A DNA stretch of 64,000 nucleotides, taken from Patescibacteria group bacterium. Lineage in GTDB: Bacteria > Patescibacteriota > Patescibacteriia > UBA2591 > CALHIP01. A program made the translations under genes and the position numbers. The DNA lies in contig JAOACJ010000016.1 in assembly GCA_026417895.1 (NCBI GenBank), positions 20,015-84,014 of the forward strand, given 5' to 3'. Of the stretch, positions 1 to 64,000 are shown piece by piece. Below the pieces are notes generated by a model. The model was given only the letters and a program-made list of their open reading frames with translations, made no database searches and was not told the DNA's origin. Within the stretch, counting starts at the first letter, position 1. Each line of letters opens with the position of its first letter.

Positions 1-941
1 GCTTGATTTGCCTCAACTACCTTAATCGAAGTAGAAGCAGTAACCGTTTCATATGTTTTCTTAGAATAAATATAAACCTCAACCTTATACTCGCCAAGAA
101 AATAAAATGGATCGTTATTGTTTTTTGTTTTTATAAATTTTTCAGTACTAAGTTTAATACATCTCATACTGGTGGCGGTAGCGTCAGGCGGAGTAGGAGA
201 TCCTGACGATTCTTGAATAGGTTTACAATCAGCATTTTCATCTGTTGAAACTGTAAAATTAGAAGACCATGCTGTATTAGGTAAAGGAGGGGTAATTTTA
301 ACCCACTGGTTACCGTCAACGTTGGGATCAGCATCTCCTAATACCCAACTTATTTCCTCTAAATGCACCCCTGCTTTTGGCACAATCTCCACAATTAAAG
401 AACCTTGACTATCATGACCTTGAATAAATATGTTTTGTTCTGAACCCCTCCCACCGAATACTTTCACGTTAACACCAAAACCTTTCATCTCGCTTCTGAT
501 AATCGTTGGTATTTTAAATGTACTCAAATTAACCAAGGCCGGATTAATTAAGTTTAGTAGAGAAATAGCTAAAAGGATTAAAACTAAACCAATTATGGCT
601 GACATCATCTGTTCGCGTGCTTTTTGAATGGCTGGAGGATTACCAGCCGCTAAAATCCATTGAATTCCAGAAATCATAATCATCACCACTGCCATAATGG
701 CAATGGCAATAACTGACCACTGATAAAAATTCCGAATATATTTGGCTAAAAGAGAAACCTTTTCCTCTTTTTCGCCTAAAGGATACTCTTTACCTGCCTT
801 AAACTCTGGTGGAATGCCAATTTGTGATCGAAATTTAACTGCTTGAGCAAGGACGGGTAAATTAGAAAATAGAAAATAGAAAGTAGAAAGTAGAAGAATA
901 ATCAGAAAAATGTTTTTTTTGTTTTGGAAAAAGTTTTTCAT
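1..941 (-). CDS. VirB2/TrbC-like T4SS pilin-family protein with long C-terminal extension; partial, runs off window edge
   Basis: Hand translation of the minus strand from ATG at 941..939 shows no stop down to position 1 (more than 310 aa). The ORF is absent from the ORF track, presumably because it is partial. N-terminal signal peptide ends ...NLPVLAQA. The two-helix core YQWSVIAIAIMAVVMIMISGIQWILAAGNPPAIQKAREQMMSAIIGLVLILLAISLL shares the W-[IM]-[TL]-[SA]-[AG]-G-N...K/R-A/G-K...G-L motif with the five paralogs at 55431-58063. It lies 9 nt downstream of the preceding operon gene. Confidence 0.55.
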   Translation of the reverse strand, partial: MKNFFQNKKNIFLIILLLSTFYFLFSNLPVLAQAVKFRSQIGIPPEFKAGKEYPLGEKEEKVSLLAKYIRNFYQWSVIAIAIMAVVMIMISGIQWILAAGNPPAIQKAREQMMSAIIGLVLILLAISLLNLINPALVNLSTFKIPTIIRSEMKGFGVNVKVFGGRGSEQNIFIQGHDSQGSLIVEIVPKAGVHLEEISWVLGDADPNVDGNQWVKITPPLPNTAWSSNFTVSTDENADCKPIQESSGSPTPPDATATSMRCIKLSTEKFIKTKNNNDPFYFLGEYKVEVYIYSKKTYETVTASTSIKVVEANQ

Positions 942-950
942 ATCTTGCGT

Positions 951-1499
951 CTATTCCGCCTCAAGACCAGGCAAACCTGCTCCCGCTTTAATATCTGCTT
1001 CAGTGCCTGGTCTAGGCGTTAATCTTGATTTTTCTCCAGCTATATCTTTAGCTGTTTTTTGTTGAGCAGCTGGTGGTTTCCAGCCACAAATAACTTCCAA
1101 ATCTTGACCTCCCTCATCATATTGTTTCTTAATTTCTTGAAAGGCGGATGGATCTTGCTCTTTCAATTGAGCAAGTTCAGGGCAAACTTCTTCGCCGCCG
1201 CCCGAAAGAATTATTAAGATAGCGACGCTGATTAAAATACCTAAGACAATCGGTCCCCAAATAGGAAAGGTTTTAATCAAAACTGCCCCGACAGCTTTAC
1301 CAACGACTAAAAAAACCTTTTTCGCCGCCGTGACAGCGGCTTTTTTCACTGCTTTTTTAGCTGGCTCAACAACAGCCTTTTTCAAGGCTTCTTTGGCTTT
1401 TTCTTCAGCTAACTCTCTTGCCAAATCTTTTTCCTCTTCTTGTTCTTCTTGTTGTTCTTCTCCGCTAGGCATAAAAATAATTGAAAAATTAAATCTCAA
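951..1499 (-). CDS. hypothetical single-pass membrane protein, Lys/Ala/Glu-rich; T4SS-cluster member
   Basis: 182-aa ORF in the operon. Acidic and then basic low-complexity N-terminal region, one hydrophobic helix (FPIWGPIVLGILISVAILIIL), C-terminal soluble tail. The true start is possibly the internal Met of MPSGEE. Confidence 0.4.
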   Translation of the reverse strand: MRFNFSIIFMPSGEEQQEEQEEEKDLARELAEEKAKEALKKAVVEPAKKAVKKAAVTAAKKVFLVVGKAVGAVLIKTFPIWGPIVLGILISVAILIILSGGGEEVCPELAQLKEQDPSAFQEIKKQYDEGGQDLEVICGWKPPAAQQKTAKDIAGEKSRLTPRPGTEADIKAGAGLPGLEAE

Positions 1500-1591
1500 A
1501 GGGCAAAAAGAGAATGTTGGGCGTAAGGTTAAATTTAATTTTGAATTTTGGATTAGATTTTGAGGTCTTCATTTTGGATTTTAAATTTTAG

Positions 1592-2161
1592 CTACTGCCA
1601 AACAACTCTGTCGACTTTCCACTCTTCTCCTTCTTTAATTATTTTTAATTCTAGGGTCTGATAAAAGACCCTGGCTGGCTGGTTGTCTTTGACTTCTTCT
1701 CTCTGTGTCGAAATGAGATATTCGGCTTGATTTTCAGAAAAACTTTTTTCCTCAACATTTAAAACTTTTGTTGTAATTCCATAAAACTCTTTAATTGTTT
1801 CTCTCTCTTTCTGACGAATGTAATTTTCTGTTTCTTGCCAGAGACGCACTGACATTTCATTTTTTAAATCTTTTAAGTTTTGGAAATTGACATCGGTAGA
1901 AAAAGAACCATATCTTTCAACAAAATTCCGCGCCTTCAATTTTAGTTCATTTTTCAATAAAGTTAATTTTTCCTCTTCGGTTAATTCTCTGGACGGTGTA
2001 ATTTCTTGATTAAGTATTAATTCTTGATTCGTGACAGGAGGCGCTTGATTAAAAGCTGGTTGTTGAATGTTTGTCGCTGGACTTTGACGCTGACTCGAAA
2101 GAAAAAACAAGATTCCACCCAGAGCAATCAAGATAACGATAATGATAATAACTTTCTTCAT
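1592..2161 (-). CDS. hypothetical N-terminally anchored protein; possible VirB8-like bitopic component
   Basis: 189 aa. N-terminal TM (VIIIIVILIALGGILFFL) followed by a roughly 150-aa soluble domain. Its position immediately downstream of VirB4 matches the bitopic VirB8/TcpC-like architecture. No diagnostic motif was seen. Confidence 0.35.
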   Translation of the reverse strand: MKKVIIIIVILIALGGILFFLSSQRQSPATNIQQPAFNQAPPVTNQELILNQEITPSRELTEEEKLTLLKNELKLKARNFVERYGSFSTDVNFQNLKDLKNEMSVRLWQETENYIRQKERETIKEFYGITTKVLNVEEKSFSENQAEYLISTQREEVKDNQPARVFYQTLELKIIKEGEEWKVDRVVWQ

Positions 2162-2335
2162 AATATTTTAAAGATTTCAGGTTTAAGATTAAACTGAAAA
2201 TTTTGTATTTACTCAAGAAATATTTTTTAATTTTGCTTCTGTTAAATACTTTTTGGCATGAGCTATTTTAAAATGATATACCTTTTCTCTAATTTCCCTT
2301 TGTACCCTTTTAATCTGCAACCTTCAATCTTTAAC

Positions 2336-4249
2336 TTAAGGCTCTGTCTCTAAACCTTCCGCATATTCTCTTTTTGCTTGCTCAATTTCTAAAAGTTGAC
2401 GTGGGTCAGAAGTAATAAGCTGGTCTTCAGTATAAGAAGCAACAACCTGCATAGCCGCATGTCTAGCCCCGGCAAAGAAAATTCCCTCACCCACTCCACA
2501 TTCTAAAAGTAAATATTTTTCTCCCTCTGTTAACATAAAAGTTTTTGCAACAATATCAATAGCCGCCGGTGTTTGTTTGAAAAGAATTCTTAAGGCTGAA
2601 TTGGTGACAATGGCTCGGCCGTAGTCAGAAACAAGAAAATCATTAACATCTTGCGTAATAGTCGTCACTCCTAGATAATATTTTCGACATCTTTTGACTA
2701 AAGAAAAGATAAAGCGGGCCGAATCTTCATGTTGCATTAACCACCAAGCCTCATCAATAACCAAAATCCTTTTTTTTAGTTCTGAGCGGACAACGTTCCA
2801 AATATAATTAACAATGGTATAAATAGCCATTGGCCTTAATTCGTCTTCCAAATCACGAACAGAGAAAACGACCAATTGATTATCAAGCTCAACATTGGTT
2901 TGATGATTCAAAAGGCCAGCAAAGGTGCCCTCGGTATATTTTTTTAATCGTTGTGCTAGATTTTCGCCACCAGCCATTCCTTCCAAAATCTCTTGAAGGT
3001 CAGAAAGGGTTGGCATTTCCACTTTATTTAAATCGCAGCCCGGAACAATATCTTTTTTGGCATAAGTCTCTAATAAAGCCCGGTCAAGTAAAGAATCTTC
3101 CTCAGGGGTGAAAATTTTTTGTCCCTTCTCTCCGGGTACGCCGATCATAATTTTCAATAAACCTTTTAAAACAACAACGGCCGAGCGAATAATATCAGCG
3201 ACTTTTAACTCTACACCTCTTTTTGGTCGAGGTAAATCAAAGGGATTAATTTTGCTCTCTGAAGCCAAGGAAACATCAATGTAGGTACCACCTACCGCTT
3301 CAGATAGATGTTTATATTCTCTTTCCGGATCAATAATAATAACATCAATACCCATCATCATTGAACGCAAAACCTCTAATTTAACACAATAACTTTTCCC
3401 TGCCCCTGAAGTGGCAAAAATGACTGAATTATAATTTTCTAAGGAAAAACGATCAAAAAGAATTAAACTATTATTATGACGATTAATGCCGTAAAGAATA
3501 CCACGATCAGAGGTAACATCAGCGGAAATAAAAGGAAAAGAAGAGGCACAGGGCGAAGAGTGCATATTAAAAGCAATCATTAACTCGTCATTACCTAATG
3601 GGAGGGTCGAGTTGAATCCTTGTTCGGCTTGGTAAAAAACTCTTTTACTATAAACCAGTTTTGAACCGAAAATGCCCTCGATTTTTTCCGTTAGTAAATC
3701 CAAGTCCTTTAAAGAATCGGCATAAAGAGTGACGTATAAAGCAAATTGAAAGAAATGTTCCACTCCTTGAGTTAAATCGTCTCGCAATTTCTCAATATCC
3801 CTTAGAGCTGTTTCTTTAATCGGATCGCGCGGTAAGCCTTTTTCTCTTTCCATTTCAATTTCAGCATAGAGAATGCCGACTCTTTTTTGTAATTGTTTTA
3901 AAATAATCGAGGCGTGTACCGGGTAAAAAAACATAGCAATATCCATCGGCGCGTTAAAATTGATAATTGGAGCAAACCAACCAATGGCAATATATCGGGG
4001 ATAGGCAGTGACAAAAAGGGTGCGAACATATTTGTTACCTAAAATCAAATGATCAGGGGTCACTTGCATAGCCGCCGGAGCGATTAAATCGCGAACAGAA
4101 ACTAGGCCCTCCTGTAAAGCCCTTTCCATTTCAATCATTTCCTTGTCCTTCATTTCTTCTTCCGTTTCTTTTCTTTTTTTCTCTTCCGGCGAAAGTCTTT
4201 CTTTTTTTAGTATTTCTGCTTTTTCAATTTTCGATGGCTCAAAGATCAT
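2336..4249 (-). CDS. virB4: VirB4/TrbE/TraC-family conjugal-transfer ATPase, central plus C-terminal ATPase part
   Basis: 637 aa. Walker A FATSGAGKSY, Walker B ILVIDEAWWLM, and the conserved N-proximal block NKYVRTLFVTAYPRYIAIGWF that is typical of VirB4 mid-region. Confidence 0.85.
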   Translation of the reverse strand: MIFEPSKIEKAEILKKERLSPEEKKRKETEEEMKDKEMIEMERALQEGLVSVRDLIAPAAMQVTPDHLILGNKYVRTLFVTAYPRYIAIGWFAPIINFNAPMDIAMFFYPVHASIILKQLQKRVGILYAEIEMEREKGLPRDPIKETALRDIEKLRDDLTQGVEHFFQFALYVTLYADSLKDLDLLTEKIEGIFGSKLVYSKRVFYQAEQGFNSTLPLGNDELMIAFNMHSSPCASSFPFISADVTSDRGILYGINRHNNSLILFDRFSLENYNSVIFATSGAGKSYCVKLEVLRSMMMGIDVIIIDPEREYKHLSEAVGGTYIDVSLASESKINPFDLPRPKRGVELKVADIIRSAVVVLKGLLKIMIGVPGEKGQKIFTPEEDSLLDRALLETYAKKDIVPGCDLNKVEMPTLSDLQEILEGMAGGENLAQRLKKYTEGTFAGLLNHQTNVELDNQLVVFSVRDLEDELRPMAIYTIVNYIWNVVRSELKKRILVIDEAWWLMQHEDSARFIFSLVKRCRKYYLGVTTITQDVNDFLVSDYGRAIVTNSALRILFKQTPAAIDIVAKTFMLTEGEKYLLLECGVGEGIFFAGARHAAMQVVASYTEDQLITSDPRQLLEIEQAKREYAEGLETEP

Positions 4250-4254
4250 AAATT

Positions 4255-4932
4255 TTATAGCTCAACTTTTAATTCTTCAATTTTACTCATTTTTTGATTA
4301 ATTGACTCGGTTGGATTATAGATATTATAAAACAATTCAATTAAACTTTGTGTGTCTAAAGGCACGGCATTAATACCCATGCTCGAAAGACCGGAAATAA
4401 CAAAATCAACCTTTTTAAAAAGCTCAGCTCGATATCTCTCAAATTTCTCTCTTTTCATTCTAATCAAAGAGGGCATTCTAAAAACATCCATCAAACGATC
4501 AGTAAATTTTCTTGATTTGTCGCCGGCCGGATTATAAGCAACGACGATAAAAAATTTCCTCGTCATAATGTCGCCCAACTGAACCAGCTCTTGGACATAA
4601 CTAATGTAATCTCTCATTTGGATTTTTAGTAATTCATTGGTTTGTTCCTTTTCTCTTTGTTTTAATTCTTCAAGATATGGTGCGATATTTAGTTTTCTTG
4701 ATTGAACAACAATTTGAATTGGCCAATCCAAAGAATTTAGAAAATTAACATAAGCAGAAATAACGGCTTTTTGCTCCTCTTCGGATTTAAGAGCAAAATT
4801 AACCGAGGAACAAAGTAAGACCGCTCTTAAAGTACCGTCTCGTAAAATAACGCAATCGTTTCTAATGCCAGAAATATCTAAATATTTCTGAGTTGAAACA
4901 GTGATTTTTTGTCTGGCTATTTTAGATCTCAT
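4255..4932 (-). CDS. VirB4 N-terminal-domain-like protein (separate ORF immediately upstream of the virB4 ATPase ORF)
   Basis: 225 aa. The pattern ITVSTQKYLDISGIRNDCVILRDGTLRAVLLCSSVNFALKSEEEQKAVISAYVNFLNSLDWPIQIVVQSRKLNI resembles the VirB4 N-terminal region (..tkdG.l.avl.v.g.d..l.s.ee......nfl..l...iqi..). Its stop TAA lies 5 nt before the ATG of the next ORF, in a different frame. Confidence 0.5.
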   Translation of the reverse strand: MRSKIARQKITVSTQKYLDISGIRNDCVILRDGTLRAVLLCSSVNFALKSEEEQKAVISAYVNFLNSLDWPIQIVVQSRKLNIAPYLEELKQREKEQTNELLKIQMRDYISYVQELVQLGDIMTRKFFIVVAYNPAGDKSRKFTDRLMDVFRMPSLIRMKREKFERYRAELFKKVDFVISGLSSMGINAVPLDTQSLIELFYNIYNPTESINQKMSKIEELKVEL

Positions 4933-5068
4933 AGATCTTTAATACAAAAATTAAATCTCAAAAGTCAAAATGTAATTTAAAATGTAAAATTATTTTTTTG
5001 ATTAATTTTGAACTTTTGGTTGTCATTTTATATTTTAAGGTTGGATTTGAAATTTTCAAAATATAAAT

Positions 5069-5500
5069 TTACTCTTCCCTGGCTAAGCCACCGGTATCAA
5101 CTAAAATTGATAGATCAGAAAGCCGACCCCGCGGTAAAGTTTTCTTAATTTCTGGCGGCGCTTCTTCTTTTTCTTTTTTAAGAACGATTTCTTTTTCGGG
5201 AATGATCTCTTTTCTCCAAACCCGAACTTTTGGCCTTTGAAAAAATTGTATAAGATTTAATAAAAAATAGTGAAAGGGGCGACCATTAATTTTGACAAAA
5301 GTAAAAGAACCAAAAAATGGACAAATAACAAAAAGAAAAACAACGACAAAAATCCAAAAATCTAAGAGCTTAAAACAAAGAAAGGTTATACCTCCAGCAA
5401 AAATCAAAAGAATAAACTGACGTGGCGTGATCGGTCCAATAATTTTTGGCTCAATATCAATAAATTGTGGAACAACAAACTGCATATTCGCTTTGCTCAA
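5069..5500 (-). CDS. PrgI/VirB3-like small membrane protein
   Basis: 143 aa. The motif GPITPRQFILLIFAGGITFLCF followed by a second TM helix fits the PrgI-family two-helix proteins (gpLTlrQ motif) that precede VirB4 in Gram-positive T4SS. Confidence 0.5.
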   Translation of the reverse strand: MSKANMQFVVPQFIDIEPKIIGPITPRQFILLIFAGGITFLCFKLLDFWIFVVVFLFVICPFFGSFTFVKINGRPFHYFLLNLIQFFQRPKVRVWRKEIIPEKEIVLKKEKEEAPPEIKKTLPRGRLSDLSILVDTGGLAREE

Positions 5501-5626
5501 ATTAAAGGTTAAAAATGAAAAACTAAAAACGACAACTAAAAAGTGAAAATTATCCTTTACCCTTACGATAAACTCTTCTTTTAAGTTCAGTTTTAAATTT
5601 TTTCTTGTCGTTTTTCATTTTTAGTT

Positions 5627-6865
5627 TTATTGCCAACTCTTTAAATATCTCTCTTGTTCTTTTGTTAATTGATCAATCGTCACCCCTAAACTTTTAAGTT
5701 TTAGTTTGGCAATTTTTTGATCTAACTCTTCTGGTAGAGAATAAAGTTTTCTTTCTAAACTTTTAGCATTTTTGACTAAAAATTCTTGCGCCAAGGCCTG
5801 GCCAGCAAAACTTAAATCCATAACTTCGGCTGGGTGACCTTCAGCGGCAACTAAATTTAAAAGTCTGCCTTGAGCTAAAAGGTAAATTTTCTTCTTATTT
5901 GTCAAAGTATATTCTTCAATGAAGGGTCTAATTTCTTTTTTTGTTTGAGTAATTTTTTCTAAATCTTTTAAATTAATTTCGACGTTAAAATGGCCAGCGT
6001 TGGCTAAAATAACTCCATCTTTCATTTTAAAAAAATGTTCTTTTCGAATGACATTAAGGTTGCCGGTTACGGTCAAAAAAATATCACCAATTTCTGCCGC
6101 TTGATTTAAACTCAAAACTTCAAAACCATCCATTTTAGCCTCTAAAGCTTTTAAAGGATTAACTTCACAGACAATGACTTCAGCACCTAGACCTTTAGCT
6201 CTTTGACTTAATCCTTTGCCACACCAGCCATAGCCGCAAACGACAACTTTTTTTCCAGCTAAAAGAAGATTGGTTGCCCGCAAAAGTCCATCAATTGTTG
6301 ACTGACCCGTCCCATAACGATTGTCAAAGAGATACTTCGTTTGCGCTTGATTGACGGCAATAACTGGGAAAGAAAGTTTTTTTTCTTTAGCCAAATTTTT
6401 AATTCTTATCACACCAGTGGTTGTCTCTTCAGAAGCGCCAATTATACCTTTAATTTTTTTCTTAATGGCGGTAGTAATCAAATCCGCCCCATCGTCAATT
6501 AATAAATTTGGTTTAAAAGATAAAACTTGATTGATAAAATTAAAATAATTTTTTTTATCTTCGCCAAAAAAAGCAAAAACTGGTATTTTAAAATATTTAA
6601 CTAAAGCGGCAGCCACTTCATCTTTGGTTGATAGAGGATTAGAGGCGCAAAGAAAAATTTGAGCCCCAGCGGCTTTTAAGACCCGAATTAAATTAGCTGT
6701 TTCACTAGTAACATGGAGACAGGCGCCAATTTTATAATTTTTCAATGGCCTTCTCTGGGTTAAATCTTTAACTAAAATTCGTAAAACCGGCATCCGTTGA
6801 AAAGCCCAATCAATCAGTTTTAAACCAAAAGAAGCTAGCTTTAAATTTTTGATTTTATAAGTCAT
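5627..6865 (-). CDS. ahcY: adenosylhomocysteinase (S-adenosyl-L-homocysteine hydrolase)
   Basis: HVTSETANLIRVLKAAGAQIFLCASNPLSTKDEVAAAL substrate-domain block; NAD-binding GKKVVVCGYGWCGKG; length 412 aa, matching the short archaeal-type AhcY. Confidence 0.85.
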   Translation of the reverse strand: MTYKIKNLKLASFGLKLIDWAFQRMPVLRILVKDLTQRRPLKNYKIGACLHVTSETANLIRVLKAAGAQIFLCASNPLSTKDEVAAALVKYFKIPVFAFFGEDKKNYFNFINQVLSFKPNLLIDDGADLITTAIKKKIKGIIGASEETTTGVIRIKNLAKEKKLSFPVIAVNQAQTKYLFDNRYGTGQSTIDGLLRATNLLLAGKKVVVCGYGWCGKGLSQRAKGLGAEVIVCEVNPLKALEAKMDGFEVLSLNQAAEIGDIFLTVTGNLNVIRKEHFFKMKDGVILANAGHFNVEINLKDLEKITQTKKEIRPFIEEYTLTNKKKIYLLAQGRLLNLVAAEGHPAEVMDLSFAGQALAQEFLVKNAKSLERKLYSLPEELDQKIAKLKLKSLGVTIDQLTKEQERYLKSWQ

Positions 6866-6928
6866 GGAAAGTTTTTTAATTTTTTCTTAATTTTAAAAAT
6901 TACAAAAGCAAAAAATTATAAATTCTGG

Positions 6929-8371
6929 CTAAAATCTCAATTTCCTATTTAATTCGGCAATCCTTTCAAAATCTGCTAAACTCATTGTCTCTCTCCCTTG
7001 AGCAAGTCTTTCTTCAATCACTTCTTCTACTGACTTTTTCTTTGATAAGGCTTCTTCGCCAATTTCTAAATATAAATGATAAAGGGGGCTTTTTTGCCAT
7101 GCCTGAATTGCTTCGGCTTTTTTGGTTAAAGATTCTTCGGCTAATAAATTAATTTTATTAAGAATAATCTGGCAAGTCTGCTGACCGCCCCATCTTTTTA
7201 AATCCATTAAAGTCATTTCTTTTATCTCTTCAACTGGTCCTAAGGCTTTCGGATAACTGCTTACGTCTTCTACTATCTTTTCTTCGCTCAGCGGTCGCTT
7301 AATTTGAATAGGCACTTCTTCGACGGTTTCAGTTAAAGGCATTTCTTCAAACTTTTCTTTTTTTATTTCTGACTCCTCTCTTGTGGCAACAGGTTGGATT
7401 GGTGTTTCTAATTCTGGAAAACTCGGGACAATCGTGCCGCCATTAAATTTCTGTTTCAATTTTTCGTCAATTTTTGTTTCTTGATCTGGCTCTGGCGTGT
7501 CCATTAATTTAGCAATAGATGGAGGAATCAGTTCTTTCACTTTCTCACTTTCTGGTTTTGGTTCTTCAAGAGGTATTTCTTCAACGATTGACCCCTTAAT
7601 AATTTCTGCTGGCGTTAGAAATCCTTCTGCCAGACCTGGCTTCTTTTCCATAGTTTGAGCAAGAGAAGTTGCTTCTCTTGGCCCATAAAATTTAACTTTA
7701 AACTCTTTTAGTAGGTTCATTATTTCCTTGGCTTTTTCTGGAACTAAACCTAAGCCACCAATTTTTTCTGGCCGAGTTAAAATTTCTTCGGTCTCAAAAT
7801 CTTTTCTTATTTCTTTTAAAAAATTAAGACAAATATTGGTAAATCTTTTCTCTAAAATTTCCTCCATAAAACTCAAGCCGGTTTTTTCTTTGACTTCTTT
7901 AATTATCTCGTCGGGGTTTAACCCATAGCCCTTAATCTCTAGTTCCGGCTTTGGCACTGTTTTGACCTCTTCAACCGCCTTGGCCAATTCTAGCTCATCT
8001 TTGCCAATTTCCATTTCCTCTTCTCTTTCTGGTTGCTTTTCACTTTTTACTTCTGATTCTTTAGTTAGATAGTCTATTACTTCATTGAAAATTTTTTCCG
8101 CTAAATCTTTTTTTAATTCAGCTGCTTTTTCCGGGCTTAGACCAAAATTTTCTTGACAAAATTTTTCACTCTCTGACCAGGCAATATCTTTAATCATCAA
8201 TCTCACAACCAACTTGGCTAATGGCAAATTGTATTTTTTCTCAATTTCCTCTAATAATTTAACCTTTTCTTCAGAAGAAACCGCTTCTTGAAGTTCGTAA
8301 GGTAATTTTTTAAATTGTTCTAAATAATTATCCATTTTAAAACTGACCCAATTATTCCAGTCAACATCCAA
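6929..8371 (-). CDS. hypothetical acidic (Glu/Lys-rich) protein, no TM
   Basis: 480-aa ORF with uniform codon usage inside the operon. No recognisable motif. Confidence 0.5.
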   Translation of the reverse strand: MDVDWNNWVSFKMDNYLEQFKKLPYELQEAVSSEEKVKLLEEIEKKYNLPLAKLVVRLMIKDIAWSESEKFCQENFGLSPEKAAELKKDLAEKIFNEVIDYLTKESEVKSEKQPEREEEMEIGKDELELAKAVEEVKTVPKPELEIKGYGLNPDEIIKEVKEKTGLSFMEEILEKRFTNICLNFLKEIRKDFETEEILTRPEKIGGLGLVPEKAKEIMNLLKEFKVKFYGPREATSLAQTMEKKPGLAEGFLTPAEIIKGSIVEEIPLEEPKPESEKVKELIPPSIAKLMDTPEPDQETKIDEKLKQKFNGGTIVPSFPELETPIQPVATREESEIKKEKFEEMPLTETVEEVPIQIKRPLSEEKIVEDVSSYPKALGPVEEIKEMTLMDLKRWGGQQTCQIILNKINLLAEESLTKKAEAIQAWQKSPLYHLYLEIGEEALSKKKSVEEVIEERLAQGRETMSLADFERIAELNRKLRF

Positions 8372-8416
8372 TTATTAAATCCCAAAACTCAGGCATTGGT
8401 CATTGAAGGTTAAATT

Positions 8417-9340
8417 TTAAAGATTATTTGAAGTTTGTGATTTGGTGTTTGGATTCTGAGAAAATGTTTCACTTTTTTCCTCTTCAAGGTATTTTTTTTC
8501 GAGAGGGTTCGGTTTCATTGAACGTTCTTCGGGCCCTGTTCGATCTTCTTGTTCTGTCTCTTCATTTTTTTCAATTAAAGTGGGCTTGCTCCAAGGCGGA
8601 ACTTCTTCAATGGGCGGCAAAGAGACAATGGTCTCGCCTTGCGAAATAACAAATATTGTCTTTTCTGGCCAATAAACGATAAGGTCTTGAGAATAGGCAC
8701 TAGGAAAAAGAGAGCAGGTGTTAACATAATCATAAATTTTAATCAATTCTTCAATTTTCTCTTTTTCTTGAGGGGAAAGTGAATTGATGTTTGGACTATT
8801 AGTTAAATACTCTGTTCTAGCTAAAGCTCGGTCCGGTTTTTTTTCCAATCTTGTCTCGTAATCAATAAGCCAATTTTTAATAGTCGGGGGGAATGTTCCT
8901 CCTTTTTCTAAAACAATTGGCCGCTTAGTGATAACATTTTCATTTTCTTTCAAAGCCTTGCTTATCTCCATTCTTAAAAGTTCATGTTCGATAAAAGGAA
9001 GTTGGCTAAATTTATAACGAATCAGATCAAATGGTCGAAGGGAATCAAAGGGGAAATTAAGTAGAACCTTAAAATGTTCTTTAATCAGTCTTACTATTTC
9101 TTCTCTATTCAAAAAACCAATAGCGATAAATTCGAGTTGAGGAATAATTTCCTTATAAACTTCTCTTAAAGAAGGATCTTCAGCTGTCTTTTCTTTAATT
9201 TTTTGAGAAAGTAAAAAGGCATCCCTTGAATTGAAACGTCTGATCATTTCGTTAATCTCTTTTTTTAATTCTTCAATAAAAGAAGGGGTTTTCAATTGGA
9301 GAGAGGAAATTGTTGTTAAATCTAACATAGAAATAGACAA
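8417..9340 (-). CDS. hypothetical protein
   Basis: 307-aa ORF in the operon, soluble, no motif recognised. Confidence 0.5.
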   Translation of the reverse strand: MSISMLDLTTISSLQLKTPSFIEELKKEINEMIRRFNSRDAFLLSQKIKEKTAEDPSLREVYKEIIPQLEFIAIGFLNREEIVRLIKEHFKVLLNFPFDSLRPFDLIRYKFSQLPFIEHELLRMEISKALKENENVITKRPIVLEKGGTFPPTIKNWLIDYETRLEKKPDRALARTEYLTNSPNINSLSPQEKEKIEELIKIYDYVNTCSLFPSAYSQDLIVYWPEKTIFVISQGETIVSLPPIEEVPPWSKPTLIEKNEETEQEDRTGPEERSMKPNPLEKKYLEEEKSETFSQNPNTKSQTSNNL

Positions 9341-9361
9341 AATTTAATATTACACTCATCT

Positions 9362-12300
9362 CTAGGTAACAAAGCGAGCTGCTTTTAATCTAGCCATATA
9401 TGCTTTCATGGCCTCAACTTGTTTTAAGACATCCTGAATAGTAGGCAAATAAGGGCTGATAAATTTATATGGTTGAGCCATCATTTGAGCGATTAAATTA
9501 TTAAAATCTTTTTGAAACTCTAAAGAAGCAGTAAGTTTAGAAATAACATCATCTCTCATTTCATTTGGACGTTCAAAAAATGACTTTTCGGCATTAACCA
9601 AGAAAGCAATATTCAAAGGATTAAGACCCCTCATATTGCCATACATATCTTCTGTAGCAAAAAGCCCAGGATGGGCCCGTTGATACATCATCCGCTGAGA
9701 CATATTTTTGACTTTACCTACTATCTCATTAATTGTTTCCTGGCTAAGAGTGATGTCGAAATTTCCTTTCTGATCAATGTACATTCTGAAAGGAGAAAAT
9801 TCTAATTTTCCTCTCACTGGATTAAGTCTTGAAATAGCATAACCCATATGAGGGGCTCCATGTTCTAAACTGATCATCCCAATCATATTAGCAATTTTCG
9901 CTGCCACACCCTCATCTTTAGCTGCCATTAAAGAGATATTTTTCACCATTTCTCGTATAAAAACAGGGTTCACCTCTCCTTTAGTTTTAGCTGTTCTGAT
10001 TAACTCTTCAATTTTTTCAGGCGTTATGGTGACTGGTTCAGTTTTCCCTGTTTTTTCATTAAAAACTTCGACTGTTTTCCCTAAATAATCTTGAGCCAAA
10101 AATTTCTTTAAATAAGGGGTAAATTTTTCTACCCAATCTCCTTTGAAAAGCTCATTTAAGTCATTGTTTTCCGCTAAAATCATAAGAGCAGCATTGGCTC
10201 GCGGCATATCGTTTCCTTTTAAAGCTGATTCAAGTTCATTTAAAGTAGCGTGGGTTTCTCCTAAAGTTTTGTTCTGTAATTCTTCTTTCTCTTCTAAAAC
10301 TCTTCTCATTATTTCATTACCTTTAAAATCGGTTTGGTCTTTTCCCCAAGAAACCCACAAATTCATCAAGTCATGCAATTTACCCAATCGATCTGCTTCT
10401 CTTTTTCTGGTTCGACGAGCATTAAAATTCTGGATATCTTTTAGAAGAGCATCAAGGTCAAAAATAGGAATGTCAGGTGTTGCTTCTAAAGTAGCCGCAA
10501 CATAACTTAATGGCAAGGTTATTTTTTCTGCTGCCCATTTGAATGCATCTTTACCAATCTGTTTTAAGACCTCTTCAGTTGTCATAGCTTTGGGTGGAAT
10601 CAATTCAATTTGAGTTAAAAGTTTTGTCTTAAGACTTGCCCCTTCTTGCTCACTGAGTTTATTTTCTTTCATTAATTGTTCAAGAATGCTTCCTATTTGT
10701 TCTTTGACCTTTCGTCTATCCGTTAAAGAAATCTGACCAACTTTTAAATGAGGATCGATAATATTTTCAATTTGTTCAAAACTCTGACTTATTGCAGTTA
10801 AATTTGGATCTGCCTGATGAGCTTTTTTGATCTGATCAAGTTCATATTTAACTCCACCTCTTACGCCCCCACTAAAACGCGCGAGTTCTGCTTTAGAAAG
10901 AGGAGTAAAAATGGGAATATGTTTGGATAGTAAAATTTCTATTTGTTCTTTTTCTTGATCGGTAAACGATTTCTTCTGAGGAAGTTTCTCGGCGCCCGGC
11001 AATCTTCGTTGCGACATTTTACCTAAAAACTGATCAATAAGATCTTGAACTTCTTTTTGCGGTGCCCCACCTGCCCTCATAATTTCTTCTATTCTCCTTT
11101 TTATACCACTCTGATTAAATGCCCCTAGTTGGGCGTTGATTTCTTTTTCACTTAATCCTTTTCTAGTAAGCATACTTCTCAAAGCGCCAACTATCTCATT
11201 TATTTTTTCGACTACTTGTTCATTTTTCAAACCTTCGATGGTTTTGATATCTTTATCTATATTATCCTTTAATTTTTCTTTTTGTGTCGTCTCTAAATTA
11301 CTGCTCTCAACAATCTTTTTTATCTGATTTTTTTCATCTGTCGTCCATCCGCCGTTTGTTCCTAATCTACTCTTTAAATTTTCTATCGATTGCCAGTCTT
11401 GCTCAGAAACCGCTCCTTTTAATAAATCCATTCCTTCGGTAACGGTCAAATCCTTTTCACCTTTCAGCTTAGCAAACTTAGCGGCCGTTTTTTTAACAAA
11501 AGCTGGAATTGGAGTTACCGACGCTTTCTCTGCCCATCCTTTCCATACATCAGCCACCCCTTTTCCTCCTTTTGTCAATAATGCTAAGGGGGTTTTAACA
11601 ATAGCAGCGGCTAAATCAGTTGTAACTGGTCTAAAGGCTCTCATCGTTCTATCTTTTAACCCTTCTAACCTCCTGGCTGTCCATTTTGCTGCTTTTGTCG
11701 CACTTTTCTGTAAAAAGCTAATTCCTTTACCGGCTAAACTGGCCCCGGCCACACCGAGCTGTTGGGCGGCAACAAGGGCACCAATTAGCATGCCAATACC
11801 TAAAGCAAAACTGGCTAAAACATTAGATTGTCCAGAAACAGTTGGGCCAACATTGACTTTTCCTGGCTGTAAACCCATTCCTGTCGTGGGGTTTAAATTG
11901 CCTTGTTGCACAGCATAAAAGGCAAACCACAAAAAGAAAGCGAGAACCGGACCGACAATGACCTGATTAAAAAATTTATCCTGCCATTGTTTAGCGTATT
12001 TTTGACCACCAGGAATAACAAAACAAATAAAAGCTAAAGGAGAAAGAACAATCATAATCCAGAGGGCTATGATTCTCATAATTAAAAGAGCTAGAATAAT
12101 AAAGGTGACAACGAGAGCAACAAACATCATAATACAAGCTAAAATCCATGCCCAAACTTTGTTCCAATCGTTAACTGTTACCGTAATCTCTTCACCTAAA
12201 TCACCGAAAGTTTTCAGACCAAGAATTTCAGATAGGTTTCCGGACGCTATATCTTTAAAAGCATTAACAAAAGAAAGCATGATCACCTGGGCAAAATCAA

Positions 12301-12703
12301 TAACCAAACCGCAAATCATTTTGGAAAAATTGACTAAAACGGCCATGAGCAAAACCGGAGCGAGAAGGGTTTTATAAGAATACTTTTCAATTTTCAAAAC
12401 CGTAGCAAAGGCAATAACTAAGAGCATCAAGATAAAAAACATATTGGCCAAATCACGAAGAATCTCCCAGCCTTTATTAACGGCACTTGTTCTAAGAAAA
12501 TTATTGTATTGGGCAATGCCGGTAATCCAATCAATAGTCCAGGTAACAAAAATACCCAAAAATCTAGCAATTGTCTCAAAAATTTTTGAAATGGCATCTT
12601 CAATAAAGCCAGCGAAGGTCGGTTGAACAATTAAAAAAATCCCTGTCAAAACAAAAATCAGACAGCCAAAAGTCAGCCAATTTTTTTTCTTTTTTAAATT
12701 CAT
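9362..12703 (-). CDS. VirB6/TrbL-like polytopic membrane protein with large C-terminal soluble, coiled-coil-rich domain
   Basis: 1113 aa. At least six hydrophobic helices in the first 330 aa or so, with Trp/Phe-rich loops as in TrbL/VirB6 pore proteins. A long Lys/Glu-rich helical C-terminal region follows. Located downstream of the giant protein and upstream of VirB4. Confidence 0.55.
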   Translation of the reverse strand: MNLKKKKNWLTFGCLIFVLTGIFLIVQPTFAGFIEDAISKIFETIARFLGIFVTWTIDWITGIAQYNNFLRTSAVNKGWEILRDLANMFFILMLLVIAFATVLKIEKYSYKTLLAPVLLMAVLVNFSKMICGLVIDFAQVIMLSFVNAFKDIASGNLSEILGLKTFGDLGEEITVTVNDWNKVWAWILACIMMFVALVVTFIILALLIMRIIALWIMIVLSPLAFICFVIPGGQKYAKQWQDKFFNQVIVGPVLAFFLWFAFYAVQQGNLNPTTGMGLQPGKVNVGPTVSGQSNVLASFALGIGMLIGALVAAQQLGVAGASLAGKGISFLQKSATKAAKWTARRLEGLKDRTMRAFRPVTTDLAAAIVKTPLALLTKGGKGVADVWKGWAEKASVTPIPAFVKKTAAKFAKLKGEKDLTVTEGMDLLKGAVSEQDWQSIENLKSRLGTNGGWTTDEKNQIKKIVESSNLETTQKEKLKDNIDKDIKTIEGLKNEQVVEKINEIVGALRSMLTRKGLSEKEINAQLGAFNQSGIKRRIEEIMRAGGAPQKEVQDLIDQFLGKMSQRRLPGAEKLPQKKSFTDQEKEQIEILLSKHIPIFTPLSKAELARFSGGVRGGVKYELDQIKKAHQADPNLTAISQSFEQIENIIDPHLKVGQISLTDRRKVKEQIGSILEQLMKENKLSEQEGASLKTKLLTQIELIPPKAMTTEEVLKQIGKDAFKWAAEKITLPLSYVAATLEATPDIPIFDLDALLKDIQNFNARRTRKREADRLGKLHDLMNLWVSWGKDQTDFKGNEIMRRVLEEKEELQNKTLGETHATLNELESALKGNDMPRANAALMILAENNDLNELFKGDWVEKFTPYLKKFLAQDYLGKTVEVFNEKTGKTEPVTITPEKIEELIRTAKTKGEVNPVFIREMVKNISLMAAKDEGVAAKIANMIGMISLEHGAPHMGYAISRLNPVRGKLEFSPFRMYIDQKGNFDITLSQETINEIVGKVKNMSQRMMYQRAHPGLFATEDMYGNMRGLNPLNIAFLVNAEKSFFERPNEMRDDVISKLTASLEFQKDFNNLIAQMMAQPYKFISPYLPTIQDVLKQVEAMKAYMARLKAARFVT

Positions 12704-12740
12704 TTGTTTTTTATCTATTTTTTTATCTTTTATCTATGTT

Positions 12741-15700
12741 TTATGGATTAAGAATAATCTGCCCGTCGTAGGGAACGCCGAAATTCGCTGGCGTAGACGT
12801 CCCTGGATTGCCGTCTGGATCAAGACAAGAGAAATCACCAGCATATGGTGTTGTTGGTGTTGAAGCTGAATGGGCACACCAACCCCAATTATCCTTAACA
12901 TAGACCTTAGGTTGATAGGAACAACCATTCGGATTAGTACAGAGATAGGTATGAACAAATTCCCAATATTGATTTAAACAAGCATCTGGATCATCACCAA
13001 AAGAAAGAGGTAATCCATCTGTACCTTTTTTGCAAACTGGTTTTCTGTTTTTAGTAATCATATTTGAAGAACCGCTTCGAAAACCATCGCCCCAGTCAAC
13101 GACAACTTCGCGTACCGGCATATAAGCTCCGTCTGCCCAGGCATAAAATCTTAAAGTGGCGGTATAAGTTTTACCGGAAATTAAGATGTTGCCACTCTCT
13201 TGATTACCAATAGTAATTTTGCCAACAGTTCCGCCGGCCGGGACGCCGGTACTAAAATTAACTGATTGGATTTGTGGCGACCTATCAGTAGGATGGAGGG
13301 AAGTATCGCTTCTTGAATCCCAATTATTCGCTATATTACCCGGAAGATAACTCAAGGTATTAACATCAAGATAAGACCAGGCATATGATTTAGGGAACAG
13401 TTTTTTTATGACAGCATCAGAGTCGTAAATCCCACCACTATAAAGATGACAAACTTCACCTTTGGAATCAATAATGTATTTTTTAGGCATTGTCCCTTGA
13501 AAACCGGTGGCGCCCCTCGGCAGACATTCATAACTGTAATCTAAAATGTCAGTCAGATTTCCATAAGGCACGTCTGTCCCTGGTTTCAGTTTGACTAAGT
13601 TGGTATTAACAACCGTTGGTAAATAAGGTTTATCATTAATTTTAACTAATTTGTTCGCCGCTTCTTTTAAAATAATTCTTATGCCGGTCAAGGCAGCAGC
13701 CCCATGACCAGCATCATCATCATTAAATTCAACTTTAAAACCTTTTAATTCCCCTTCTTTCTGATCAAAAATGGTTTGGACAAATAATCTTGCTTCACCA
13801 TTTCCTTTGCCGGTAACTTCTTTTTCATATTTCTTTTCTTTAGTCGCCGGATCTTCATAAGGAAGGATAATTGTCCCTTGGTAGTCTGCACCAAACTTAC
13901 AATCCCCAGGATTACTTTTATCTATCTTCCAATCAATTTCTATCCGATCAATCATATATTCATAAATTTTGCGATCTAAATAATAAAAATTATTTCCACT
14001 TTTGGCAAAATAAGAGGAGGAATAAAGATAAATAGCTTGAGATGGGCTACCTTTCCGTTGATCACCGCGGAAACAAGAAGCCATTTCTTTATCTGTTCCA
14101 TCACATGCCCATTGTCTGGTAACACTTCCGTCCCTTTTTAATTCCTCACTGGAAAAGCCTAAATAATCTTGACAACAACCCCGACTATTATTATTTGAAT
14201 CTTTTCTCCAACAAGACGCTCCTTCTGCCACATTAATCTCAGAGGCCGGTGCGAGATAAGCCTTAATTGGCAAATTAGCCCCACTTTTTAAGTGTAAATT
14301 AATTGTATAAATAATTGCCCCCCCCCACCCAGAGCCGTCTTCGTTAAATTCAAGATGAAAATTTCTTAAATAATTTTCCTGATCAAATTCAGCCTGAATA
14401 AAAAGACAGGATTTATTTTTATCCGGACATTCGTCGGCAAGACATGCCCCCCCCACTGGACAGGTTCCATTACTCTTGCAAACATAACCACTAGAATTTT
14501 GATGCGTAGCGTGTAAATAAGCTGCTCTTTTAAAATTATTTGGCCCAAGTTCTAAATCAAACGGTCCACAGCATTTATTACTACTACTGCAATCCACTGT
14601 GTTTAAATCCGAACAGGTAGTATTTTCCCAGCGAAACTTAGCCTTGACAATAATTTTTTGAATCTCTTCTCTTTTAATTTTTCTTTCTAAATAAGGAATG
14701 TACTTAGCTTGAAGAATGGTTCCTTCTCCGCCCTCCGCCAAAAAACAATAACCTAGATCTGTTTCTCCATAATTGGTGTACTCGGAACATTTATTACCAT
14801 AATCACCCCCTAAATATAAAGGTTGAATCAAACGATCAGCAAAACAGCCCCAATTTCCACCCAATCTTTGACCCGGAAAACTAGAAGTCAGATTAAAACC
14901 GAGAGGGAAAAAAGTTGGTGCAAAACCGGAAATCTCAGCCGGACGGGTATATCTTTCATAGCCATACCATCTTCGATCCGAAGATGGAAAATAACCAGCA
15001 CTGCGGACTTGGTTATAAGAATCTAAACCAGTTTCGACTTCACCGGGAAACCAGGTTAAACAAGCCTGTATTTCTTTTGGTTTTTCTAAATCCGGCTCTA
15101 AGCAATAGCCAGCTAAACCAATGTAATCAGTAATTTTTTTCATTGGCTCACATTTACCCTGATTATTTTTTCTTCCCTCATCAGTCCGTGTACAATCCTC
15201 ACGAAAAGCAACGGCCATCCCATTCGGACAAGGAGGTGAACAACATTTACCTAAATCTTGAGGATTTTCCGCCTGGGTACAAACTTTAATTGATTCAACG
15301 TCCGTTTCTAAATTAAAATAATAGGTTGGCTCGCCTAAAACTGATTCTGCTTTTCGGTACGAACAAAGACAATTATTTCCCCCTCTTTCGGTACATAAAT
15401 TTAGACCGCGATAAGTTCCTTCTACTTCGCGAGAAAAAGGAGAGGTATTTTCTGGATAAAGTTTGCAGGTTGGGGAGACAACACATTTACTCTGATAACA
15501 AACTTGTCCTTTTGGACAATCTTCATTCCGAGTACAAGTTCTATTACCAACGCCGTAATCAGTGGTTCCGCTCAGATAACTTAAAGCATAACCATTCGGA
15601 TAATTTTTGGGTCTTAACATCTCCACCGGATAAAAATTGTAAAGAGAATAGCCGGAATAATCCATACCCGTCCAACCGAAATCGCGATTTTTGTATTTTT

Positions 15701-18700
15701 GTTCAGTCAAAACTTCTGGTGTCTCTGTCGAAACTAAGGTACATTGAGCACCGCTACCTTCACCAGTTTGTTTTTGACATCTTAAGAAATAGTCACAAAT
15801 TTCTAAAAATCGTTGTTGATTCTCCTGCCAAACATATCTTTTTCCTGCACAATAAAGCCATTCACCGCAAACACGATCGCGACGGACTTTAAGAATTAAA
15901 TTAGTGTCATTAGTATTTTGGCCTAAAGCATAACAGTAACGGCAATAATCGGTATTGGCAAAATTAGAATTTGTACAATTATCATCAGAATTAACAGGAT
16001 TTCCTTGTCCATCTACTGGCCAAGGTTTTTTCGTACAATCAATTGGCGAAACAAGTCGGTGCTGATTAGCCTCACTTTTAGCATAAGTGGCAATAGAATT
16101 ATAAATGGCACTTGGATCATTTTGGGCTTTAAATAAAACACAGCCTTCTTTTAAAGAAACCTGGCCACGACAAGAAGCTTTATCTAATTGATTGTTGTCT
16201 AAATAGTAATAAGGATCTAAAGGTTTAAATTCAATATCATCAAAATAAACTTCGCCAAAAGCCTCACAACATCTCCAAGGACAATTGGGACAATTTTGGA
16301 TGGTGGTACAATCGCCAGCGTTTGTCTTAGAACAGCCACCATGCCAATAAGCCGGAGCTAGAAGGGGAATAATTTTAATTTCTTCAATGGCTAAATTTTT
16401 CGGATTTAAAGGACCTCCCGCCACGACTCTTAAAGACCTTTTTTGCCAACTAGTAATGGTCGTTGAAGCATCAATGCTAGCCCCGATTTCATAACCATGT
16501 TCATAATTCCAAGGCCAATGGTTTAGATTGTCACCCCAGGGGTTTCCGCCATTTTTAATCAAAAAAGCAATACATTCTTTAAGATTGCCACGGTTAAATT
16601 TACATTTGGGCTGACCGGAAATATTACATTGATTATTACTCCAATTTCCGCCAACCCAACTACAGCACGATTGAGAAGAACCACAATGATTTTTATATTC
16701 TTGCCAATCTTGACACTCTTCGGTTTGACAACCATTTAATTGAGTTACACCTCGCCAGCCTTCGTATTTTAAATTCACATGCCCAGATGGATAAGAAAGG
16801 TGAGAGGTAGAAACAACCTTGACTTTAAAATTCAAAACAAAACTTTTTTGATTTTTATGAGGTATTTCAACAATCTGAGAGGCGGCGTATATTTTTCGCG
16901 TGTCTGCACCCACAGTATGTGGCGTATCGTTAGCTATTTTAAGTGATTTACTGGCGCCGTCCCAACTCACAGTAGATGAATTGCCGCTGTAGCCGTAAGA
17001 CCAATTTGGGGCTGGCCCCTGACCACTACTTCCACTACCAATTTCAAAATCACCATTCTGGACATAATTAGTCACGCCGGCCGTTCTTAGTGGTTCAATA
17101 TATTCTGTACAACCAGCAAATCTTTCTTCACATTCACCAACCAAGCCTTGATAGCCGCTTTCCTCGGAAAATTTAATGCCATAAGTCACCCCATCCGGTA
17201 AATAATTCGTATAGCAAGGCTGATCAGTGCCTTTCTTAAACCAGCCGGTTCTGTATTCACTGCCAATCGGCACTTTTTCTCGCCAAACACAAATTTTTTC
17301 ACCAGGATCTTTGAAATAAACTTTGCCCGCCGCGGCTTGTTCAAACTCTTCACAGTTTTGCTGATGATAACGACAGAGAATTGGTCGACGGGTATATAAA
17401 TCAGGGTTATTTTTTAAATAAAAATCTGTCCAGGAAATTGGCTCACCTTGAGAAAGGTTGGGTAAACCAAATTTCTGACAACCTTTATCGCCAGCCGGAC
17501 AGGCTTTGGTCTGATCAACAACTAAATAGGTTAATTGATCAGCTGGGACTAAAACATTATCTTTTGGCTCGTCGGGATCAGTCAAGTTAAATGTTTCTGA
17601 AAATGGTGAGGTGGAGTTTTTTGTCTCAATTAAAGCTTCGCAGCCAATTTTGATTTCCGGACAGAGTTTAGAAAATGATCTAAAGAAATGAGATTGATTG
17701 GCTCGGTCTCTGTATTCAGCACAACCTAAATGATAGCCAGGCGCAGAAGCGCCAGTTAAATCCTGATCACAAACAGTTGGTGTTTGCCAAGAATTTTTAA
17801 TAGCAAAGATATTTTGTCGGACTTCTTTTAAGGTGATGTTGTCGAGATAGAAGGGAGAAGAAGATAATATTACTAATCTTTCATCATTAGCAACCTCTCG
17901 CTGGAAATAAACTGGTCCGACAGTGAATGAATACCACTCACCAGTAGTCAAAGCAGGCAGAGAAGGGAAGTCTATGTTATTGTCATTGCCTCTAAATCGT
18001 ATGGTAAGAGTGGTGGAATTATTACTGGCTCTTTTTACCCAGAAGGAAAGTAAATACGACCTTCCTTTTTGGACTAAATCCTGAACTGGCCTAGAGACAG
18101 AATTATTATTGTTGGCAACTCTCATTGACCGACCGCCAAAATAGATTGATTCCGAAGAAAGTTCACCGTCGATCCAGGGTTCAACGGTTAAACTTTCAAA
18201 ATCATCTTCAAAAAGAATTCTTAGATTATTAGCCGCATTGCCTTGATACTCACGACAACCAACATTTACCGAAGAACATCTTTCTCCTTCTGCTGGAATA
18301 GCCATATAGGTACAGATTCCATTATTAAATTCAACTCCGTTTAAAGCAAGACCACCTTGAGTGCTCGTCGGGCAATAACCGCTGATCACGGTTGTCGTCT
18401 TTCTTAGGGGCACACAAGTCTCGGAACAGGTAATAGTATTTTTATAGAGTTTATAAGAAACATGGCCATTAGCATCATAAAATTCTTTACAATGAGGATT
18501 GGTCCGAGCATCTTGAGAATTTTGACACCTGCCCCAAAGGGCTTGAGCATTGTTAGAAGACAACATTTCGTCTGGCTCAAAACCATTAGTTGTTGTCTTG
18601 GCTAAAAGATAATATCTTTTTAATTGATAACCTGTCGTCTCTGAACCAATCCAGGTATAGAAGTATTGACACTCAGCTCTTGGTTTTTGACAGGGTCTGA

Positions 18701-21700
18701 GATAAGAATAGTATTCTCTTCCTTCACCACCGCGATTGACGACATCTAAATTTGTAAATTCTTCACAACCAACTTCGGAGGCCGGACAGATTCGAACCGT
18801 CCGTGGAATAAAATAAGCATCTTCTTCACTATAAAAATGCGTTGGTTTTTGTTTAAAGACTTCATAGCCAACACACTCTCTTGGACAACGATCAGTATCT
18901 CTCGCCACGGCTGGCAGATAGGGCCCACCTAAAACTGGTGTATATTTTTCACAACCAACTTCATCTTGTTGACAAGCTAAAGCATAATCAGCACAGGCAT
19001 GATCATCGTCATTGGTAATTAAATTTCCATTGTTATCGCGGTTGTAACATTTCATCCAATCTGGCGCCTTTTTTAAATAAATTTTATTCGTGCTGGCATA
19101 AGATTTATAAGATGAGAGTGAGCCAACTTCTAATTGTAAATCATCAAGATAAATGCCTGTTCCATTAACAGCAATTTCTAAATCAATAATTTTTTTATTA
19201 TTTGGAGCGATAAAATCTGTTGAAACCCTTTGCCAAGGTGTATTTTTAGAAATAGGAATAATTTTTGTAACGCTATTGTTAATCTTGACTTGAATTTCTC
19301 GATCATTACTTTGATCTTTATTTTTCACCCAGAAAGAAAGGGTATATTTTGTCCCTGGTAAAAGAGAAATATCAACGTTGTCAGTGGAAGCCAACTCTAC
19401 TTTACCGCTACCAGTAAATTTAGCCGAAACTTTACCGGATTTAGCTTCGGCTTCATCAACAAGAAATTGACCACTGGTTATTTGCCAACCCTTCACTAAA
19501 ATAGTCGGGGTCGTAGTCGTACTTGTTTCAGAATAATCTTCAAAGCTCGAATTGGGTAATAAATTGGTGCCTAAATTTTCTTTGGTCCGGATAAATTCGG
19601 AACAACCCTCAGAAGTAGCCGGGCAGGTTTCAACAAATTTATTAAAGAAGATGGTGTTAAAGGGATCAGACACAGAACGGGGACTACCAACTGATCCGTT
19701 TGGCTGGATATTTAAAGATTGGTTCGGTTCAGTACAAATCCAACCACCTGCCCCTTCGGCAAAGTCTTTATTCCATCTCTGACAATACCACTGACAACCA
19801 ACCGAGTTCGCATCGCAGTCACCAAAATCTAAAGTATTTTTTAACCAGGCAAATCTTTGATTATCTTTAGTTCGGGTATAAAGTTGACAAGTATTATAAT
19901 AAGCCGGACATTGAGTGCCGGCCAAGCGCCAAATATTTTTTTCGCGGGTACAATAGCCGTAAGTATGACAGGTGCCATCTTCATTTTCGCCAACACAATC
20001 CTTCATCTCTATACAAGTCTCTTGGCGTTCATTAGAAGCAGGCAAGGGAATAGCCGAATAAGCCATTAAATTACATTGCATTGAGGGTAATTTCAAAACC
20101 CAATTCGGATCAACTAAATGACAGAAAGGTGAAGCCGAAACAAGACATTGTCCATCTTTTTTACAACAGTTAGCACTTGAGTCCCAACTACCTATACTTC
20201 CTTCACATTTTTTTTCTGTCGTATTTGACTTCGGGTCCCCTTGGACATAAATTGTACAATCGCCATCAGAACTAACTTTGTCAAAACCTTCAACAATTTG
20301 AGCCAAAGTAAACTTGGCATCGCCAAAATCACCCCGGCTAATTTTCTCAGCAGCAATTTCTAAGCCTAAAGGAATAACTCGTGCCCGACGAAGTTTTTTT
20401 AGGTTGGTTAAAGAATAACGAGAGGAAAAATCACGCGCCCCATCAGTCAGACCATAACTACCGACATACCAGTTACCATGTAAATAATTTTTCTCAATTG
20501 CTTCTTTAATAGTTAAATTTTCTTCAATAGCCCGGGCAAAACCGCCGTCAATGACGCAATTATAAGGCAAAGCATATTTTGTTTCCGTTGGACAAGCTGC
20601 AAATTCCTCTAAAAGATTTATCTCACCAGATGGTTTTTTAAAGCTTACAGTTTTTAAATCAGCATAAATGGCCTCAATTTTTTCTTGGGTAGGAGAAGCC
20701 GGAATCCCACCCTCCCAACTTGTTCGACCACTTGGACTAGCTTCAGGATTAAGACCTTCTTTTTGAAATAACCTTTCAAGAAATTTAGAAAAAAATGTCT
20801 GAATAAATGTATTTGCCACATCAGCAACCAAAACACCAGTGTAAACTTTAAGTGACGCTTTCCCTTCAGCAATCATCTGTCGAGCTCTTTCTTCGGTTAA
20901 ACCAGCTGGTAAAAGCGCTTTACCAGAAATTTTAGAGGTAACTGACTGAAATTGGCCCTGAAGAGATTGGAAAAATTTATCCGCACCAACTTTTTCAGCC
21001 GCCTTACTTAAAATACCTGATTTGAGACTCATGGCCACGCCAAGATCACTTCCTTCCGGCGTGAAGGTTTTTTGAATATCTTCTAAAATGTTCAAGTCTG
21101 GTGAGGGAGTTCCTTTTTCCACTGCTTCTCTTGCCTCATCAACCATTTTTTCTAAAGTGGTTGCCCATTCAGAGAGTTGAGAGGCATAATTTTGTGCCCT
21201 TTTAATTGCTTCAAAACAATAGCTATAATTATTTTGACATTGAGTAGCATTATTAATACCTGGACAAGCACCGTTATAGCAATTAGGGTTTTGACAAAAT
21301 TCTTCTTGTGATTTATTAAGACAACGAACCGGTGCCTCAATTGGTCTGTATCCATCACTGGTCCATTTTCTTCCCAACCACCAGTTGAGACTTGTCTGAA
21401 AAGTTGGTGGTCCTTGAGTAATGGCTTTCAACCTTTCTTTTATAGTGGAGAGACTATTAAGTACACCGGAAATATTCGGCGGACCTATCTTTTTTGATTC
21501 TTGTAGATACTTATCCCACTCAGTTAAAAAGAGCTGCTGATGTCCAGAAAGTTGATCCGCAATATTGATTAAATTACTTTTGTTAACATCGTAAAGTTTC
21601 GTATCAATCCTAATCGCATTTTTAATCTTAACCTGAACTTGGGGCGGCTGACCTGGAACATATTCGACATTCACATAACCTTTCAATCCTTCTTTATACT

Positions 21701-22256
21701 GAGCAATGAGTTTTTCTTTCGCCTCTCTTATCCTTTCTTTCATCTTCGAAATAGGGCAACGTGCCTCATATTCAAAAGGAATTTTTGGCGGCTTTACAAA
21801 TAAGAGAATATTCAGTTTTATTGTCGGATCAATCGGATCACAAAGGCTTTGGAGACCAAAACCTTTAGTCGCCACTTCATCTAAAAGATCACCGACAACA
21901 GAATCAGCCATTTTGTTCCAGTATTCTTTGTCGGTAAAAAACATTGGTTTGCCAGCTTTACCGCCAGTGGCCAGCCAAGTAGCTGATTCGGTGACAAATT
22001 TTTGGGCAAAACCTTCAAGAAAGCTTTTATAAAGAATGGCTATTACCTGATATTTTACCTTGTCATAAATCCTAATAGCTTGACTTTTTATCCATTCTAA
22101 AACCCGGGGAATATCACCGACGGTTGTGGAAGCTCCTTGAGCATATGCTGGTTTCGGCCAAAATAAAAGAGGAGTAAGTAGGGAGAAAATCATTACTCCG
22201 AGTAAAAAACTGATGATAATTTTTCGAAGATGTTTTTTCATTTTCCCTTTTTTCAA
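12741..22256 (-). CDS. giant secreted cysteine-rich surface protein with three CBM_4_9-like carbohydrate-binding modules
   Basis: 3171-aa uninterrupted ORF. N-terminal signal peptide (…LLTPLLFWPKPAYAQG), very many Cys in CxxC / CC / C-x-n-C arrangements, no TM after the signal. Three modules carry the CBM_4_9 signature (N..FE…W…G..Y.LSFWVK…YLDD): around LLPGTKYTLSFWVKNKDQ…IYLDDLQLEV, QKGRSYLLSFWVKRASNN…FYLDNITLKEV and NGDFEIGSG…VYFDDIEFKP. Confidence 0.8.
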   Translation of the reverse strand: MKKGKMKKHLRKIIISFLLGVMIFSLLTPLLFWPKPAYAQGASTTVGDIPRVLEWIKSQAIRIYDKVKYQVIAILYKSFLEGFAQKFVTESATWLATGGKAGKPMFFTDKEYWNKMADSVVGDLLDEVATKGFGLQSLCDPIDPTIKLNILLFVKPPKIPFEYEARCPISKMKERIREAKEKLIAQYKEGLKGYVNVEYVPGQPPQVQVKIKNAIRIDTKLYDVNKSNLINIADQLSGHQQLFLTEWDKYLQESKKIGPPNISGVLNSLSTIKERLKAITQGPPTFQTSLNWWLGRKWTSDGYRPIEAPVRCLNKSQEEFCQNPNCYNGACPGINNATQCQNNYSYCFEAIKRAQNYASQLSEWATTLEKMVDEAREAVEKGTPSPDLNILEDIQKTFTPEGSDLGVAMSLKSGILSKAAEKVGADKFFQSLQGQFQSVTSKISGKALLPAGLTEERARQMIAEGKASLKVYTGVLVADVANTFIQTFFSKFLERLFQKEGLNPEASPSGRTSWEGGIPASPTQEKIEAIYADLKTVSFKKPSGEINLLEEFAACPTETKYALPYNCVIDGGFARAIEENLTIKEAIEKNYLHGNWYVGSYGLTDGARDFSSRYSLTNLKKLRRARVIPLGLEIAAEKISRGDFGDAKFTLAQIVEGFDKVSSDGDCTIYVQGDPKSNTTEKKCEGSIGSWDSSANCCKKDGQCLVSASPFCHLVDPNWVLKLPSMQCNLMAYSAIPLPASNERQETCIEMKDCVGENEDGTCHTYGYCTREKNIWRLAGTQCPAYYNTCQLYTRTKDNQRFAWLKNTLDFGDCDANSVGCQWYCQRWNKDFAEGAGGWICTEPNQSLNIQPNGSVGSPRSVSDPFNTIFFNKFVETCPATSEGCSEFIRTKENLGTNLLPNSSFEDYSETSTTTTPTILVKGWQITSGQFLVDEAEAKSGKVSAKFTGSGKVELASTDNVDISLLPGTKYTLSFWVKNKDQSNDREIQVKINNSVTKIIPISKNTPWQRVSTDFIAPNNKKIIDLEIAVNGTGIYLDDLQLEVGSLSSYKSYASTNKIYLKKAPDWMKCYNRDNNGNLITNDDDHACADYALACQQDEVGCEKYTPVLGGPYLPAVARDTDRCPRECVGYEVFKQKPTHFYSEEDAYFIPRTVRICPASEVGCEEFTNLDVVNRGGEGREYYSYLRPCQKPRAECQYFYTWIGSETTGYQLKRYYLLAKTTTNGFEPDEMLSSNNAQALWGRCQNSQDARTNPHCKEFYDANGHVSYKLYKNTITCSETCVPLRKTTTVISGYCPTSTQGGLALNGVEFNNGICTYMAIPAEGERCSSVNVGCREYQGNAANNLRILFEDDFESLTVEPWIDGELSSESIYFGGRSMRVANNNNSVSRPVQDLVQKGRSYLLSFWVKRASNNSTTLTIRFRGNDNNIDFPSLPALTTGEWYSFTVGPVYFQREVANDERLVILSSSPFYLDNITLKEVRQNIFAIKNSWQTPTVCDQDLTGASAPGYHLGCAEYRDRANQSHFFRSFSKLCPEIKIGCEALIETKNSTSPFSETFNLTDPDEPKDNVLVPADQLTYLVVDQTKACPAGDKGCQKFGLPNLSQGEPISWTDFYLKNNPDLYTRRPILCRYHQQNCEEFEQAAAGKVYFKDPGEKICVWREKVPIGSEYRTGWFKKGTDQPCYTNYLPDGVTYGIKFSEESGYQGLVGECEERFAGCTEYIEPLRTAGVTNYVQNGDFEIGSGSSGQGPAPNWSYGYSGNSSTVSWDGASKSLKIANDTPHTVGADTRKIYAASQIVEIPHKNQKSFVLNFKVKVVSTSHLSYPSGHVNLKYEGWRGVTQLNGCQTEECQDWQEYKNHCGSSQSCCSWVGGNWSNNQCNISGQPKCKFNRGNLKECIAFLIKNGGNPWGDNLNHWPWNYEHGYEIGASIDASTTITSWQKRSLRVVAGGPLNPKNLAIEEIKIIPLLAPAYWHGGCSKTNAGDCTTIQNCPNCPWRCCEAFGEVYFDDIEFKPLDPYYYLDNNQLDKASCRGQVSLKEGCVLFKAQNDPSAIYNSIATYAKSEANQHRLVSPIDCTKKPWPVDGQGNPVNSDDNCTNSNFANTDYCRYCYALGQNTNDTNLILKVRRDRVCGEWLYCAGKRYVWQENQQRFLEICDYFLRCQKQTGEGSGAQCTLVSTETPEVLTEQKYKNRDFGWTGMDYSGYSLYNFYPVEMLRPKNYPNGYALSYLSGTTDYGVGNRTCTRNEDCPKGQVCYQSKCVVSPTCKLYPENTSPFSREVEGTYRGLNLCTERGGNNCLCSYRKAESVLGEPTYYFNLETDVESIKVCTQAENPQDLGKCCSPPCPNGMAVAFREDCTRTDEGRKNNQGKCEPMKKITDYIGLAGYCLEPDLEKPKEIQACLTWFPGEVETGLDSYNQVRSAGYFPSSDRRWYGYERYTRPAEISGFAPTFFPLGFNLTSSFPGQRLGGNWGCFADRLIQPLYLGGDYGNKCSEYTNYGETDLGYCFLAEGGEGTILQAKYIPYLERKIKREEIQKIIVKAKFRWENTTCSDLNTVDCSSSNKCCGPFDLELGPNNFKRAAYLHATHQNSSGYVCKSNGTCPVGGACLADECPDKNKSCLFIQAEFDQENYLRNFHLEFNEDGSGWGGAIIYTINLHLKSGANLPIKAYLAPASEINVAEGASCWRKDSNNNSRGCCQDYLGFSSEELKRDGSVTRQWACDGTDKEMASCFRGDQRKGSPSQAIYLYSSSYFAKSGNNFYYLDRKIYEYMIDRIEIDWKIDKSNPGDCKFGADYQGTIILPYEDPATKEKKYEKEVTGKGNGEARLFVQTIFDQKEGELKGFKVEFNDDDAGHGAAALTGIRIILKEAANKLVKINDKPYLPTVVNTNLVKLKPGTDVPYGNLTDILDYSYECLPRGATGFQGTMPKKYIIDSKGEVCHLYSGGIYDSDAVIKKLFPKSYAWSYLDVNTLSYLPGNIANNWDSRSDTSLHPTDRSPQIQSVNFSTGVPAGGTVGKITIGNQESGNILISGKTYTATLRFYAWADGAYMPVREVVVDWGDGFRSGSSNMITKNRKPVCKKGTDGLPLSFGDDPDACLNQYWEFVHTYLCTNPNGCSYQPKVYVKDNWGWCAHSASTPTTPYAGDFSCLDPDGNPGTSTPANFGVPYDGQIILNP

Positions 22257-22262
22257 TTTTAC

Positions 22263-23021
22263 TTATTTTTGTGCTTCTTTTACGGCTTGTAAAAACAGGT
22301 TTTTTAAGGTGGCATCATCAATTTGATCGAGAGTAGTTTTGTCCGCTCCGACCGAAAGCATCAACTGCCGAATAGTCGCTGGATCCAAATTTTCAAAACC
22401 AGTTAAATTTTCAGCAAAGGGTTGGTTAGTGGGAGGTGTATTAGTTATTGATAAATTGATCAATTTTTGCTGTTCAGCGATAATTTTAGAAAAATCTAAT
22501 TTGCCTAATCCGCTTGATAATTGTTTTTTTAACTCCTCAGGATCAATGCCTGTCTCTTGGATAGTTTCATTATACAACTTTTTTAGAGTTTCGTCATCAA
22601 CCTTGTCTAGGGTTTCTTTAGGTAGACCAGCTTGAATTAATATCTCTTTAATTTCCTCAACTGTTAGTTCTTTCTTTTCTTCTATTTTGGACCCCTCGGC
22701 AACTTTTTTCAAGGGGGTTGATTTGGGATTTAGAGGGTCAGAACCAGCCTCAATTTCTTCTTTGTCGGGATAATTATCAGAATCTGAATCGGATAGGTAA
22801 ATTGAGGTTTTATATTTAAAAACCTCATCAACATCAGAAAGACCATCTTTATCCGTGTCCCTCTGGGCTAATAAAGACTGAATTTCTTCATTAGTTAATT
22901 TATTTTCGTATTTTGGCACTCGAAACGGTCCTTGAATTGACTCTTTAATTCTAAAAAAGCCAAAAAAAAGGGTAAAAATAGCTAAAAGAGCTAAGCCAAT
23001 TAAAGGACCATGATTTTTCAT
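22263..23021 (-). CDS. membrane-anchored protein with Ca-binding-like Asp-rich loops and an internal duplicated helical motif
   Basis: 252 aa. N-terminal TM LIGLALLAIFTLFFGFF. DTDKDGLSDVDE and DSDSDNYPDKEE resemble thrombospondin-type-3 / dockerin-like calcium loops. There are two copies of ..AG..K.TLD..DD.TLK.L... The start overlaps the ksgA stop by 2 nt. Confidence 0.5.
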   Translation of the reverse strand: MKNHGPLIGLALLAIFTLFFGFFRIKESIQGPFRVPKYENKLTNEEIQSLLAQRDTDKDGLSDVDEVFKYKTSIYLSDSDSDNYPDKEEIEAGSDPLNPKSTPLKKVAEGSKIEEKKELTVEEIKEILIQAGLPKETLDKVDDETLKKLYNETIQETGIDPEELKKQLSSGLGKLDFSKIIAEQQKLINLSITNTPPTNQPFAENLTGFENLDPATIRQLMLSVGADKTTLDQIDDATLKNLFLQAVKEAQK

Positions 23022-23022
23022 A

Positions 23023-23841
23023 TTAAAAATCTTTTACAAAAACCCCAATGTTTTGATAAAGTTTTAGCCAGTCTTCTAAATCGAGGTTTTCTGCCCTCAC
23101 TTCTTGTGACCAACCGATTGCCTGAAAAAGTTCTTTTAACTTTTCCTTTTCTATGATTCTGGTTAAGTTGTTAACTAATTTTTTTCTGGGATGAGCAAAG
23201 CCAGTTTTAATTATTTTGAAAAATAAATTTCTTCTAATTTTGGAAAAACGAGGTTTGAGGTTGGTAATTTTCAAAATGGCGGAGTCAACTTTTGGTTTTG
23301 GCCAAAAATTATTTTTCGAAACAATTTGAACAATTTCTGGCTGACCATAAAAATTAACCATCAAAGAAATGATACTCTTTTTTTTATTTTTAGCAAGAAT
23401 CCTTTCGGCCACTTCTTTCTGAACCATTAAAACCATTAGTTTTGGCCTTGGTTCTTTAGTTAAAAATTTTCGTAAAACGACACCGGTAAGATAATAGGGT
23501 AAATTAGCGACAATTTTATAAGGATTTTTTAATTTTAAATTTTTAATTTTTAAGATATCGCCTTGAATAATTTCTAAATTTTTAACCTTTTTAAACTTCT
23601 CTTTTAAGAAATTAACTAATTTTTTATCAATTTCTATGGCTAATACTTTCTTAACTTTTTTGACTAATTCTTGAGTTAAAATGCCTAAACCTGGGCCAAT
23701 TTCTAAGACAAAATCGCCTTTTTTAAGCTCGGCCGCCTGAATTATTGTTTTTAAAATACTGGGATTAGTTAGGAAATTTTGCCCTCTTTTTTTTAGAGGC
23801 CGGAAATCTAAGGTTCGACAGATTTCTTTTACCTTCTTCAT
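23023..23841 (-). CDS. rsmA: 16S rRNA (adenine1518/1519-N6)-dimethyltransferase
   Basis: KKRGQNFLTNPSIL…GDFVLEIGPGLGILT (SAM-binding GxGxG) …NLEIIQGDILK; length 272 aa. Confidence 0.85.
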   Translation of the reverse strand: MKKVKEICRTLDFRPLKKRGQNFLTNPSILKTIIQAAELKKGDFVLEIGPGLGILTQELVKKVKKVLAIEIDKKLVNFLKEKFKKVKNLEIIQGDILKIKNLKLKNPYKIVANLPYYLTGVVLRKFLTKEPRPKLMVLMVQKEVAERILAKNKKKSIISLMVNFYGQPEIVQIVSKNNFWPKPKVDSAILKITNLKPRFSKIRRNLFFKIIKTGFAHPRKKLVNNLTRIIEKEKLKELFQAIGWSQEVRAENLDLEDWLKLYQNIGVFVKDF

Positions 23842-23855
23842 CTTTATTCCCCTAC

Positions 23856-23895
23856 CGTCTTATTTTTTATAACGATCGTTATAAATTTTAAGACG
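23856..23895. repeat. 40-nt imperfect palindromic element, copy 1 (between the wHTH gene stop and the ksgA start)
   Basis: CGTCTTAttttTTATAACGaTCGTTATAAAtttTAAGACG; the arms are reverse complements apart from a 3-nt internal T/T mismatch. Confidence 0.6.
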
Positions 23896-23906
23896 ATGGT
23901 TGCTTA

Positions 23907-24467
23907 TTATTTTTTATTATTAATTTGAACCTCTTCAATTAAGAGAAGACGGGTGTAGGGTTTAAGAAAATATTTTTTAATTAAATTTTCCGTTTTGGCT
24001 AAAACGTCATAAGGAGAGACCCAAATACTTTTTTGGAGCATTTGGAAGCCTAACCCCTGGAGTCCGGCACGGAGGAAATTTCTTTTTATTCTAATTTTTT
24101 CTGGAATATCAAAAATAATCATCAACCACTTACCATCTTTTCTCTTTTTAACTTCTTTCAAATTTTCTTTTACTTCTAAAATTTTTCTTTTCCCCTCTTC
24201 GCTCAGAAGCCAGCCTCTTGTTTTGTCTTTTTGAAAGCTTTTAATTAGACCTTTCTTTTTTAAATAATAAATTAAATTACGAAAAGCTCGTCGGCCAGTT
24301 TTTTTCTGGTAGATTTGTCGAAGTCTTTTATATTCAGGATAAAGAACGTCTTGCCAACTTCTCGGTGGCCAATTTAAAAAATCACCAAATTTCTCATAAA
24401 TTTTATATAAATCCCAAAGAAATTTTTCTGTCCAAGAAACCCTTTTTGAGATAATAAATTTTGACAT
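23907..24467 (-). CDS. winged-helix DNA-binding protein (PaaX-like N-terminus) with a C-terminal Cas2/VapD-like motif pattern
   Basis: 186 aa. N-terminal AFRNLIYYLKKKGLIKSFQKDKTRGWLLSEEG resembles a wHTH recognition helix plus wing. C-terminal WLMIIFDIPEKIRIKRNFLRAGLQGLGFQMLQKSIWVSPYD matches the beta1 (hhhhYD[IV]) - alpha1 (R..L...L...G.R.Q.SV) arrangement of Cas2-fold proteins. Confidence 0.5.
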   Translation of the reverse strand: MSKFIISKRVSWTEKFLWDLYKIYEKFGDFLNWPPRSWQDVLYPEYKRLRQIYQKKTGRRAFRNLIYYLKKKGLIKSFQKDKTRGWLLSEEGKRKILEVKENLKEVKKRKDGKWLMIIFDIPEKIRIKRNFLRAGLQGLGFQMLQKSIWVSPYDVLAKTENLIKKYFLKPYTRLLLIEEVQINNKK

Positions 24468-24494
24468 AAAATATCGTTAAATTCTCATTTATTG

Positions 24495-24533
24495 CGTCTT
24501 ATTTTTTAATGCGGTCGTAATAAATTATAAGAC
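24495..24533. repeat. 40-nt imperfect palindromic element, copy 2 (between the leuS stop and the wHTH gene start)
   Basis: CGTCTTATTTTTTAATGCGGTCGTAATAAATTATAAGAC shares gTCTTATTTTTTAwwnCGnTCGTwATAAATTwTAAGAC with copy 1. Confidence 0.55.
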
Positions 24534-24574
24534 AAATCAAAGGGCAAAGCAAGGAGTGAAATTAATCAATGAAA

Positions 24575-27088
24575 TTAATCAATAACGAAATTAATTAATT
24601 TGGAAGGGATAAAAATAACCTTTTTAATCTCTTGGCCAATTAGATATTTTTTGACTTTTTCTCGGTTTTTAGCTAAATTCTCAGCCTCTTCTTTTGAAAT
24701 AGTAATAGGAACTTCAATCTTCTCCCTAATTCTTCCATTAATCTGGATAATTAACTCAACTTTTTCTTCTTGAAGCAAACTGTCATCTGCCCTAGGCCAT
24801 TTTTCTAAAAAAATACTTTTCTTTTGGCCAATTTTTTGCCAAAGCTCTTCAGCTAAATGAGGAGCAAAAGGAGAAAGAATTTTCAAAAACAACCCACTTT
24901 CTTCTAGAGAAAGTTTTTCGTTCGGTTGAGACCAAAAATTAATCAATTCCATCAAAGAAGCAATGGCGGTATTAAATTTCATCATTTCAATATCTTGAGA
25001 AACCTTTTTGATCGTTTGATGAAGTTTTATTTTCATTTTTTTTGATGACGGACCAAATTTTTCTTTTTCCTGAAAAATTTCCCAAATTCGATTTAAAAAT
25101 CTGAAACAACCAATCATACTTTTAGTCTGCCACGCAATAGTCTCATCAAAGGGTCCCATAAACATTTCATAAACTCGTAATGTATCAGCACCATATTTTT
25201 TCACTATCTCGTCGGGATTAATAACATTGCCGAAACTTTTGCTCATCTTTCGCCCATCTTCACCCAAAACAATACCTTGAGAGGTTCTCTTTTGATATGG
25301 CTCAACGGTCGGGACAATACCAAGATCAAATAAAAATTTATAAATAAAACGAGAGTATAAAAGATGGAGGGTCGTATGCTCCATGCCGCCGTTATACCAA
25401 TCAACTGGTAGCCAATATTTTAGTAATTTTGAATTTTTCAGTTTGAATTTTGAATTTTTTTTCACTAGATAAGCAAGGTAGTACCAATTTGAACCAGCCC
25501 AATTCGGCATTGTATCAGTTTCTCTTTTGGCTAAACTACCGCATTTTGGACATTTTGTCTTAACCCATTTTTTAATTTTTGCTAATGGTGATTCGCCAGT
25601 ACCGGATGGTTGATACTTTTCTAAATAAGGTAGTTTAACGGGTAAATCTTTCTCAGCTACCGCCACCCAACCAGGATTTAAAATTTCCCCTTTACTAAAA
25701 TTTTGAATTTTGAATTTTGAATTTTGAATTTGTTGGGTGTTTGAAAATTGGGTATTGAAATTTTCTACTAATTTTTTGCAGTTTTTACAAAAAATTAGAG
25801 GGATCGGTTCACCCCAGTAGTGTTGACGAGAAAAAATCCAATCACGAAGTTTATATTGAACACTTTTCTGTCCTAAACCCTTTTGCTCTAACCAGTGAGT
25901 AATTTTTTCAATTGCTTCTTGAGACGATAAACCGCTAAACTGGTCGGAATTAATCAATCGACCATAACCAGTATAAGCTTTCTGACTAATATCGCCGCCC
26001 GCCACTACTTCTTTGATCGGTAAATTATATTTTTTGGCAAACTCAAAATCCCTCTCGTCATGAGCCGGCACAACCATTACCGCCCCACCACCATAAGTAG
26101 CAATAACATAATCACCAACCCAAACAGGGACCCTCTCTTGACTAACTGGATTAATGGCAAAAATACCCTTTAAAGGTACTCCTGTCTTCTCTTTTTCTAA
26201 TTTTGTCCTCTCAAACTCAGATTTTCTTTTTGATTTTTCAATGTATTTTTTAACCTCTTCTAAATTCTCTATCCTAGACTCCAAGTTCTTAATAATTTTA
26301 TGCTCAGGAGCAACAACTAAAGCCGTGACACCAAAAATCGTATCAATTCGTGTTGTAAAGACTTCGATTTGAAATTTGGCATTTGAAATTTGGAATTTAA
26401 CTGTTGTTCCCTCTGACCGACCAATCCAATTAATCTGTTGAGTTTTAATTTTCTCTAAATAATCAACATATTTTAAATCATCAATCAAACGATCGGCATA
26501 TTGAGTAATTCTCAATAACCACTGTTTAATCATTCTCTGCTCGGTAACGGTTCCACACCTTTCACACTTGCCTCCAATCACCTCCTCGTTGGCCAAACCA
26601 ATCTTACAGGATGGGCACCAATTAATTGGCATCTCAGCTTGATAAGCTAGGCCATGTTCAAAAAGTTTCAAAAAGATCCACTGCGTCCATTTATAATATT
26701 CTGAATCCGTTGTATTAATTTCACGCGACCAATCAAAAGAAAGGCCTAAAGATTTCAGCTGTTTTTTAAAAACTTTAATATTCTTTTTGGTAATTTCAAT
26801 CGGATGAAGGCCGGTTCTGATAGCATAATTCTCTGTTGGTAAACCAAAAGCATCCCAACCAATAGGAAATAAAACATTATAACCTTCCATCCTTCTTTTA
26901 CGAGCCAAAACATCAAGGCCAGTATAAGACCGAACATGACCAACATGAAGTCCATCGCCAGAAGGATAAGGAAATTCAACTAAAAGATATTGTTTTGGTT
27001 TAGAAGAAAGGTCTTTGGCTTGGAACAACTTCAATCTTTGCCAGATTTTCTGCCATTTTTTTTCAATTTTTTTTGGTTGATAGATCAT
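24575..27088 (-). CDS. leuS: leucine--tRNA ligase
   Basis: Class I HIGH motif (PYPSGDGLHVGHVRSY), KMSKS motif (RKMSKSFGNVINP), zinc-binding CxxC pairs, 837 aa. Confidence 0.95.
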   Translation of the reverse strand: MIYQPKKIEKKWQKIWQRLKLFQAKDLSSKPKQYLLVEFPYPSGDGLHVGHVRSYTGLDVLARKRRMEGYNVLFPIGWDAFGLPTENYAIRTGLHPIEITKKNIKVFKKQLKSLGLSFDWSREINTTDSEYYKWTQWIFLKLFEHGLAYQAEMPINWCPSCKIGLANEEVIGGKCERCGTVTEQRMIKQWLLRITQYADRLIDDLKYVDYLEKIKTQQINWIGRSEGTTVKFQISNAKFQIEVFTTRIDTIFGVTALVVAPEHKIIKNLESRIENLEEVKKYIEKSKRKSEFERTKLEKEKTGVPLKGIFAINPVSQERVPVWVGDYVIATYGGGAVMVVPAHDERDFEFAKKYNLPIKEVVAGGDISQKAYTGYGRLINSDQFSGLSSQEAIEKITHWLEQKGLGQKSVQYKLRDWIFSRQHYWGEPIPLIFCKNCKKLVENFNTQFSNTQQIQNSKFKIQNFSKGEILNPGWVAVAEKDLPVKLPYLEKYQPSGTGESPLAKIKKWVKTKCPKCGSLAKRETDTMPNWAGSNWYYLAYLVKKNSKFKLKNSKLLKYWLPVDWYNGGMEHTTLHLLYSRFIYKFLFDLGIVPTVEPYQKRTSQGIVLGEDGRKMSKSFGNVINPDEIVKKYGADTLRVYEMFMGPFDETIAWQTKSMIGCFRFLNRIWEIFQEKEKFGPSSKKMKIKLHQTIKKVSQDIEMMKFNTAIASLMELINFWSQPNEKLSLEESGLFLKILSPFAPHLAEELWQKIGQKKSIFLEKWPRADDSLLQEEKVELIIQINGRIREKIEVPITISKEEAENLAKNREKVKKYLIGQEIKKVIFIPSKLINFVID
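25434..25470. repeat. intragenic TTTGAATTTT-type microsatellite in leuS (site 1)
   Basis: attttgaatttttcagtttgaattttgaatttttttt; encodes KNSKFKLKNSK in LeuRS. Confidence 0.6.
25697..25731. repeat. intragenic (TTTTGAA)x4.5 perfect tandem repeat in leuS (site 2)
   Basis: Four perfect 7-nt units at 25700-25727; encodes QIQNSKFKIQNFS. Confidence 0.7.
26367..26398. repeat. intragenic ATTTGAAATTTGG x2 tandem repeat in leuS (site 3)
   Basis: atttgaaatttggcatttgaaatttgg; encodes VKFQISNAKFQIE. Confidence 0.6.
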
Positions 27089-27089
27089 C

Positions 27090-27118
27090 TTGACTAAATT
27101 TTAATCTTTTCTTATAAT
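27090..27118 (+). promoter_or_regulatory. sigma70-like promoter, TTGACT-17nt-TATAAT
   Basis: Perfect -10 TATAAT at 27113-27118 and -35 TTGACT at 27090-27095 with a 17-nt spacer, about 50 nt upstream of the LysM-CHAP gene start. Confidence 0.5.
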
Positions 27119-27166
27119 AATAGCAAGTCAATGAAAGCTTAAAAAGCTATTTTTTATGCAAAAATA

Positions 27167-28357
27167 ATGAGATCTGAACTATTTCTTAAAATTAAAATCA
27201 ATTTTATCCTTCGACTGGTTAATCTTTTTAAAAAGATCGGCTTTTTCATCTTTTGGTTTTTAGAAAAAACCCTTCAGGGCTTTACAAATTTTCTTTTCTT
27301 TTTGGCAAAAATTATTTTGTCTCTTTTCTTTTCCTTATATTTAAAAACAAAGAAATTAATTAAAGAGGTCTCTTTGAATTTCCACTACCAGGATAAGCTA
27401 TTTTCGTTTGTCTCTCACTTTCAGTCAAAAATAATTTTAATTTTTTTGATTTTTGTTTTTGTTTTTATTATCTCTGAACAGAAAATAATACCCGAAAAAA
27501 TGTTGTCTGTTCAGGCTTCTGTTTCTTTCGCCAAAGAAACAGAAGAGAATGAGGCTACTTCGCCTGATTTTAAAATCGCAACAGTTGAAGATGAGGAATC
27601 GGTTTTAATACCAAATTTTACCTTTGAACGAGACTTTGTGCCAACGCGAACAGAAATAGAAAAATATATTGTCCAACCTGGCGACACAATTTCTTCTATT
27701 GCCGAAGATTTTGAGGTTAGTGTTAATACAATTTTATGGGAAAATAAATTAACCCCTCGTTCAATTATTAGGCCAGGCCAGATCTTGAAAATTTTACCTA
27801 TTTCTGGTGTCTCTCATCAAGTCAAAAGAGGAGAAACAATTGAAAAAATTGCTCGTTATTATAAAGCAAATCAAGAAGATATTATTAGCTTTAATGATTT
27901 AGAAGAAAAACCATTAGTTGCTGGCGAAATCATTATTATTCCTGAAGGTAAAATTCCACCACCAGTTATACCAAGAACAGTGACAAGGTCTGTTCGAGAC
28001 AAATTATGGCCCGGTCAATTAGGTCAAAGAACAAGAGAGGGAACTAATTGTCGAGATTTTTATCCTGGACAATGTACCTGGTATGTGGCACAAAAGTACT
28101 GTATTCCCTGGTCTGGTCATGCCAAAAGTTGGTTAGCTAATGCAAAAAAATTTGGCTTTTCTACTGGCCTTGAACCAGTCAAGGGTGCCATTGTTTCACT
28201 CCGTGAAACTTGGTATGGCCATGTCGGTATTGTTGAAGAAGTGGGCGAAGATTCAATTATTATTTCGGAAATGAATCATTTGGGTCCTTGGAAGGTTAAT
28301 AAAAGAGAAATAAAAAAAGATGATTGGCGAATCAATGGTTATATCTATTTAAAATAA
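27167..28357 (+). CDS. LysM-LysM-CHAP peptidoglycan hydrolase with N-terminal membrane anchor
   Basis: Two LysM repeats (VQPGDTISSIAEDFEVSVNTILWENKL; HQVKRGETIEKIARYYKANQEDIISFNDL). C-terminal CHAP domain with catalytic Cys context GQCTWYVAQ and His GHVGIVEEV. Confidence 0.8.
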   Translation: MRSELFLKIKINFILRLVNLFKKIGFFIFWFLEKTLQGFTNFLFFLAKIILSLFFSLYLKTKKLIKEVSLNFHYQDKLFSFVSHFQSKIILIFLIFVFVFIISEQKIIPEKMLSVQASVSFAKETEENEATSPDFKIATVEDEESVLIPNFTFERDFVPTRTEIEKYIVQPGDTISSIAEDFEVSVNTILWENKLTPRSIIRPGQILKILPISGVSHQVKRGETIEKIARYYKANQEDIISFNDLEEKPLVAGEIIIIPEGKIPPPVIPRTVTRSVRDKLWPGQLGQRTREGTNCRDFYPGQCTWYVAQKYCIPWSGHAKSWLANAKKFGFSTGLEPVKGAIVSLRETWYGHVGIVEEVGEDSIIISEMNHLGPWKVNKREIKKDDWRINGYIYLK

Positions 28358-28358
28358 A

Positions 28359-29891
28359 TCAAATAACTTCTCTTTCTGATCTAACGCGATATTGAATTGC
28401 TTCGGCTATGTGAGATGGGGCAATTTTTTCTTTTTGGGCTAAATCAGCAATTGTCCGAGCGACCTTAAGAATGCGGTAATAAGCTCGAGCTGAGAGAAAA
28501 AATTTTTCAACCGCCTCTTTAAGTAATGTTTCCCCTTCTTGGTCAATTTGACAAAATTTTTTGATTTCTCTTACTCCCATTTCAGCATTGGTTAGAAAAT
28601 CTGTTTTTTTAAATCTTTCTCTCTGAATATTTCTAGCCATTTCTACTCTTTTCCTTATTTCTTGAGAACTTTCTGCAACCTTTTCTTCGAATAACTTTTC
28701 TAGACCTAAACGAGGCACTTCTAAGTGTAAATCAATTCTGTCTAGAAGTGGGCCAGAAATTTTTTTATGATATTTAATAATTTGTGCCGGCGAACAGAGA
28801 CAGGGTTTATTTGGGTCGCCATAATAACCACAAGGACAAGGATTTTCTGAGGCAATAAAAATAAAATTAGCCGGAAAAGTTAATGAACCTTTGACGCGAG
28901 AAATTGTGACAACCCCATCTTCTAAGGGCTGACGAAGGCTTTCTAAAACATGGCGAGAAAATTCTGGTAATTCGTCAAGAAACAAAACGCCGCGATGAGC
29001 TAAACTGATTTCACCGGGCCGAGGTGTCGAGCCGCCGCCAATTAAAGCAGTTTCGGAAACGGTATGATGGGGCGAACGAAATGGTCGAGTAGTAATAAAT
29101 GGCTTCTCTTCTGAAAGTAAACCAGCAATCGAATAAATTTTACTCACTTCTAAAATCTCCTCTCTTGTCATCTTTGGCAAAATTGAGGGTATGGTTTTGG
29201 CTAAAAGAGTTTTACCGGCCCCAGGCGGACCGGACATGAGAAGATTGTGACCACCAGCGGCAACAATTTCCAGCGCTCTCTTAACTTGCTCTTGACCTTT
29301 AATATAAGCCATATCAACCTCATATTTCTCCTCTTTAATATCTATTCCTTGACCAATGATTGGTTTTAAAGGAGAAGCGCCGGAAAGATGGGCTAAAAAT
29401 TCTTTTAATGAACGAAGGGGGAAGATTCTAACACCTTCAACCAAATTTGCTTCTTGTAAATTAGCCCGTGGCAAAAAGATGCCTTCTAATCCTTTTTCTT
29501 TAACTAAAAGAGCAAGAGGTAAAACCCCTTTACTATGTTTTAAGTCACCGTTTAAAGAAAGTTCACCTAAAAAGAGATAGTTCTGAGGAAATAAATTAAA
29601 AGGAATTTGTTGAGAAGCAATGAGAATCCCCAAGGCAATTGGTAAATCATAAATTGGCCCTTCTTTTTTCAAATCGGCTGGAGCTAAGTTAATCACTAGT
29701 CTTTTTTGATGGGGAAATTTAAGACCAGAGTTTTTAATAGCTAATTTTACTCTTTCTTTTGCTTCTTCAATTGCCTTATCTGCTAAACCAATAATTTCTA
29801 AACCAGGAAAGCCAGTGGAAAGATCAACCTCAACTTCAACAATTTTGGAGGAAAGACCAATAGTAACGCCAGAAAGAATTTTAACTAACAT
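28359..29891 (-). CDS. yifB: YifB/ComM-family Mg-chelatase-like AAA+ ATPase
   Basis: LLMSGPPGAGKTLLAKTIPSILP Walker A; GEISLAHRGVLFLDELPEF Walker B / sensor; 510 aa. Confidence 0.85.
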   Translation of the reverse strand: MLVKILSGVTIGLSSKIVEVEVDLSTGFPGLEIIGLADKAIEEAKERVKLAIKNSGLKFPHQKRLVINLAPADLKKEGPIYDLPIALGILIASQQIPFNLFPQNYLFLGELSLNGDLKHSKGVLPLALLVKEKGLEGIFLPRANLQEANLVEGVRIFPLRSLKEFLAHLSGASPLKPIIGQGIDIKEEKYEVDMAYIKGQEQVKRALEIVAAGGHNLLMSGPPGAGKTLLAKTIPSILPKMTREEILEVSKIYSIAGLLSEEKPFITTRPFRSPHHTVSETALIGGGSTPRPGEISLAHRGVLFLDELPEFSRHVLESLRQPLEDGVVTISRVKGSLTFPANFIFIASENPCPCGYYGDPNKPCLCSPAQIIKYHKKISGPLLDRIDLHLEVPRLGLEKLFEEKVAESSQEIRKRVEMARNIQRERFKKTDFLTNAEMGVREIKKFCQIDQEGETLLKEAVEKFFLSARAYYRILKVARTIADLAQKEKIAPSHIAEAIQYRVRSEREVI

Positions 29892-29905
29892 AGAGATAGA
29901 GTATG

Positions 29906-30334
29906 CTAAGGGTCAAGGTTGTTTATCTTGTCTGGTTTAAATGATTTTATAATGAATAAAATTGTGCCCAGTAGAATCATTATATCAGAAAAATTGAAAC
30001 TAAAAACAGAGAAAAAGTTAAAGTAATCAATGACAAAACCGTAGAGAAGGCGATCCAAGAAATTACTCAAACCACCAATAAAAACAGAAGAAAGAAAATA
30101 AGAAAGATGGTATTTTTTATTTTTGAAACTTTTGATAAGCAAAAAAATGAGAAGAAAAAAAATCATCAAAACAAGAAAATAAAAAATATCTCCCTTGAAA
30201 AAAAAGAGAAAGTAAGGATTAGGGATTAATTTAAAAAATAAATATTCTTTTTTTATTAAAAGAATATTTTTAATCAAGCGTTCTAAAATAAAAAAAAGAA
30301 GAAAGAAAATAAGAAAATATTTTTCCTTTTTCAT
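29906..30334 (-). CDS. lspA: lipoprotein signal peptidase II
   Basis: GGLSNFLDRLLYGFVIDYF and FNFSDIMILLG match the LspA conserved boxes; four hydrophobic helices. Confidence 0.7.
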   Translation of the reverse strand: MKKEKYFLIFFLLFFILERLIKNILLIKKEYLFFKLIPNPYFLFFFKGDIFYFLVLMIFFLLIFLLIKSFKNKKYHLSYFLSSVFIGGLSNFLDRLLYGFVIDYFNFFSVFSFNFSDIMILLGTILFIIKSFKPDKINNLDP

Positions 30335-30335
30335 T

Positions 30336-30689
30336 TTATTTTTTACAGGTTAAACAATATTTCGCTGTCGGCAACGCTCTTAATCTCTTTTCATCAATTT
30401 TTTGACCACATTTTTCACAAATTCCATAGGTTCCTTTTTTAATTTTCTCTAGGGCAAGATTAACCTCTTCTAAACTTTTCTCTAGACTACTTCCCAAAGA
30501 AAGCCGATCACCGAAAGCAGAAACCTCGTCGGCCATCTCATCTTCTTTATCACCAAAATCAGGAAAGTCCACTTCAAAGCCATTACCAAATCTTTTACTT
30601 CTTTCACCCAATTTCTCTAGCTGAGCTTCTAATTCTGTTTTTTGTTTTTTTAATCTCTCCTCAATTTCTTTTAAGAAATTTTTAAACAT
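30336..30689 (-). CDS. DksA/TraR-family C4 zinc-finger protein
   Basis: Coiled-coil N-terminal region plus C-terminal CEKCGQKIDEKRLRALPTAKYCLTCK C4 zinc finger. Confidence 0.7.
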   Translation of the reverse strand: MFKNFLKEIEERLKKQKTELEAQLEKLGERSKRFGNGFEVDFPDFGDKEDEMADEVSAFGDRLSLGSSLEKSLEEVNLALEKIKKGTYGICEKCGQKIDEKRLRALPTAKYCLTCKK

Positions 30690-30722
30690 AAAGAATCTTT
30701 AAAAGGTCTTAATAAACACAAA

Positions 30723-30764
30723 AACCACGCAAAATTATTAAAAAATAATAAAAAAACCGTGGTT
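30723..30764 (-). terminator. possible rho-independent terminator after rnpA (weak; large loop)
   Basis: AACCACG…CGTGGTT 7-bp inverted repeat. On the minus-strand transcript it is followed by UUUUGUG. The roughly 28-nt loop makes it weak. Confidence 0.25.
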
Positions 30765-30857
30765 CTAAATATTTAAGATAGAAGAAAGATAACACTTTAT
30801 AAATAAGAGGTCAAGAAAAGTTATCCACAGGTAAGACTATACTATTTAGATTAGAGT

Positions 30858-31223
30858 CTATACATTATTTGAGGTGTTATTTCTTTCTAAAAGTTTTGCC
30901 CTTTTTAGCAATTTCTCTAATCTTTCTTTCATTGACCAAAAATCAAGGTTTTTGATTTCTGGTTTGGTTAAAATTATAATATCAAAACCTTTTTTTATTT
31001 TATTTAAATCTTGATAAATAATTTCACGCAACCTCCTTTTAATTTTATTCCTAACAGTTGATCTTTTGTCAATTTTATTGGCCACCACTAGGCCAAAACG
31101 AGAAAATTTAAAATTGTTTTTCAAATATTTTAATCCTAATTCTTTAGTAAAAAAAGGTTGACCTTGTTTAGCTAAAATTTTAAAATCCTTTTCTTTGACC
31201 AGTCGATATTTTTTTGGCAACAT
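30858..31223 (-). CDS. rnpA: ribonuclease P protein component
   Basis: LPKKYRLVKEKDF…RFGLVVANKIDKRSTVRNKIKRRLREI; 121 aa, basic, immediately downstream of rpmH. Confidence 0.8.
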   Translation of the reverse strand: MLPKKYRLVKEKDFKILAKQGQPFFTKELGLKYLKNNFKFSRFGLVVANKIDKRSTVRNKIKRRLREIIYQDLNKIKKGFDIIILTKPEIKNLDFWSMKERLEKLLKRAKLLERNNTSNNV

Positions 31224-31263
31224 AAAAATTGAATTGACTAACTATTCAGATCAATCAGATTTT

Positions 31264-31404
31264 TCAAACAGTTAACCTTTTCCTCTTTTTCATTCTTCTT
31301 CTTTTTAGAACATTCCGTCCCGCTTTTGTTCTCATTCTTTTTAAGAAACCGTGAACTCTTTTTCTTCTTCTTACTTTTGGTTGATAAGTCCGTTGAGGAG
31401 ACAT
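31264..31404 (-). CDS. rpmH: 50S ribosomal protein L34 (not in the supplied ORF track; below its length cut-off)
   Basis: Hand translation gives [46 protein letters not shown], 46 aa, matching the L34 consensus MKRTYQPS..KR.RTHGFR.RM.T.NGR.VL..RR.KGRK.L. Confidence 0.8.
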
Positions 31405-31434
31405 AAATTTTTAATTTATTTTCTTTTATTTTTT

Positions 31435-31683
31435 TTATTTAACCGGATCCCAACCTCCTTTTGAAAAAGGATGACATCTTAAAATTCTGATAATGGTTTT
31501 AAATAAACCTTTCAAAAAGCCATGTTTTTCTATGGCTTGAGCGGCATATTCTGAACAAGTTGGTCTAAATTTACAGATGCCAGGAAATGGATGCAGAAGA
31601 GAAAAATAACCTCTCTCAGGAGAAAAGTATTGCTGATAAATTTTAATCAAATATAGAACAAAATAACGAAAAGAGATTTTCAT
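31435..31683 (-). CDS. yidD: membrane protein insertion efficiency factor YidD
   Basis: [43 protein letters not shown] matches the YidD signature. It overlaps the pnp stop by 4 nt. Confidence 0.85.
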
Positions 31684-33839
31684 AAAAAACCTTTTTTTCG
31701 ATAAAAAGATTTATCAGCTATTCGCTTCAAAGAAAAACTCAATCGGCCCATTTCATCAATTTTAATCAATTTAACCGGAATAATCTCCCCTACTTCTAAA
31801 ATATCATTTATATTTTTGACACGGAAGGGGGCAATTTCTGAAATATGAATCAATCCTGATTCGCCGGAAAAGAGTTCAACAAAAGCACCAAAATCGACAA
31901 TTCGTGTAATTTTTGCCCGAAAAATTTCACCAACCTTTATCTCTTTGGTTAAATCATTAATCCAATCACGGGCTTTAATCAAAGCCTCTTGAGAAGGAGA
32001 GGTGACGATTACCAGCCCGTCATTTTCAATGTCAATAGTAACGCCGGTTTGAGCGACAATCTCGTTAATAACCTTACCTTTCGGACCAATAATATTACGA
32101 ATCTTCTCTGGTTCAATGCGAAAAGCAATAATCTTAGGCGCAAAAGGAGAAAGTTCTTGCCGAGGCGAGGTTAAAATTGAATTCATAAAATCAAGAATTT
32201 TATTTCGACCAATTTTTGCTTTTTCTAAAGCCTCTTTAGTAATTTCAAAAGAAAGTCCTTTTGTTTTAGTATCCATCTGAATGGCGGTAATACCCTCTCT
32301 TGTGCCAATCACTTTAAAATCCATCCCACCTGGCCCATCTTCTAAATCCTGAAGGTCAATAAAGGTTTTAAATCTTTTAAAATTTCCATTCTCTTCTTCT
32401 GAACTTAAACCAACAGCAATACCAGCTACTGGTCTTTTGATTGGTACACCAGCATCCATTAAAGCTAAACAAGAAGCACAAGCTGAAGCCATAGAGGTCG
32501 AACCATTAGAAGACAAAACTTCTGAGACAACGCGAATGGTATAAGGAAAAGTTTCTTGATCGGGCATTACGGCCAAAAGACCTTTTTCAACTAACATACT
32601 ATGACCGGTTTCTCTTCGACCAGTTGTTCGTAAAGGAGCTACTTCGCCAGCCGAAAAGGGTGGAAAATTGTAATGATGCATAAAACGTTTCCGGCCTGAT
32701 TCTTCCATGGTATCTAAATACTGTTCCATGCCCGGCGCCCCCAAGGTCACCGTGGCAAGAACTTGAGTTTCACCGCGCTGAAAAAGAGCTGAGCCGTGAA
32801 CACGGGGCAAAACTCCTACTTTGGCAAAAAGAGGACGAATTTCATCCAATCCTCGTCCATCAATTCTTTTTTCTTTATCGAGAATTGATTGACTAATCGC
32901 CGTGTAAATTGATTTGTTAACTTGTTCAATCGCTTTTTCTCTTTTTTCTTTGCCAATATTTTTTTTAATCAAAATTTCATCTAACTCGCGACGAATTTTT
33001 TCGACAGCAGCAATTCTTTCTTCTTTGCTTGCTAATTTTTTTTGAAATAAATATTTTGGTATCTCTTTTTGGGAAAAGTCACGAACAATTTTTTCAATTT
33101 TCTCTTGCTCTTTCTTTTCTTCGGCGGTTAATTCTTTTAACCAAGAATAGTTTTTAGGCTTTCCTACTTTTTCCTGAATTTCTTGAAAAAACTTAATTAG
33201 ACGTCGACTATGTTTAAGACTAAATTGAGTAGCTTTAAGAACCACCTCTTCTGAAACTTCTAGGGCACTGGCCTCAATCATAATGATTTTTTGGTCTAAA
33301 CTACAAACCACTAAATCGAGATTACTTTTGGCTCGAGCTTGATAGGTAGGGTTTAAAACTAATTCTTGATTAATTTGACCAACACGAACACCAGCCACTG
33401 GCCCCGACCAAGGAATATCAGAGATGGCCAAAGCCAAAGAAGCAGCATAAAGAGCAACAAGGTCAGGATCATTTTCTTGATCAACAGAAAGAACGGTAGT
33501 GATAATTTGAACTTCACGACGCAAATCCTGATTAAACAAGGGTCTTAAAGAACGATCGATCAGCCGACCGGCTAAAATAGCTTCGTCGGGCGGCCGTGTC
33601 TCTCTTTTAATAAAACGGGAACCTTTAATTTTACCGGCAGCATAAAATCTCTCTTCGTAGTCAACGGTTAAAGGAAAATAATCCAACTCACCCCGCTCTT
33701 CGCCCATAACAGCCGTAGCTAAGACCGTTGTTTCGCCGTATTGAACAATAACCGAACCATTGGCTTGGTTAGCTAATGCTCCAGTTTTAACGATTAATTT
33801 TCTTCCACCGATTTCTGTGGTAAAAATTTTTTCTTCCAT
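31680..33839 (-). CDS. pnp: polyribonucleotide nucleotidyltransferase (PNPase)
   Basis: N-terminal [25 protein letters not shown], two RNase PH domains, KH and S1 at the C-terminus, 719 aa. Confidence 0.95.
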
Positions 33840-33847
33840 AGAAGTTT

Positions 33848-34360
33848 CTATTCATATTTTCTAATTAGAAATTTTCTTTTTTGTTGAGATAAATCAATAA
33901 ATTCGTCAGCCATTTCAATTAGTTTGGCTGAAGTCGTTTCTTTAAAAGCCATCACTTCTACCCGACAACCTTTGTTTTCTTTTAAATAATTAACCAGGGG
34001 AACAAAATCACCATCACCGGTGACTAAAACTACGACATCAATTTTTTCGGCCAATTTCACCGCATCAATGGCAATACCAACGTCCCAATCGGCTTTTTTT
34101 GCCCCACCATAAAATATCTGTAAATCTTTCAGCTTTATTTCAAAACCTTGTTTGGCTAAAGCCTCAAAAAAACTTTCTTCTTCAAAAGACTTTGAACGAA
34201 TAACATAGGCAATTGCCCTGATTAGTTGTCTACCCCTACTACCTTCTTCTAAAATTTTCCGAAAATTGACTCTCGCTCCATATAAATTTTTCGCCGAATG
34301 ATAAATATTTTGTGTATCAATAAAAAGACCGACTCTTTGAAATTTATAATTAAGAATCAT
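33848..34360 (-). CDS. NYN-domain (LabA/DUF88-like) protein
   Basis: VGLFIDTQNIYHS…VVLVTGDGDFVPLV Asp-rich PIN-like NYN motifs; 170 aa; sits between rpsO and pnp. Confidence 0.75.
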   Translation of the reverse strand: MILNYKFQRVGLFIDTQNIYHSAKNLYGARVNFRKILEEGSRGRQLIRAIAYVIRSKSFEEESFFEALAKQGFEIKLKDLQIFYGGAKKADWDVGIAIDAVKLAEKIDVVVLVTGDGDFVPLVNYLKENKGCRVEVMAFKETTSAKLIEMADEFIDLSQQKRKFLIRKYE

Positions 34361-34374
34361 ATGGAAATTAAATT

Positions 34375-34641
34375 TTATTTGCCTCTTATTTTTTTAATAA
34401 TTTTTTCATAACTTTCTGGGTCGGTTTTTTCTAAATAACGCAAGAGTTTTCGGCGTTGAGCTACCTTTCGCAATAAACCTCTTTTTGAGGAAAAGTCATG
34501 TTTATGAGTTGTTAAATGGCGGACTAATTCTTTAATTTCTTGAGTTAAAAGACCAACCTGAACTTCAATTGAGCCGGTATCTTTTTCATGTAGGGCATAA
34601 TCCTTTTTAATTTTTTTCTTAGTTTCTTTTTTAAGCGACAT
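34375..34641 (-). CDS. rpsO: 30S ribosomal protein S15
   Basis: DTGSIEVQVGLLTQEIKELVRHLTTHKHDFSSKRGLLRKVAQRRKLLRYL matches the S15 consensus. Confidence 0.9.
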   Translation of the reverse strand: MSLKKETKKKIKKDYALHEKDTGSIEVQVGLLTQEIKELVRHLTTHKHDFSSKRGLLRKVAQRRKLLRYLEKTDPESYEKIIKKIRGK

Positions 34642-34704
34642 AATTTGAGATTATAACAAAGACTAAATTTTTGTCAAAAAGAAAAATATGATAGAATAAA
34701 AAAT

Positions 34705-35865
34705 ATGCGAATTGGCTTTTTTAGCGACACTTATTTACCAATTACTTTTGGCACTGAAATCTCTATGGAAACTTTTAAAAAGGAGCTAGAAAAATTTGGT
34801 CATGAAGTTTTTGTTTTTTGCCCAAAATATCCAGACCGAGAAGGGCTAGAAAAAAATGTTTTTCGTTTCCCTTCTCTCCGTTTAATGAAAAGTCCAGAAA
34901 ATCGGTTGATGTTTTTTGGACCAGCGGCGGTGAAAAAAATTGTTAATTTAAAATTAGACGTCGCTCACGCCCACACGCCCTTTTCGGCCGGTATTTTAGC
35001 CAAGCTGGTAGCTAAGAAACTAAAAATTCCTCTTTTCTATACCTCACACATGCTTTATCCTGAATATGCTAAACACTGGTTGATTAGAGAAAATAAAATT
35101 TTGCCGATTTTAATGAAATTCTATTTAAAAATCTATGGCAATAGTTGTACCGCTTTAATTGCTCCTTCAGAAAAAATGAAAAAATTACTTGAGGAATATG
35201 GTGTGGAAAAGCCAATTTTTGTTTTACCAACTGGTCTTGATTTTACACGATTAGAAAAAGTTCAAGAAAAAGATTCGGAAACAAAAAGGAAATTTAATAT
35301 TCCTTTAGACCACAAAATCTTACTCTACGTTGGCCGCTTGACTCAAGAAAAAAATGTTGGCTTTCTTCTGGAGGCTTTTTCTGAAATTCGAAAAAAGAAA
35401 CAAGATGTTTGTTTAGTCTTGGTTGGTGAAGGATACTTAGAAAGAGAATTGAAAGAAAGAACAAAAAAATTAGGTTTAGAAAAAAAAGTCATTTTTACCG
35501 GTCGAATTTTATGGGAAGAGGTGGTCAAACTTTATCGCGACGCCTATCTTTTTCTCTTTGCTTCTTTAACTGATACGCAGGGCTTGATTATTGTTGAAGC
35601 AAGTTATTTTGGCCTACCGATTGTTGCTTTGAAAGATGAGTCTTATCAAGGAATGTTGATTGATGGAAAAAATGGCTTTACGGTTTATCCCTACGACCCT
35701 GTTCTTTTCGCTAAAAAAGTCTTAGAAATTTTAAATGACGAAAAACTCTATCAAGAATTTTCAAAAAATGGTCGGGAGTTAGCCAAAAAATTTTCCGCTG
35801 AAAATCAGGCAAGAAAATTGGTTGAGATTTACGAGAAAATGCGATCCATGCCGATAGGCAAATAA
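34705..35865 (+). CDS. GT4-family glycosyltransferase
   Basis: Glyco_transf_4 N-terminal region and the C-terminal GT1/GT4 EX7E-like region LYVGRLTQEKNV…FLFASLTDTQGLIIVEASYFGLPIVA. Confidence 0.8.
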   Translation: MRIGFFSDTYLPITFGTEISMETFKKELEKFGHEVFVFCPKYPDREGLEKNVFRFPSLRLMKSPENRLMFFGPAAVKKIVNLKLDVAHAHTPFSAGILAKLVAKKLKIPLFYTSHMLYPEYAKHWLIRENKILPILMKFYLKIYGNSCTALIAPSEKMKKLLEEYGVEKPIFVLPTGLDFTRLEKVQEKDSETKRKFNIPLDHKILLYVGRLTQEKNVGFLLEAFSEIRKKKQDVCLVLVGEGYLERELKERTKKLGLEKKVIFTGRILWEEVVKLYRDAYLFLFASLTDTQGLIIVEASYFGLPIVALKDESYQGMLIDGKNGFTVYPYDPVLFAKKVLEILNDEKLYQEFSKNGRELAKKFSAENQARKLVEIYEKMRSMPIGK

Positions 35866-35894
35866 TTGACAAAAATAAATTTTTAGGTTAAAAT
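35866..35894 (+). promoter_or_regulatory. sigma70-like promoter, TTGACA-17nt-TAAAAT, upstream of tRNA-Arg
   Basis: TTGACA at 35866-71, 17-nt spacer, TAAAAT at 35889-94; the tRNA starts about 44 nt downstream. Confidence 0.45.
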
Positions 35895-35937
35895 TTTATT
35901 AAAATAAAATTAAAGTTTTTATTTTTTAATTTTTAAT

Positions 35938-36009
35938 GCCCCCATAGCTCAATGGATAGAGCATCAGCCTTCTAAGCTGAGGATGCGTGTTCGATTCACG
36001 CTGGGGGTA
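35938..36009 (+). tRNA. tRNA-Arg (anticodon TCT)
   Basis: Cloverleaf folded by hand: acceptor GCCCCCA/TGGGGGT (one G-U pair), D arm GCTC-AATGGAT-AGAGC, anticodon stem TCAGC/GCTGA with loop CTTCTAA (U33, anticodon TCT, A37), T arm GCGTG-TTCGATT-CACGC, discriminator A; CCA not encoded. Confidence 0.8.
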
Positions 36010-36043
36010 TGACAATAAAATCAAAAAAAATAGAAAAATAAAA

Positions 36044-36070
36044 AAGACGAAAAACAATCGTCTTTTTATT
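36044..36070. terminator. bidirectional rho-independent terminator (tRNA-Arg / recA convergence)
   Basis: AAGACGA-aaaacaa-TCGTCTT hairpin with a T-tract on the plus strand (TTTATT) and on the minus strand (run of A on plus = UUUUUU). Confidence 0.5.
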
Positions 36071-36158
36071 AACTATTATTTAATTATAGACTTCCTAAAT
36101 TCTATTATCTAAAATTTGGGTAATTTTATCTCTTTTTTTACGGTTCAAGTCTCAAAAA

Positions 36159-37163
36159 TTATTCTTTCACCTTTGCTAAAATAGCTTGACGAATTTCTGT
36201 AATTAATTTTGGATTGGTTTTTAAAAATTCTCTCGCTCCTTCCCGGCCAACACCAAGTTTTGTTTCGCCAAAAGAAAAAGTGTTGCCAGATTTTTTTATA
36301 AGACCATAATTCAAACCTAAATCAATTAAATCACCGCTCAGAGAAATGCCTTCATTATAAATAATATCAAATTCACATCCTTTAAAAGGTGGGGCAACTT
36401 TATTCTTGACGACTTTCGCTTTGACTCGATTACCAATTACTTGTTCTCCTTTTTTAATCTGTCCAACTTTTTTTAATTCAATCCGCACCGATGAATAAAA
36501 TTTCAAAGCAGTGCCGCCAGTCGTTGTTGTAGGAGAACCCCACATAATGCCGATTTTTTGCCGTGTTTGGTTAAGAAAAATTACAATTGTTTTACTCTTA
36601 GCAACAATACCGGCTAACTTACGTAAGGCTTGACTCATTAGCCTGGCTTGAAGACCGACAAACTGATCGCCCATTTCGCCTTCAATTTCAGCTTTAGGTG
36701 TTAAAGCCGCTACTGAGTCAATAACAATAGCGTCAACGGCATTTGAACGAACAAGTGTTTCGACAATTTCTAAAGCTTGCTCGCCAGTGTCAGGTTGAGA
36801 AATTAATAAATCTTCAACTTTGACACCAATTTTTTTTGCATATTCTGGATCTAAAGCATGCTCGGCATCAACAAAGGCTGCCACTCCTTTTTGTTTTTGT
36901 AATTCCGCTAAAATATGAAGAGCAAGTGTCGTCTTGCCTGAGGCTTCGTCGCCGAAAATTTCAATGATCCGACCGCGTGGTACACCACCGACTCCCAAAG
37001 CCAGGTCCAAGGAGAGACAGCCGGTGGAAACCGTTTCCACCTCCATTCTTTTAGCTTCTCCTAATCTCATAATTGAGCCTTCGCCAAATCTTTCTTTGAT
37101 CTGTTTAATTGCTTCTTCGGCGGCTTTAATTTTTTCGTCTTTTAATTCTTTTTCTTTGGCCAT
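36159..37163 (-). CDS. recA: recombinase RecA
   Basis: [37 protein letters not shown] Walker A; L1/L2 loops conserved; 334 aa. Confidence 0.95.
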
Positions 37164-37181
37164 AAATTTAAAAATTATTTT

Positions 37182-37988
37182 TTAATCTATTTTTATCTCT
37201 TGGTCAACCCTTTGAATAGAGGAGGCTTTTTTTGTCTTTGGATCAATGGCAAGAAATACAGCATTAATAATAGCTTCTCCTTTTTCCGGAATTTCAAAAT
37301 TCTGAGGGATCTGGCTCAAAAAGGCAGTTAAGACATTTTTTTTCTCAACACCGATGACGGAATTTTTTGCTCCAACCATCCCAATGTCTGATAAAAAAGC
37401 GGTGCCAGAAGATAAAATTTGAGCATCAATAGTGCCAATATGAGTATGAGTACCCAAAACAGCACTTGCCCGGCCATCAAGATAGTGTCCTAAAGCAACT
37501 TTTTCTGAGGTTGCTTCAGCGTGAAAGTCTACAATAATAGCATTTAAATTCTTGTTAGAAAATCGAGCCAAGATCTCGTCAGCCTTGCGAAAAGGACAGT
37601 CGGCTTCTATTTCCAAAAAAACTCTACCTAACAAGTTTATCACTAAAATAAAATTTTGACCAATTTTAATAATTTTTTCACCTGAACCGGGCGTCTCAGG
37701 TGGATAATTAGCTGGCCGAATAATTTTATCTTTCAAATCTTTGTCTTTAAAAATTTCAAAGATCTCTTTCTTTGACCAAATATGATTGCCGGAAGTAAAA
37801 AAATCAACACCGGCATTCTTTATTTCTTGTAAAGTCTTTCTAGTGACACCCAAACCATGGGCTAGATTTTCTACGTTTGCCAAAATTAAGTCCGGTTTAA
37901 ATTTTCTTTTCAATTTGGGCAAGATTCTAATCAGGGCTCGTCGACCAATTTTTCCAACAACATCACCAAAGAAAAGTACCTTAATCAT
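37182..37988 (-). CDS. ymdB: YmdB-family metallophosphoesterase (2',3'-cyclic-nucleotide phosphodiesterase-like)
   Basis: MIKVLFFGDVVGKIGRRAL…LILANVENLAHGLGVT…TSGNHIW metallophosphatase motifs; conserved rny-ymdB neighbourhood. Confidence 0.8.
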   Translation of the reverse strand: MIKVLFFGDVVGKIGRRALIRILPKLKRKFKPDLILANVENLAHGLGVTRKTLQEIKNAGVDFFTSGNHIWSKKEIFEIFKDKDLKDKIIRPANYPPETPGSGEKIIKIGQNFILVINLLGRVFLEIEADCPFRKADEILARFSNKNLNAIIVDFHAEATSEKVALGHYLDGRASAVLGTHTHIGTIDAQILSSGTAFLSDIGMVGAKNSVIGVEKKNVLTAFLSQIPQNFEIPEKGEAIINAVFLAIDPKTKKASSIQRVDQEIKID

Positions 37989-38061
37989 ATTAATATTTTA
38001 TCATTACAATATCACAAAATCAAACATTTTTGGATTCTATTTCTAGATTCTTCTTTCTAAT

Positions 38062-39591
38062 TTATCGGGCATATTCAGTAATTCTTGTCTCACGAATGAC
38101 GGTGACTTTAATTTCGCCGGGGTATTTAAGATCAGCTTCAATTTTTTTGGCTATTTCTTTGGCTAACCTTCCTGCTTCTAAATCATCAATTTTTTGAGCA
38201 TTGACAAAAATTCTTATTTCTCGACCAGCTTGAAGACAATAGGCTTTTTCTACGTTTGGAAAAGAAAGAGCAGTTTTTTCTAAATCTTCCAATCTTTTGA
38301 GATATTCTTCGTAAGAATCAGCCCGCGCTCCGGGCCTCGCCCCAGAAATAGCATCAGCCACTTTAACAATAATTGCTTCTAGGGTTGGTGGCGAATCTTC
38401 ATGATGGGTGGCAATGGGAATAATGACCTCTTCTGGCAAACCAAATTTCTCGCCTAATTTTTTACCAATTTCCGGATGGGTCCCGGTTGTTTCTTGATCT
38501 AAGGCTTTACCAATATCATGGAGTAATCCGGCCTTTTTTACAACTGATTCATCAAGACCAAGTTCAGAAGCAATTAAGACGCTAAGGTTAGCTACTTCAA
38601 CAGAATGTTGAAGAACGTTCTGACCATAACTCGTTCGGTATTTTAAGCGTCCTAAAATTTGCAGTAATTTCGGATCAAGACCAACCACGCCAACTTTAAA
38701 AGCTGTTTCTTCGCCAATCTCTTTTATTTCTTCAGCTAATTCTTTTTTAACTTCTTCAACAATCCTTTCAATTCTGGCTGGTTGAATGCGACCATCTAAA
38801 ATTAAACGTTCCAACGTTCTCTTGGCCAACTCTCTTCTCAAGGGTGAGAAACAGGAAATAGTAATAACTTCCGGTGTATCATCAATAATTATTTCCACTC
38901 CGGTCAATTGTTCTAAAGTTTTAATATTTCTCCCCTCTCGGCCAATAATTCGACCTTTCATTTCTTCGGAAGGTAGTCCAATAGTTGAAGTGGTTCTTTC
39001 TTGGGCGACGCTTGAAGCGTATCTTTCCATAGCTAGAACCAATAGCTCTTGACTTTTTTTCTCAATTTCTTTGGCCCCCTCTTTTTCCATTTTTCGGATT
39101 CGATTTAAAATTTCTTCCTGGAATTCTTTTTCTATCTGTGCAAAAAGCATTTCTTTCGCTTCTTTTTTCGAAAGCCCAGAAATTTTTTCTAGACGAAGAT
39201 TTGCCTCATCGTTTAAAGCCTGAACACGCTCCTTAATTTCTTCCACTTTTTTTACCTTTTCCGCTAATTTTATTTTCTCTTCCTCAAATTCAAGAAGCTT
39301 TTGATCAAATAGGGCCCTTCTTTTTTCTAGTTTTTCTTCAAGAATTTTAAGATCTTTTTTTCTTAATTGTTCTTCTTTTTTTACCCTTTCAATCATCGCT
39401 AGTTGCTCCTCTTTCGCCTCAAGAATAATTTCTTGGGCCCTTCTTCTGGCTTTCTCCTCAATCTCTCTGGCTTTTGTTTCTAGACTATCAAAAAGTCGAC
39501 TAACAACTGATTTCCTAAAATAGTAACCAATAACAGCTCCGATCAAAATGCTTGCCAAAACAATGATTGATGTAAAATTTTGACTCATCAT
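38062..39591 (-). CDS. rny: ribonuclease Y
   Basis: N-terminal TM, coiled coil, KH domain (RIIGREGRNIKTLEQLTGVEIIID), HD domain (LLHDIGKALDQETTGTHPEIG); 509 aa. Confidence 0.9.
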   Translation of the reverse strand: MMSQNFTSIIVLASILIGAVIGYYFRKSVVSRLFDSLETKAREIEEKARRRAQEIILEAKEEQLAMIERVKKEEQLRKKDLKILEEKLEKRRALFDQKLLEFEEEKIKLAEKVKKVEEIKERVQALNDEANLRLEKISGLSKKEAKEMLFAQIEKEFQEEILNRIRKMEKEGAKEIEKKSQELLVLAMERYASSVAQERTTSTIGLPSEEMKGRIIGREGRNIKTLEQLTGVEIIIDDTPEVITISCFSPLRRELAKRTLERLILDGRIQPARIERIVEEVKKELAEEIKEIGEETAFKVGVVGLDPKLLQILGRLKYRTSYGQNVLQHSVEVANLSVLIASELGLDESVVKKAGLLHDIGKALDQETTGTHPEIGKKLGEKFGLPEEVIIPIATHHEDSPPTLEAIIVKVADAISGARPGARADSYEEYLKRLEDLEKTALSFPNVEKAYCLQAGREIRIFVNAQKIDDLEAGRLAKEIAKKIEADLKYPGEIKVTVIRETRITEYAR

Positions 39592-39610
39592 ATTGATTGA
39601 GAATGATTAA

Positions 39611-39635
39611 AATTAAAAACCGAGATCTTTCTCGG
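39611..39635 (-). terminator. rho-independent terminator downstream of clpP
   Basis: CCGAGA-tctt-TCTCGG hairpin. On the minus-strand transcript it is followed by UUUUUAAUU. Confidence 0.5.
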
Positions 39636-39674
39636 CTTTTGAAAGAAAAAATATAAAATAAAGATGAATTTTCT

Positions 39675-40250
39675 TTATTTAATTATCTGGTCAATTAAAC
39701 CATATTTTTTTGCTTCCTCTGCATCCATAAAAAATTCTCGATCGGTGTCTTTCTCTATCTTCTCTAGGGGTTGACCGGTGTGAAAGGAGAGAATTTTATT
39801 AATTCTTTCCCTAATCTTTAAAATATGTTCAGCTCTTATTTTTATATCAAGAGCCGGCCCCTCAGCTCCACCCATCACCTGGTGAAGCATCACTTCTGAG
39901 TTTGGTAAAGCAAACCTTTTTCCTTTAGCGCCAGCTGCTAGCAAGACAGCAGCCATACTCCCAGCTAAACCAACACAAATAGTTGCCACGTCTGGTTTAA
40001 CATAGCGCATCGTATCATAAATAGCCATTCCGGCTGTAACACTGCCACCCGGACTGTTAATATAAAGTTTAATTTCTTTGTTTTTGTCTTCGCTTTCTAA
40101 AAATAAGAGTTGGGCAATAATAGTATTAGCCACATTATCGTCGATTACGTCGCCAAGAAAAATAATTCTTTCTTTTAAAAGCCGAGAATAAATATCATAG
40201 GCCCTTTCCCCGAATTGAGATTTCTCGATGACTGTTGGGACGAGGTACAT
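39675..40250 (-). CDS. clpP: ATP-dependent Clp protease proteolytic subunit
   Basis: [18 protein letters not shown] (catalytic Ser), …MLHQVMGG (His); 191 aa. Confidence 0.95.
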
Positions 40251-40367
40251 ATGATAATAAGTTAAAAGTTAAAAATGAAAAACGAAAAATTTATTTAATA
40301 ATGATGACGATTATCCGGTTATATTATTTCTAATTATATCATCAAAGATTAAATTATTCAACCCTCT

Positions 40368-40649
40368 TCAACTAAGGAGGAGTTTTATTTTTGGTAAAGA
40401 ATGAAAGGAAAGTCTTTGAGCCAATTCTTTTTGAAAAAGACCGGTTTTCAATTGAAGTAGTTCAAAAATTTTTCTTTCTTTTTCAGTTGGGAAAATTTTC
40501 AAATAAATTTTTGTTTCCTGAAGATTTTTCAATGTCTCAACTTTATCAACTGTTACTAGACAGCCATTTGGAGTTTCAAAATTTTCTAAAATAATCTGGC
40601 CAAAAATTCTTTTGATCAATTCGTCAACACTTTCCATTTTTCTGGTCAT
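40368..40649 (-). CDS. rbfA: possible ribosome-binding factor A
   Basis: Pattern R...V.ELIKR…GCLVTVDKVETLKNLQETKIYLKIFP…LAQRLSFHSLPKI resembles RbfA (VTi..V.vS.DL..A.VY…lR..P.l.F); 93 aa. Confidence 0.45.
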   Translation of the reverse strand: MTRKMESVDELIKRIFGQIILENFETPNGCLVTVDKVETLKNLQETKIYLKIFPTEKERKIFELLQLKTGLFQKELAQRLSFHSLPKIKLLLS

Positions 40650-40682
40650 ATATAGAGATATAGAGAAGGGTTTAAGTGATCC

Positions 40683-41813
40683 CTAAGCTTTAATCGGCAT
40701 AATCAGATAAAGAAAGTTTTCTTCAGGAAATGGTTTAATGACACTTGGTGAACTGTCGTCAATTATTTCAAAAGAAAATTCTGGCGTTGTGAAACTGGTT
40801 AGACCGTCTAAAAGATAGTGATAGTTAAAGGCCAAACTGTTTTTTTCACCAGAAACTTCACCTTTGACCTCAACCCTACTTTCTCCAACTTGATTGTTTA
40901 AAGAAGAGAGGATAATTGCTGATTTATTAGGAAGAAATTCAAAAGAAATATCATTGATACCGGTTTTGGAAAAGGGAGCAATCCCTTTGATAGTTTTAAT
41001 TAATAATTCTCTTTCTAGAATTGCTTTTGTTCTAAAATTTCTAGGAATAATTTCTTGATAGTTAGGAAATTCGGCTTGAATAATTCGAGAAATAAGTTTA
41101 GTTTCTTGAAAATAAAACAGAATTTGATTTTCAGAAAGAAAAATTTCTACTTCGTTTTCTTTCTTTTCAGCCGACGAATTAAAAATTCTTAAAAATTCTT
41201 GAAGGGTTTTGAGTGGAACAATGATTTTTTTAGACCTTTGGCTGGTTGTTGATTTTCCTAGAGTTATCTTTTTTTCTGCTAATCGATAACTGTCAGTTCC
41301 AACAATGGTTAAGGTTTGTGATTCAGGAGAAAAAGAAAATAAGAGGCCACTAATTTCTGGTCTGGTTTCTGACGGATTGCAAGAAGAGATGGTTTGCTGA
41401 ATTGATTTTTTTAAATCTTGCCCGGAAAGGAGGTATTTTTCTTCTTTTTCTATTTTAGGCAAAATTGGAAAATCTTCACTTGATAGTCCTTTTATTTTTG
41501 TTTCACCGTTTTTATATTTTAAAAAAAGTTCATCTTTAGTTACTTCAATTGTTACCGGCTCGTTAGGTAAAAAATTTACATGGGAAAAAAGCAAAGAAGC
41601 TGGAACAGTGAAAGAACCTTCTTTTTCTATTTTTCCACCAATAAAAGTTTCAATAGCTATTTCTAAATCTGTTGAAACAAGATAAAGTAACCCTTTTTCT
41701 ATTTTTAAAAGGACGTTGCCTAAAATTGGTAAAGACGATTTACTTATACTAGCTAGGTGAAAAACCTTTTCTAACCCTTTAATTAAATTTTTTTGTAAGA
41801 AAGTTCCTTTCAT
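40683..41813 (-). CDS. dnaN: DNA polymerase III beta sliding clamp
   Basis: N-terminal LPILGNVLLKIEKGLLYLVSTDLEIAIE pattern typical of DnaN domain 1; three-domain length 376 aa. Confidence 0.85.
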   Translation of the reverse strand: MKGTFLQKNLIKGLEKVFHLASISKSSLPILGNVLLKIEKGLLYLVSTDLEIAIETFIGGKIEKEGSFTVPASLLFSHVNFLPNEPVTIEVTKDELFLKYKNGETKIKGLSSEDFPILPKIEKEEKYLLSGQDLKKSIQQTISSCNPSETRPEISGLLFSFSPESQTLTIVGTDSYRLAEKKITLGKSTTSQRSKKIIVPLKTLQEFLRIFNSSAEKKENEVEIFLSENQILFYFQETKLISRIIQAEFPNYQEIIPRNFRTKAILERELLIKTIKGIAPFSKTGINDISFEFLPNKSAIILSSLNNQVGESRVEVKGEVSGEKNSLAFNYHYLLDGLTSFTTPEFSFEIIDDSSPSVIKPFPEENFLYLIMPIKA

Positions 41814-41947
41814 AATTTATTATTTTATTAGTTATTTATAATAGTATTAAACTTGGGGATTTTGTTGATAAATTGATATCTTCTTATTTATTCTAACATT
41901 TTTAAAAGATAAAAGAAAGAAAAAAAAGAGGAAAGAATGTGGATTTC

Positions 41948-42868
41948 TTATTTTCCTGTTTTCTTGTTTTCTTTGTCAACACTTTCTTCACCTTCCTTAC
42001 CTCTTTCTAAAAAAAGAAAAACCCAACAACTTGTTTGATAAACATTTAAGAAACCAAGGGTAGTTATTTGGAAAACAAGAATTAAAAAAGCGAAAAAAAA
42101 CCAACTAAACCAGAATCCCGGCCAGCCCAAAAATTTTATTAAAAAAATACTCCCAAGTTTTAGAGGAAAAAAAAGAGCGCCCGAATCAAAGACTAACCAC
42201 CAAAGAAGACCGAAGCCGAACATAAACAAAAAGAGAATTATCATCAAAGATAATACTTTCAGCCAACTATTTTTTAGAAATAAAAAGAAAGAATAAAAAG
42301 CTTGTCGAAGAGAGTTTCTTTTAACAACAAAATAGAAAATAATATAAAAAATCAAAAGAGCTGAAACAAGACTAATAAGGAAAAAGAAAAAAATAATTAA
42401 GAAGAAAACCCACACTTGGACCGACAAAATTAAAAAATGAATACCAAACAAAAACAAAATAAACATCAAAAAACCGACCAAACAAACAATTGAGGTTGGC
42501 AAAAAGTTATTTTTTGCTCGTTGCCATGATTTTTTAAAATTAAACTTCTCTCCCTTTCCTATTTTACTAAGAGAAAAGATTAAAAAAATTTCTGAAAAAA
42601 TACATAAGGCTAAAAGAAAAATAAATATCGCTAATATTAAGATGGTCAGGGGGGTGTTTAAATTAAAAGCGGTGAGTGGTTTCTTAAAGACTACCTGAGG
42701 GTTGGTTGAAGAAAGAAAAACATCACCAATTAAAACCTCGGTTAAAAAAAACAAGAGAAAAAGAGGGTTGGTTAAAAAGAAGAAAAGAGAAGTCAGAAAC
42801 CCTAAAAACCAAAGCCCAAAGTTTTGCCAACTTATAGTTAAAGATTTTTTAAGAATTTCACCAATCAT
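41948..42868 (-). CDS. hypothetical polytopic membrane protein (Phe/Leu-rich)
   Basis: 306 aa, at least 7 hydrophobic helices, no motif recognised. Confidence 0.45.
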   Translation of the reverse strand: MIGEILKKSLTISWQNFGLWFLGFLTSLFFFLTNPLFLLFFLTEVLIGDVFLSSTNPQVVFKKPLTAFNLNTPLTILILAIFIFLLALCIFSEIFLIFSLSKIGKGEKFNFKKSWQRAKNNFLPTSIVCLVGFLMFILFLFGIHFLILSVQVWVFFLIIFFFFLISLVSALLIFYIIFYFVVKRNSLRQAFYSFFLFLKNSWLKVLSLMIILFLFMFGFGLLWWLVFDSGALFFPLKLGSIFLIKFLGWPGFWFSWFFFAFLILVFQITTLGFLNVYQTSCWVFLFLERGKEGEESVDKENKKTGK

Positions 42869-42918
42869 ATATTTTATAAACTTCCTGCCGACATAAATTA
42901 ATAAAAACTGGCGCTTGC

Positions 42919-44733
42919 TTAATTAAAAATTTTTAAAAACTCTTCTTTCTCTAAAGTTTCCTTTTCTAAAAGTTTTTTAGCAATTTTTTCCAAAAACTCT
43001 CTCTTTGTTTTAACCACCTCTTTGGCCTTGGTATAACACTGATTGATAAATCTTGAAACTTCCTCATCAATAATTTGAGCTGATTTTTCCGAATAATCTT
43101 TCTGTTCAGCAATCTCGCGACCTAAAAAAATCAACTCATGTCTTTCACCAAAGGTTCGGGGGCCCAAAATTTCGCTCATTCCAAACTCAGTCACTAATTT
43201 TTTTGCCAATTCAGTTGCTTGTTTTAAGTCATTAGCTGCTCCGGTTGTTACCTCGCCAAAAATTTCTTCTTCAGCCACATAGCCACCCAAAAGAGCCGAA
43301 AGATTATCTAGAAATTCAGACTTAAATTTTAAATATCTTTCTTTTTCTGGCATTTTTAACGTATAACCAGCCGCTTGACCGCGGGCAATAATTGAGACTT
43401 TTTGGACTGGATCACAATGAGGCAAGGAATGGGCAACTAAAGCATGACCAGCTTCATGATAAGCGACAACTTTTCTTTCTTTTTCTGAAAGAAGATGAGA
43501 TTTTCTTTCCGGACCCAAAAGAACTTTTTCGATTGACTCTAAAACCTCTTTCTCATAAATTTTATCTTTTTCTCTTCGGGCAGCTAAAATTGCTGCTTCG
43601 TTCATTAAATTAGCTAAATCGGCCCCAGAAAAGCCTGGCGTTCTTTCCGCAATTTTTTTTAGAGAAACGTTTTTCGCCAAAGGTTTCCCTCGGGCATGAA
43701 TTTTTAGAATTTCTTCCCGATCTTTAACATCTGGCATATCAAGAACAATTCTGCGATCAAAACGGCCTGGTCGAAGTAGGGCTGGATCTAAGACATCAGG
43801 ACGATTAGTGGCGGAAATAACAATCAGTCCAATATTCGGCTCAAAACCATCCATTTCAACTAAAATTTGATTTAAAGTCTGTTCCCTTTCATCGTGGGAT
43901 CCCCCTAACCCAGCCCCTCTTTGTCGACCAACAGCATCAAGTTCGTCAATAAAGACAATACAAGGCAAATTCTTTTTTGCCTTTTGAAATAAAGAACGAA
44001 CACGGGAAGCGCCAACGCCGACAAACATTTCAACGAATTCCGAGCCAGAAATATGAAAAAACGGCACCTGAGCTTCGCCAGCCACTGCTCTTGCCAAAAG
44101 AGTTTTTCCACAACCTGGTGGCCCCATTAAAAGCACGCCCTTAGGGATTTTCGCTCCTAAGGCGGTAAATTTTTTTGGTTTTTTTAAAAAATCAACAATC
44201 TCTTTTAGTTCTTCTTTTGCTTCTTTGACACCAGCCACATCTTTAAAGGTCACCTTCGTTCTTTCTCCTGGCCTTATTTCTCTGGCTTGACTTTCACCAA
44301 AACGAAAAGCTTCTTGTGCCCCACCCCTGATTTGACGAGAGAAAAAATAAAGAATACCAATAAGTAAAATTAGCGGCAGGAGGGAGGGTAAAATACTTTG
44401 CAAAAAAACATTTTTTCCAGCCGGTGGTTTAATGGTTTGTGAAACATCTCTTAATATCTCTGGTGAAACCTGATAATAATTCAAAATAGAAGTTAAAGTT
44501 TCTTTTTCTTCTTTATAGAAAAACATTTTTTTGTTGTCCTGGCTGATTAAATTAACCTTGTTTTCCTCGACAACAATAGCTTTTATTTTTCCTTCTTTTA
44601 ATTGTCTAATAAAATTATCGATTGTTATTTCTTCCGTTTTCTCAAAAGGATTAGTTAAAAGACTAAAGAAACCACTAATAATTAAAAAGAAAATTAGAAT
44701 AATCAGAAAGTTAATAATCAATTTTTTATTCAT
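42919..44733 (-). CDS. ftsH: ATP-dependent zinc metalloprotease FtsH
   Basis: [18 protein letters not shown] Walker [14 protein letters not shown] zinc site; two N-terminal TM helices; 604 aa. Confidence 0.95.
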
Positions 44734-44739
44734 AAATCT

Positions 44740-45825
44740 TTATTTTTGAGTAACTTCTTTGAGGCTTAAACCTAAACGATGATCTTCTGACTCTAAAGAA
44801 ATGATTTTAAAGGAGAAAATCTGGCCAACCTTAATCTTTTCTTTCATTATCTCTTCAGGAATTTCAGAAATATGAGCTAGGCCATAAATATCTTTTTCAA
44901 CCTCAACCAAAAATCCATAAGGTCTGATTTTAGAAATTTTTCCTTGAACAAGATCACCAACTTTATATTTTTTTTCAATCATTTTCCAAGGATTTTCTTG
45001 GGTTCTTTTTAGTGAAAGAGAAATTTTTGAATCATCAACAGAAAGAACTACGGCTTTAACTCGATCACCAACTTTGACTACCTCTTCTATTTTTTCTATT
45101 TTTTGCCAAGCAATTTCTGAAATATGGACCAAGCCTTTAATTTGATCATCTAACTCGACAAAAACACCAAAAGGAGAGATACCAACAACCCTTCCTTCAA
45201 CGATGTCACCAACTTTATATTTTTTAAACAAAGACGATTTTTTTTCTAATTCAACCTCTTTTTCCGAAAAAATAACTTTTTTATTCGTTTCATCACTACT
45301 AATTATTTTTACTTCTAAAGACTGACCGACGATTTCTTTTAATTTTTCTAAAATTTTATTTTTATCCCCATCAACGACTTGAGGAAAGTGTTGGCTAGAA
45401 AGTTGTGAAGAAGGGATAAAACCAGAGATTTTTTTATATTGAACAATTAATCCACCTCGATTGGCGTCGATTACCTTTACAGAAATAGTCCTTCCTTCTT
45501 CTTGGATTTTTTTAATCATTTCAGAAGTTTTTAATTTAGCCCCAGCCCGAAAAGAAAGTTCAACTTCTCCTCTTTCATTTTCTTCGTCAATAACTAAAGC
45601 TGTTGCCTCATCACCAACCTTTAAATTTAAATAGTCTCCCAATTCATCTTGAAGTTCAGCCCCTCGGACAACACCAGTAGCCAGACCTCCTAGATCAAGC
45701 CAGACCTCATTTTTTCCAATTTTCAAGACACGACCAGTCACCATTTGGCCAACTTCAAATTTTTTTATTTTCTTTAATAAGTTTTTCATAACCTTTAATT
45801 TATAAATAATAACATATTTTGACAA
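44740..45825 (-). CDS. rpsA: 30S ribosomal protein S1 (four S1 domains)
   Basis: Repeated G..V.G.V..I...G.FV.L…G..H.SEI S1-domain blocks; 361 aa. Confidence 0.8.
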   Translation of the reverse strand: MSKYVIIYKLKVMKNLLKKIKKFEVGQMVTGRVLKIGKNEVWLDLGGLATGVVRGAELQDELGDYLNLKVGDEATALVIDEENERGEVELSFRAGAKLKTSEMIKKIQEEGRTISVKVIDANRGGLIVQYKKISGFIPSSQLSSQHFPQVVDGDKNKILEKLKEIVGQSLEVKIISSDETNKKVIFSEKEVELEKKSSLFKKYKVGDIVEGRVVGISPFGVFVELDDQIKGLVHISEIAWQKIEKIEEVVKVGDRVKAVVLSVDDSKISLSLKRTQENPWKMIEKKYKVGDLVQGKISKIRPYGFLVEVEKDIYGLAHISEIPEEIMKEKIKVGQIFSFKIISLESEDHRLGLSLKEVTQK

Positions 45826-45847
45826 ATAAGTAAAGAAATGTTAAAAT
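45819..45847 (+). promoter_or_regulatory. sigma70-like promoter, TTGACA-17nt-TAAAAT, heading the long plus-strand gene block
   Basis: TTGACA at 45819-24, 17-nt spacer, TAAAAT at 45842-47; about 70 nt upstream of the 45920 start. Confidence 0.45.
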
Positions 45848-45868
45848 AATTTTTGGTTTCGATTTTCT

Positions 45869-45887
45869 GGTTCCTAATTTTGGAACC
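45869..45887. promoter_or_regulatory. perfect inverted repeat GGTTCC-n7-GGAACC downstream of the promoter (operator or 5'-UTR hairpin candidate)
   Basis: GGTTCCtaattttGGAACC seen directly, roughly +15 to +35 relative to the predicted TSS. Confidence 0.35.
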
Positions 45888-45919
45888 AATAACTAAAGAC
45901 TATTAACTATAAATTTATT

Positions 45920-46540
45920 ATGCAAATCATTTGGTACGGTGAAAGTTGTTTTAAAATTATAACTAACGAATTAAGTATTTTAACTGACCCCTTTTCGCCA
46001 GCTGCCCAGGGGTTGAAAAATCCTAGACTGACTTCAGAGATTGTTGTCTTCTCTAACCCTGCGACTTTAAAAAAGAAAGAGGAAGAAAAAAACAATTTTT
46101 TTCTCATTTCTATGCCTGGCGAATATGAAATAAAAAACATTTTTATTTTCAGCTTGCCCCACCAGGAAAATAATCTTTTAAAATTAATTTATAAAATAGA
46201 AACAGAGGAAATAAAAATTTGTTTTTGGGGAGAAATTTCGAAAGAGCCAGCCAGTGAAGAATTAGAAAAATTAGGAGAAGTGGATGTTCTTCTCATTTCC
46301 TTTGCCCCCTCGCTGTCTTTAAAAGAAATTGTCAAAACTATAAAAGAAATCCAACCAAAAATTGTTATTCCCCATTCTTTAAAGATTAAAGAAAATAAAA
46401 TAGATCTAAAAATCATTGAAAAATTTACTCAAGAAATGGGTTGGCGAAAATTTGAAAAGACTGCCAAACTGAAGATAAGAAAAAAAGACCTTTCCCTTGG
46501 AAAAACCGGCTTAATTATTCTTGAACCAGTGGTTAATTAA
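45920..46540 (+). CDS. MBL-fold metal-dependent hydrolase (UPF0173-like)
   Basis: N-terminal MQIIWYGESCFKIITNELSILTDPF and C-terminal …VVIPHS resemble the small metallo-beta-lactamase-fold hydrolases; 206 aa. Confidence 0.5.
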   Translation: MQIIWYGESCFKIITNELSILTDPFSPAAQGLKNPRLTSEIVVFSNPATLKKKEEEKNNFFLISMPGEYEIKNIFIFSLPHQENNLLKLIYKIETEEIKICFWGEISKEPASEELEKLGEVDVLLISFAPSLSLKEIVKTIKEIQPKIVIPHSLKIKENKIDLKIIEKFTQEMGWRKFEKTAKLKIRKKDLSLGKTGLIILEPVVN

Positions 46541-46878
46541 TGACTATGAATGATAAAATGAAAAAGAAAAACTTTCCTTGGCCCTTAGTTATTTTTGTTT
46601 TTATTATCATTGTTATTTTTTGGCAATTTTTCCTGAAAATTTTCCCTCAGTCAAAAAAAGAAGAAGATGATTTTATCAAAGACTTAGTTAATCAAGGAGT
46701 TTTCATCAAAGATAATTTTGACAAGCTATTATCTAATTTAAAAGAAATTAAATTTACCAATTCTTTATTAGAAAGAGAAGAAAATAAATTAACCAACAAA
46801 GAGATTGAGAGACTTAAAGAAAAAGTTTTACAATATACCAATCAAAAACTAATGACGAATAATCAACCCTTGGAATAA
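46540..46878 (+). CDS. hypothetical small membrane-anchored protein
   Basis: 112 aa, one N-terminal TM, coiled-coil tail. Confidence 0.35.
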
Positions 46879-46895
46879 TAAATCGAAATTTATTT

Positions 46896-49343
46896 ATGGA
46901 AAGGATAGAAAAAAAACCTTTAGAAGAAGAATTGAAGGAAAGTTATTTAGACTATGCCATGAGCGTTATTGTTTCTCGGGCTCTACCCGATCTGCGCGAT
47001 GGCTTAAAACCAGTTCACCGTCGAATTTTATATGCGATGTACGAAGATGGCCTAACCCATCAGGCTAAATTTAGAAAGTCAGCTACTGTTGTTGGCGCCT
47101 GTCTAGGTCGTTATCACCCTCATGGCGACCAAGCTGTTTACGATGCGGCCATTCGTTTAGCCCAAAATTTTTCCTTGCGTTATCCCCTCATTGAAGGGCA
47201 GGGAAACCTTGGGTCAGTTGATAACCCATCTGAGTATGCGGCAATGAGATATACCGAAATGAGACTTTCAAAACTTGGTGAAGAAATGTTAAGAGACATT
47301 GAAAAAGAAACTGTTAATTTTGTCGCTAATTACGACGGAACAAGAAAAGAGCCAACTGTTTTACCCTCGCCACTGCCGCAATTACTTTTAAATGGCAGTG
47401 CTGGTATTGCTGTTGGTGTGGCAACTAATATTCCACCCCACAATCTTTCAGAAGTTTGTGAAGCTCTGATTTATTTGATTGATCATCCGAACGCGGAGAT
47501 AAATGATTTTTTAAAAATTATTAAAGGTCCAGACTTCCCGAGTGGTGGCATTGTTTTTGGTGGCAAAAACTTAGAAGAAATTTATACCTTTGGACGGGGC
47601 TCAATTTTAATTCGAGCAAGAACAGAAATTTTAACTAACGAAAAGGGAGAAAAAGAGATAGTTATTAAAGAAATCCCTTATCAAGTTAGCAAAAGTTCAC
47701 TTTTAGAAAAAATTGCTCATCTGGTCAAAGAGAAAAAAATTGAAGAAATAAGAGAGATTAAAGATCTTTCAGACAAAGAAGGAATAAGAATTGTCATTAA
47801 AGTAAAAAAACAAGCCCTTGCCCAAAAAGTCTTGAACCGTCTTTTTGCCCTTACACCCCTTGAAACCCCATTTTATTTTAATTGTTTAGCCCTTACTTCT
47901 GATTTGGAGGTGAAAAAACTTTCTTTAAAAGAACTTCTCTTGGGTTATTTAAAACATCGCGAAGAAGTAGTTAGACGTCGCACTCAATTTGAACTGATAA
48001 AGACAGAAGAAAGAATTCATATTTTAGAAGGATTTAAAATTACCCTTCACCATCTTAATCAGGTTATTGCCTTAATTAAAAAATCAAAAGACCGCGAAGA
48101 AGCAAAGAAAAATTTAGAAAAAGAATTTCATTTTGATGAAAAACAGGCTCAGGCTATTTTAGAAATGAGGCTTTATCAATTGGCTCATCTCGAAAGAGGA
48201 AAGATTGAAAATGAGCTTAAAGAAAAGAAAGAGAAAAGAAAAGAATTAAAAGAAATCCTTTCTTCTCCTCAAAAAATTTATGAAGTGATTAAAAAAGAAA
48301 TTAGCGAACTTAAAGAAAAATACGGCGATCAACGAAGAACGGAAATCATCTCCTCTTTACCTGAAGAGTTTAAAGAAGAAGACTTAATTTCTGATGAATT
48401 GACGATAGTTATGTTAACTCGCGCCGGTTATATTAAAAGAGTTTCACCAGAAAATTTCCGTGCCCAAGAAAGAGGGGGAAAGGGAATTAAAGGATTAGAG
48501 GCAAAGGAAAATGATGTTTTAGAAGACCTTGTTTTAACCTCAACAACAACCAATCTTTTTCTTTTTTCCAATAAGGGGAAAGTTTTTTTTCTTAAAACCT
48601 ACAAAATTCCAGAATTAGGTCGAACAGCAACCGGCGAAGCGATTGCTAATTTTTTAAATCTTTCCACTGACGAAAAAATTTCTTTTATTTTACCCCTCAA
48701 AGGATTTGATAAGACAAAAAATATTATTCTGGTTACTAGAACAGGTATCATTAAAAAAGTTAAAATTGATGATTTTCATTCAATCAGAAAAAGTGGCCTA
48801 TTCGTTATCAATTTAGAAAAAAATGATGCCCTTAAATCAGCAAAACTCTCTCTGGCAGGAGAAGAAATTCTCTTGTTCACTGCCTTAGGACAAGTTATTA
48901 GATTTAAAGAGCAAGAATTAAAAATTTATTCCCGAGGTGCAAAAGGAATAAGGGGAATAAAATTGAGAAAAGATGATGAAGTTATCGATTTAGAAGTTGT
49001 TGATCCCCGTCGTATTAAAAACTTGAAAGTTTTAACCTTTAGTGAATTAGGTTTTGGTAAAAAAACCTTTCTTTCAGTTTATCGATTACAAAAACGCGGT
49101 GGTTTCGGCCTGAAGGCGGCTAAAGTTTCCGCCAAAACCGGCCGTCTTATTAAAAGTTTAGTTATTGATGAAAAAAATTTACCGTCAGGTATAAAAGGTG
49201 ATTTGATACTTATCTCTCGCCTTGGACAGGTTTTAAGAATTCCTTCTCAAAGCGTTCCACTTCTTGGTCGAGTTTCACAAGGGGTGAGACTAATGAAATT
49301 TAAAGATAAAAATGATCGCCTAGCAGCTGTCACTTTAGTCTGA
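46896..49343 (+). CDS. gyrA: DNA gyrase subunit A
   Basis: [16 protein letters not shown], active-site [10 protein letters not shown] (Tyr), C-terminal beta-pinwheel repeats; 815 aa. Confidence 0.9.
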
Positions 49344-49355
49344 TAATGAAACTTA

Positions 49356-50096
49356 TTGAAATTAATTTTTATGATTCAACTCTTTAATTTAATTCTTTAT
49401 CAACCGCTCTTAAATCTTTTGGTTTTTTTCTATAACACCATTGCCTTCCGGGATTTAGGGTTGGCCATTATTTTTTTAACCATTTTTTTAAAAATTATTT
49501 TATATCCCACCTCTCTGGCACAAATTAAAAATCAGAAATTACTTATTGAGCTTCAGCCAAAATTAAATGAAATTAAAAAAAAATTTAGTCATGACAGAAC
49601 AAAGATGGCTCAAGCAACAATAGAACTTTATCGCCACCACAAAATTAATCCCTTTTCCTCCTGTCTATCTTTAATGGTTCAATTGCCAATTTTAATTGCC
49701 GTCTACCAAGTTTTTCGAACCGGTATTTTATCTCAAGAACTTAATCTTTATCCATTTATTCATAATCCCGGACAACTTAATCCAATTGCTTTTGGTTTTA
49801 TTAATTTTGCTGAGAAAAATTTCCCCCTTGCTCTTTTAACCGGTATGGTTCAATTTTGGCAGAGCAAAATGCTTTCAAGAAAAAAACCACCGCCGGAGGT
49901 AAAAAAAGAAAAAGAAGCAAAAGATGAAAGTATGATGGCGATGATGAATAGACAGATGATGGTGATGATGCCTCTTTTTACCGTGATTATTGGTATGACC
50001 TTACCGAGTGGTTTAATTTTCTATTGGTTAATTAATTTAATTTTGACCATTGGCCAACAATTTTTCTTTTTTAAAAAACAAAAAATACTGATCTAA
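49356..50096 (+). CDS. yidC: membrane protein insertase YidC (short form)
   Basis: LGLAIIFLTIFLKIILYPTSLAQIKNQKLLIELQPKLNEIKKKF…MAQATIELYRHHKINPFSSCLSLMVQLPILIAVY matches the YidC/Oxa1 core; 246 aa. Confidence 0.8.
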   Translation: MKLIFMIQLFNLILYQPLLNLLVFFYNTIAFRDLGLAIIFLTIFLKIILYPTSLAQIKNQKLLIELQPKLNEIKKKFSHDRTKMAQATIELYRHHKINPFSSCLSLMVQLPILIAVYQVFRTGILSQELNLYPFIHNPGQLNPIAFGFINFAEKNFPLALLTGMVQFWQSKMLSRKKPPPEVKKEKEAKDESMMAMMNRQMMVMMPLFTVIIGMTLPSGLIFYWLINLILTIGQQFFFFKKQKILI

Positions 50097-50105
50097 TCTA
50101 AAAAT

Positions 50106-50498
50106 ATGAACCATCTTGTTTTTTTTAGAGTCTTGATTCTCGAACCCCTCTTTACTCTTTTTTATTTTCCTGTTTGGTGGTATTCTCAGGGCTTCGTGCT
50201 TGTTGTTAATTTTCTTAAAAAAAAGATTCAGATCACATGTCAAAATTTAGCCCTAAAAACTTTATTCTCTTTTCTTTTTAAACCGATGTACGGTGATTAT
50301 TCTCGGGAGGGTCGGTTGATTAGCTTTTTTATGAGACTTATTCACCTTTCTTTTCGTCTTTTTCAGCTGACTTTGTTGATTATCTTTTCTTTAATTTTTA
50401 TAATTTTTTATCTTTTTTTACCTCTCTTTACTGTTTATCAGGTGGTCTGTCATTTTGGCCATTTTTGTTATTATTTTCTTTGGCCGGAAATTATTTAG
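50106..50498 (+). CDS. hypothetical membrane protein
   Basis: 130 aa, 3-4 hydrophobic helices. Confidence 0.35.
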   Translation: MNHLVFFRVLILEPLFTLFYFPVWWYSQGFVLVVNFLKKKIQITCQNLALKTLFSFLFKPMYGDYSREGRLISFFMRLIHLSFRLFQLTLLIIFSLIFIIFYLFLPLFTVYQVVCHFGHFCYYFLWPEII

Positions 50499-50501
50499 TT
50501 T

Positions 50502-53168
50502 ATGATGGACGAATCACTTTTTTACCTTTGTCCCAGTTGCCAAGGCCAAGGCTATCAAGGGAAGAAAAAATGCCAAACTTGTTTTGGCCTTGGTGTTTGG
50601 CAGGTTTATTCAGATAAGAAATTGTTTTTTGACTGGGACCTTTCTTCTTCGGTTTTTATTGCCAAAAAAATAAAAAAGTTTTTTGGTATTTTAATCTATC
50701 TTTTTCTATTTTCCTTTGGCTTGATAGGATTTCTTTCGCTTCTCCAAGCGATTTTTTCTTTTAAAATTCCGTCTAATTTTTTACCTCTCTTTCAAAGAGA
50801 AAAATTCTTTCTCATGAAAATTTTTTGGCTTTCGCTTTTAACCGATCTTTTTTTAGTCTATTCTAAAATTCAAAGAAAACCATCTTTTCTTAGAATCTTT
50901 AAAGAAAAAAAGGAAAAAATTAATGTCGCCCATTATCTTTCAGCTGCTAGTGAAAGAGTCTTAACCGAGGCGATTATTTTGAGTCGAAAACTGTTCCATC
51001 AGCAAATCAATCCTGTTCATCTTTTTATTGGTCTTCTTCAAAGTGAGGTTGGTTTTACTGTTTTAGGCCGCCTTGGTTTAAACTGGACTAAATTAAAAGA
51101 AGCGATAGCAAAAATTTTAAGAGAGATTCCCCCTAATTACGAAAGAAGACCATCTTTATTGAATCCAGAAACTAAAAAAATAATTCTTCAAGCCTCGGTT
51201 TTAACTTTACAAAAAAGAAAGGATTTAATTTCTCCTTTAGCAATAATGCGAGCAATTACCGTCTTTGAAGGACCAATTAAAAAAATACTTGACGAAGATT
51301 TTGAGATTAGACCTCGGGAAATAGAAAATGTCTGTCTTTGGTTTGAAATTTATGAAGAAATTAAAAAGGATTGGCAGAGACTTAGTGAGGGAGCACGAAG
51401 ACGACCAAAGGGGCCAATGAATGTGGCTATGACAGCCGTCGCCACTCCCTTTTTAGATGCTTTTTCTTCCGACCTCACAGCTCTAGCTCGTCTCGGTTAT
51501 TTAGGTCCTTTTATGGATCGAGAAAAAGAAATAGAAGAGATTTTCCGTGTTTTAGAAACAGGTCAAGGTAATTTAGTTTTAGTTGGTCCGCCTGGGGTTG
51601 GCAAAACCGCCATCATTGAAGGTTTGGCTCGAAAAATGATTCAGAATGAAGTGCCAAAAATTCTCCAGGATAAAAGATTAGTTAGTCTTTCTTTAGGTCG
51701 ATTAGTGGCTGGCGCTTCAAGGCCAGGCGAAATTGAGGAAAGAATGCAAATCATTATCCAAGAAATTATAAGAGCGGGTAATATTATCCTTTTTATTAAA
51801 GATATTCATAATTTAATTGGCGTTAAGACAACCGAGGGAGAATTAGATGTTGCAGAAATCTTGGCTGAAGCTTTAGAAAAGAAATATTTTTTACTTTTAG
51901 CTACTTCGACTTTAGGAATCTATGAGCATTGCTTAGAATCGTCGACTTTGGGTCAGGTTTTGACCAAGATTAACATCCAAGAACCGGATAAAAATAGCGC
52001 CATTCTTATTTGTGAGGCAAAAGTCGCTGCCATTGAAGCAAAAAATAAAGTTTTTTTCTCTTATGGTGCTTTAGAGAAAGCCGTTGAATTAGCCGAACGT
52101 TATCTTTATGAAAAATTTTTACCCCAAAAAGCGATTGAACTTCTTGAAGAGGTAGCGGTTTTTGTCAGGCAAAGAAAAGGAGCAAGGGCCATTGTCTTAA
52201 AGGAAGATGTGGCAGAAATTGTCGCTCAAAAAACTGGTATTCCTTCAGAAAAAATTAGTCAAGAAGAAAAAGAAAAATTATTAATTCTAGAAGAAAAAAT
52301 TCATGAGAGAATTGTTAATCAAGAGGAAGCGGTTCATTTAGTCGCTTCAGCCATTCGTCGAGCGAGAACAGAATTAAGAGATCCGAAAAAGCCGATTGTT
52401 AACCTCTTATTTTTAGGACCAACCGGGGTTGGTAAAACCGAATTAGCCAAAACAGTGGCTGAGGTTTACTTCGGTAAAGAAGAAAAAATGATTCGTTTAG
52501 ATATGAGTGAATTTCAGACTAAAGAGTCTTTAGGTCGACTTATTGGCTGCCCAAGTGAACCAAGGGGAGTTTTAACCGAAGCTGTCCGTAGAGCACCCTT
52601 TTCTCTCTTACTTCTTGATGAAATTGAAAAAGCTCACCCTGATATTCTTAACCTTTTTTTACAAGTCATGGACGATGGTCGACTAACTGATTGGCAAGGG
52701 AAAACAATTAATTTTACTAATTTAATGATTATTGGAACCTCAAATGCCGGCACTGAATTTATTCAGGAAGCACTTCTGGCTGGTAAAACAATCGAAGAGA
52801 TTAAAGAAATCTTACTTAAAGAAAAACTTTCACCTTATTTTCGGCCAGAATTTCTAAACCGTTTTGATGCTGTTGTCATTTTTAAGCCATTAGGGAAAAA
52901 AGAACTTTTCGCTATTACTCAACTGATTCTTAAAAAGCTTAGCTCTCAGATTGAAAAAAAAGGTATTACTTTCCAAGCGACAGAAGAAGCAATCAACGAA
53001 TTAGTGGAGAAAGGCTTTGACCCAATTTTCGGTGCCCGTGCTCTAAAACGAACCATTCAAGAAGAAGTTAACAATGCTTTGGCTAATTTTCTTTTGACCG
53101 GCAAAATCTCCCGTGGCGATCTGGTAATTTTAGAAAAAGGTGGTAAAATAAAAATAGAGAGAAAGTAA
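50502..53168 (+). CDS. ClpC/ClpB-like two-ring AAA+ chaperone with N-terminal zinc-ribbon and transmembrane extension
   Basis: D1 Walker A GPPGVGKTAIIEGLARKM; D2 Walker A GPTGVGKTELAKTVA and Walker B LLLLDEIEKAHPD; Clp_N repeat region. The N-terminal CPSCQGQG…CQTCFG zinc ribbon is followed by two hydrophobic helices. Confidence 0.85.
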   Translation: MMDESLFYLCPSCQGQGYQGKKKCQTCFGLGVWQVYSDKKLFFDWDLSSSVFIAKKIKKFFGILIYLFLFSFGLIGFLSLLQAIFSFKIPSNFLPLFQREKFFLMKIFWLSLLTDLFLVYSKIQRKPSFLRIFKEKKEKINVAHYLSAASERVLTEAIILSRKLFHQQINPVHLFIGLLQSEVGFTVLGRLGLNWTKLKEAIAKILREIPPNYERRPSLLNPETKKIILQASVLTLQKRKDLISPLAIMRAITVFEGPIKKILDEDFEIRPREIENVCLWFEIYEEIKKDWQRLSEGARRRPKGPMNVAMTAVATPFLDAFSSDLTALARLGYLGPFMDREKEIEEIFRVLETGQGNLVLVGPPGVGKTAIIEGLARKMIQNEVPKILQDKRLVSLSLGRLVAGASRPGEIEERMQIIIQEIIRAGNIILFIKDIHNLIGVKTTEGELDVAEILAEALEKKYFLLLATSTLGIYEHCLESSTLGQVLTKINIQEPDKNSAILICEAKVAAIEAKNKVFFSYGALEKAVELAERYLYEKFLPQKAIELLEEVAVFVRQRKGARAIVLKEDVAEIVAQKTGIPSEKISQEEKEKLLILEEKIHERIVNQEEAVHLVASAIRRARTELRDPKKPIVNLLFLGPTGVGKTELAKTVAEVYFGKEEKMIRLDMSEFQTKESLGRLIGCPSEPRGVLTEAVRRAPFSLLLLDEIEKAHPDILNLFLQVMDDGRLTDWQGKTINFTNLMIIGTSNAGTEFIQEALLAGKTIEEIKEILLKEKLSPYFRPEFLNRFDAVVIFKPLGKKELFAITQLILKKLSSQIEKKGITFQATEEAINELVEKGFDPIFGARALKRTIQEEVNNALANFLLTGKISRGDLVILEKGGKIKIERK

Positions 53169-53174
53169 AAATTT

Positions 53175-54047
53175 ATGAAAACAGTCAAAAAAGTAGTTAT
53201 TTTAGCCGCTGGCCTCGGCACAAGATTTTTGCCTATTACTAAATCTTATCCCAAAGAAATGTTACCCTTGATTGATAAGCCGATACTTCAATATTTGGTT
53301 GAAGAGGTTGTTGATTCTTGTCTTAAAGATATTGTTTTGGTTCTTTCCCCAGAGAAAAGAAATATTAGAAACTATTTTCAAAAAAATAGAAAGCTAGAAT
53401 ACTTTTTAAAAAAAAGAAGACAAAAAAATTTTTTATTAAAGGAGGTGGAAAAAACCAATCGTTTGGTCAATTTGCGTTATTGCTATCAGAAAAAGCCTTT
53501 AGGTATTGGTCAGGCACTTCTTTGTGCCGAAAAAGAGATTAAAAATGAACCGTTTGCCTTATTCTTTGCTGACGATGTTATTGCCAGCAAAACACCTTGT
53601 TTAAAACAAATGTTGAAAATTTATCAAAAATACCAAGCCACCATTCTCGCTGTTGCACAGGTTCCTTGGAAAGAAGTTTGTCATTACGGCATTGTGAAAA
53701 TAAAGAAATTTCAGAAAAGAGTTTCTCAGGTTTTAGATTTGGTTGAAAAGCCAACGTTAAAAGAAGCTCCTTCCAACCTTGCCATTGTTGGCCGTTATAT
53801 TTTAGAACCAGAAATTTTAAAAATTTTAAAAGATATGAAACAACCAAAAGAAGACGAAGAGCTTTATTTAACTGATGCTCTCAAAATTTTATTAAAGAAA
53901 AAACCAGTTTATGCTTATAAATATGAAGGTCAATGGCTTTCTTGTGGCCATAAATTCGATTGGTTAAAAGCTAACATTGAGTTAGGTTTAAAACATCCAG
54001 AAACAAAAGTTGACTTAAGGAAATACCTTCGAAGTCAAAATAATTAA
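53175..54047 (+). CDS. galU: UTP--glucose-1-phosphate uridylyltransferase
   Basis: KKVVILAAGLGTRFLPITKSYPKEMLPLIDKPILQYLVEE nucleotidyltransferase signature; 290 aa. Confidence 0.8.
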   Translation: MKTVKKVVILAAGLGTRFLPITKSYPKEMLPLIDKPILQYLVEEVVDSCLKDIVLVLSPEKRNIRNYFQKNRKLEYFLKKRRQKNFLLKEVEKTNRLVNLRYCYQKKPLGIGQALLCAEKEIKNEPFALFFADDVIASKTPCLKQMLKIYQKYQATILAVAQVPWKEVCHYGIVKIKKFQKRVSQVLDLVEKPTLKEAPSNLAIVGRYILEPEILKILKDMKQPKEDEELYLTDALKILLKKKPVYAYKYEGQWLSCGHKFDWLKANIELGLKHPETKVDLRKYLRSQNN

Positions 54048-54048
54048 C

Positions 54049-55434
54049 TTGGTTTTAAATTTTATGAAAATAGTTCGTATTCTAATTCTTGTTTTCATTA
54101 TTTTCTCTTTTCTTTTTGGTTGGGAATTAGGAGCTCAAATACCCGGTCAACCTCAACCTAGAAAGCCAATCTTGCCACCCGTTAATCTTTCTTGGTGGGT
54201 GGTCTGGGAACAACCGAGTGATTTTACTGACTTAATTAATACTTTCCGCACTCTCTATCCCTATGTTAATATTGAAGTCAAAAAATTTCGTTACGAAGAA
54301 TATCGTGAGGCTTTAATTGAGGCTTGGGCCCGGGACGTCGGACCAGATATTTTTTCTCTCCCCAATACCTGGCTTAGAGAATATCAGGAGTGGATTGTTC
54401 CGATGCCAGCCAAAGTTGCTTTAAAAAAAGAAATTCAAAGTGGTCCTTCTTGTGCTCGAAAAACAAAAATCATTACCGAAGAAAAACCCTTACTTACTCT
54501 TAAAGATTTAAAAGAAAAATTTGTGGGTCAGGTAGAAAAAGATGTTTTAATTCAGGGTCGAATTGCTGGTCTACCTCTTTCTTTTGATACCCTAGTTCTT
54601 TATTACAATCGTGATCTTTTAGATGCAGCTGGTATTCCTGAACCCCCAAAAACCTGGGAAGAGTTTATGGAGGCAGTGATTAAGACAACGTTGATAGATA
54701 AACAAAAAAATATTTTTCAAGCGGGTGCAGCTTTAGGGACAGCCAATAATATCGAAAGAGCAGTTGACCTTCTTTCTCTTTTGATGATGCAAAGTGGCAT
54801 CAATATGACCAATCCTCAGGGTTTGGTTACCTTTAATCAAGCCTGGCCAGACGATCCATCTTATTTTCCAGCCGAAGAAGCTTTGAGATTTTACACTGAT
54901 TTTGCTGATAAAAATAAAGAAGTTTATACTTGGCATAAAGAGATGCCCTCGAATTTAGAAATGTTTATCCAAGGGAAATTGGTTTTCTTTTTTGGTTATG
55001 CCTATCACTTACCTTTAATTAAAGCACAGGCCCCGAACCTGAATTTTGGCTTAACCAAAATGCCCCAGAGAAGTGGAACGCTTAAAGAAATAAACTTTGC
55101 TCATTATCCAGTTCAAGTCGTCTCCCGAAAAAGCAAAAATATAGAAATGGCATGGTTTTTTCTGAATTGGGCAAGCCAGAACCCAACTCCTTATTTAAAT
55201 CGCGCCAAAAAGCCAACCGCCCTACGAAGTTTGATTGCCATCCAATTGCAGGATCCAGATTTAGAAGTTTTTGCTTCACAGGCTTTAACAGCTTCCTCTT
55301 GGTATCAAGGGAAAAACCCACTTTTGGTGGAAGAAGCTTTTAAGGAAATGATTGATGATATCAACGAAGGCAGAAAGTCTTATCTAGAGGCAATCAATTT
55401 CGCTGTCCAAAAAATTAATCAACAAATAAAATGA
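54049..55434 (+). CDS. extracellular solute-binding protein (ABC-type, family 1-like), orphan
   Basis: Signal/anchor N-terminus, about 460 aa, with blocks resembling sugar-binding SBPs (…TWEEFMEAV…). No permease or ATPase genes are adjacent. Confidence 0.5.
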   Translation: MVLNFMKIVRILILVFIIFSFLFGWELGAQIPGQPQPRKPILPPVNLSWWVVWEQPSDFTDLINTFRTLYPYVNIEVKKFRYEEYREALIEAWARDVGPDIFSLPNTWLREYQEWIVPMPAKVALKKEIQSGPSCARKTKIITEEKPLLTLKDLKEKFVGQVEKDVLIQGRIAGLPLSFDTLVLYYNRDLLDAAGIPEPPKTWEEFMEAVIKTTLIDKQKNIFQAGAALGTANNIERAVDLLSLLMMQSGINMTNPQGLVTFNQAWPDDPSYFPAEEALRFYTDFADKNKEVYTWHKEMPSNLEMFIQGKLVFFFGYAYHLPLIKAQAPNLNFGLTKMPQRSGTLKEINFAHYPVQVVSRKSKNIEMAWFFLNWASQNPTPYLNRAKKPTALRSLIAIQLQDPDLEVFASQALTASSWYQGKNPLLVEEAFKEMIDDINEGRKSYLEAINFAVQKINQQIK

Positions 55435-56297
55435 AATTTTTTAATTTTCACATTCACCAAAATAGCCAAAGTTTCATTTTCAAAATCTTTTTTCTCTTTT
55501 CTCTTCTTTCTCTTTTCCTGTCTATTTTTTCGCCGGTTTTGGCAGAAAACACCACCTCCTCAACTTCAATGGTCACTGTTTATACGTGTGATACAAGCGG
55601 TTGTCGTCCTGGAGGATTGATGAAGGCCGTCTCTCTAAAATGTGCTTGTTGTGGCGATTGTGATTTAAACGATATTCTTAAAATCGTTGTGGGAATCTCT
55701 CGTCTGATTCTTCGTTGGGTTGGTGTTTTGGCTCTTATCTTTTTTATTATTGGTGGTATAATCTGGTTGACCTCCAGTGGTAATCCAGAACAGGTAAAAA
55801 GAGGGAAACAAATCTTGGTTGGTACTCTTATCGGTCTTTGTATTGTTTTTTTTGCCTGGCAAATTGTTAATATCATTATTTGCGGACTCTCTCAAGGTAA
55901 ACTTGAAGAATCTTGCACCCTCTTTAATCGGAAATGGTATGTCTTTCCGGGCGAAAAAGAAAAAAAATGTCAGATGGAAGAAAGACCAAATGCAGCTTGT
56001 TTTACCAACTGGCCTGAATGTCCATCTTTTGCGGCGATGGGTCCCAATCCCATTTGGAATTCAGATTGTAAGAAAGAGGAGGTAAAGACCATCCAGCAAA
56101 AATTAGCTCAACTTTGTTGTTACGGTACAGGTGTAGCAACTATTGATGGTTGTTTTGGCCCGGAAACAAGAAATGCAGTCAAATTATTCTGTCAAAAGAA
56201 TAGTGGTTGTGGGACTGGTAATGATCAAGGTTATGTTGATCAAACGACCTATAATTTAATTACCACCGGCACTGACCTTCAACTATGTCAAGAATAA
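55431..56297 (+). CDS. VirB2/TrbC-like pilin-family protein fused to a Cys-rich region and a C-terminal peptidoglycan-binding (PG_binding_1-like) domain
   Basis: Signal peptide …SPVLAENTT. Pilin core ILKIVVGISRLILRWVGVLALIFFIIGGIIWLTSSGNPEQVKRGKQILVGTLIGLCIVFFAWQIV. C-terminal VKTIQQKLAQLCCYGTGVATIDGCFGPETRNAVKLFCQ matches the PG_binding_1 pattern. Confidence 0.6.
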   Translation: MKFFNFHIHQNSQSFIFKIFFLFSLLSLFLSIFSPVLAENTTSSTSMVTVYTCDTSGCRPGGLMKAVSLKCACCGDCDLNDILKIVVGISRLILRWVGVLALIFFIIGGIIWLTSSGNPEQVKRGKQILVGTLIGLCIVFFAWQIVNIIICGLSQGKLEESCTLFNRKWYVFPGEKEKKCQMEERPNAACFTNWPECPSFAAMGPNPIWNSDCKKEEVKTIQQKLAQLCCYGTGVATIDGCFGPETRNAVKLFCQKNSGCGTGNDQGYVDQTTYNLITTGTDLQLCQE

Positions 56298-56301
56298 ATA
56301 T

Positions 56302-56658
56302 ATGTCATTCTTTTATAAAAATTTTCTTCTTCTTGCTACTTTCTACTTTCTATTTTCTAGTTTTATTTTGCCGGTTTTAGCTGAAGAAACAACCGAACTC
56401 CCTAATCCCCTTGGCACCGGCATGACCACGGAAAAAATTGTTGCCAATGTCATTAAACTGATTTTAGGTTTAGTTGGTGTGTTGGCTTTGATTATGTTTA
56501 TTTACGGTGGTATTACTTGGATGACTTCGGGTGGCAATGTTGAAGCGGTTAAAAGAGGAAAAAATACTTTAGTTTGGGCGGTTTTAGGTTTAGCTGTTGT
56601 TTTCTTTGCCTACAGTTTGGTCAATTTTATTTTAACCAAAGTGCTTGGCGTAAGGTAA
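56302..56658 (+). CDS. VirB2/TrbC-like pilin-family protein (paralog 2)
   Basis: Signal peptide …LPVLAEETT; core VIKLILGLVGVLALIMFIYGGITWMTSGGNVEAVKRGKNTLVWAVLGLAVVFFAYSLV; 118 aa. Confidence 0.6.
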   Translation: MSFFYKNFLLLATFYFLFSSFILPVLAEETTELPNPLGTGMTTEKIVANVIKLILGLVGVLALIMFIYGGITWMTSGGNVEAVKRGKNTLVWAVLGLAVVFFAYSLVNFILTKVLGVR

Positions 56659-56693
56659 AAACTTTTTAAAATAGACTGTGGATAAATCTTTCT

Positions 56694-56720
56694 TGACTTT
56701 TTCGTTTTTGGAAGTAAAAT
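56694..56720 (+). promoter_or_regulatory. possible promoter inside the pilin array (TTGACT-15nt-TAAAAT; spacer short)
   Basis: TTGACT at 56694-99 and TAAAAT at 56715-20; strong RBS GGAGGG before the paralog-3 start. Confidence 0.3.
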
Positions 56721-56755
56721 AAAACCATCACCATTCTTTTAAAGGTCGTCATTAA

Positions 56756-56778
56756 CTAGACACAAACCTTGTGTTTAG
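56756..56778. promoter_or_regulatory. imperfect inverted repeat CTAGACACAA-acc-TTGTGTTTAG between candidate promoter and RBS of pilin paralog 3
   Basis: Seen directly; 10-nt arms with 1 mismatch. Confidence 0.3.
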
Positions 56779-56806
56779 TTCGGAGGGAAAATAAAATTGG
56801 AAAAAT

Positions 56807-57172
56807 ATGAGAAAAATTCTTTTCACTTTATCAACCTTAACTTTACTGGCTTTACCGGGCGTCACCTTTGCTCAAGTCAATGAATGGTTGAATAACATGG
56901 CTTTACAGAACATTCTGCCGACCAATGTTGATCTACCAGGTCTTGTTTTCAGCATTATTCGCTACATTCTTGGTTTCTTAGGGGTGGTGGCCGTTGTTGT
57001 CATTATTATTGGTGGTTTTATGTGGATGACAGCGGCTGGTAATGAAGAAAAGGTGGCTAAAGCCAAAAAGGTTTTAGTTCAAGGTTTGATTGGTTTAGTC
57101 ATTGTTATGTTAGCCTTTGCCATCGCCACCTTTGTCATGAGTATGATTCGAACCAGCACAGCTGGGGCCTAA
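56807..57172 (+). CDS. VirB2/TrbC-like pilin-family protein (paralog 3)
   Basis: Signal peptide …VTFAQVNE; core IIRYILGFLGVVAVVVIIIGGFMWMTAAGNEEKVAKAKKVLVQGLIGLVIVMLAFAIA; 121 aa. Confidence 0.6.
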   Translation: MRKILFTLSTLTLLALPGVTFAQVNEWLNNMALQNILPTNVDLPGLVFSIIRYILGFLGVVAVVVIIIGGFMWMTAAGNEEKVAKAKKVLVQGLIGLVIVMLAFAIATFVMSMIRTSTAGA

Positions 57173-57216
57173 TCTAATTTTTTTAGGGAAGAGAAATTAT
57201 TTTTTAAATTTCTTTT

Positions 57217-57612
57217 ATGAAAAAAGGAAATTTCTTTTGCCCTTCCTTTATTTTTCTTTTTCTCTTATTTCTTTTCCTTTCATTTCAATTTTCTCTTGCC
57301 CAAGTTGACCCTCAAGTTTTGGAGGGTGAAAATTATTTAGATGAATTAGGCCAAGGAACAGATGTTTTAGAAAAAAGAGATTTAATTCTCCTTATTTTCT
57401 CGATTGTGCGCTATCTACTTGGTCTGATTGGTGTCGCGGCTGTCATAGTTATTATTTCGGCTGGTTATTCTTGGATGACAGCGGCTGGTAACGAGGAAAA
57501 AGTGAAAAAAGCCAAAGCTGTTTTACAAAATGGTATCATTGGTTTGGTCGTTATTATGATTGCCTATGCCTTGACGATTTTTGTTTTTAAACTCATTCGC
57601 GGCGAATTATAA
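57217..57612 (+). CDS. VirB2/TrbC-like pilin-family protein (paralog 4)
   Basis: Signal peptide …FSLAQVDPQ; core IVRYLLGLIGVAAVIVIISAGYSWMTAAGNEEKVKKAKAVLQNGIIGLVVIMIAYALT; 131 aa. Confidence 0.6.
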   Translation: MKKGNFFCPSFIFLFLLFLFLSFQFSLAQVDPQVLEGENYLDELGQGTDVLEKRDLILLIFSIVRYLLGLIGVAAVIVIISAGYSWMTAAGNEEKVKKAKAVLQNGIIGLVVIMIAYALTIFVFKLIRGEL

Positions 57613-57616
57613 TTTT

Positions 57617-58063
57617 ATGAAAATAAAGAAACAAAAAAAAGAGAGAATGTTTAAAAAAATTTTTTGCTGGTTAATTTTTTTATTTTTACTTTTTTCAGCT
57701 ATCAAACCAGCTTTAAGTCAAGTCAGACCCGAAACTTTAAATCTTTTAGAGAATGTAGCTGGTCAGGCTGGTTATAAAGCGCCCCAAGATCCAGTCAGAA
57801 TAGTTATTCGAGTCATTAATTTTCTTCTTAATTTAGTCGGTGTCTTTTTTATTTTAATGATTATTTACGGCGGTTTAATGTGGATGACCGGTGGAGCAAC
57901 TGATTTTTTGTGGTTGGGCGGTGCAGGGCAAGAAGAAAAGATAAAAAAGGCCAGAACACTTATTCGAGATGCCATTATTGGCCTAGCCATTATTATTTTA
58001 TCTAAGGTTATTTATTATTTTATTGTAGAAAGATTTAAAGAGGCGGGAGAAGAAGTGGAATGA
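57617..58063 (+). CDS. VirB2/TrbC-like pilin-family protein (paralog 5, divergent loop)
   Basis: Start moved to the Met at 57617 (MKIKKQKKERMF…) to avoid a 32-nt overlap. Signal peptide …KPALSQVRPE; core VINFLLNLVGVFFILMIIYGGLMWMTGGATDFLWLGGAGQEEKIKKARTLIRDAIIGLAIIIL. Confidence 0.55.
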   Translation: MKIKKQKKERMFKKIFCWLIFLFLLFSAIKPALSQVRPETLNLLENVAGQAGYKAPQDPVRIVIRVINFLLNLVGVFFILMIIYGGLMWMTGGATDFLWLGGAGQEEKIKKARTLIRDAIIGLAIIILSKVIYYFIVERFKEAGEEVE

Positions 58064-58410
58064 GAATTGATAAAGTTTTATTTGACTAAATAATATTAAC
58101 AAAGACAGAGACGAGAGGGATATAAAATCCGGGTTGTTGTGAGATTGTTGGCTGAGTCGGTTGTGGTTCTGTTTGGTGTTGAGATTCTTCGATTTTTTAC
58201 CTTTCATTTCTACCTCCTGGACATTTTAGAAAAACGTCCATTAAGTTTCTGGCTACCGGAGGGATTTGTACCTTCCAAAAAACTGCCCTATTAGGTAGCT
58301 AATTTTTATTTTTCTATTAAAATTCTAGCAAATTTTCAAAATTTTGTCAAAAGCAAATTTCCACTTATTTAAGCGGAAATTTTATGTTTAATGATATAGA
58401 AACTTTAAAA

Positions 58411-59136
58411 TTAAAAATTTTTAAGTCTTTGTTTTAGTTCAATCATTCCCTGGATATCTTCCCAAGCCGTGGCTAAGACTTTGACGGTGCTTTTTCTCTG
58501 AACTGTTCTTCTTTCCATCCATTCAACAGGAATTTCTTTGATTTTAAAACCTGATTTTTCAGCCAAAATTAACAATTCGCTATCAAAAAACCAGTTATTA
58601 TTTTTTATTTTTGGCAGAATTTCTTGACTAACTTTTTGAGAGATAGCCTTAAAACCGCACTGAGCGTCTTGAAAGCTTGGCTGGAAGAAAATTTTCAATA
58701 GTAAATTATAAATCCGACTCATTAATTCTCTTTGAAAAGATCTTTGAGTTTGACTTTCTTTTTTTAATCGTGAGCCGATGGCTAAGTCGTAATTTTCCTC
58801 AGCAATGGCCTTGATTAATAAAGGAAAGTATTTTAAATCAGTGGCTAAATCAATGTCCATATAAGTATAAATGTCCGCTGAATATTCTGACCAAGCCTTT
58901 TTTAAAGCATAGCCTCTCCCCTTTTCAAGAATATGAAAAAATGAAATTTCTTTATATTTTTTTGATAATTTTTCAGCAATTTCTGACGTCGCATCACTTG
59001 AACCATTATCAGCAATTAAAATTTGCCAATTAAAATTTTTGAGATTTTTTTGACAGAAATCAAAAACTTTCAAAGTATTTTCTTTAACAACCCTTTCTTC
59101 GTTGTAAGTTGGCAAGACAAGAAGAATTTTTTTCAT
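58411..59136 (-). CDS. GT2-family polyprenol-phosphate glycosyltransferase (DPM1/GtrB-like)
   Basis: KILLVLPTYNEERVV…IADNGSSDATSEIA and the DxD region MDIDLATD; 241 aa. Confidence 0.8.
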   Translation of the reverse strand: MKKILLVLPTYNEERVVKENTLKVFDFCQKNLKNFNWQILIADNGSSDATSEIAEKLSKKYKEISFFHILEKGRGYALKKAWSEYSADIYTYMDIDLATDLKYFPLLIKAIAEENYDLAIGSRLKKESQTQRSFQRELMSRIYNLLLKIFFQPSFQDAQCGFKAISQKVSQEILPKIKNNNWFFDSELLILAEKSGFKIKEIPVEWMERRTVQRKSTVKVLATAWEDIQGMIELKQRLKNF

Positions 59137-60334
59137 AAAGAAAATAAATTAAAAAATAGAAAAAAACAGCTAAATGAATTAAGGAAATGAGAATGGAAAA
59201 TTCACCAGCCAAATTTCTAATTTTATTTTGCCAATCTAAATTTAAAAAAGTCAAGGGTAAAGAATAGATGAGATTTAGGAAAGCGGTTAAAGAAACGATC
59301 AAAAAAATTCTTTTTAATTCTTTTCGAAAAGGTAAAATTAGACAAAAAATAGTAAAGAAGGGAAAAATATATCTTTCATGCATAGCGGTAGGGAGAAAAT
59401 AAAAAATGAAGGCGATAAAAAGATTGCCAAAAAGAAAACAATTAAATTCACCTTTATTTTTTCTTAACCATAGAAGAACCAAAAAATAACTTAAACCAAA
59501 AAGAATGAAACCAATACAACCATAGCTAAAAGGACCAACAAAGACCGTATCATCTTTAATAAAATTTCTACCTAAACCAATCATTACCTGAGGAATCCAC
59601 CAAAGATTAAAAGCATTCATTGAAAGGGCCGGGCTCATTCTGGCCGAGGCTAACCAAGTTTTTTCAAAAAGCGAAATTAAAGAAAGGCCGTTGATCAAAA
59701 GAGGAGAAACAAGGACAAAAAACAAACTCACTGCTACTAGTAGAGAAAAAGATAAAATTTTTAGACCATAATTTTGCCAAATAAAAAAAAGAAAAAGAGG
59801 AAAAAAGATGACAGCTTGAAGTTTGGTTAAAAAAGAAATGGTCAAAAAAATAAGAGAGAGAAGTGGTTGTTTTTTATCTAAAAAAATTAAAGCAATGATC
59901 AAAAATAAAACAAAAAGAGAGTCCCACTGCCCCCAAATTGATGAATTATAAAGAATAAAAGGATGTAAAAAATAAATGAAACCAAACCAGAAAGCTTTTT
60001 CTTGGCCAACTTTTCTTTTTAAAAAATAAAAAATCAAATAAGCAGTCCAAAAATCAGCCAAAACCGCTGGGATTTTAAGGGTCCAAGCGGTCAAAGACGA
60101 ACGAAAGATTAAGTAAAAGAAAAGAGTAAAAAAACCCAACCAATAAACCCAAAGCGGTGGTAAATTTGGTGATTGGGGGTTTTGATAGAGAGAAAATGGT
60201 CCGTATTTTAAGACATTTTCACTCCATTTTTGATGCACTCTTAAATCCCAACTAATACCTGGTAAAAAAATTAAAACAAAGCGGAACAAAATAACTAAGA
60301 CAATCAGAAGCCAAAAAATTTTTTTATTTTCCAT
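59084..60334 (-). CDS. polytopic GT-C-type membrane glycosyltransferase-like protein
   Basis: 416 aa, about 11 hydrophobic helices. Paired with the GT2 genes as in GtrB/GtrC or ArnC/ArnT systems. Confidence 0.5.
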   Translation of the reverse strand: MENKKIFWLLIVLVILFRFVLIFLPGISWDLRVHQKWSENVLKYGPFSLYQNPQSPNLPPLWVYWLGFFTLFFYLIFRSSLTAWTLKIPAVLADFWTAYLIFYFLKRKVGQEKAFWFGFIYFLHPFILYNSSIWGQWDSLFVLFLIIALIFLDKKQPLLSLIFLTISFLTKLQAVIFFPLFLFFIWQNYGLKILSFSLLVAVSLFFVLVSPLLINGLSLISLFEKTWLASARMSPALSMNAFNLWWIPQVMIGLGRNFIKDDTVFVGPFSYGCIGFILFGLSYFLVLLWLRKNKGEFNCFLFGNLFIAFIFYFLPTAMHERYIFPFFTIFCLILPFRKELKRIFLIVSLTAFLNLIYSLPLTFLNLDWQNKIRNLAGEFSILISLIHLAVFFYFLIYFLYEKNSSCLANLQRRKGC

Positions 60335-60999
60335 AAAAAGAGTTTTAAGAGATGAAGGATAAATTTGCCAATTACTAACCAGCTTAATTTACTTGCACCC
60401 TTTTTTCGATCGATGAAAAGATAGGGTATTTCTCTAAAATTTTTGTATTTTCCTTTGACAAAAATTTCTAAACCAATTTTATAACCAAGCGGTGAAAATT
60501 CCATACCTTCAACAACTTCTTTTCTAAAAAAGAAAAAACCAGAAAGAGGATCAGAAATTTTAGGTACTAAAATTTTAGCCAAGAAAGTGGCTAGGCCAGA
60601 AAAAACCTTTCTTTTTAAAGGCCAATTTTTAATTCTACTCCCCTTGACTCTTCGACTGGCTATCACTAAGTCAACCTCCTTTAATGCTTCTATCATTGGT
60701 AGAATTAATTCTGGTGGATGCGAAAGGTCGGCATCCATGACACCCCAAATTTTACCCTGGGCGTTTTTAAAACCCTCAAGAACAGCCAAAGAAAGATCTC
60801 TTTGTCCCTTTCTTCTAATTAATTTTATTTCTAAAGGATAATTCTTTTTTACCACCTCTACTTTGTCAGCTGTGCCATCAGGCGAATTGTCATCGACAAT
60901 AATTACTTCTAGATTTTTGATTTTTAATTCAGAAAGAGTAGAAAATAATTTCTCAATATTTTCTCTCTCATTATAAGTAGGGATGATTAAAGAAATCAT
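60304..60999 (-). CDS. GT2-family polyprenol-phosphate glycosyltransferase (DPM1-like)
   Basis: MISLIIPTYNERENI…EVIIVDDNSPDGTADKV…GVMDADLSHPPE. Start placed at the internal Met (the ORF track gives 61086). Confidence 0.8.
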   Translation of the reverse strand: MISLIIPTYNERENIEKLFSTLSELKIKNLEVIIVDDNSPDGTADKVEVVKKNYPLEIKLIRRKGQRDLSLAVLEGFKNAQGKIWGVMDADLSHPPELILPMIEALKEVDLVIASRRVKGSRIKNWPLKRKVFSGLATFLAKILVPKISDPLSGFFFFRKEVVEGMEFSPLGYKIGLEIFVKGKYKNFREIPYLFIDRKKGASKLSWLVIGKFILHLLKLFLWKIKKFFGF

Positions 61000-62254
61000 A
61001 TTGATGATTGTTTTTGTTTTTAGTTGAATTTTGATAGAAAAGATAGAAGAATAAGTAAAGAAAGCAAAAAATATTAATAAAGACAAAAACCCAAGAGGAA
61101 AAATTAGAGAGATTAAAGAGATAAAAGGATTGCCGGAAAGGCGCGATAGCAGCTAAGTTAGCAAAAAAGGACAGAGAAAGCAAAAGATAAATTAAAAACA
61201 AATTTTTATCTTTATTTAAAGTCAAAATCATTAAAGGAAAAAGAGGATAGAGATATCGTTCGTGCATTCTGGTTAATAACATAAAGAAAGAGAAGGTTAA
61301 AAAAGCGCTTGTTAAATAAATTATTTTTGGCGAAGAGTTTTTTAATAGATTTTTGACAGCCCAAAAATAAGTAGTAAAGAAAAAAATAAAGCCAACTAAA
61401 AAATAAGGAAACAAACCTAAAAATTTTGCTAGATCAGAAGTAAGATATGGATAATAAAGCCACCAGAAATTAAAAGCATAGACTGAAAGATAAGAATATT
61501 GACCAGCAAGAAGAAAAGGAATTTTAATCACAGAGAAAATTTTGCCTGATAAGATAAAAGGTAAACAAATAATCAAGGCGGTGAGGATAGCTAGGCCGAT
61601 ATTTTTAAAAAGATGAAGAAAACCTTTCTTTTGCCAGTTAAGACAAAAAATTAAAGGAAAGAAGATAATACTCTGCATTTTAAAAAGAAAAGCAATGGTT
61701 AAAAAAATCCAAGAAAAAGAAAATTTATTTTTGGTGACAAAAAATAAGGCAAGTAAGATAAAAAAAGTATGGATTGAATCAACCTGGCCCCAATAAGCGG
61801 AGTCATAAATTAAGCCTGGATTGAAAAGGTAAAGAGCGAGAATGAAAAAGGCCAGCCAAAATTTTAGTTGAAATTGTTTTCGGAGTAGAAAAAAAATAAA
61901 AAGGCCAGTTAATAAATCAAAAACAATGGCTGGTAATTTGAGAAGAAAATAAAGCGGATAGGTATTTAATTCAAAATTCGGTGAAAAAAACTTTTGATAG
62001 ATTTTTCCGATAAGAGCCAAAACATAAAGATAGGGCGGAAAATAATTAGGCAACATTACTTCTGGATTGACTCGTTGTTCATAAGCATTAAGTACACCAA
62101 ATTTCGTGATTGATTTCGCCCATTCCTGCCAAAAATTTAAATCTGGCCGATAACCAGCATAGGGAATAAGCCAAAAACGAATCAAAAAGGCAAGAATGAA
62201 AAGAGAACAAAGAAATAAAAAACATATTTTTTTATTGGTAAAAAAAATCTTCAT
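60971..62254 (-). CDS. polytopic GT-C-type membrane glycosyltransferase-like protein
   Basis: 427 aa, many hydrophobic helices, DUF2029/GT-C-like organisation. Confidence 0.5.
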   Translation of the reverse strand: MKIFFTNKKICFLFLCSLFILAFLIRFWLIPYAGYRPDLNFWQEWAKSITKFGVLNAYEQRVNPEVMLPNYFPPYLYVLALIGKIYQKFFSPNFELNTYPLYFLLKLPAIVFDLLTGLFIFFLLRKQFQLKFWLAFFILALYLFNPGLIYDSAYWGQVDSIHTFFILLALFFVTKNKFSFSWIFLTIAFLFKMQSIIFFPLIFCLNWQKKGFLHLFKNIGLAILTALIICLPFILSGKIFSVIKIPFLLAGQYSYLSVYAFNFWWLYYPYLTSDLAKFLGLFPYFLVGFIFFFTTYFWAVKNLLKNSSPKIIYLTSAFLTFSFFMLLTRMHERYLYPLFPLMILTLNKDKNLFLIYLLLSLSFFANLAAIAPFRQSFYLFNLSNFSSWVFVFINIFCFLYLFFYLFYQNSTKNKNNHQYDFFNHPYL

Positions 62255-62257
62255 CTT

Positions 62258-63778
62258 TTAATCATTAGTAATAATTCTAAAAACTGAACCATCTAAATTA
62301 TAAAACATTTTTTTCTCTTTGATATGTGGAATTTCCTCGGCTCGGGCGACATATAAGTAATTTTTATGAGGGTCATAACATTGATTAATATCACAGAATT
62401 CATATTTATCAAAAGAAACTACTTCTTGCCAATTATCTGGCCGATAGACTCTTTTCACTTCAATTGATTGAAATTTTTTAGGATCGTATTTAAGATAAAA
62501 TAGAAAATAGATATAAGGTTGATTAGCTTTATTAGTAAAAACTATTTTTGTATATTTATCTTGATTTTCTTTAATATAATTAATAACCTCTTTAAAACCA
62601 AATTGGTAAAGCGTTCTTTCATAATTATATGGATAGCCAATTTTAAAAAGAAAATCAGCGTTTAGTATTAATGATAGAAACAAAATAGATGATAAAGAAA
62701 ATATTATTTTTCGAGGATTAATTTGCAACCTTTCTTTCAATAAAAAATAAATTTTATAACACCCATATGCGGCAATAATTTCTAAAAATGGTAACATTGG
62801 AACAGATCTTAAACTGCCGGGGTTAGGAAATGTTAAGGCCGCAGGTAATAGAGAAATAATCAAAATCCAAAATAATAATCGATGCTTTGCCAACCCCCTT
62901 TTTTGCCATAAGAAATAAATACCCATCAATGCAGCTATTAAAATTGGTAGCAAATAATGAGTAAAAAGGAATTTTGGACTTAAATAAACCAAATAATTTA
63001 TAAAAAATAAAATTGGCCAAAAAGAAAAATTAAAAACTGAAACCTGATAAAAACGACCTTGGATTTTTTGCCAGTTAGTTAATTGGGTATACAAAAAGGG
63101 TGAAGCAATAGCCAAAAAAACAAAAATGGATAAAATAATATATTTTTTCCATTGCCAAACCCTTTTCCTATAAATTATTAAAGACCCTATTAATAAAAGA
63201 GGATTATAGACTTTTGTTATTGCATACGTATAGAAATTTAAAGCCAGAGGAACAGCGCTTAAAACAATGAACTTCGGTTTTTTTAAACCCTTTAAAAAAA
63301 ATAGGATAGTTAAAGAAATAAAAAATGGAACAGTAATTGCTTCAAAACTTGCTCGACTTAAAAAAATATGCCAAGGAGAAATAGTCAAAAAGAAAGTAGC
63401 TAACAAGGCAATAGATCTTTTTTTAAATAGTTCTTTAGTTAAAAAATAAGTTAATAAAACAGTTAAAAATCCGAAAATTACTGACGGAAGTCTGGTCGAA
63501 AATTCATTTAAACCAAGGAAGGCAATGAATGGAATAGTAATATAAGGGTAAAAAATATGATTTCTTACATCAACCCGATCACTAAAAGCTTCAAAATATA
63601 ATGGTAAAAAATTTCCTCGATGGTCGCGTCCTGTTTTTAAAAGTGAATAGGCTTCATAACCGTTAAGCACCTCGTCTTGGTTAAAAGTTATAGGAAAGAT
63701 ATTGAGACAAATAATTCGTAAAAGAAGGGCAGCTATAAAAATTAAAAGAAGAAAAAGTTTCTCAAAATTTCTTTTCAT
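62258..63778 (-). CDS. GT-C membrane glycosyltransferase, PMT/ArnT-like (GT39/GT83-like)
   Basis: N-terminal loop DEVLNGYEAYSLLKTGRDHRGNFLPLYFEAF carries the Asp-Glu motif characteristic of the PMT/ArnT family, followed by many TM helices; 506 aa. Confidence 0.6.
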   Translation of the reverse strand: MKRNFEKLFLLLIFIAALLLRIICLNIFPITFNQDEVLNGYEAYSLLKTGRDHRGNFLPLYFEAFSDRVDVRNHIFYPYITIPFIAFLGLNEFSTRLPSVIFGFLTVLLTYFLTKELFKKRSIALLATFFLTISPWHIFLSRASFEAITVPFFISLTILFFLKGLKKPKFIVLSAVPLALNFYTYAITKVYNPLLLIGSLIIYRKRVWQWKKYIILSIFVFLAIASPFLYTQLTNWQKIQGRFYQVSVFNFSFWPILFFINYLVYLSPKFLFTHYLLPILIAALMGIYFLWQKRGLAKHRLLFWILIISLLPAALTFPNPGSLRSVPMLPFLEIIAAYGCYKIYFLLKERLQINPRKIIFSLSSILFLSLILNADFLFKIGYPYNYERTLYQFGFKEVINYIKENQDKYTKIVFTNKANQPYIYFLFYLKYDPKKFQSIEVKRVYRPDNWQEVVSFDKYEFCDINQCYDPHKNYLYVARAEEIPHIKEKKMFYNLDGSVFRIITND

Positions 63779-64000
63779 AAAGGCTTTTGTTGTAGGATGG
63801 GGATATTTTTCTTGACATTAAGGTCAAATAATAAAATATTGGGTATAAGTTCAGTAAAAGAATAATTCAGAAATAAATCATTTTTTAATTCTTTTTCTAC
63901 AATATTTTGGTTAAAATTAAGAAACAAAAAGTACTTTCTTTTTTTATCTTTTTCCAAAATTTCTAAAAAACTTGACCTTTTATCAATTTGCCAATAAAAC

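Follow-up and report, generated by a model that had tools for sequence, protein, structure and literature searches.

A candidate operon for outer-face membrane glycosylation with lipid-linked sugars in a Patescibacteria group bacterium

A 64,000-nucleotide stretch of genomic DNA from a Patescibacteria group bacterium (here referred to as the window) contains, on its minus strand at positions 58411-63778, five adjacent genes that very probably belong to one operon for glycosylation at the outer face of the membrane with lipid-linked sugars. Two of the products, P1 and P3, are glycosyltransferases of the GT2 type, and the other three, P2, P4, and P5, are polytopic membrane proteins assigned to the GT-C fold. 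This reading is built on the gene structure, the folds, and the conservation of the active sites, and the function of every protein is assigned by homology.

Gene order and genomic surroundings

The five genes fill the interval exactly, as had been proposed for a five-gene glycosylation cluster in an earlier, sequence-only reading of this DNA. All are minus-strand open reading frames, namely, P1 (58411-59136, 241 aa), P2 (59084-60334, 416 aa), P3 (60304-60999, 231 aa), P4 (60971-62254, 427 aa), and P5 (62258-63778, 506 aa). For P3, a start at the ATG at 60999 (MISLIIPTYNE) is likelier than one at the TTG at 61086, which would add 29 residues in frame and extend the gene to 60304-61086. At a G+C content of about 30%, arithmetic gives roughly 8% stops among random codons, so that frames staying open over 241-506 codons would not be expected by chance, and each of the five proteins has homologs in the hundreds. 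Neighboring genes overlap by 53, 31, or 29 nt or, in one case, are separated by a 3 nt gap. The overlaps had been recognized in the sequence-only reading, but with each GT2 gene followed by a membrane-protein gene; the transcription order is P5>P4>P3>P2>P1, and hence each GT2 gene comes after such a gene. The 3' end of a sixth minus-strand gene, cut by the window end, lies at 63775-64000 (open from 63999 down to its TGA stop at 63777-63775). Its stop (63775) and the start of P5 share an ATGA overlap, indicating that the operon comprises at least six genes. The 74-residue tail of the sixth product resembled none of the proteins or loci compared in the analysis, and scans for promoters and terminators gave background-level signals in the cluster.

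The plus strand carries a galU-like gene at 53175 (TIGR01099, 301 bits versus a cut-off of 327), a solute-binding protein gene at 54049, and five small pilin-like genes at 55431-58063 that converge on the cluster. These neighbors had been named correctly, but the pilins are of the VirB2/TrbC type associated with type IV secretion systems and do not represent type IV pili: four of the five match PF18895 (T4SS_pilin; E 2e-10 to 3e-8), and for the fifth (about 57644-58063) the similarity was judged by eye alone. The intergenic region between pilins and cluster (58064-58410) is not conserved in the related loci L001-L003. Across the 64 kb window, Pfam scans of all open reading frames of at least 100 aa found no GtrA-, SMR-, MATE-, or Wzx-type flippase, and an Rfam scan of the window returned one tRNA only.

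Predicted glycosyltransferases of the cluster

P3 is classified, from its sequence, as a conventional polyprenyl-phosphate mannose synthase of the DPM1 type. The protein matches PF00535 with 113 bits (cut-off 23) and, over residues 2-224, the DPMS of Pyrococcus furiosus (PfDPMS; PDB 5mlz) with an E-value of 3e-63, being about half identical to the catalytic domain of that enzyme. The equivalents of PfDPMS E12, D39, D89, D91, H94, R117, R131, S135, K178, R202, and K208, the roles of which were taken from PMC5526996, are all retained. They include the metal/donor DxD motif (D89-A-D91 in P3), the lipid-phosphate residues (PfDPMS R117, R131, and S135, which are R116, R130, and S134 in P3 by our own count from a HMMER alignment to 5mlz), and the GDP-mannose contacts (D39, D89, H94, K178, R202, and K208), and the DADL(Q/S)H signature is present as well. 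Substitutions relative to PfDPMS are F177 to Y and Q93 to S, the latter as in human DPM1. Of the motifs quoted in the sequence-only reading, PTYNE was found in both GT2 proteins, and DDNSPDGT and DADLSHPPE in P3. P3 matches the whole catalytic domain and the amphipathic interface helices of PfDPMS, but the alignment ends at residue 250 of 374, ahead of the membrane domain; P3 stops past the second interface helix, so that the four-helix membrane domain found in the archaeal type III enzyme is missing from it. Hydropathy analysis of P3 gave nothing beyond a borderline amphipathic segment at the C-terminus, in place of the membrane anchor of GtrB, ArnC, or type I or III DPMS, and in this respect P3 is like the anchor-less human DPM1 or the catalytic subunit of mycobacterial Ppm1. 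Further matches of P3 were to ArnC (PDB and NCBIfam searches) and to the Synechocystis GT2 sll0501 (5ekp).

P1 is likewise placed among the GT2 polyprenyl-phosphate sugar synthases, but in an uncharacterized subfamily that is only distantly related to DPM1. It matches PF00535 with 81 bits (cut-off 23), its PDB matches are PfDPMS (2e-17) and ArnC (6e-13), and ArnC was matched in the NCBIfam search too. The DxD motif (D94-I-D96) and the lipid-phosphate site (R123, R136, and S140, counted in the same way) are kept, whereas the mannose/GDP contacts are altered (H94 to T, Q93 to A, and D39 to N in PfDPMS numbering). Because these contacts are kept in P3 and changed in P1, only P3 is assigned to the DPM1 type, and the earlier description of two DPM1-like GT2 enzymes applies to P3 but not to P1. 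The broader proposal that both make polyprenol-phosphate sugars agrees with their predicted class, the best solved relatives being Dol-P-Man synthase and ArnC. Reading the nucleotide specificity of P1 from the Asp39 position was dropped, since ArnC, which uses a UDP-sugar, has Asp there too. A hydropathy scan of P1 detected no membrane helix and thus no C-terminal anchor of the GtrB, ArnC, or type I or III DPMS kind. Orthologs at least 50% identical to P1 occur across several phyla.

PDB searches with the single sequences of P2, P4, and P5 returned nothing meaningful, so that profiles and structure prediction were needed. With these, all three are predicted to have the GT-C fold, with the N-terminal membrane module that solved GT-Cs have in common and with a conserved acidic residue in their first external loop; the positive-inside rule places the loop-1 acidic residues outside the cell. 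The sequence-only reading had called all three PMT/ArnT-like, which fits P5 alone, while P2 and P4 resemble ALG6, ALG3, PIG-M, and PimE. P5 has about 12-13 membrane helices followed by a C-terminal alpha/beta domain (residues ~395-506) and matches PF02366 with 35 bits (cut-off 23); its sequence matches are PMT_2/PMT, and among solved structures the lipid-modifying ArnT matches it best. A DE-containing first loop had been noted for this last polytopic protein, and it is indeed present (NQDEV), with D35-E36 invariant in 60 sequences. The C-terminal PMT_4TMC domain of GT39 enzymes (PF16192) gave no match in P5 at E<=0.1, and P5 ends in a different soluble domain instead. Given this difference and the best match to a lipid-modifying enzyme, a protein acceptor is not implied by P5 itself.

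P4 (about 11-12 membrane helices) and P2 are paralogs with 33% identity over 380 residues (E 3e-41), and the top structural and profile matches of both are the ER enzymes ALG6/ALG8, ALG3, and PIG-M. Their first-loop Asp (D38 in P4, D30 in P2) is invariant in 63 sequences and aligns with ALG6 D69, and P2 contains all of the invariant residues of the family (D30, WGQWDS 134-139, K171/Q173, and HERY 319-322). The loop-1 catalytic Asp and the H-E-(K/R) motif of ALG6/ALG8 (GT57), ALG3 (GT58), and PIG-M (GT50) align with P4 and P2, but identity to these ER enzymes is only 12-18%, and both proteins are shorter than ALG6. Also invariant across the 63 family members are a Lys and a His at positions like those of PimE K195 and H322, which bind the donor phosphate (PMC12041525). 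These residues, together with the operon linkage to two GT2 synthases, are what suggests that the GT-Cs may use polyprenyl-phosphate-linked donors. An assignment of P4 to GT-C(B) was withdrawn, as ALG6, ArnT, PglB, and PimE are all classed as GT-C(A) in the PimE paper (PMC12041525). The prokaryotic family of P4 and P2 carries the JGI label 'Gpi18-like mannosyltransferase' and has members in CPR, Bathyarchaeota, Methanoperedens, Firmicutes, and Chloroflexi; no characterized member was found, and a literature search on the family name was empty.

Related loci and known systems

Co-location was assessed in 80 loci encoding a P4 relative, with GT2 genes counted within 6 kb. A GT2 gene was present in 49 of these loci; in 22 of the 80, a P1-type GT2 lies beside the P4-like GT-C, and in at least 14 a trio of P4-like GT-C, PMT-like GT-C, and P1-type GT2 occurs, in both CPR and Bathyarchaeota. 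None of the 80 has a P3-type GT2 near the P4 relative. Unlike P5, the PMT-like partner in Bathyarchaeota carries both PMT and PMT_4TMC domains, and in Chloroflexi-like genomes the P1-type GT2 occurs on its own. The relatives L001-L004 share the same flanks with differing gene sets between them, showing that GT2/GT-C pairing is not fixed. A fixed pairing of each GT-C with the adjacent GT2 was accordingly rejected; in L001, for example, the GT2 gene after the P4 ortholog is an ortholog of P1 and not of the P3 type. Pilin arrays comparable to that at 55431-58063 adjoin the cluster in six related loci (L001-L003, L011, L013, and L019). Similar gene sets in CPR genomes have been noted before (PMC6031116).

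The closest known layout is that of actinobacterial protein O-mannosylation, an established pathway of GT2 (Ppm1), GT39 (Pmt), and GT87 (PimE-type) enzymes for which the flippase has yet to be identified (PMC12757957, PMC12041525). The layout proposed here has the same three parts, namely, a GT2 that makes polyprenyl-P-mannose in the cytoplasm, a DE-motif PMT-type initiator acting outside, and an elongator of the ALG6/PimE fold. It differs in that the genes are gathered in a single operon, there are two copies of the elongating GT-C, an extra non-DPM1 GT2 is present, P5 is without PMT_4TMC, and the organism is a CPR bacterium. Three-component systems (GtrA/GtrB/Gtr*, ArnC/ArnEF/ArnT, and CsbB/GtrA/YfhO) also couple a GT2 polyprenyl-phosphate sugar synthase to an outside-acting GT-C (PMC11127046). 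However, they have one of each, compared with two synthases and three GT-Cs here; neither the cluster nor the window contains a flippase gene, and P1 and P3 are without the membrane helices that GtrB and ArnC have at their C-termini.

Proposed pathway and possible acceptors

In the proposed pathway, P3 would move mannose off GDP-mannose and onto polyprenyl phosphate on the cytoplasmic face, and P1 would place a second sugar, probably from another nucleotide sugar, on the same carrier. A flippase encoded outside the window would then carry the lipid-sugars across the membrane, after which the three GT-Cs would pass the sugars to acceptors outside the cell with the loop-1 Asp as catalytic base. 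In the most likely division of labor, which is modeled on the actinobacterial Ppm1/Pmt/PimE pathway, P5 would act as the initiating transferase on Ser/Thr of secreted or surface proteins, and P4 and P2 would lengthen the glycan as elongating transferases, possibly with differing donors or linkages. A protein acceptor has, in our judgment, close to an even chance of being correct. The VirB2/TrbC-type pilins and a giant protein, both named as possible substrates in the sequence-only reading, are candidates. The search for Ser/Thr-rich acceptor regions that had been suggested there gave a short stretch directly after the signal peptide in two pilin paralogs, and overall only modest local enrichment in the pilins and the giant protein. 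These two stretches and the pilin arrays beside clusters in distant CPR relatives lend weak support to such substrates.

The same enzymes could instead act on a cell-wall glycopolymer or membrane lipoglycan (teichoic-acid-like polymers or lipomannan-like glycolipids), as do Gtr-type three-component systems, CsbB/YfhO, and mycobacterial PimE/Mpt, a reading that we regard as a real, if more doubtful, possibility. Among solved enzymes, those closest to P4 and P2 (ALG6, ALG3, PIG-M, and PimE) all glycosylate lipid-anchored glycans or glycolipids and not proteins, and ArnT is a lipid glycosyltransferase. P2 has a weak NCBIfam match (25 bits) to 'cell surface glycopolymer formation protein', a distant family member in locus L006 adjoins a Wzm/Wzt polysaccharide export cluster, and three-component logic is widespread (PMC11127046). 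Set against this are the lack of polymer-synthesis, export, or ligase genes beside the cluster in the window, the lack of a GtrA-like flippase, and the conserved Bathyarchaeota partner, whose PMT and PMT_4TMC domains are typical of protein O-mannosyltransferases.

It is improbable that P4 and P2 complete a lipid-linked oligosaccharide outside the cell, in the manner of ALG6 and ALG3 in the ER, for en bloc transfer to protein by P5 or another enzyme: P5, at only 506 aa, has neither the large C-terminal domain of STT3/AglB/PglB nor the WWDxG motif, it matches PMT_2/PMT and reaches 20 bits with the archaeal STT3 model (cut-off 450), and the cluster encodes no phosphoglycosyltransferase to start a diphosphate-linked glycan. 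Least likely is that the polytopic proteins are not glycosyltransferases at all but transporters, O-antigen polymerases or ligases, or inactive scaffolds like PIG-U/GAB1. Such a reading could draw on the lack of a direct Pfam match for P2 and P4, but it is at odds with the invariance of the loop-1 Asp and PimE-like Lys/His across the family and with the linkage to GT2 donor synthases, seen in this genome and in many others. Moreover, the top structural and profile matches include neither a transporter nor a Wzy/WaaL family, whereas matches to transporters or O-antigen polymerases were what the sequence-only reading had named as fatal to its GT-C assignment; together with the GT-C features, this leads us to reject the transporter and polymerase alternatives.

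The preferred reading, i.e., a pathway with an initiating P5 and elongating P4 and P2, is of a textbook type. Next to nothing is known, however, of the surface chemistry of CPR bacteria, which for the most part are epibionts not yet cultured, and a lipid-donor-dependent glycan operon beside a pilin array provides a concrete, testable candidate for CPR surface decoration. A wider scenario, which we consider unlikely, is that the PMT-like GT-C, the 'Gpi18-like' ALG6-fold GT-C, and the anchor-less P1-type GT2 form an ancient, uncharacterized module for extracytoplasmic glycosylation in CPR and Bathyarchaeota that uses a non-mannose polyprenyl-P-sugar; in CPR it would decorate the adjacent VirB2-type pilins and shape host-cell attachment as a lineage-variable island of surface diversity. 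A predicted fold and candidate catalytic residues can now be assigned to a large, mostly unannotated prokaryotic family of ALG6/PIG-M-like membrane proteins, which is of relevance to the question of where in prokaryotes the glycosylation enzymes of the eukaryotic ER have their roots.

Operon layout and the GT2 enzymes

The five open reading frames that the sequence-only reading described as an envelope glycosylation cluster exist on the minus strand with the coordinates it assigned, namely, in order of transcription, P5 (62258-63778, 506 aa), P4 (60971-62254, 427 aa), P3 (60304-61086, 260 aa from a TTG, or 231 aa from the ATG at 60999), P2 (59084-60334, 416 aa), and P1 (58411-59136, 241 aa). 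P1 and P3 are GT2 proteins, and P2, P4, and P5 are polytopic membrane proteins. Adjacent genes overlap by 29-53 nt or are spaced by 3 nt, and the stop codon of an upstream open frame, which enters from past the window end, overlaps the P5 start as ATGA; the operon therefore comprises six genes or more. P2 is paralogous to P4 (33% identity, E 3e-41) and P1, more distantly, to P3 (32% over 164 residues). Proteins 100% identical to P4, P5, and P1 are named 'hypothetical', 'glycosyltransferase family 39', and 'glycosyltransferase', respectively, at NCBI. The G+C content of the operon region (58000-64000) is 0.28-0.31, lower than in most of the remaining window (mostly 0.32-0.40), which could reflect membrane proteins rich in Phe, Ile, Leu, and Lys or a locus with a history of its own. 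Directly 3' of P1, the minus strand has a promoter-like site close to the consensus (TTGACA-17-TAGAAT with TG, 58350-58322); after it come GGAGG and a 69-aa ORF (58207-57998) overlapping the last pilin gene at its 3' end; the stretch 57998-58350 is not conserved in three related loci (L001-L003) and has no Rfam match.

Both GT2 proteins pass Pfam Glycos_transf_2. P3 aligns with the dolichyl-phosphate mannose synthase of Pyrococcus furiosus (PfDPMS, PDB 5mlz) over its catalytic domain (E 3e-63, residues 2-224), and this alignment was mapped onto the residue roles described for PfDPMS (PMC5526996). In PfDPMS numbering, P3 keeps E12, D39, D89 and D91 (motif DADLSH), H94, R117, R131, S135, K178, R202, and K208. 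Only two of the described residues are changed, Q93 to S and F177 to Y, the former presumably as in human DPM1. P3 ends after the second amphipathic interface helix, and the membrane domain that the archaeal enzyme has is missing. From its sequence, P3 is concluded to be a putative anchor-less polyprenyl-phosphate mannose synthase. Its ATG at 60999 (MISLIIPTYNE) is the start that agrees with other GT2 enzymes. An in-frame TTG 29 codons 5' of this ATG (60999-61086, minus strand) would add the hydrophobic N-terminal segment SLLIFFAFFTYSSIFSI, a possible candidate for a membrane anchor; against the TTG start stand a 115-nt overlap with the P4 3' end and the absence of a counterpart from the PfDPMS alignment. 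P1 is more distant (PfDPMS 2e-17, ArnC 6e-13). It retains the DxD motif and three lipid-phosphate-positioning residues (R123, R136, and S140), the mannose and guanine contacts of PfDPMS are altered, and no membrane helix was found in it. P1 is thus best described as a putative polyprenyl-phosphate sugar synthase with no assigned donor; its orthologs of at least 50% identity, in Patescibacteria, Chloroflexi, and other phyla, carry generic names only.

The polytopic proteins as GT-C enzymes

The assignment of the three polytopic proteins to GT-C glycosyltransferases was not refuted, as no transporter or polymerase family was among their top matches by structure or profile. In Pfam, P5 passes PMT_2 and PMT and does not pass PMT_4TMC. 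Modeling with 60 homologs gave a confident P5 structure (pLDDT 93.4), the acidic first-loop motif pointed out in the sequence-only reading is present as an invariant D35-E36, and a separate alpha/beta domain spans residues ~395-506. P2 and P4 alone gave no Pfam match, and no PDB match by single-sequence search. Their 776 homologs (E<=1e-3), labeled 'Gpi18-like mannosyltransferase' by JGI, show scattered weak matches to GT87/DUF2029, PMT_2, ALG6/ALG8, PIG-U, and ALG3, and a 63-sequence P4-family profile matched PIG-M (3e-13) and yeast ALG6 (1e-9) in the PDB. The invariant D38 of the family aligns with ALG6 D69 (position 87 in the chain with its 18-residue tag), and the invariant H331-E332-R333 with the ALG6 'HEK'. 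By sequence position, invariant K192 and H331 appear to resemble the donor-phosphate-binding residues of PimE, K195 and H322 (PMC12041525). No characterized member of this family was found among the homologs or in the literature under the family name. Since ALG6, ArnT, PglB, and PimE are all placed in subclass GT-C(A) (PMC12041525), P5 on the one hand and P4/P2 on the other represent two branches of one subclass.

Related loci in other genomes

In the close relatives L001-L003, identities to the window proteins are 68% (P4), 57% (P5), and 72% (P1), and the flanks are unchanged, with PGI on one side and the pilin array, SBP, galU, and ClpB on the other. The genes between these flanks are not the same as here (P5', a 526-aa protein without Pfam match, a 248-aa GT2, P4', and P1'; primes denote counterparts), and those of L004 differ again; locus content therefore varies between lineages. 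A P4-family profile scan of 185,579 species genomes gave 580 confirmed loci, the best 80 of which were kept; these come from CPR groups, Bathyarchaeota, Methanoperedens, Desulfosporosinus, Chloroflexi, and others. Among these best 80, a GT2 lies within 6 kb in 49, a P1-type GT2 (scoring 120 bits or more against P1) in 22, and a P3-type GT2 nearby in none, and at least 14 have the trio of a P4-like GT-C, a PMT-like GT-C, and a P1-type GT2; these counts are descriptive frequencies only. The trio loci include four Parcubacteria-like and about ten to fifteen Bathyarchaeota, in one of which the middle gene has PMT, PMT_2, and PMT_4TMC domains. Viewed from the P1 side, the linkage is not universal: a lone P1 ortholog occurs in three loci (one annotated Dehalococcoidia and two metagenome contigs), two of which adjoin purine genes, and in one CPR locus it is flanked by two large unannotated proteins. 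In L011, L013, and L019, three distant CPR loci, a pilin array of the type seen here converges on the cluster, with a DUF2079 membrane protein in between in L011.

Related clusters also encode 520-580-aa proteins without Pfam match (L001:2475-4190 and 5651-7231, L004:9071-10639, L013:4292-5944 and 7820-9559, L090:4394-5992 and 6708-8363), which by position may be further, very divergent GT-C enzymes. In three CPR relatives, the cluster is flanked by a SIS/bact-PGI_C isomerase gene (L001:1421-2482, L004:315-1373, L090:3334-4371), which belongs to the family of bifunctional phosphoglucose/phosphomannose isomerases and would suit the supply of GDP-mannose; here, the corresponding position lies past the window end.

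Candidate acceptors and the proposed pathway

The remaining window is housekeeping (dnaN, ftsH, rpsA, gyrA, yidC, a clpB-like gene, leuS, recA, and others), with a separate GT4-family (GT-B) glycosyltransferase at 34705-35865 (plus strand) and, 3' of it, the sole tRNA of the window (35938-36009). On the plus strand, five small pilin paralogs of the VirB2/TrbC type (55431-58063), together with a galU-like gene and a solute-binding protein, converge on the operon 3' end. The first pilin (55431-56297, plus strand) is a 288-aa fusion: besides a signal peptide and a T4SS_pilin domain, it has a Ser/Thr-rich stretch, and its C-terminal part is rich in Cys and includes a peptidoglycan-binding domain (PF01471); the pilin at 56302-56658 has the N-terminal segment EETTELPNPLGTGMTTEK. 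In two paralogs, the signal peptide is followed by a short stretch rich in Thr and Ser (AENTTSSTS and AEETTELPNPLGTGMTTEK), and synteny of pilin array and glycosylation cluster recurs in other loci, so that the pilins are weakly suggested as acceptors. A giant 3171-aa protein (12741-22256, minus strand), with a local Ser/Thr maximum of 40%, has CBM_4_9 carbohydrate-binding domains around residues 898-1030. Next come a 1113-aa protein (9362-12703, minus strand) and then 307- and 480-aa proteins, these three without Pfam match; all four are probably surface proteins. T4SS-like genes at 2336-5500 (minus strand), i.e., a PrgI-family small membrane protein (5069-5500) and a VirB4/TraC-like ATPase apparently split in two ORFs (4255-4932, TraC_F_IV N-terminal part; 2336-4249, AAA_10/TraG P-loop), may go with the pilin array 50 kb off.

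The reading with the most support is a pathway in which glycosylation from lipid donors takes place outside the membrane. P3 would synthesize polyprenyl-P-mannose and P1 a second polyprenyl-P-sugar, a flippase would expose both on the outer face, and the three GT-Cs would transfer the sugars to acceptors; by analogy, P5 may initiate, and P4 and P2 elongate. The closest known architecture is actinobacterial protein O-mannosylation, in which Ppm1 (GT2) supplies the donor, Pmt (GT39) starts the glycan, and GT87 enzymes of the PimE type extend it (PMC12757957). No flippase of the GtrA, SMR, MATE, or Wzx type was found in the window, and that of the actinobacterial system is likewise hypothesized only (PMC12757957). 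The main rival assigns the same enzymes to a wall polymer or lipoglycan as acceptor, for which Gtr-type three-component systems (PMC11127046) and mycobacterial lipomannan synthesis offer parallels.

A system of this kind, with lipid-linked donors and transfer outside the membrane, is well known, and a CPR genome was already noted to contain genes for GT87 and Dol-P-Man synthase (PMC6031116). Specific here are the duplicated ALG6-fold GT-C, the two anchor-less GT2 synthases in a window lacking a flippase gene, the recurrent linkage to a P1-type GT2 that is shared with archaea, and the adjoining VirB2-type pilin array.
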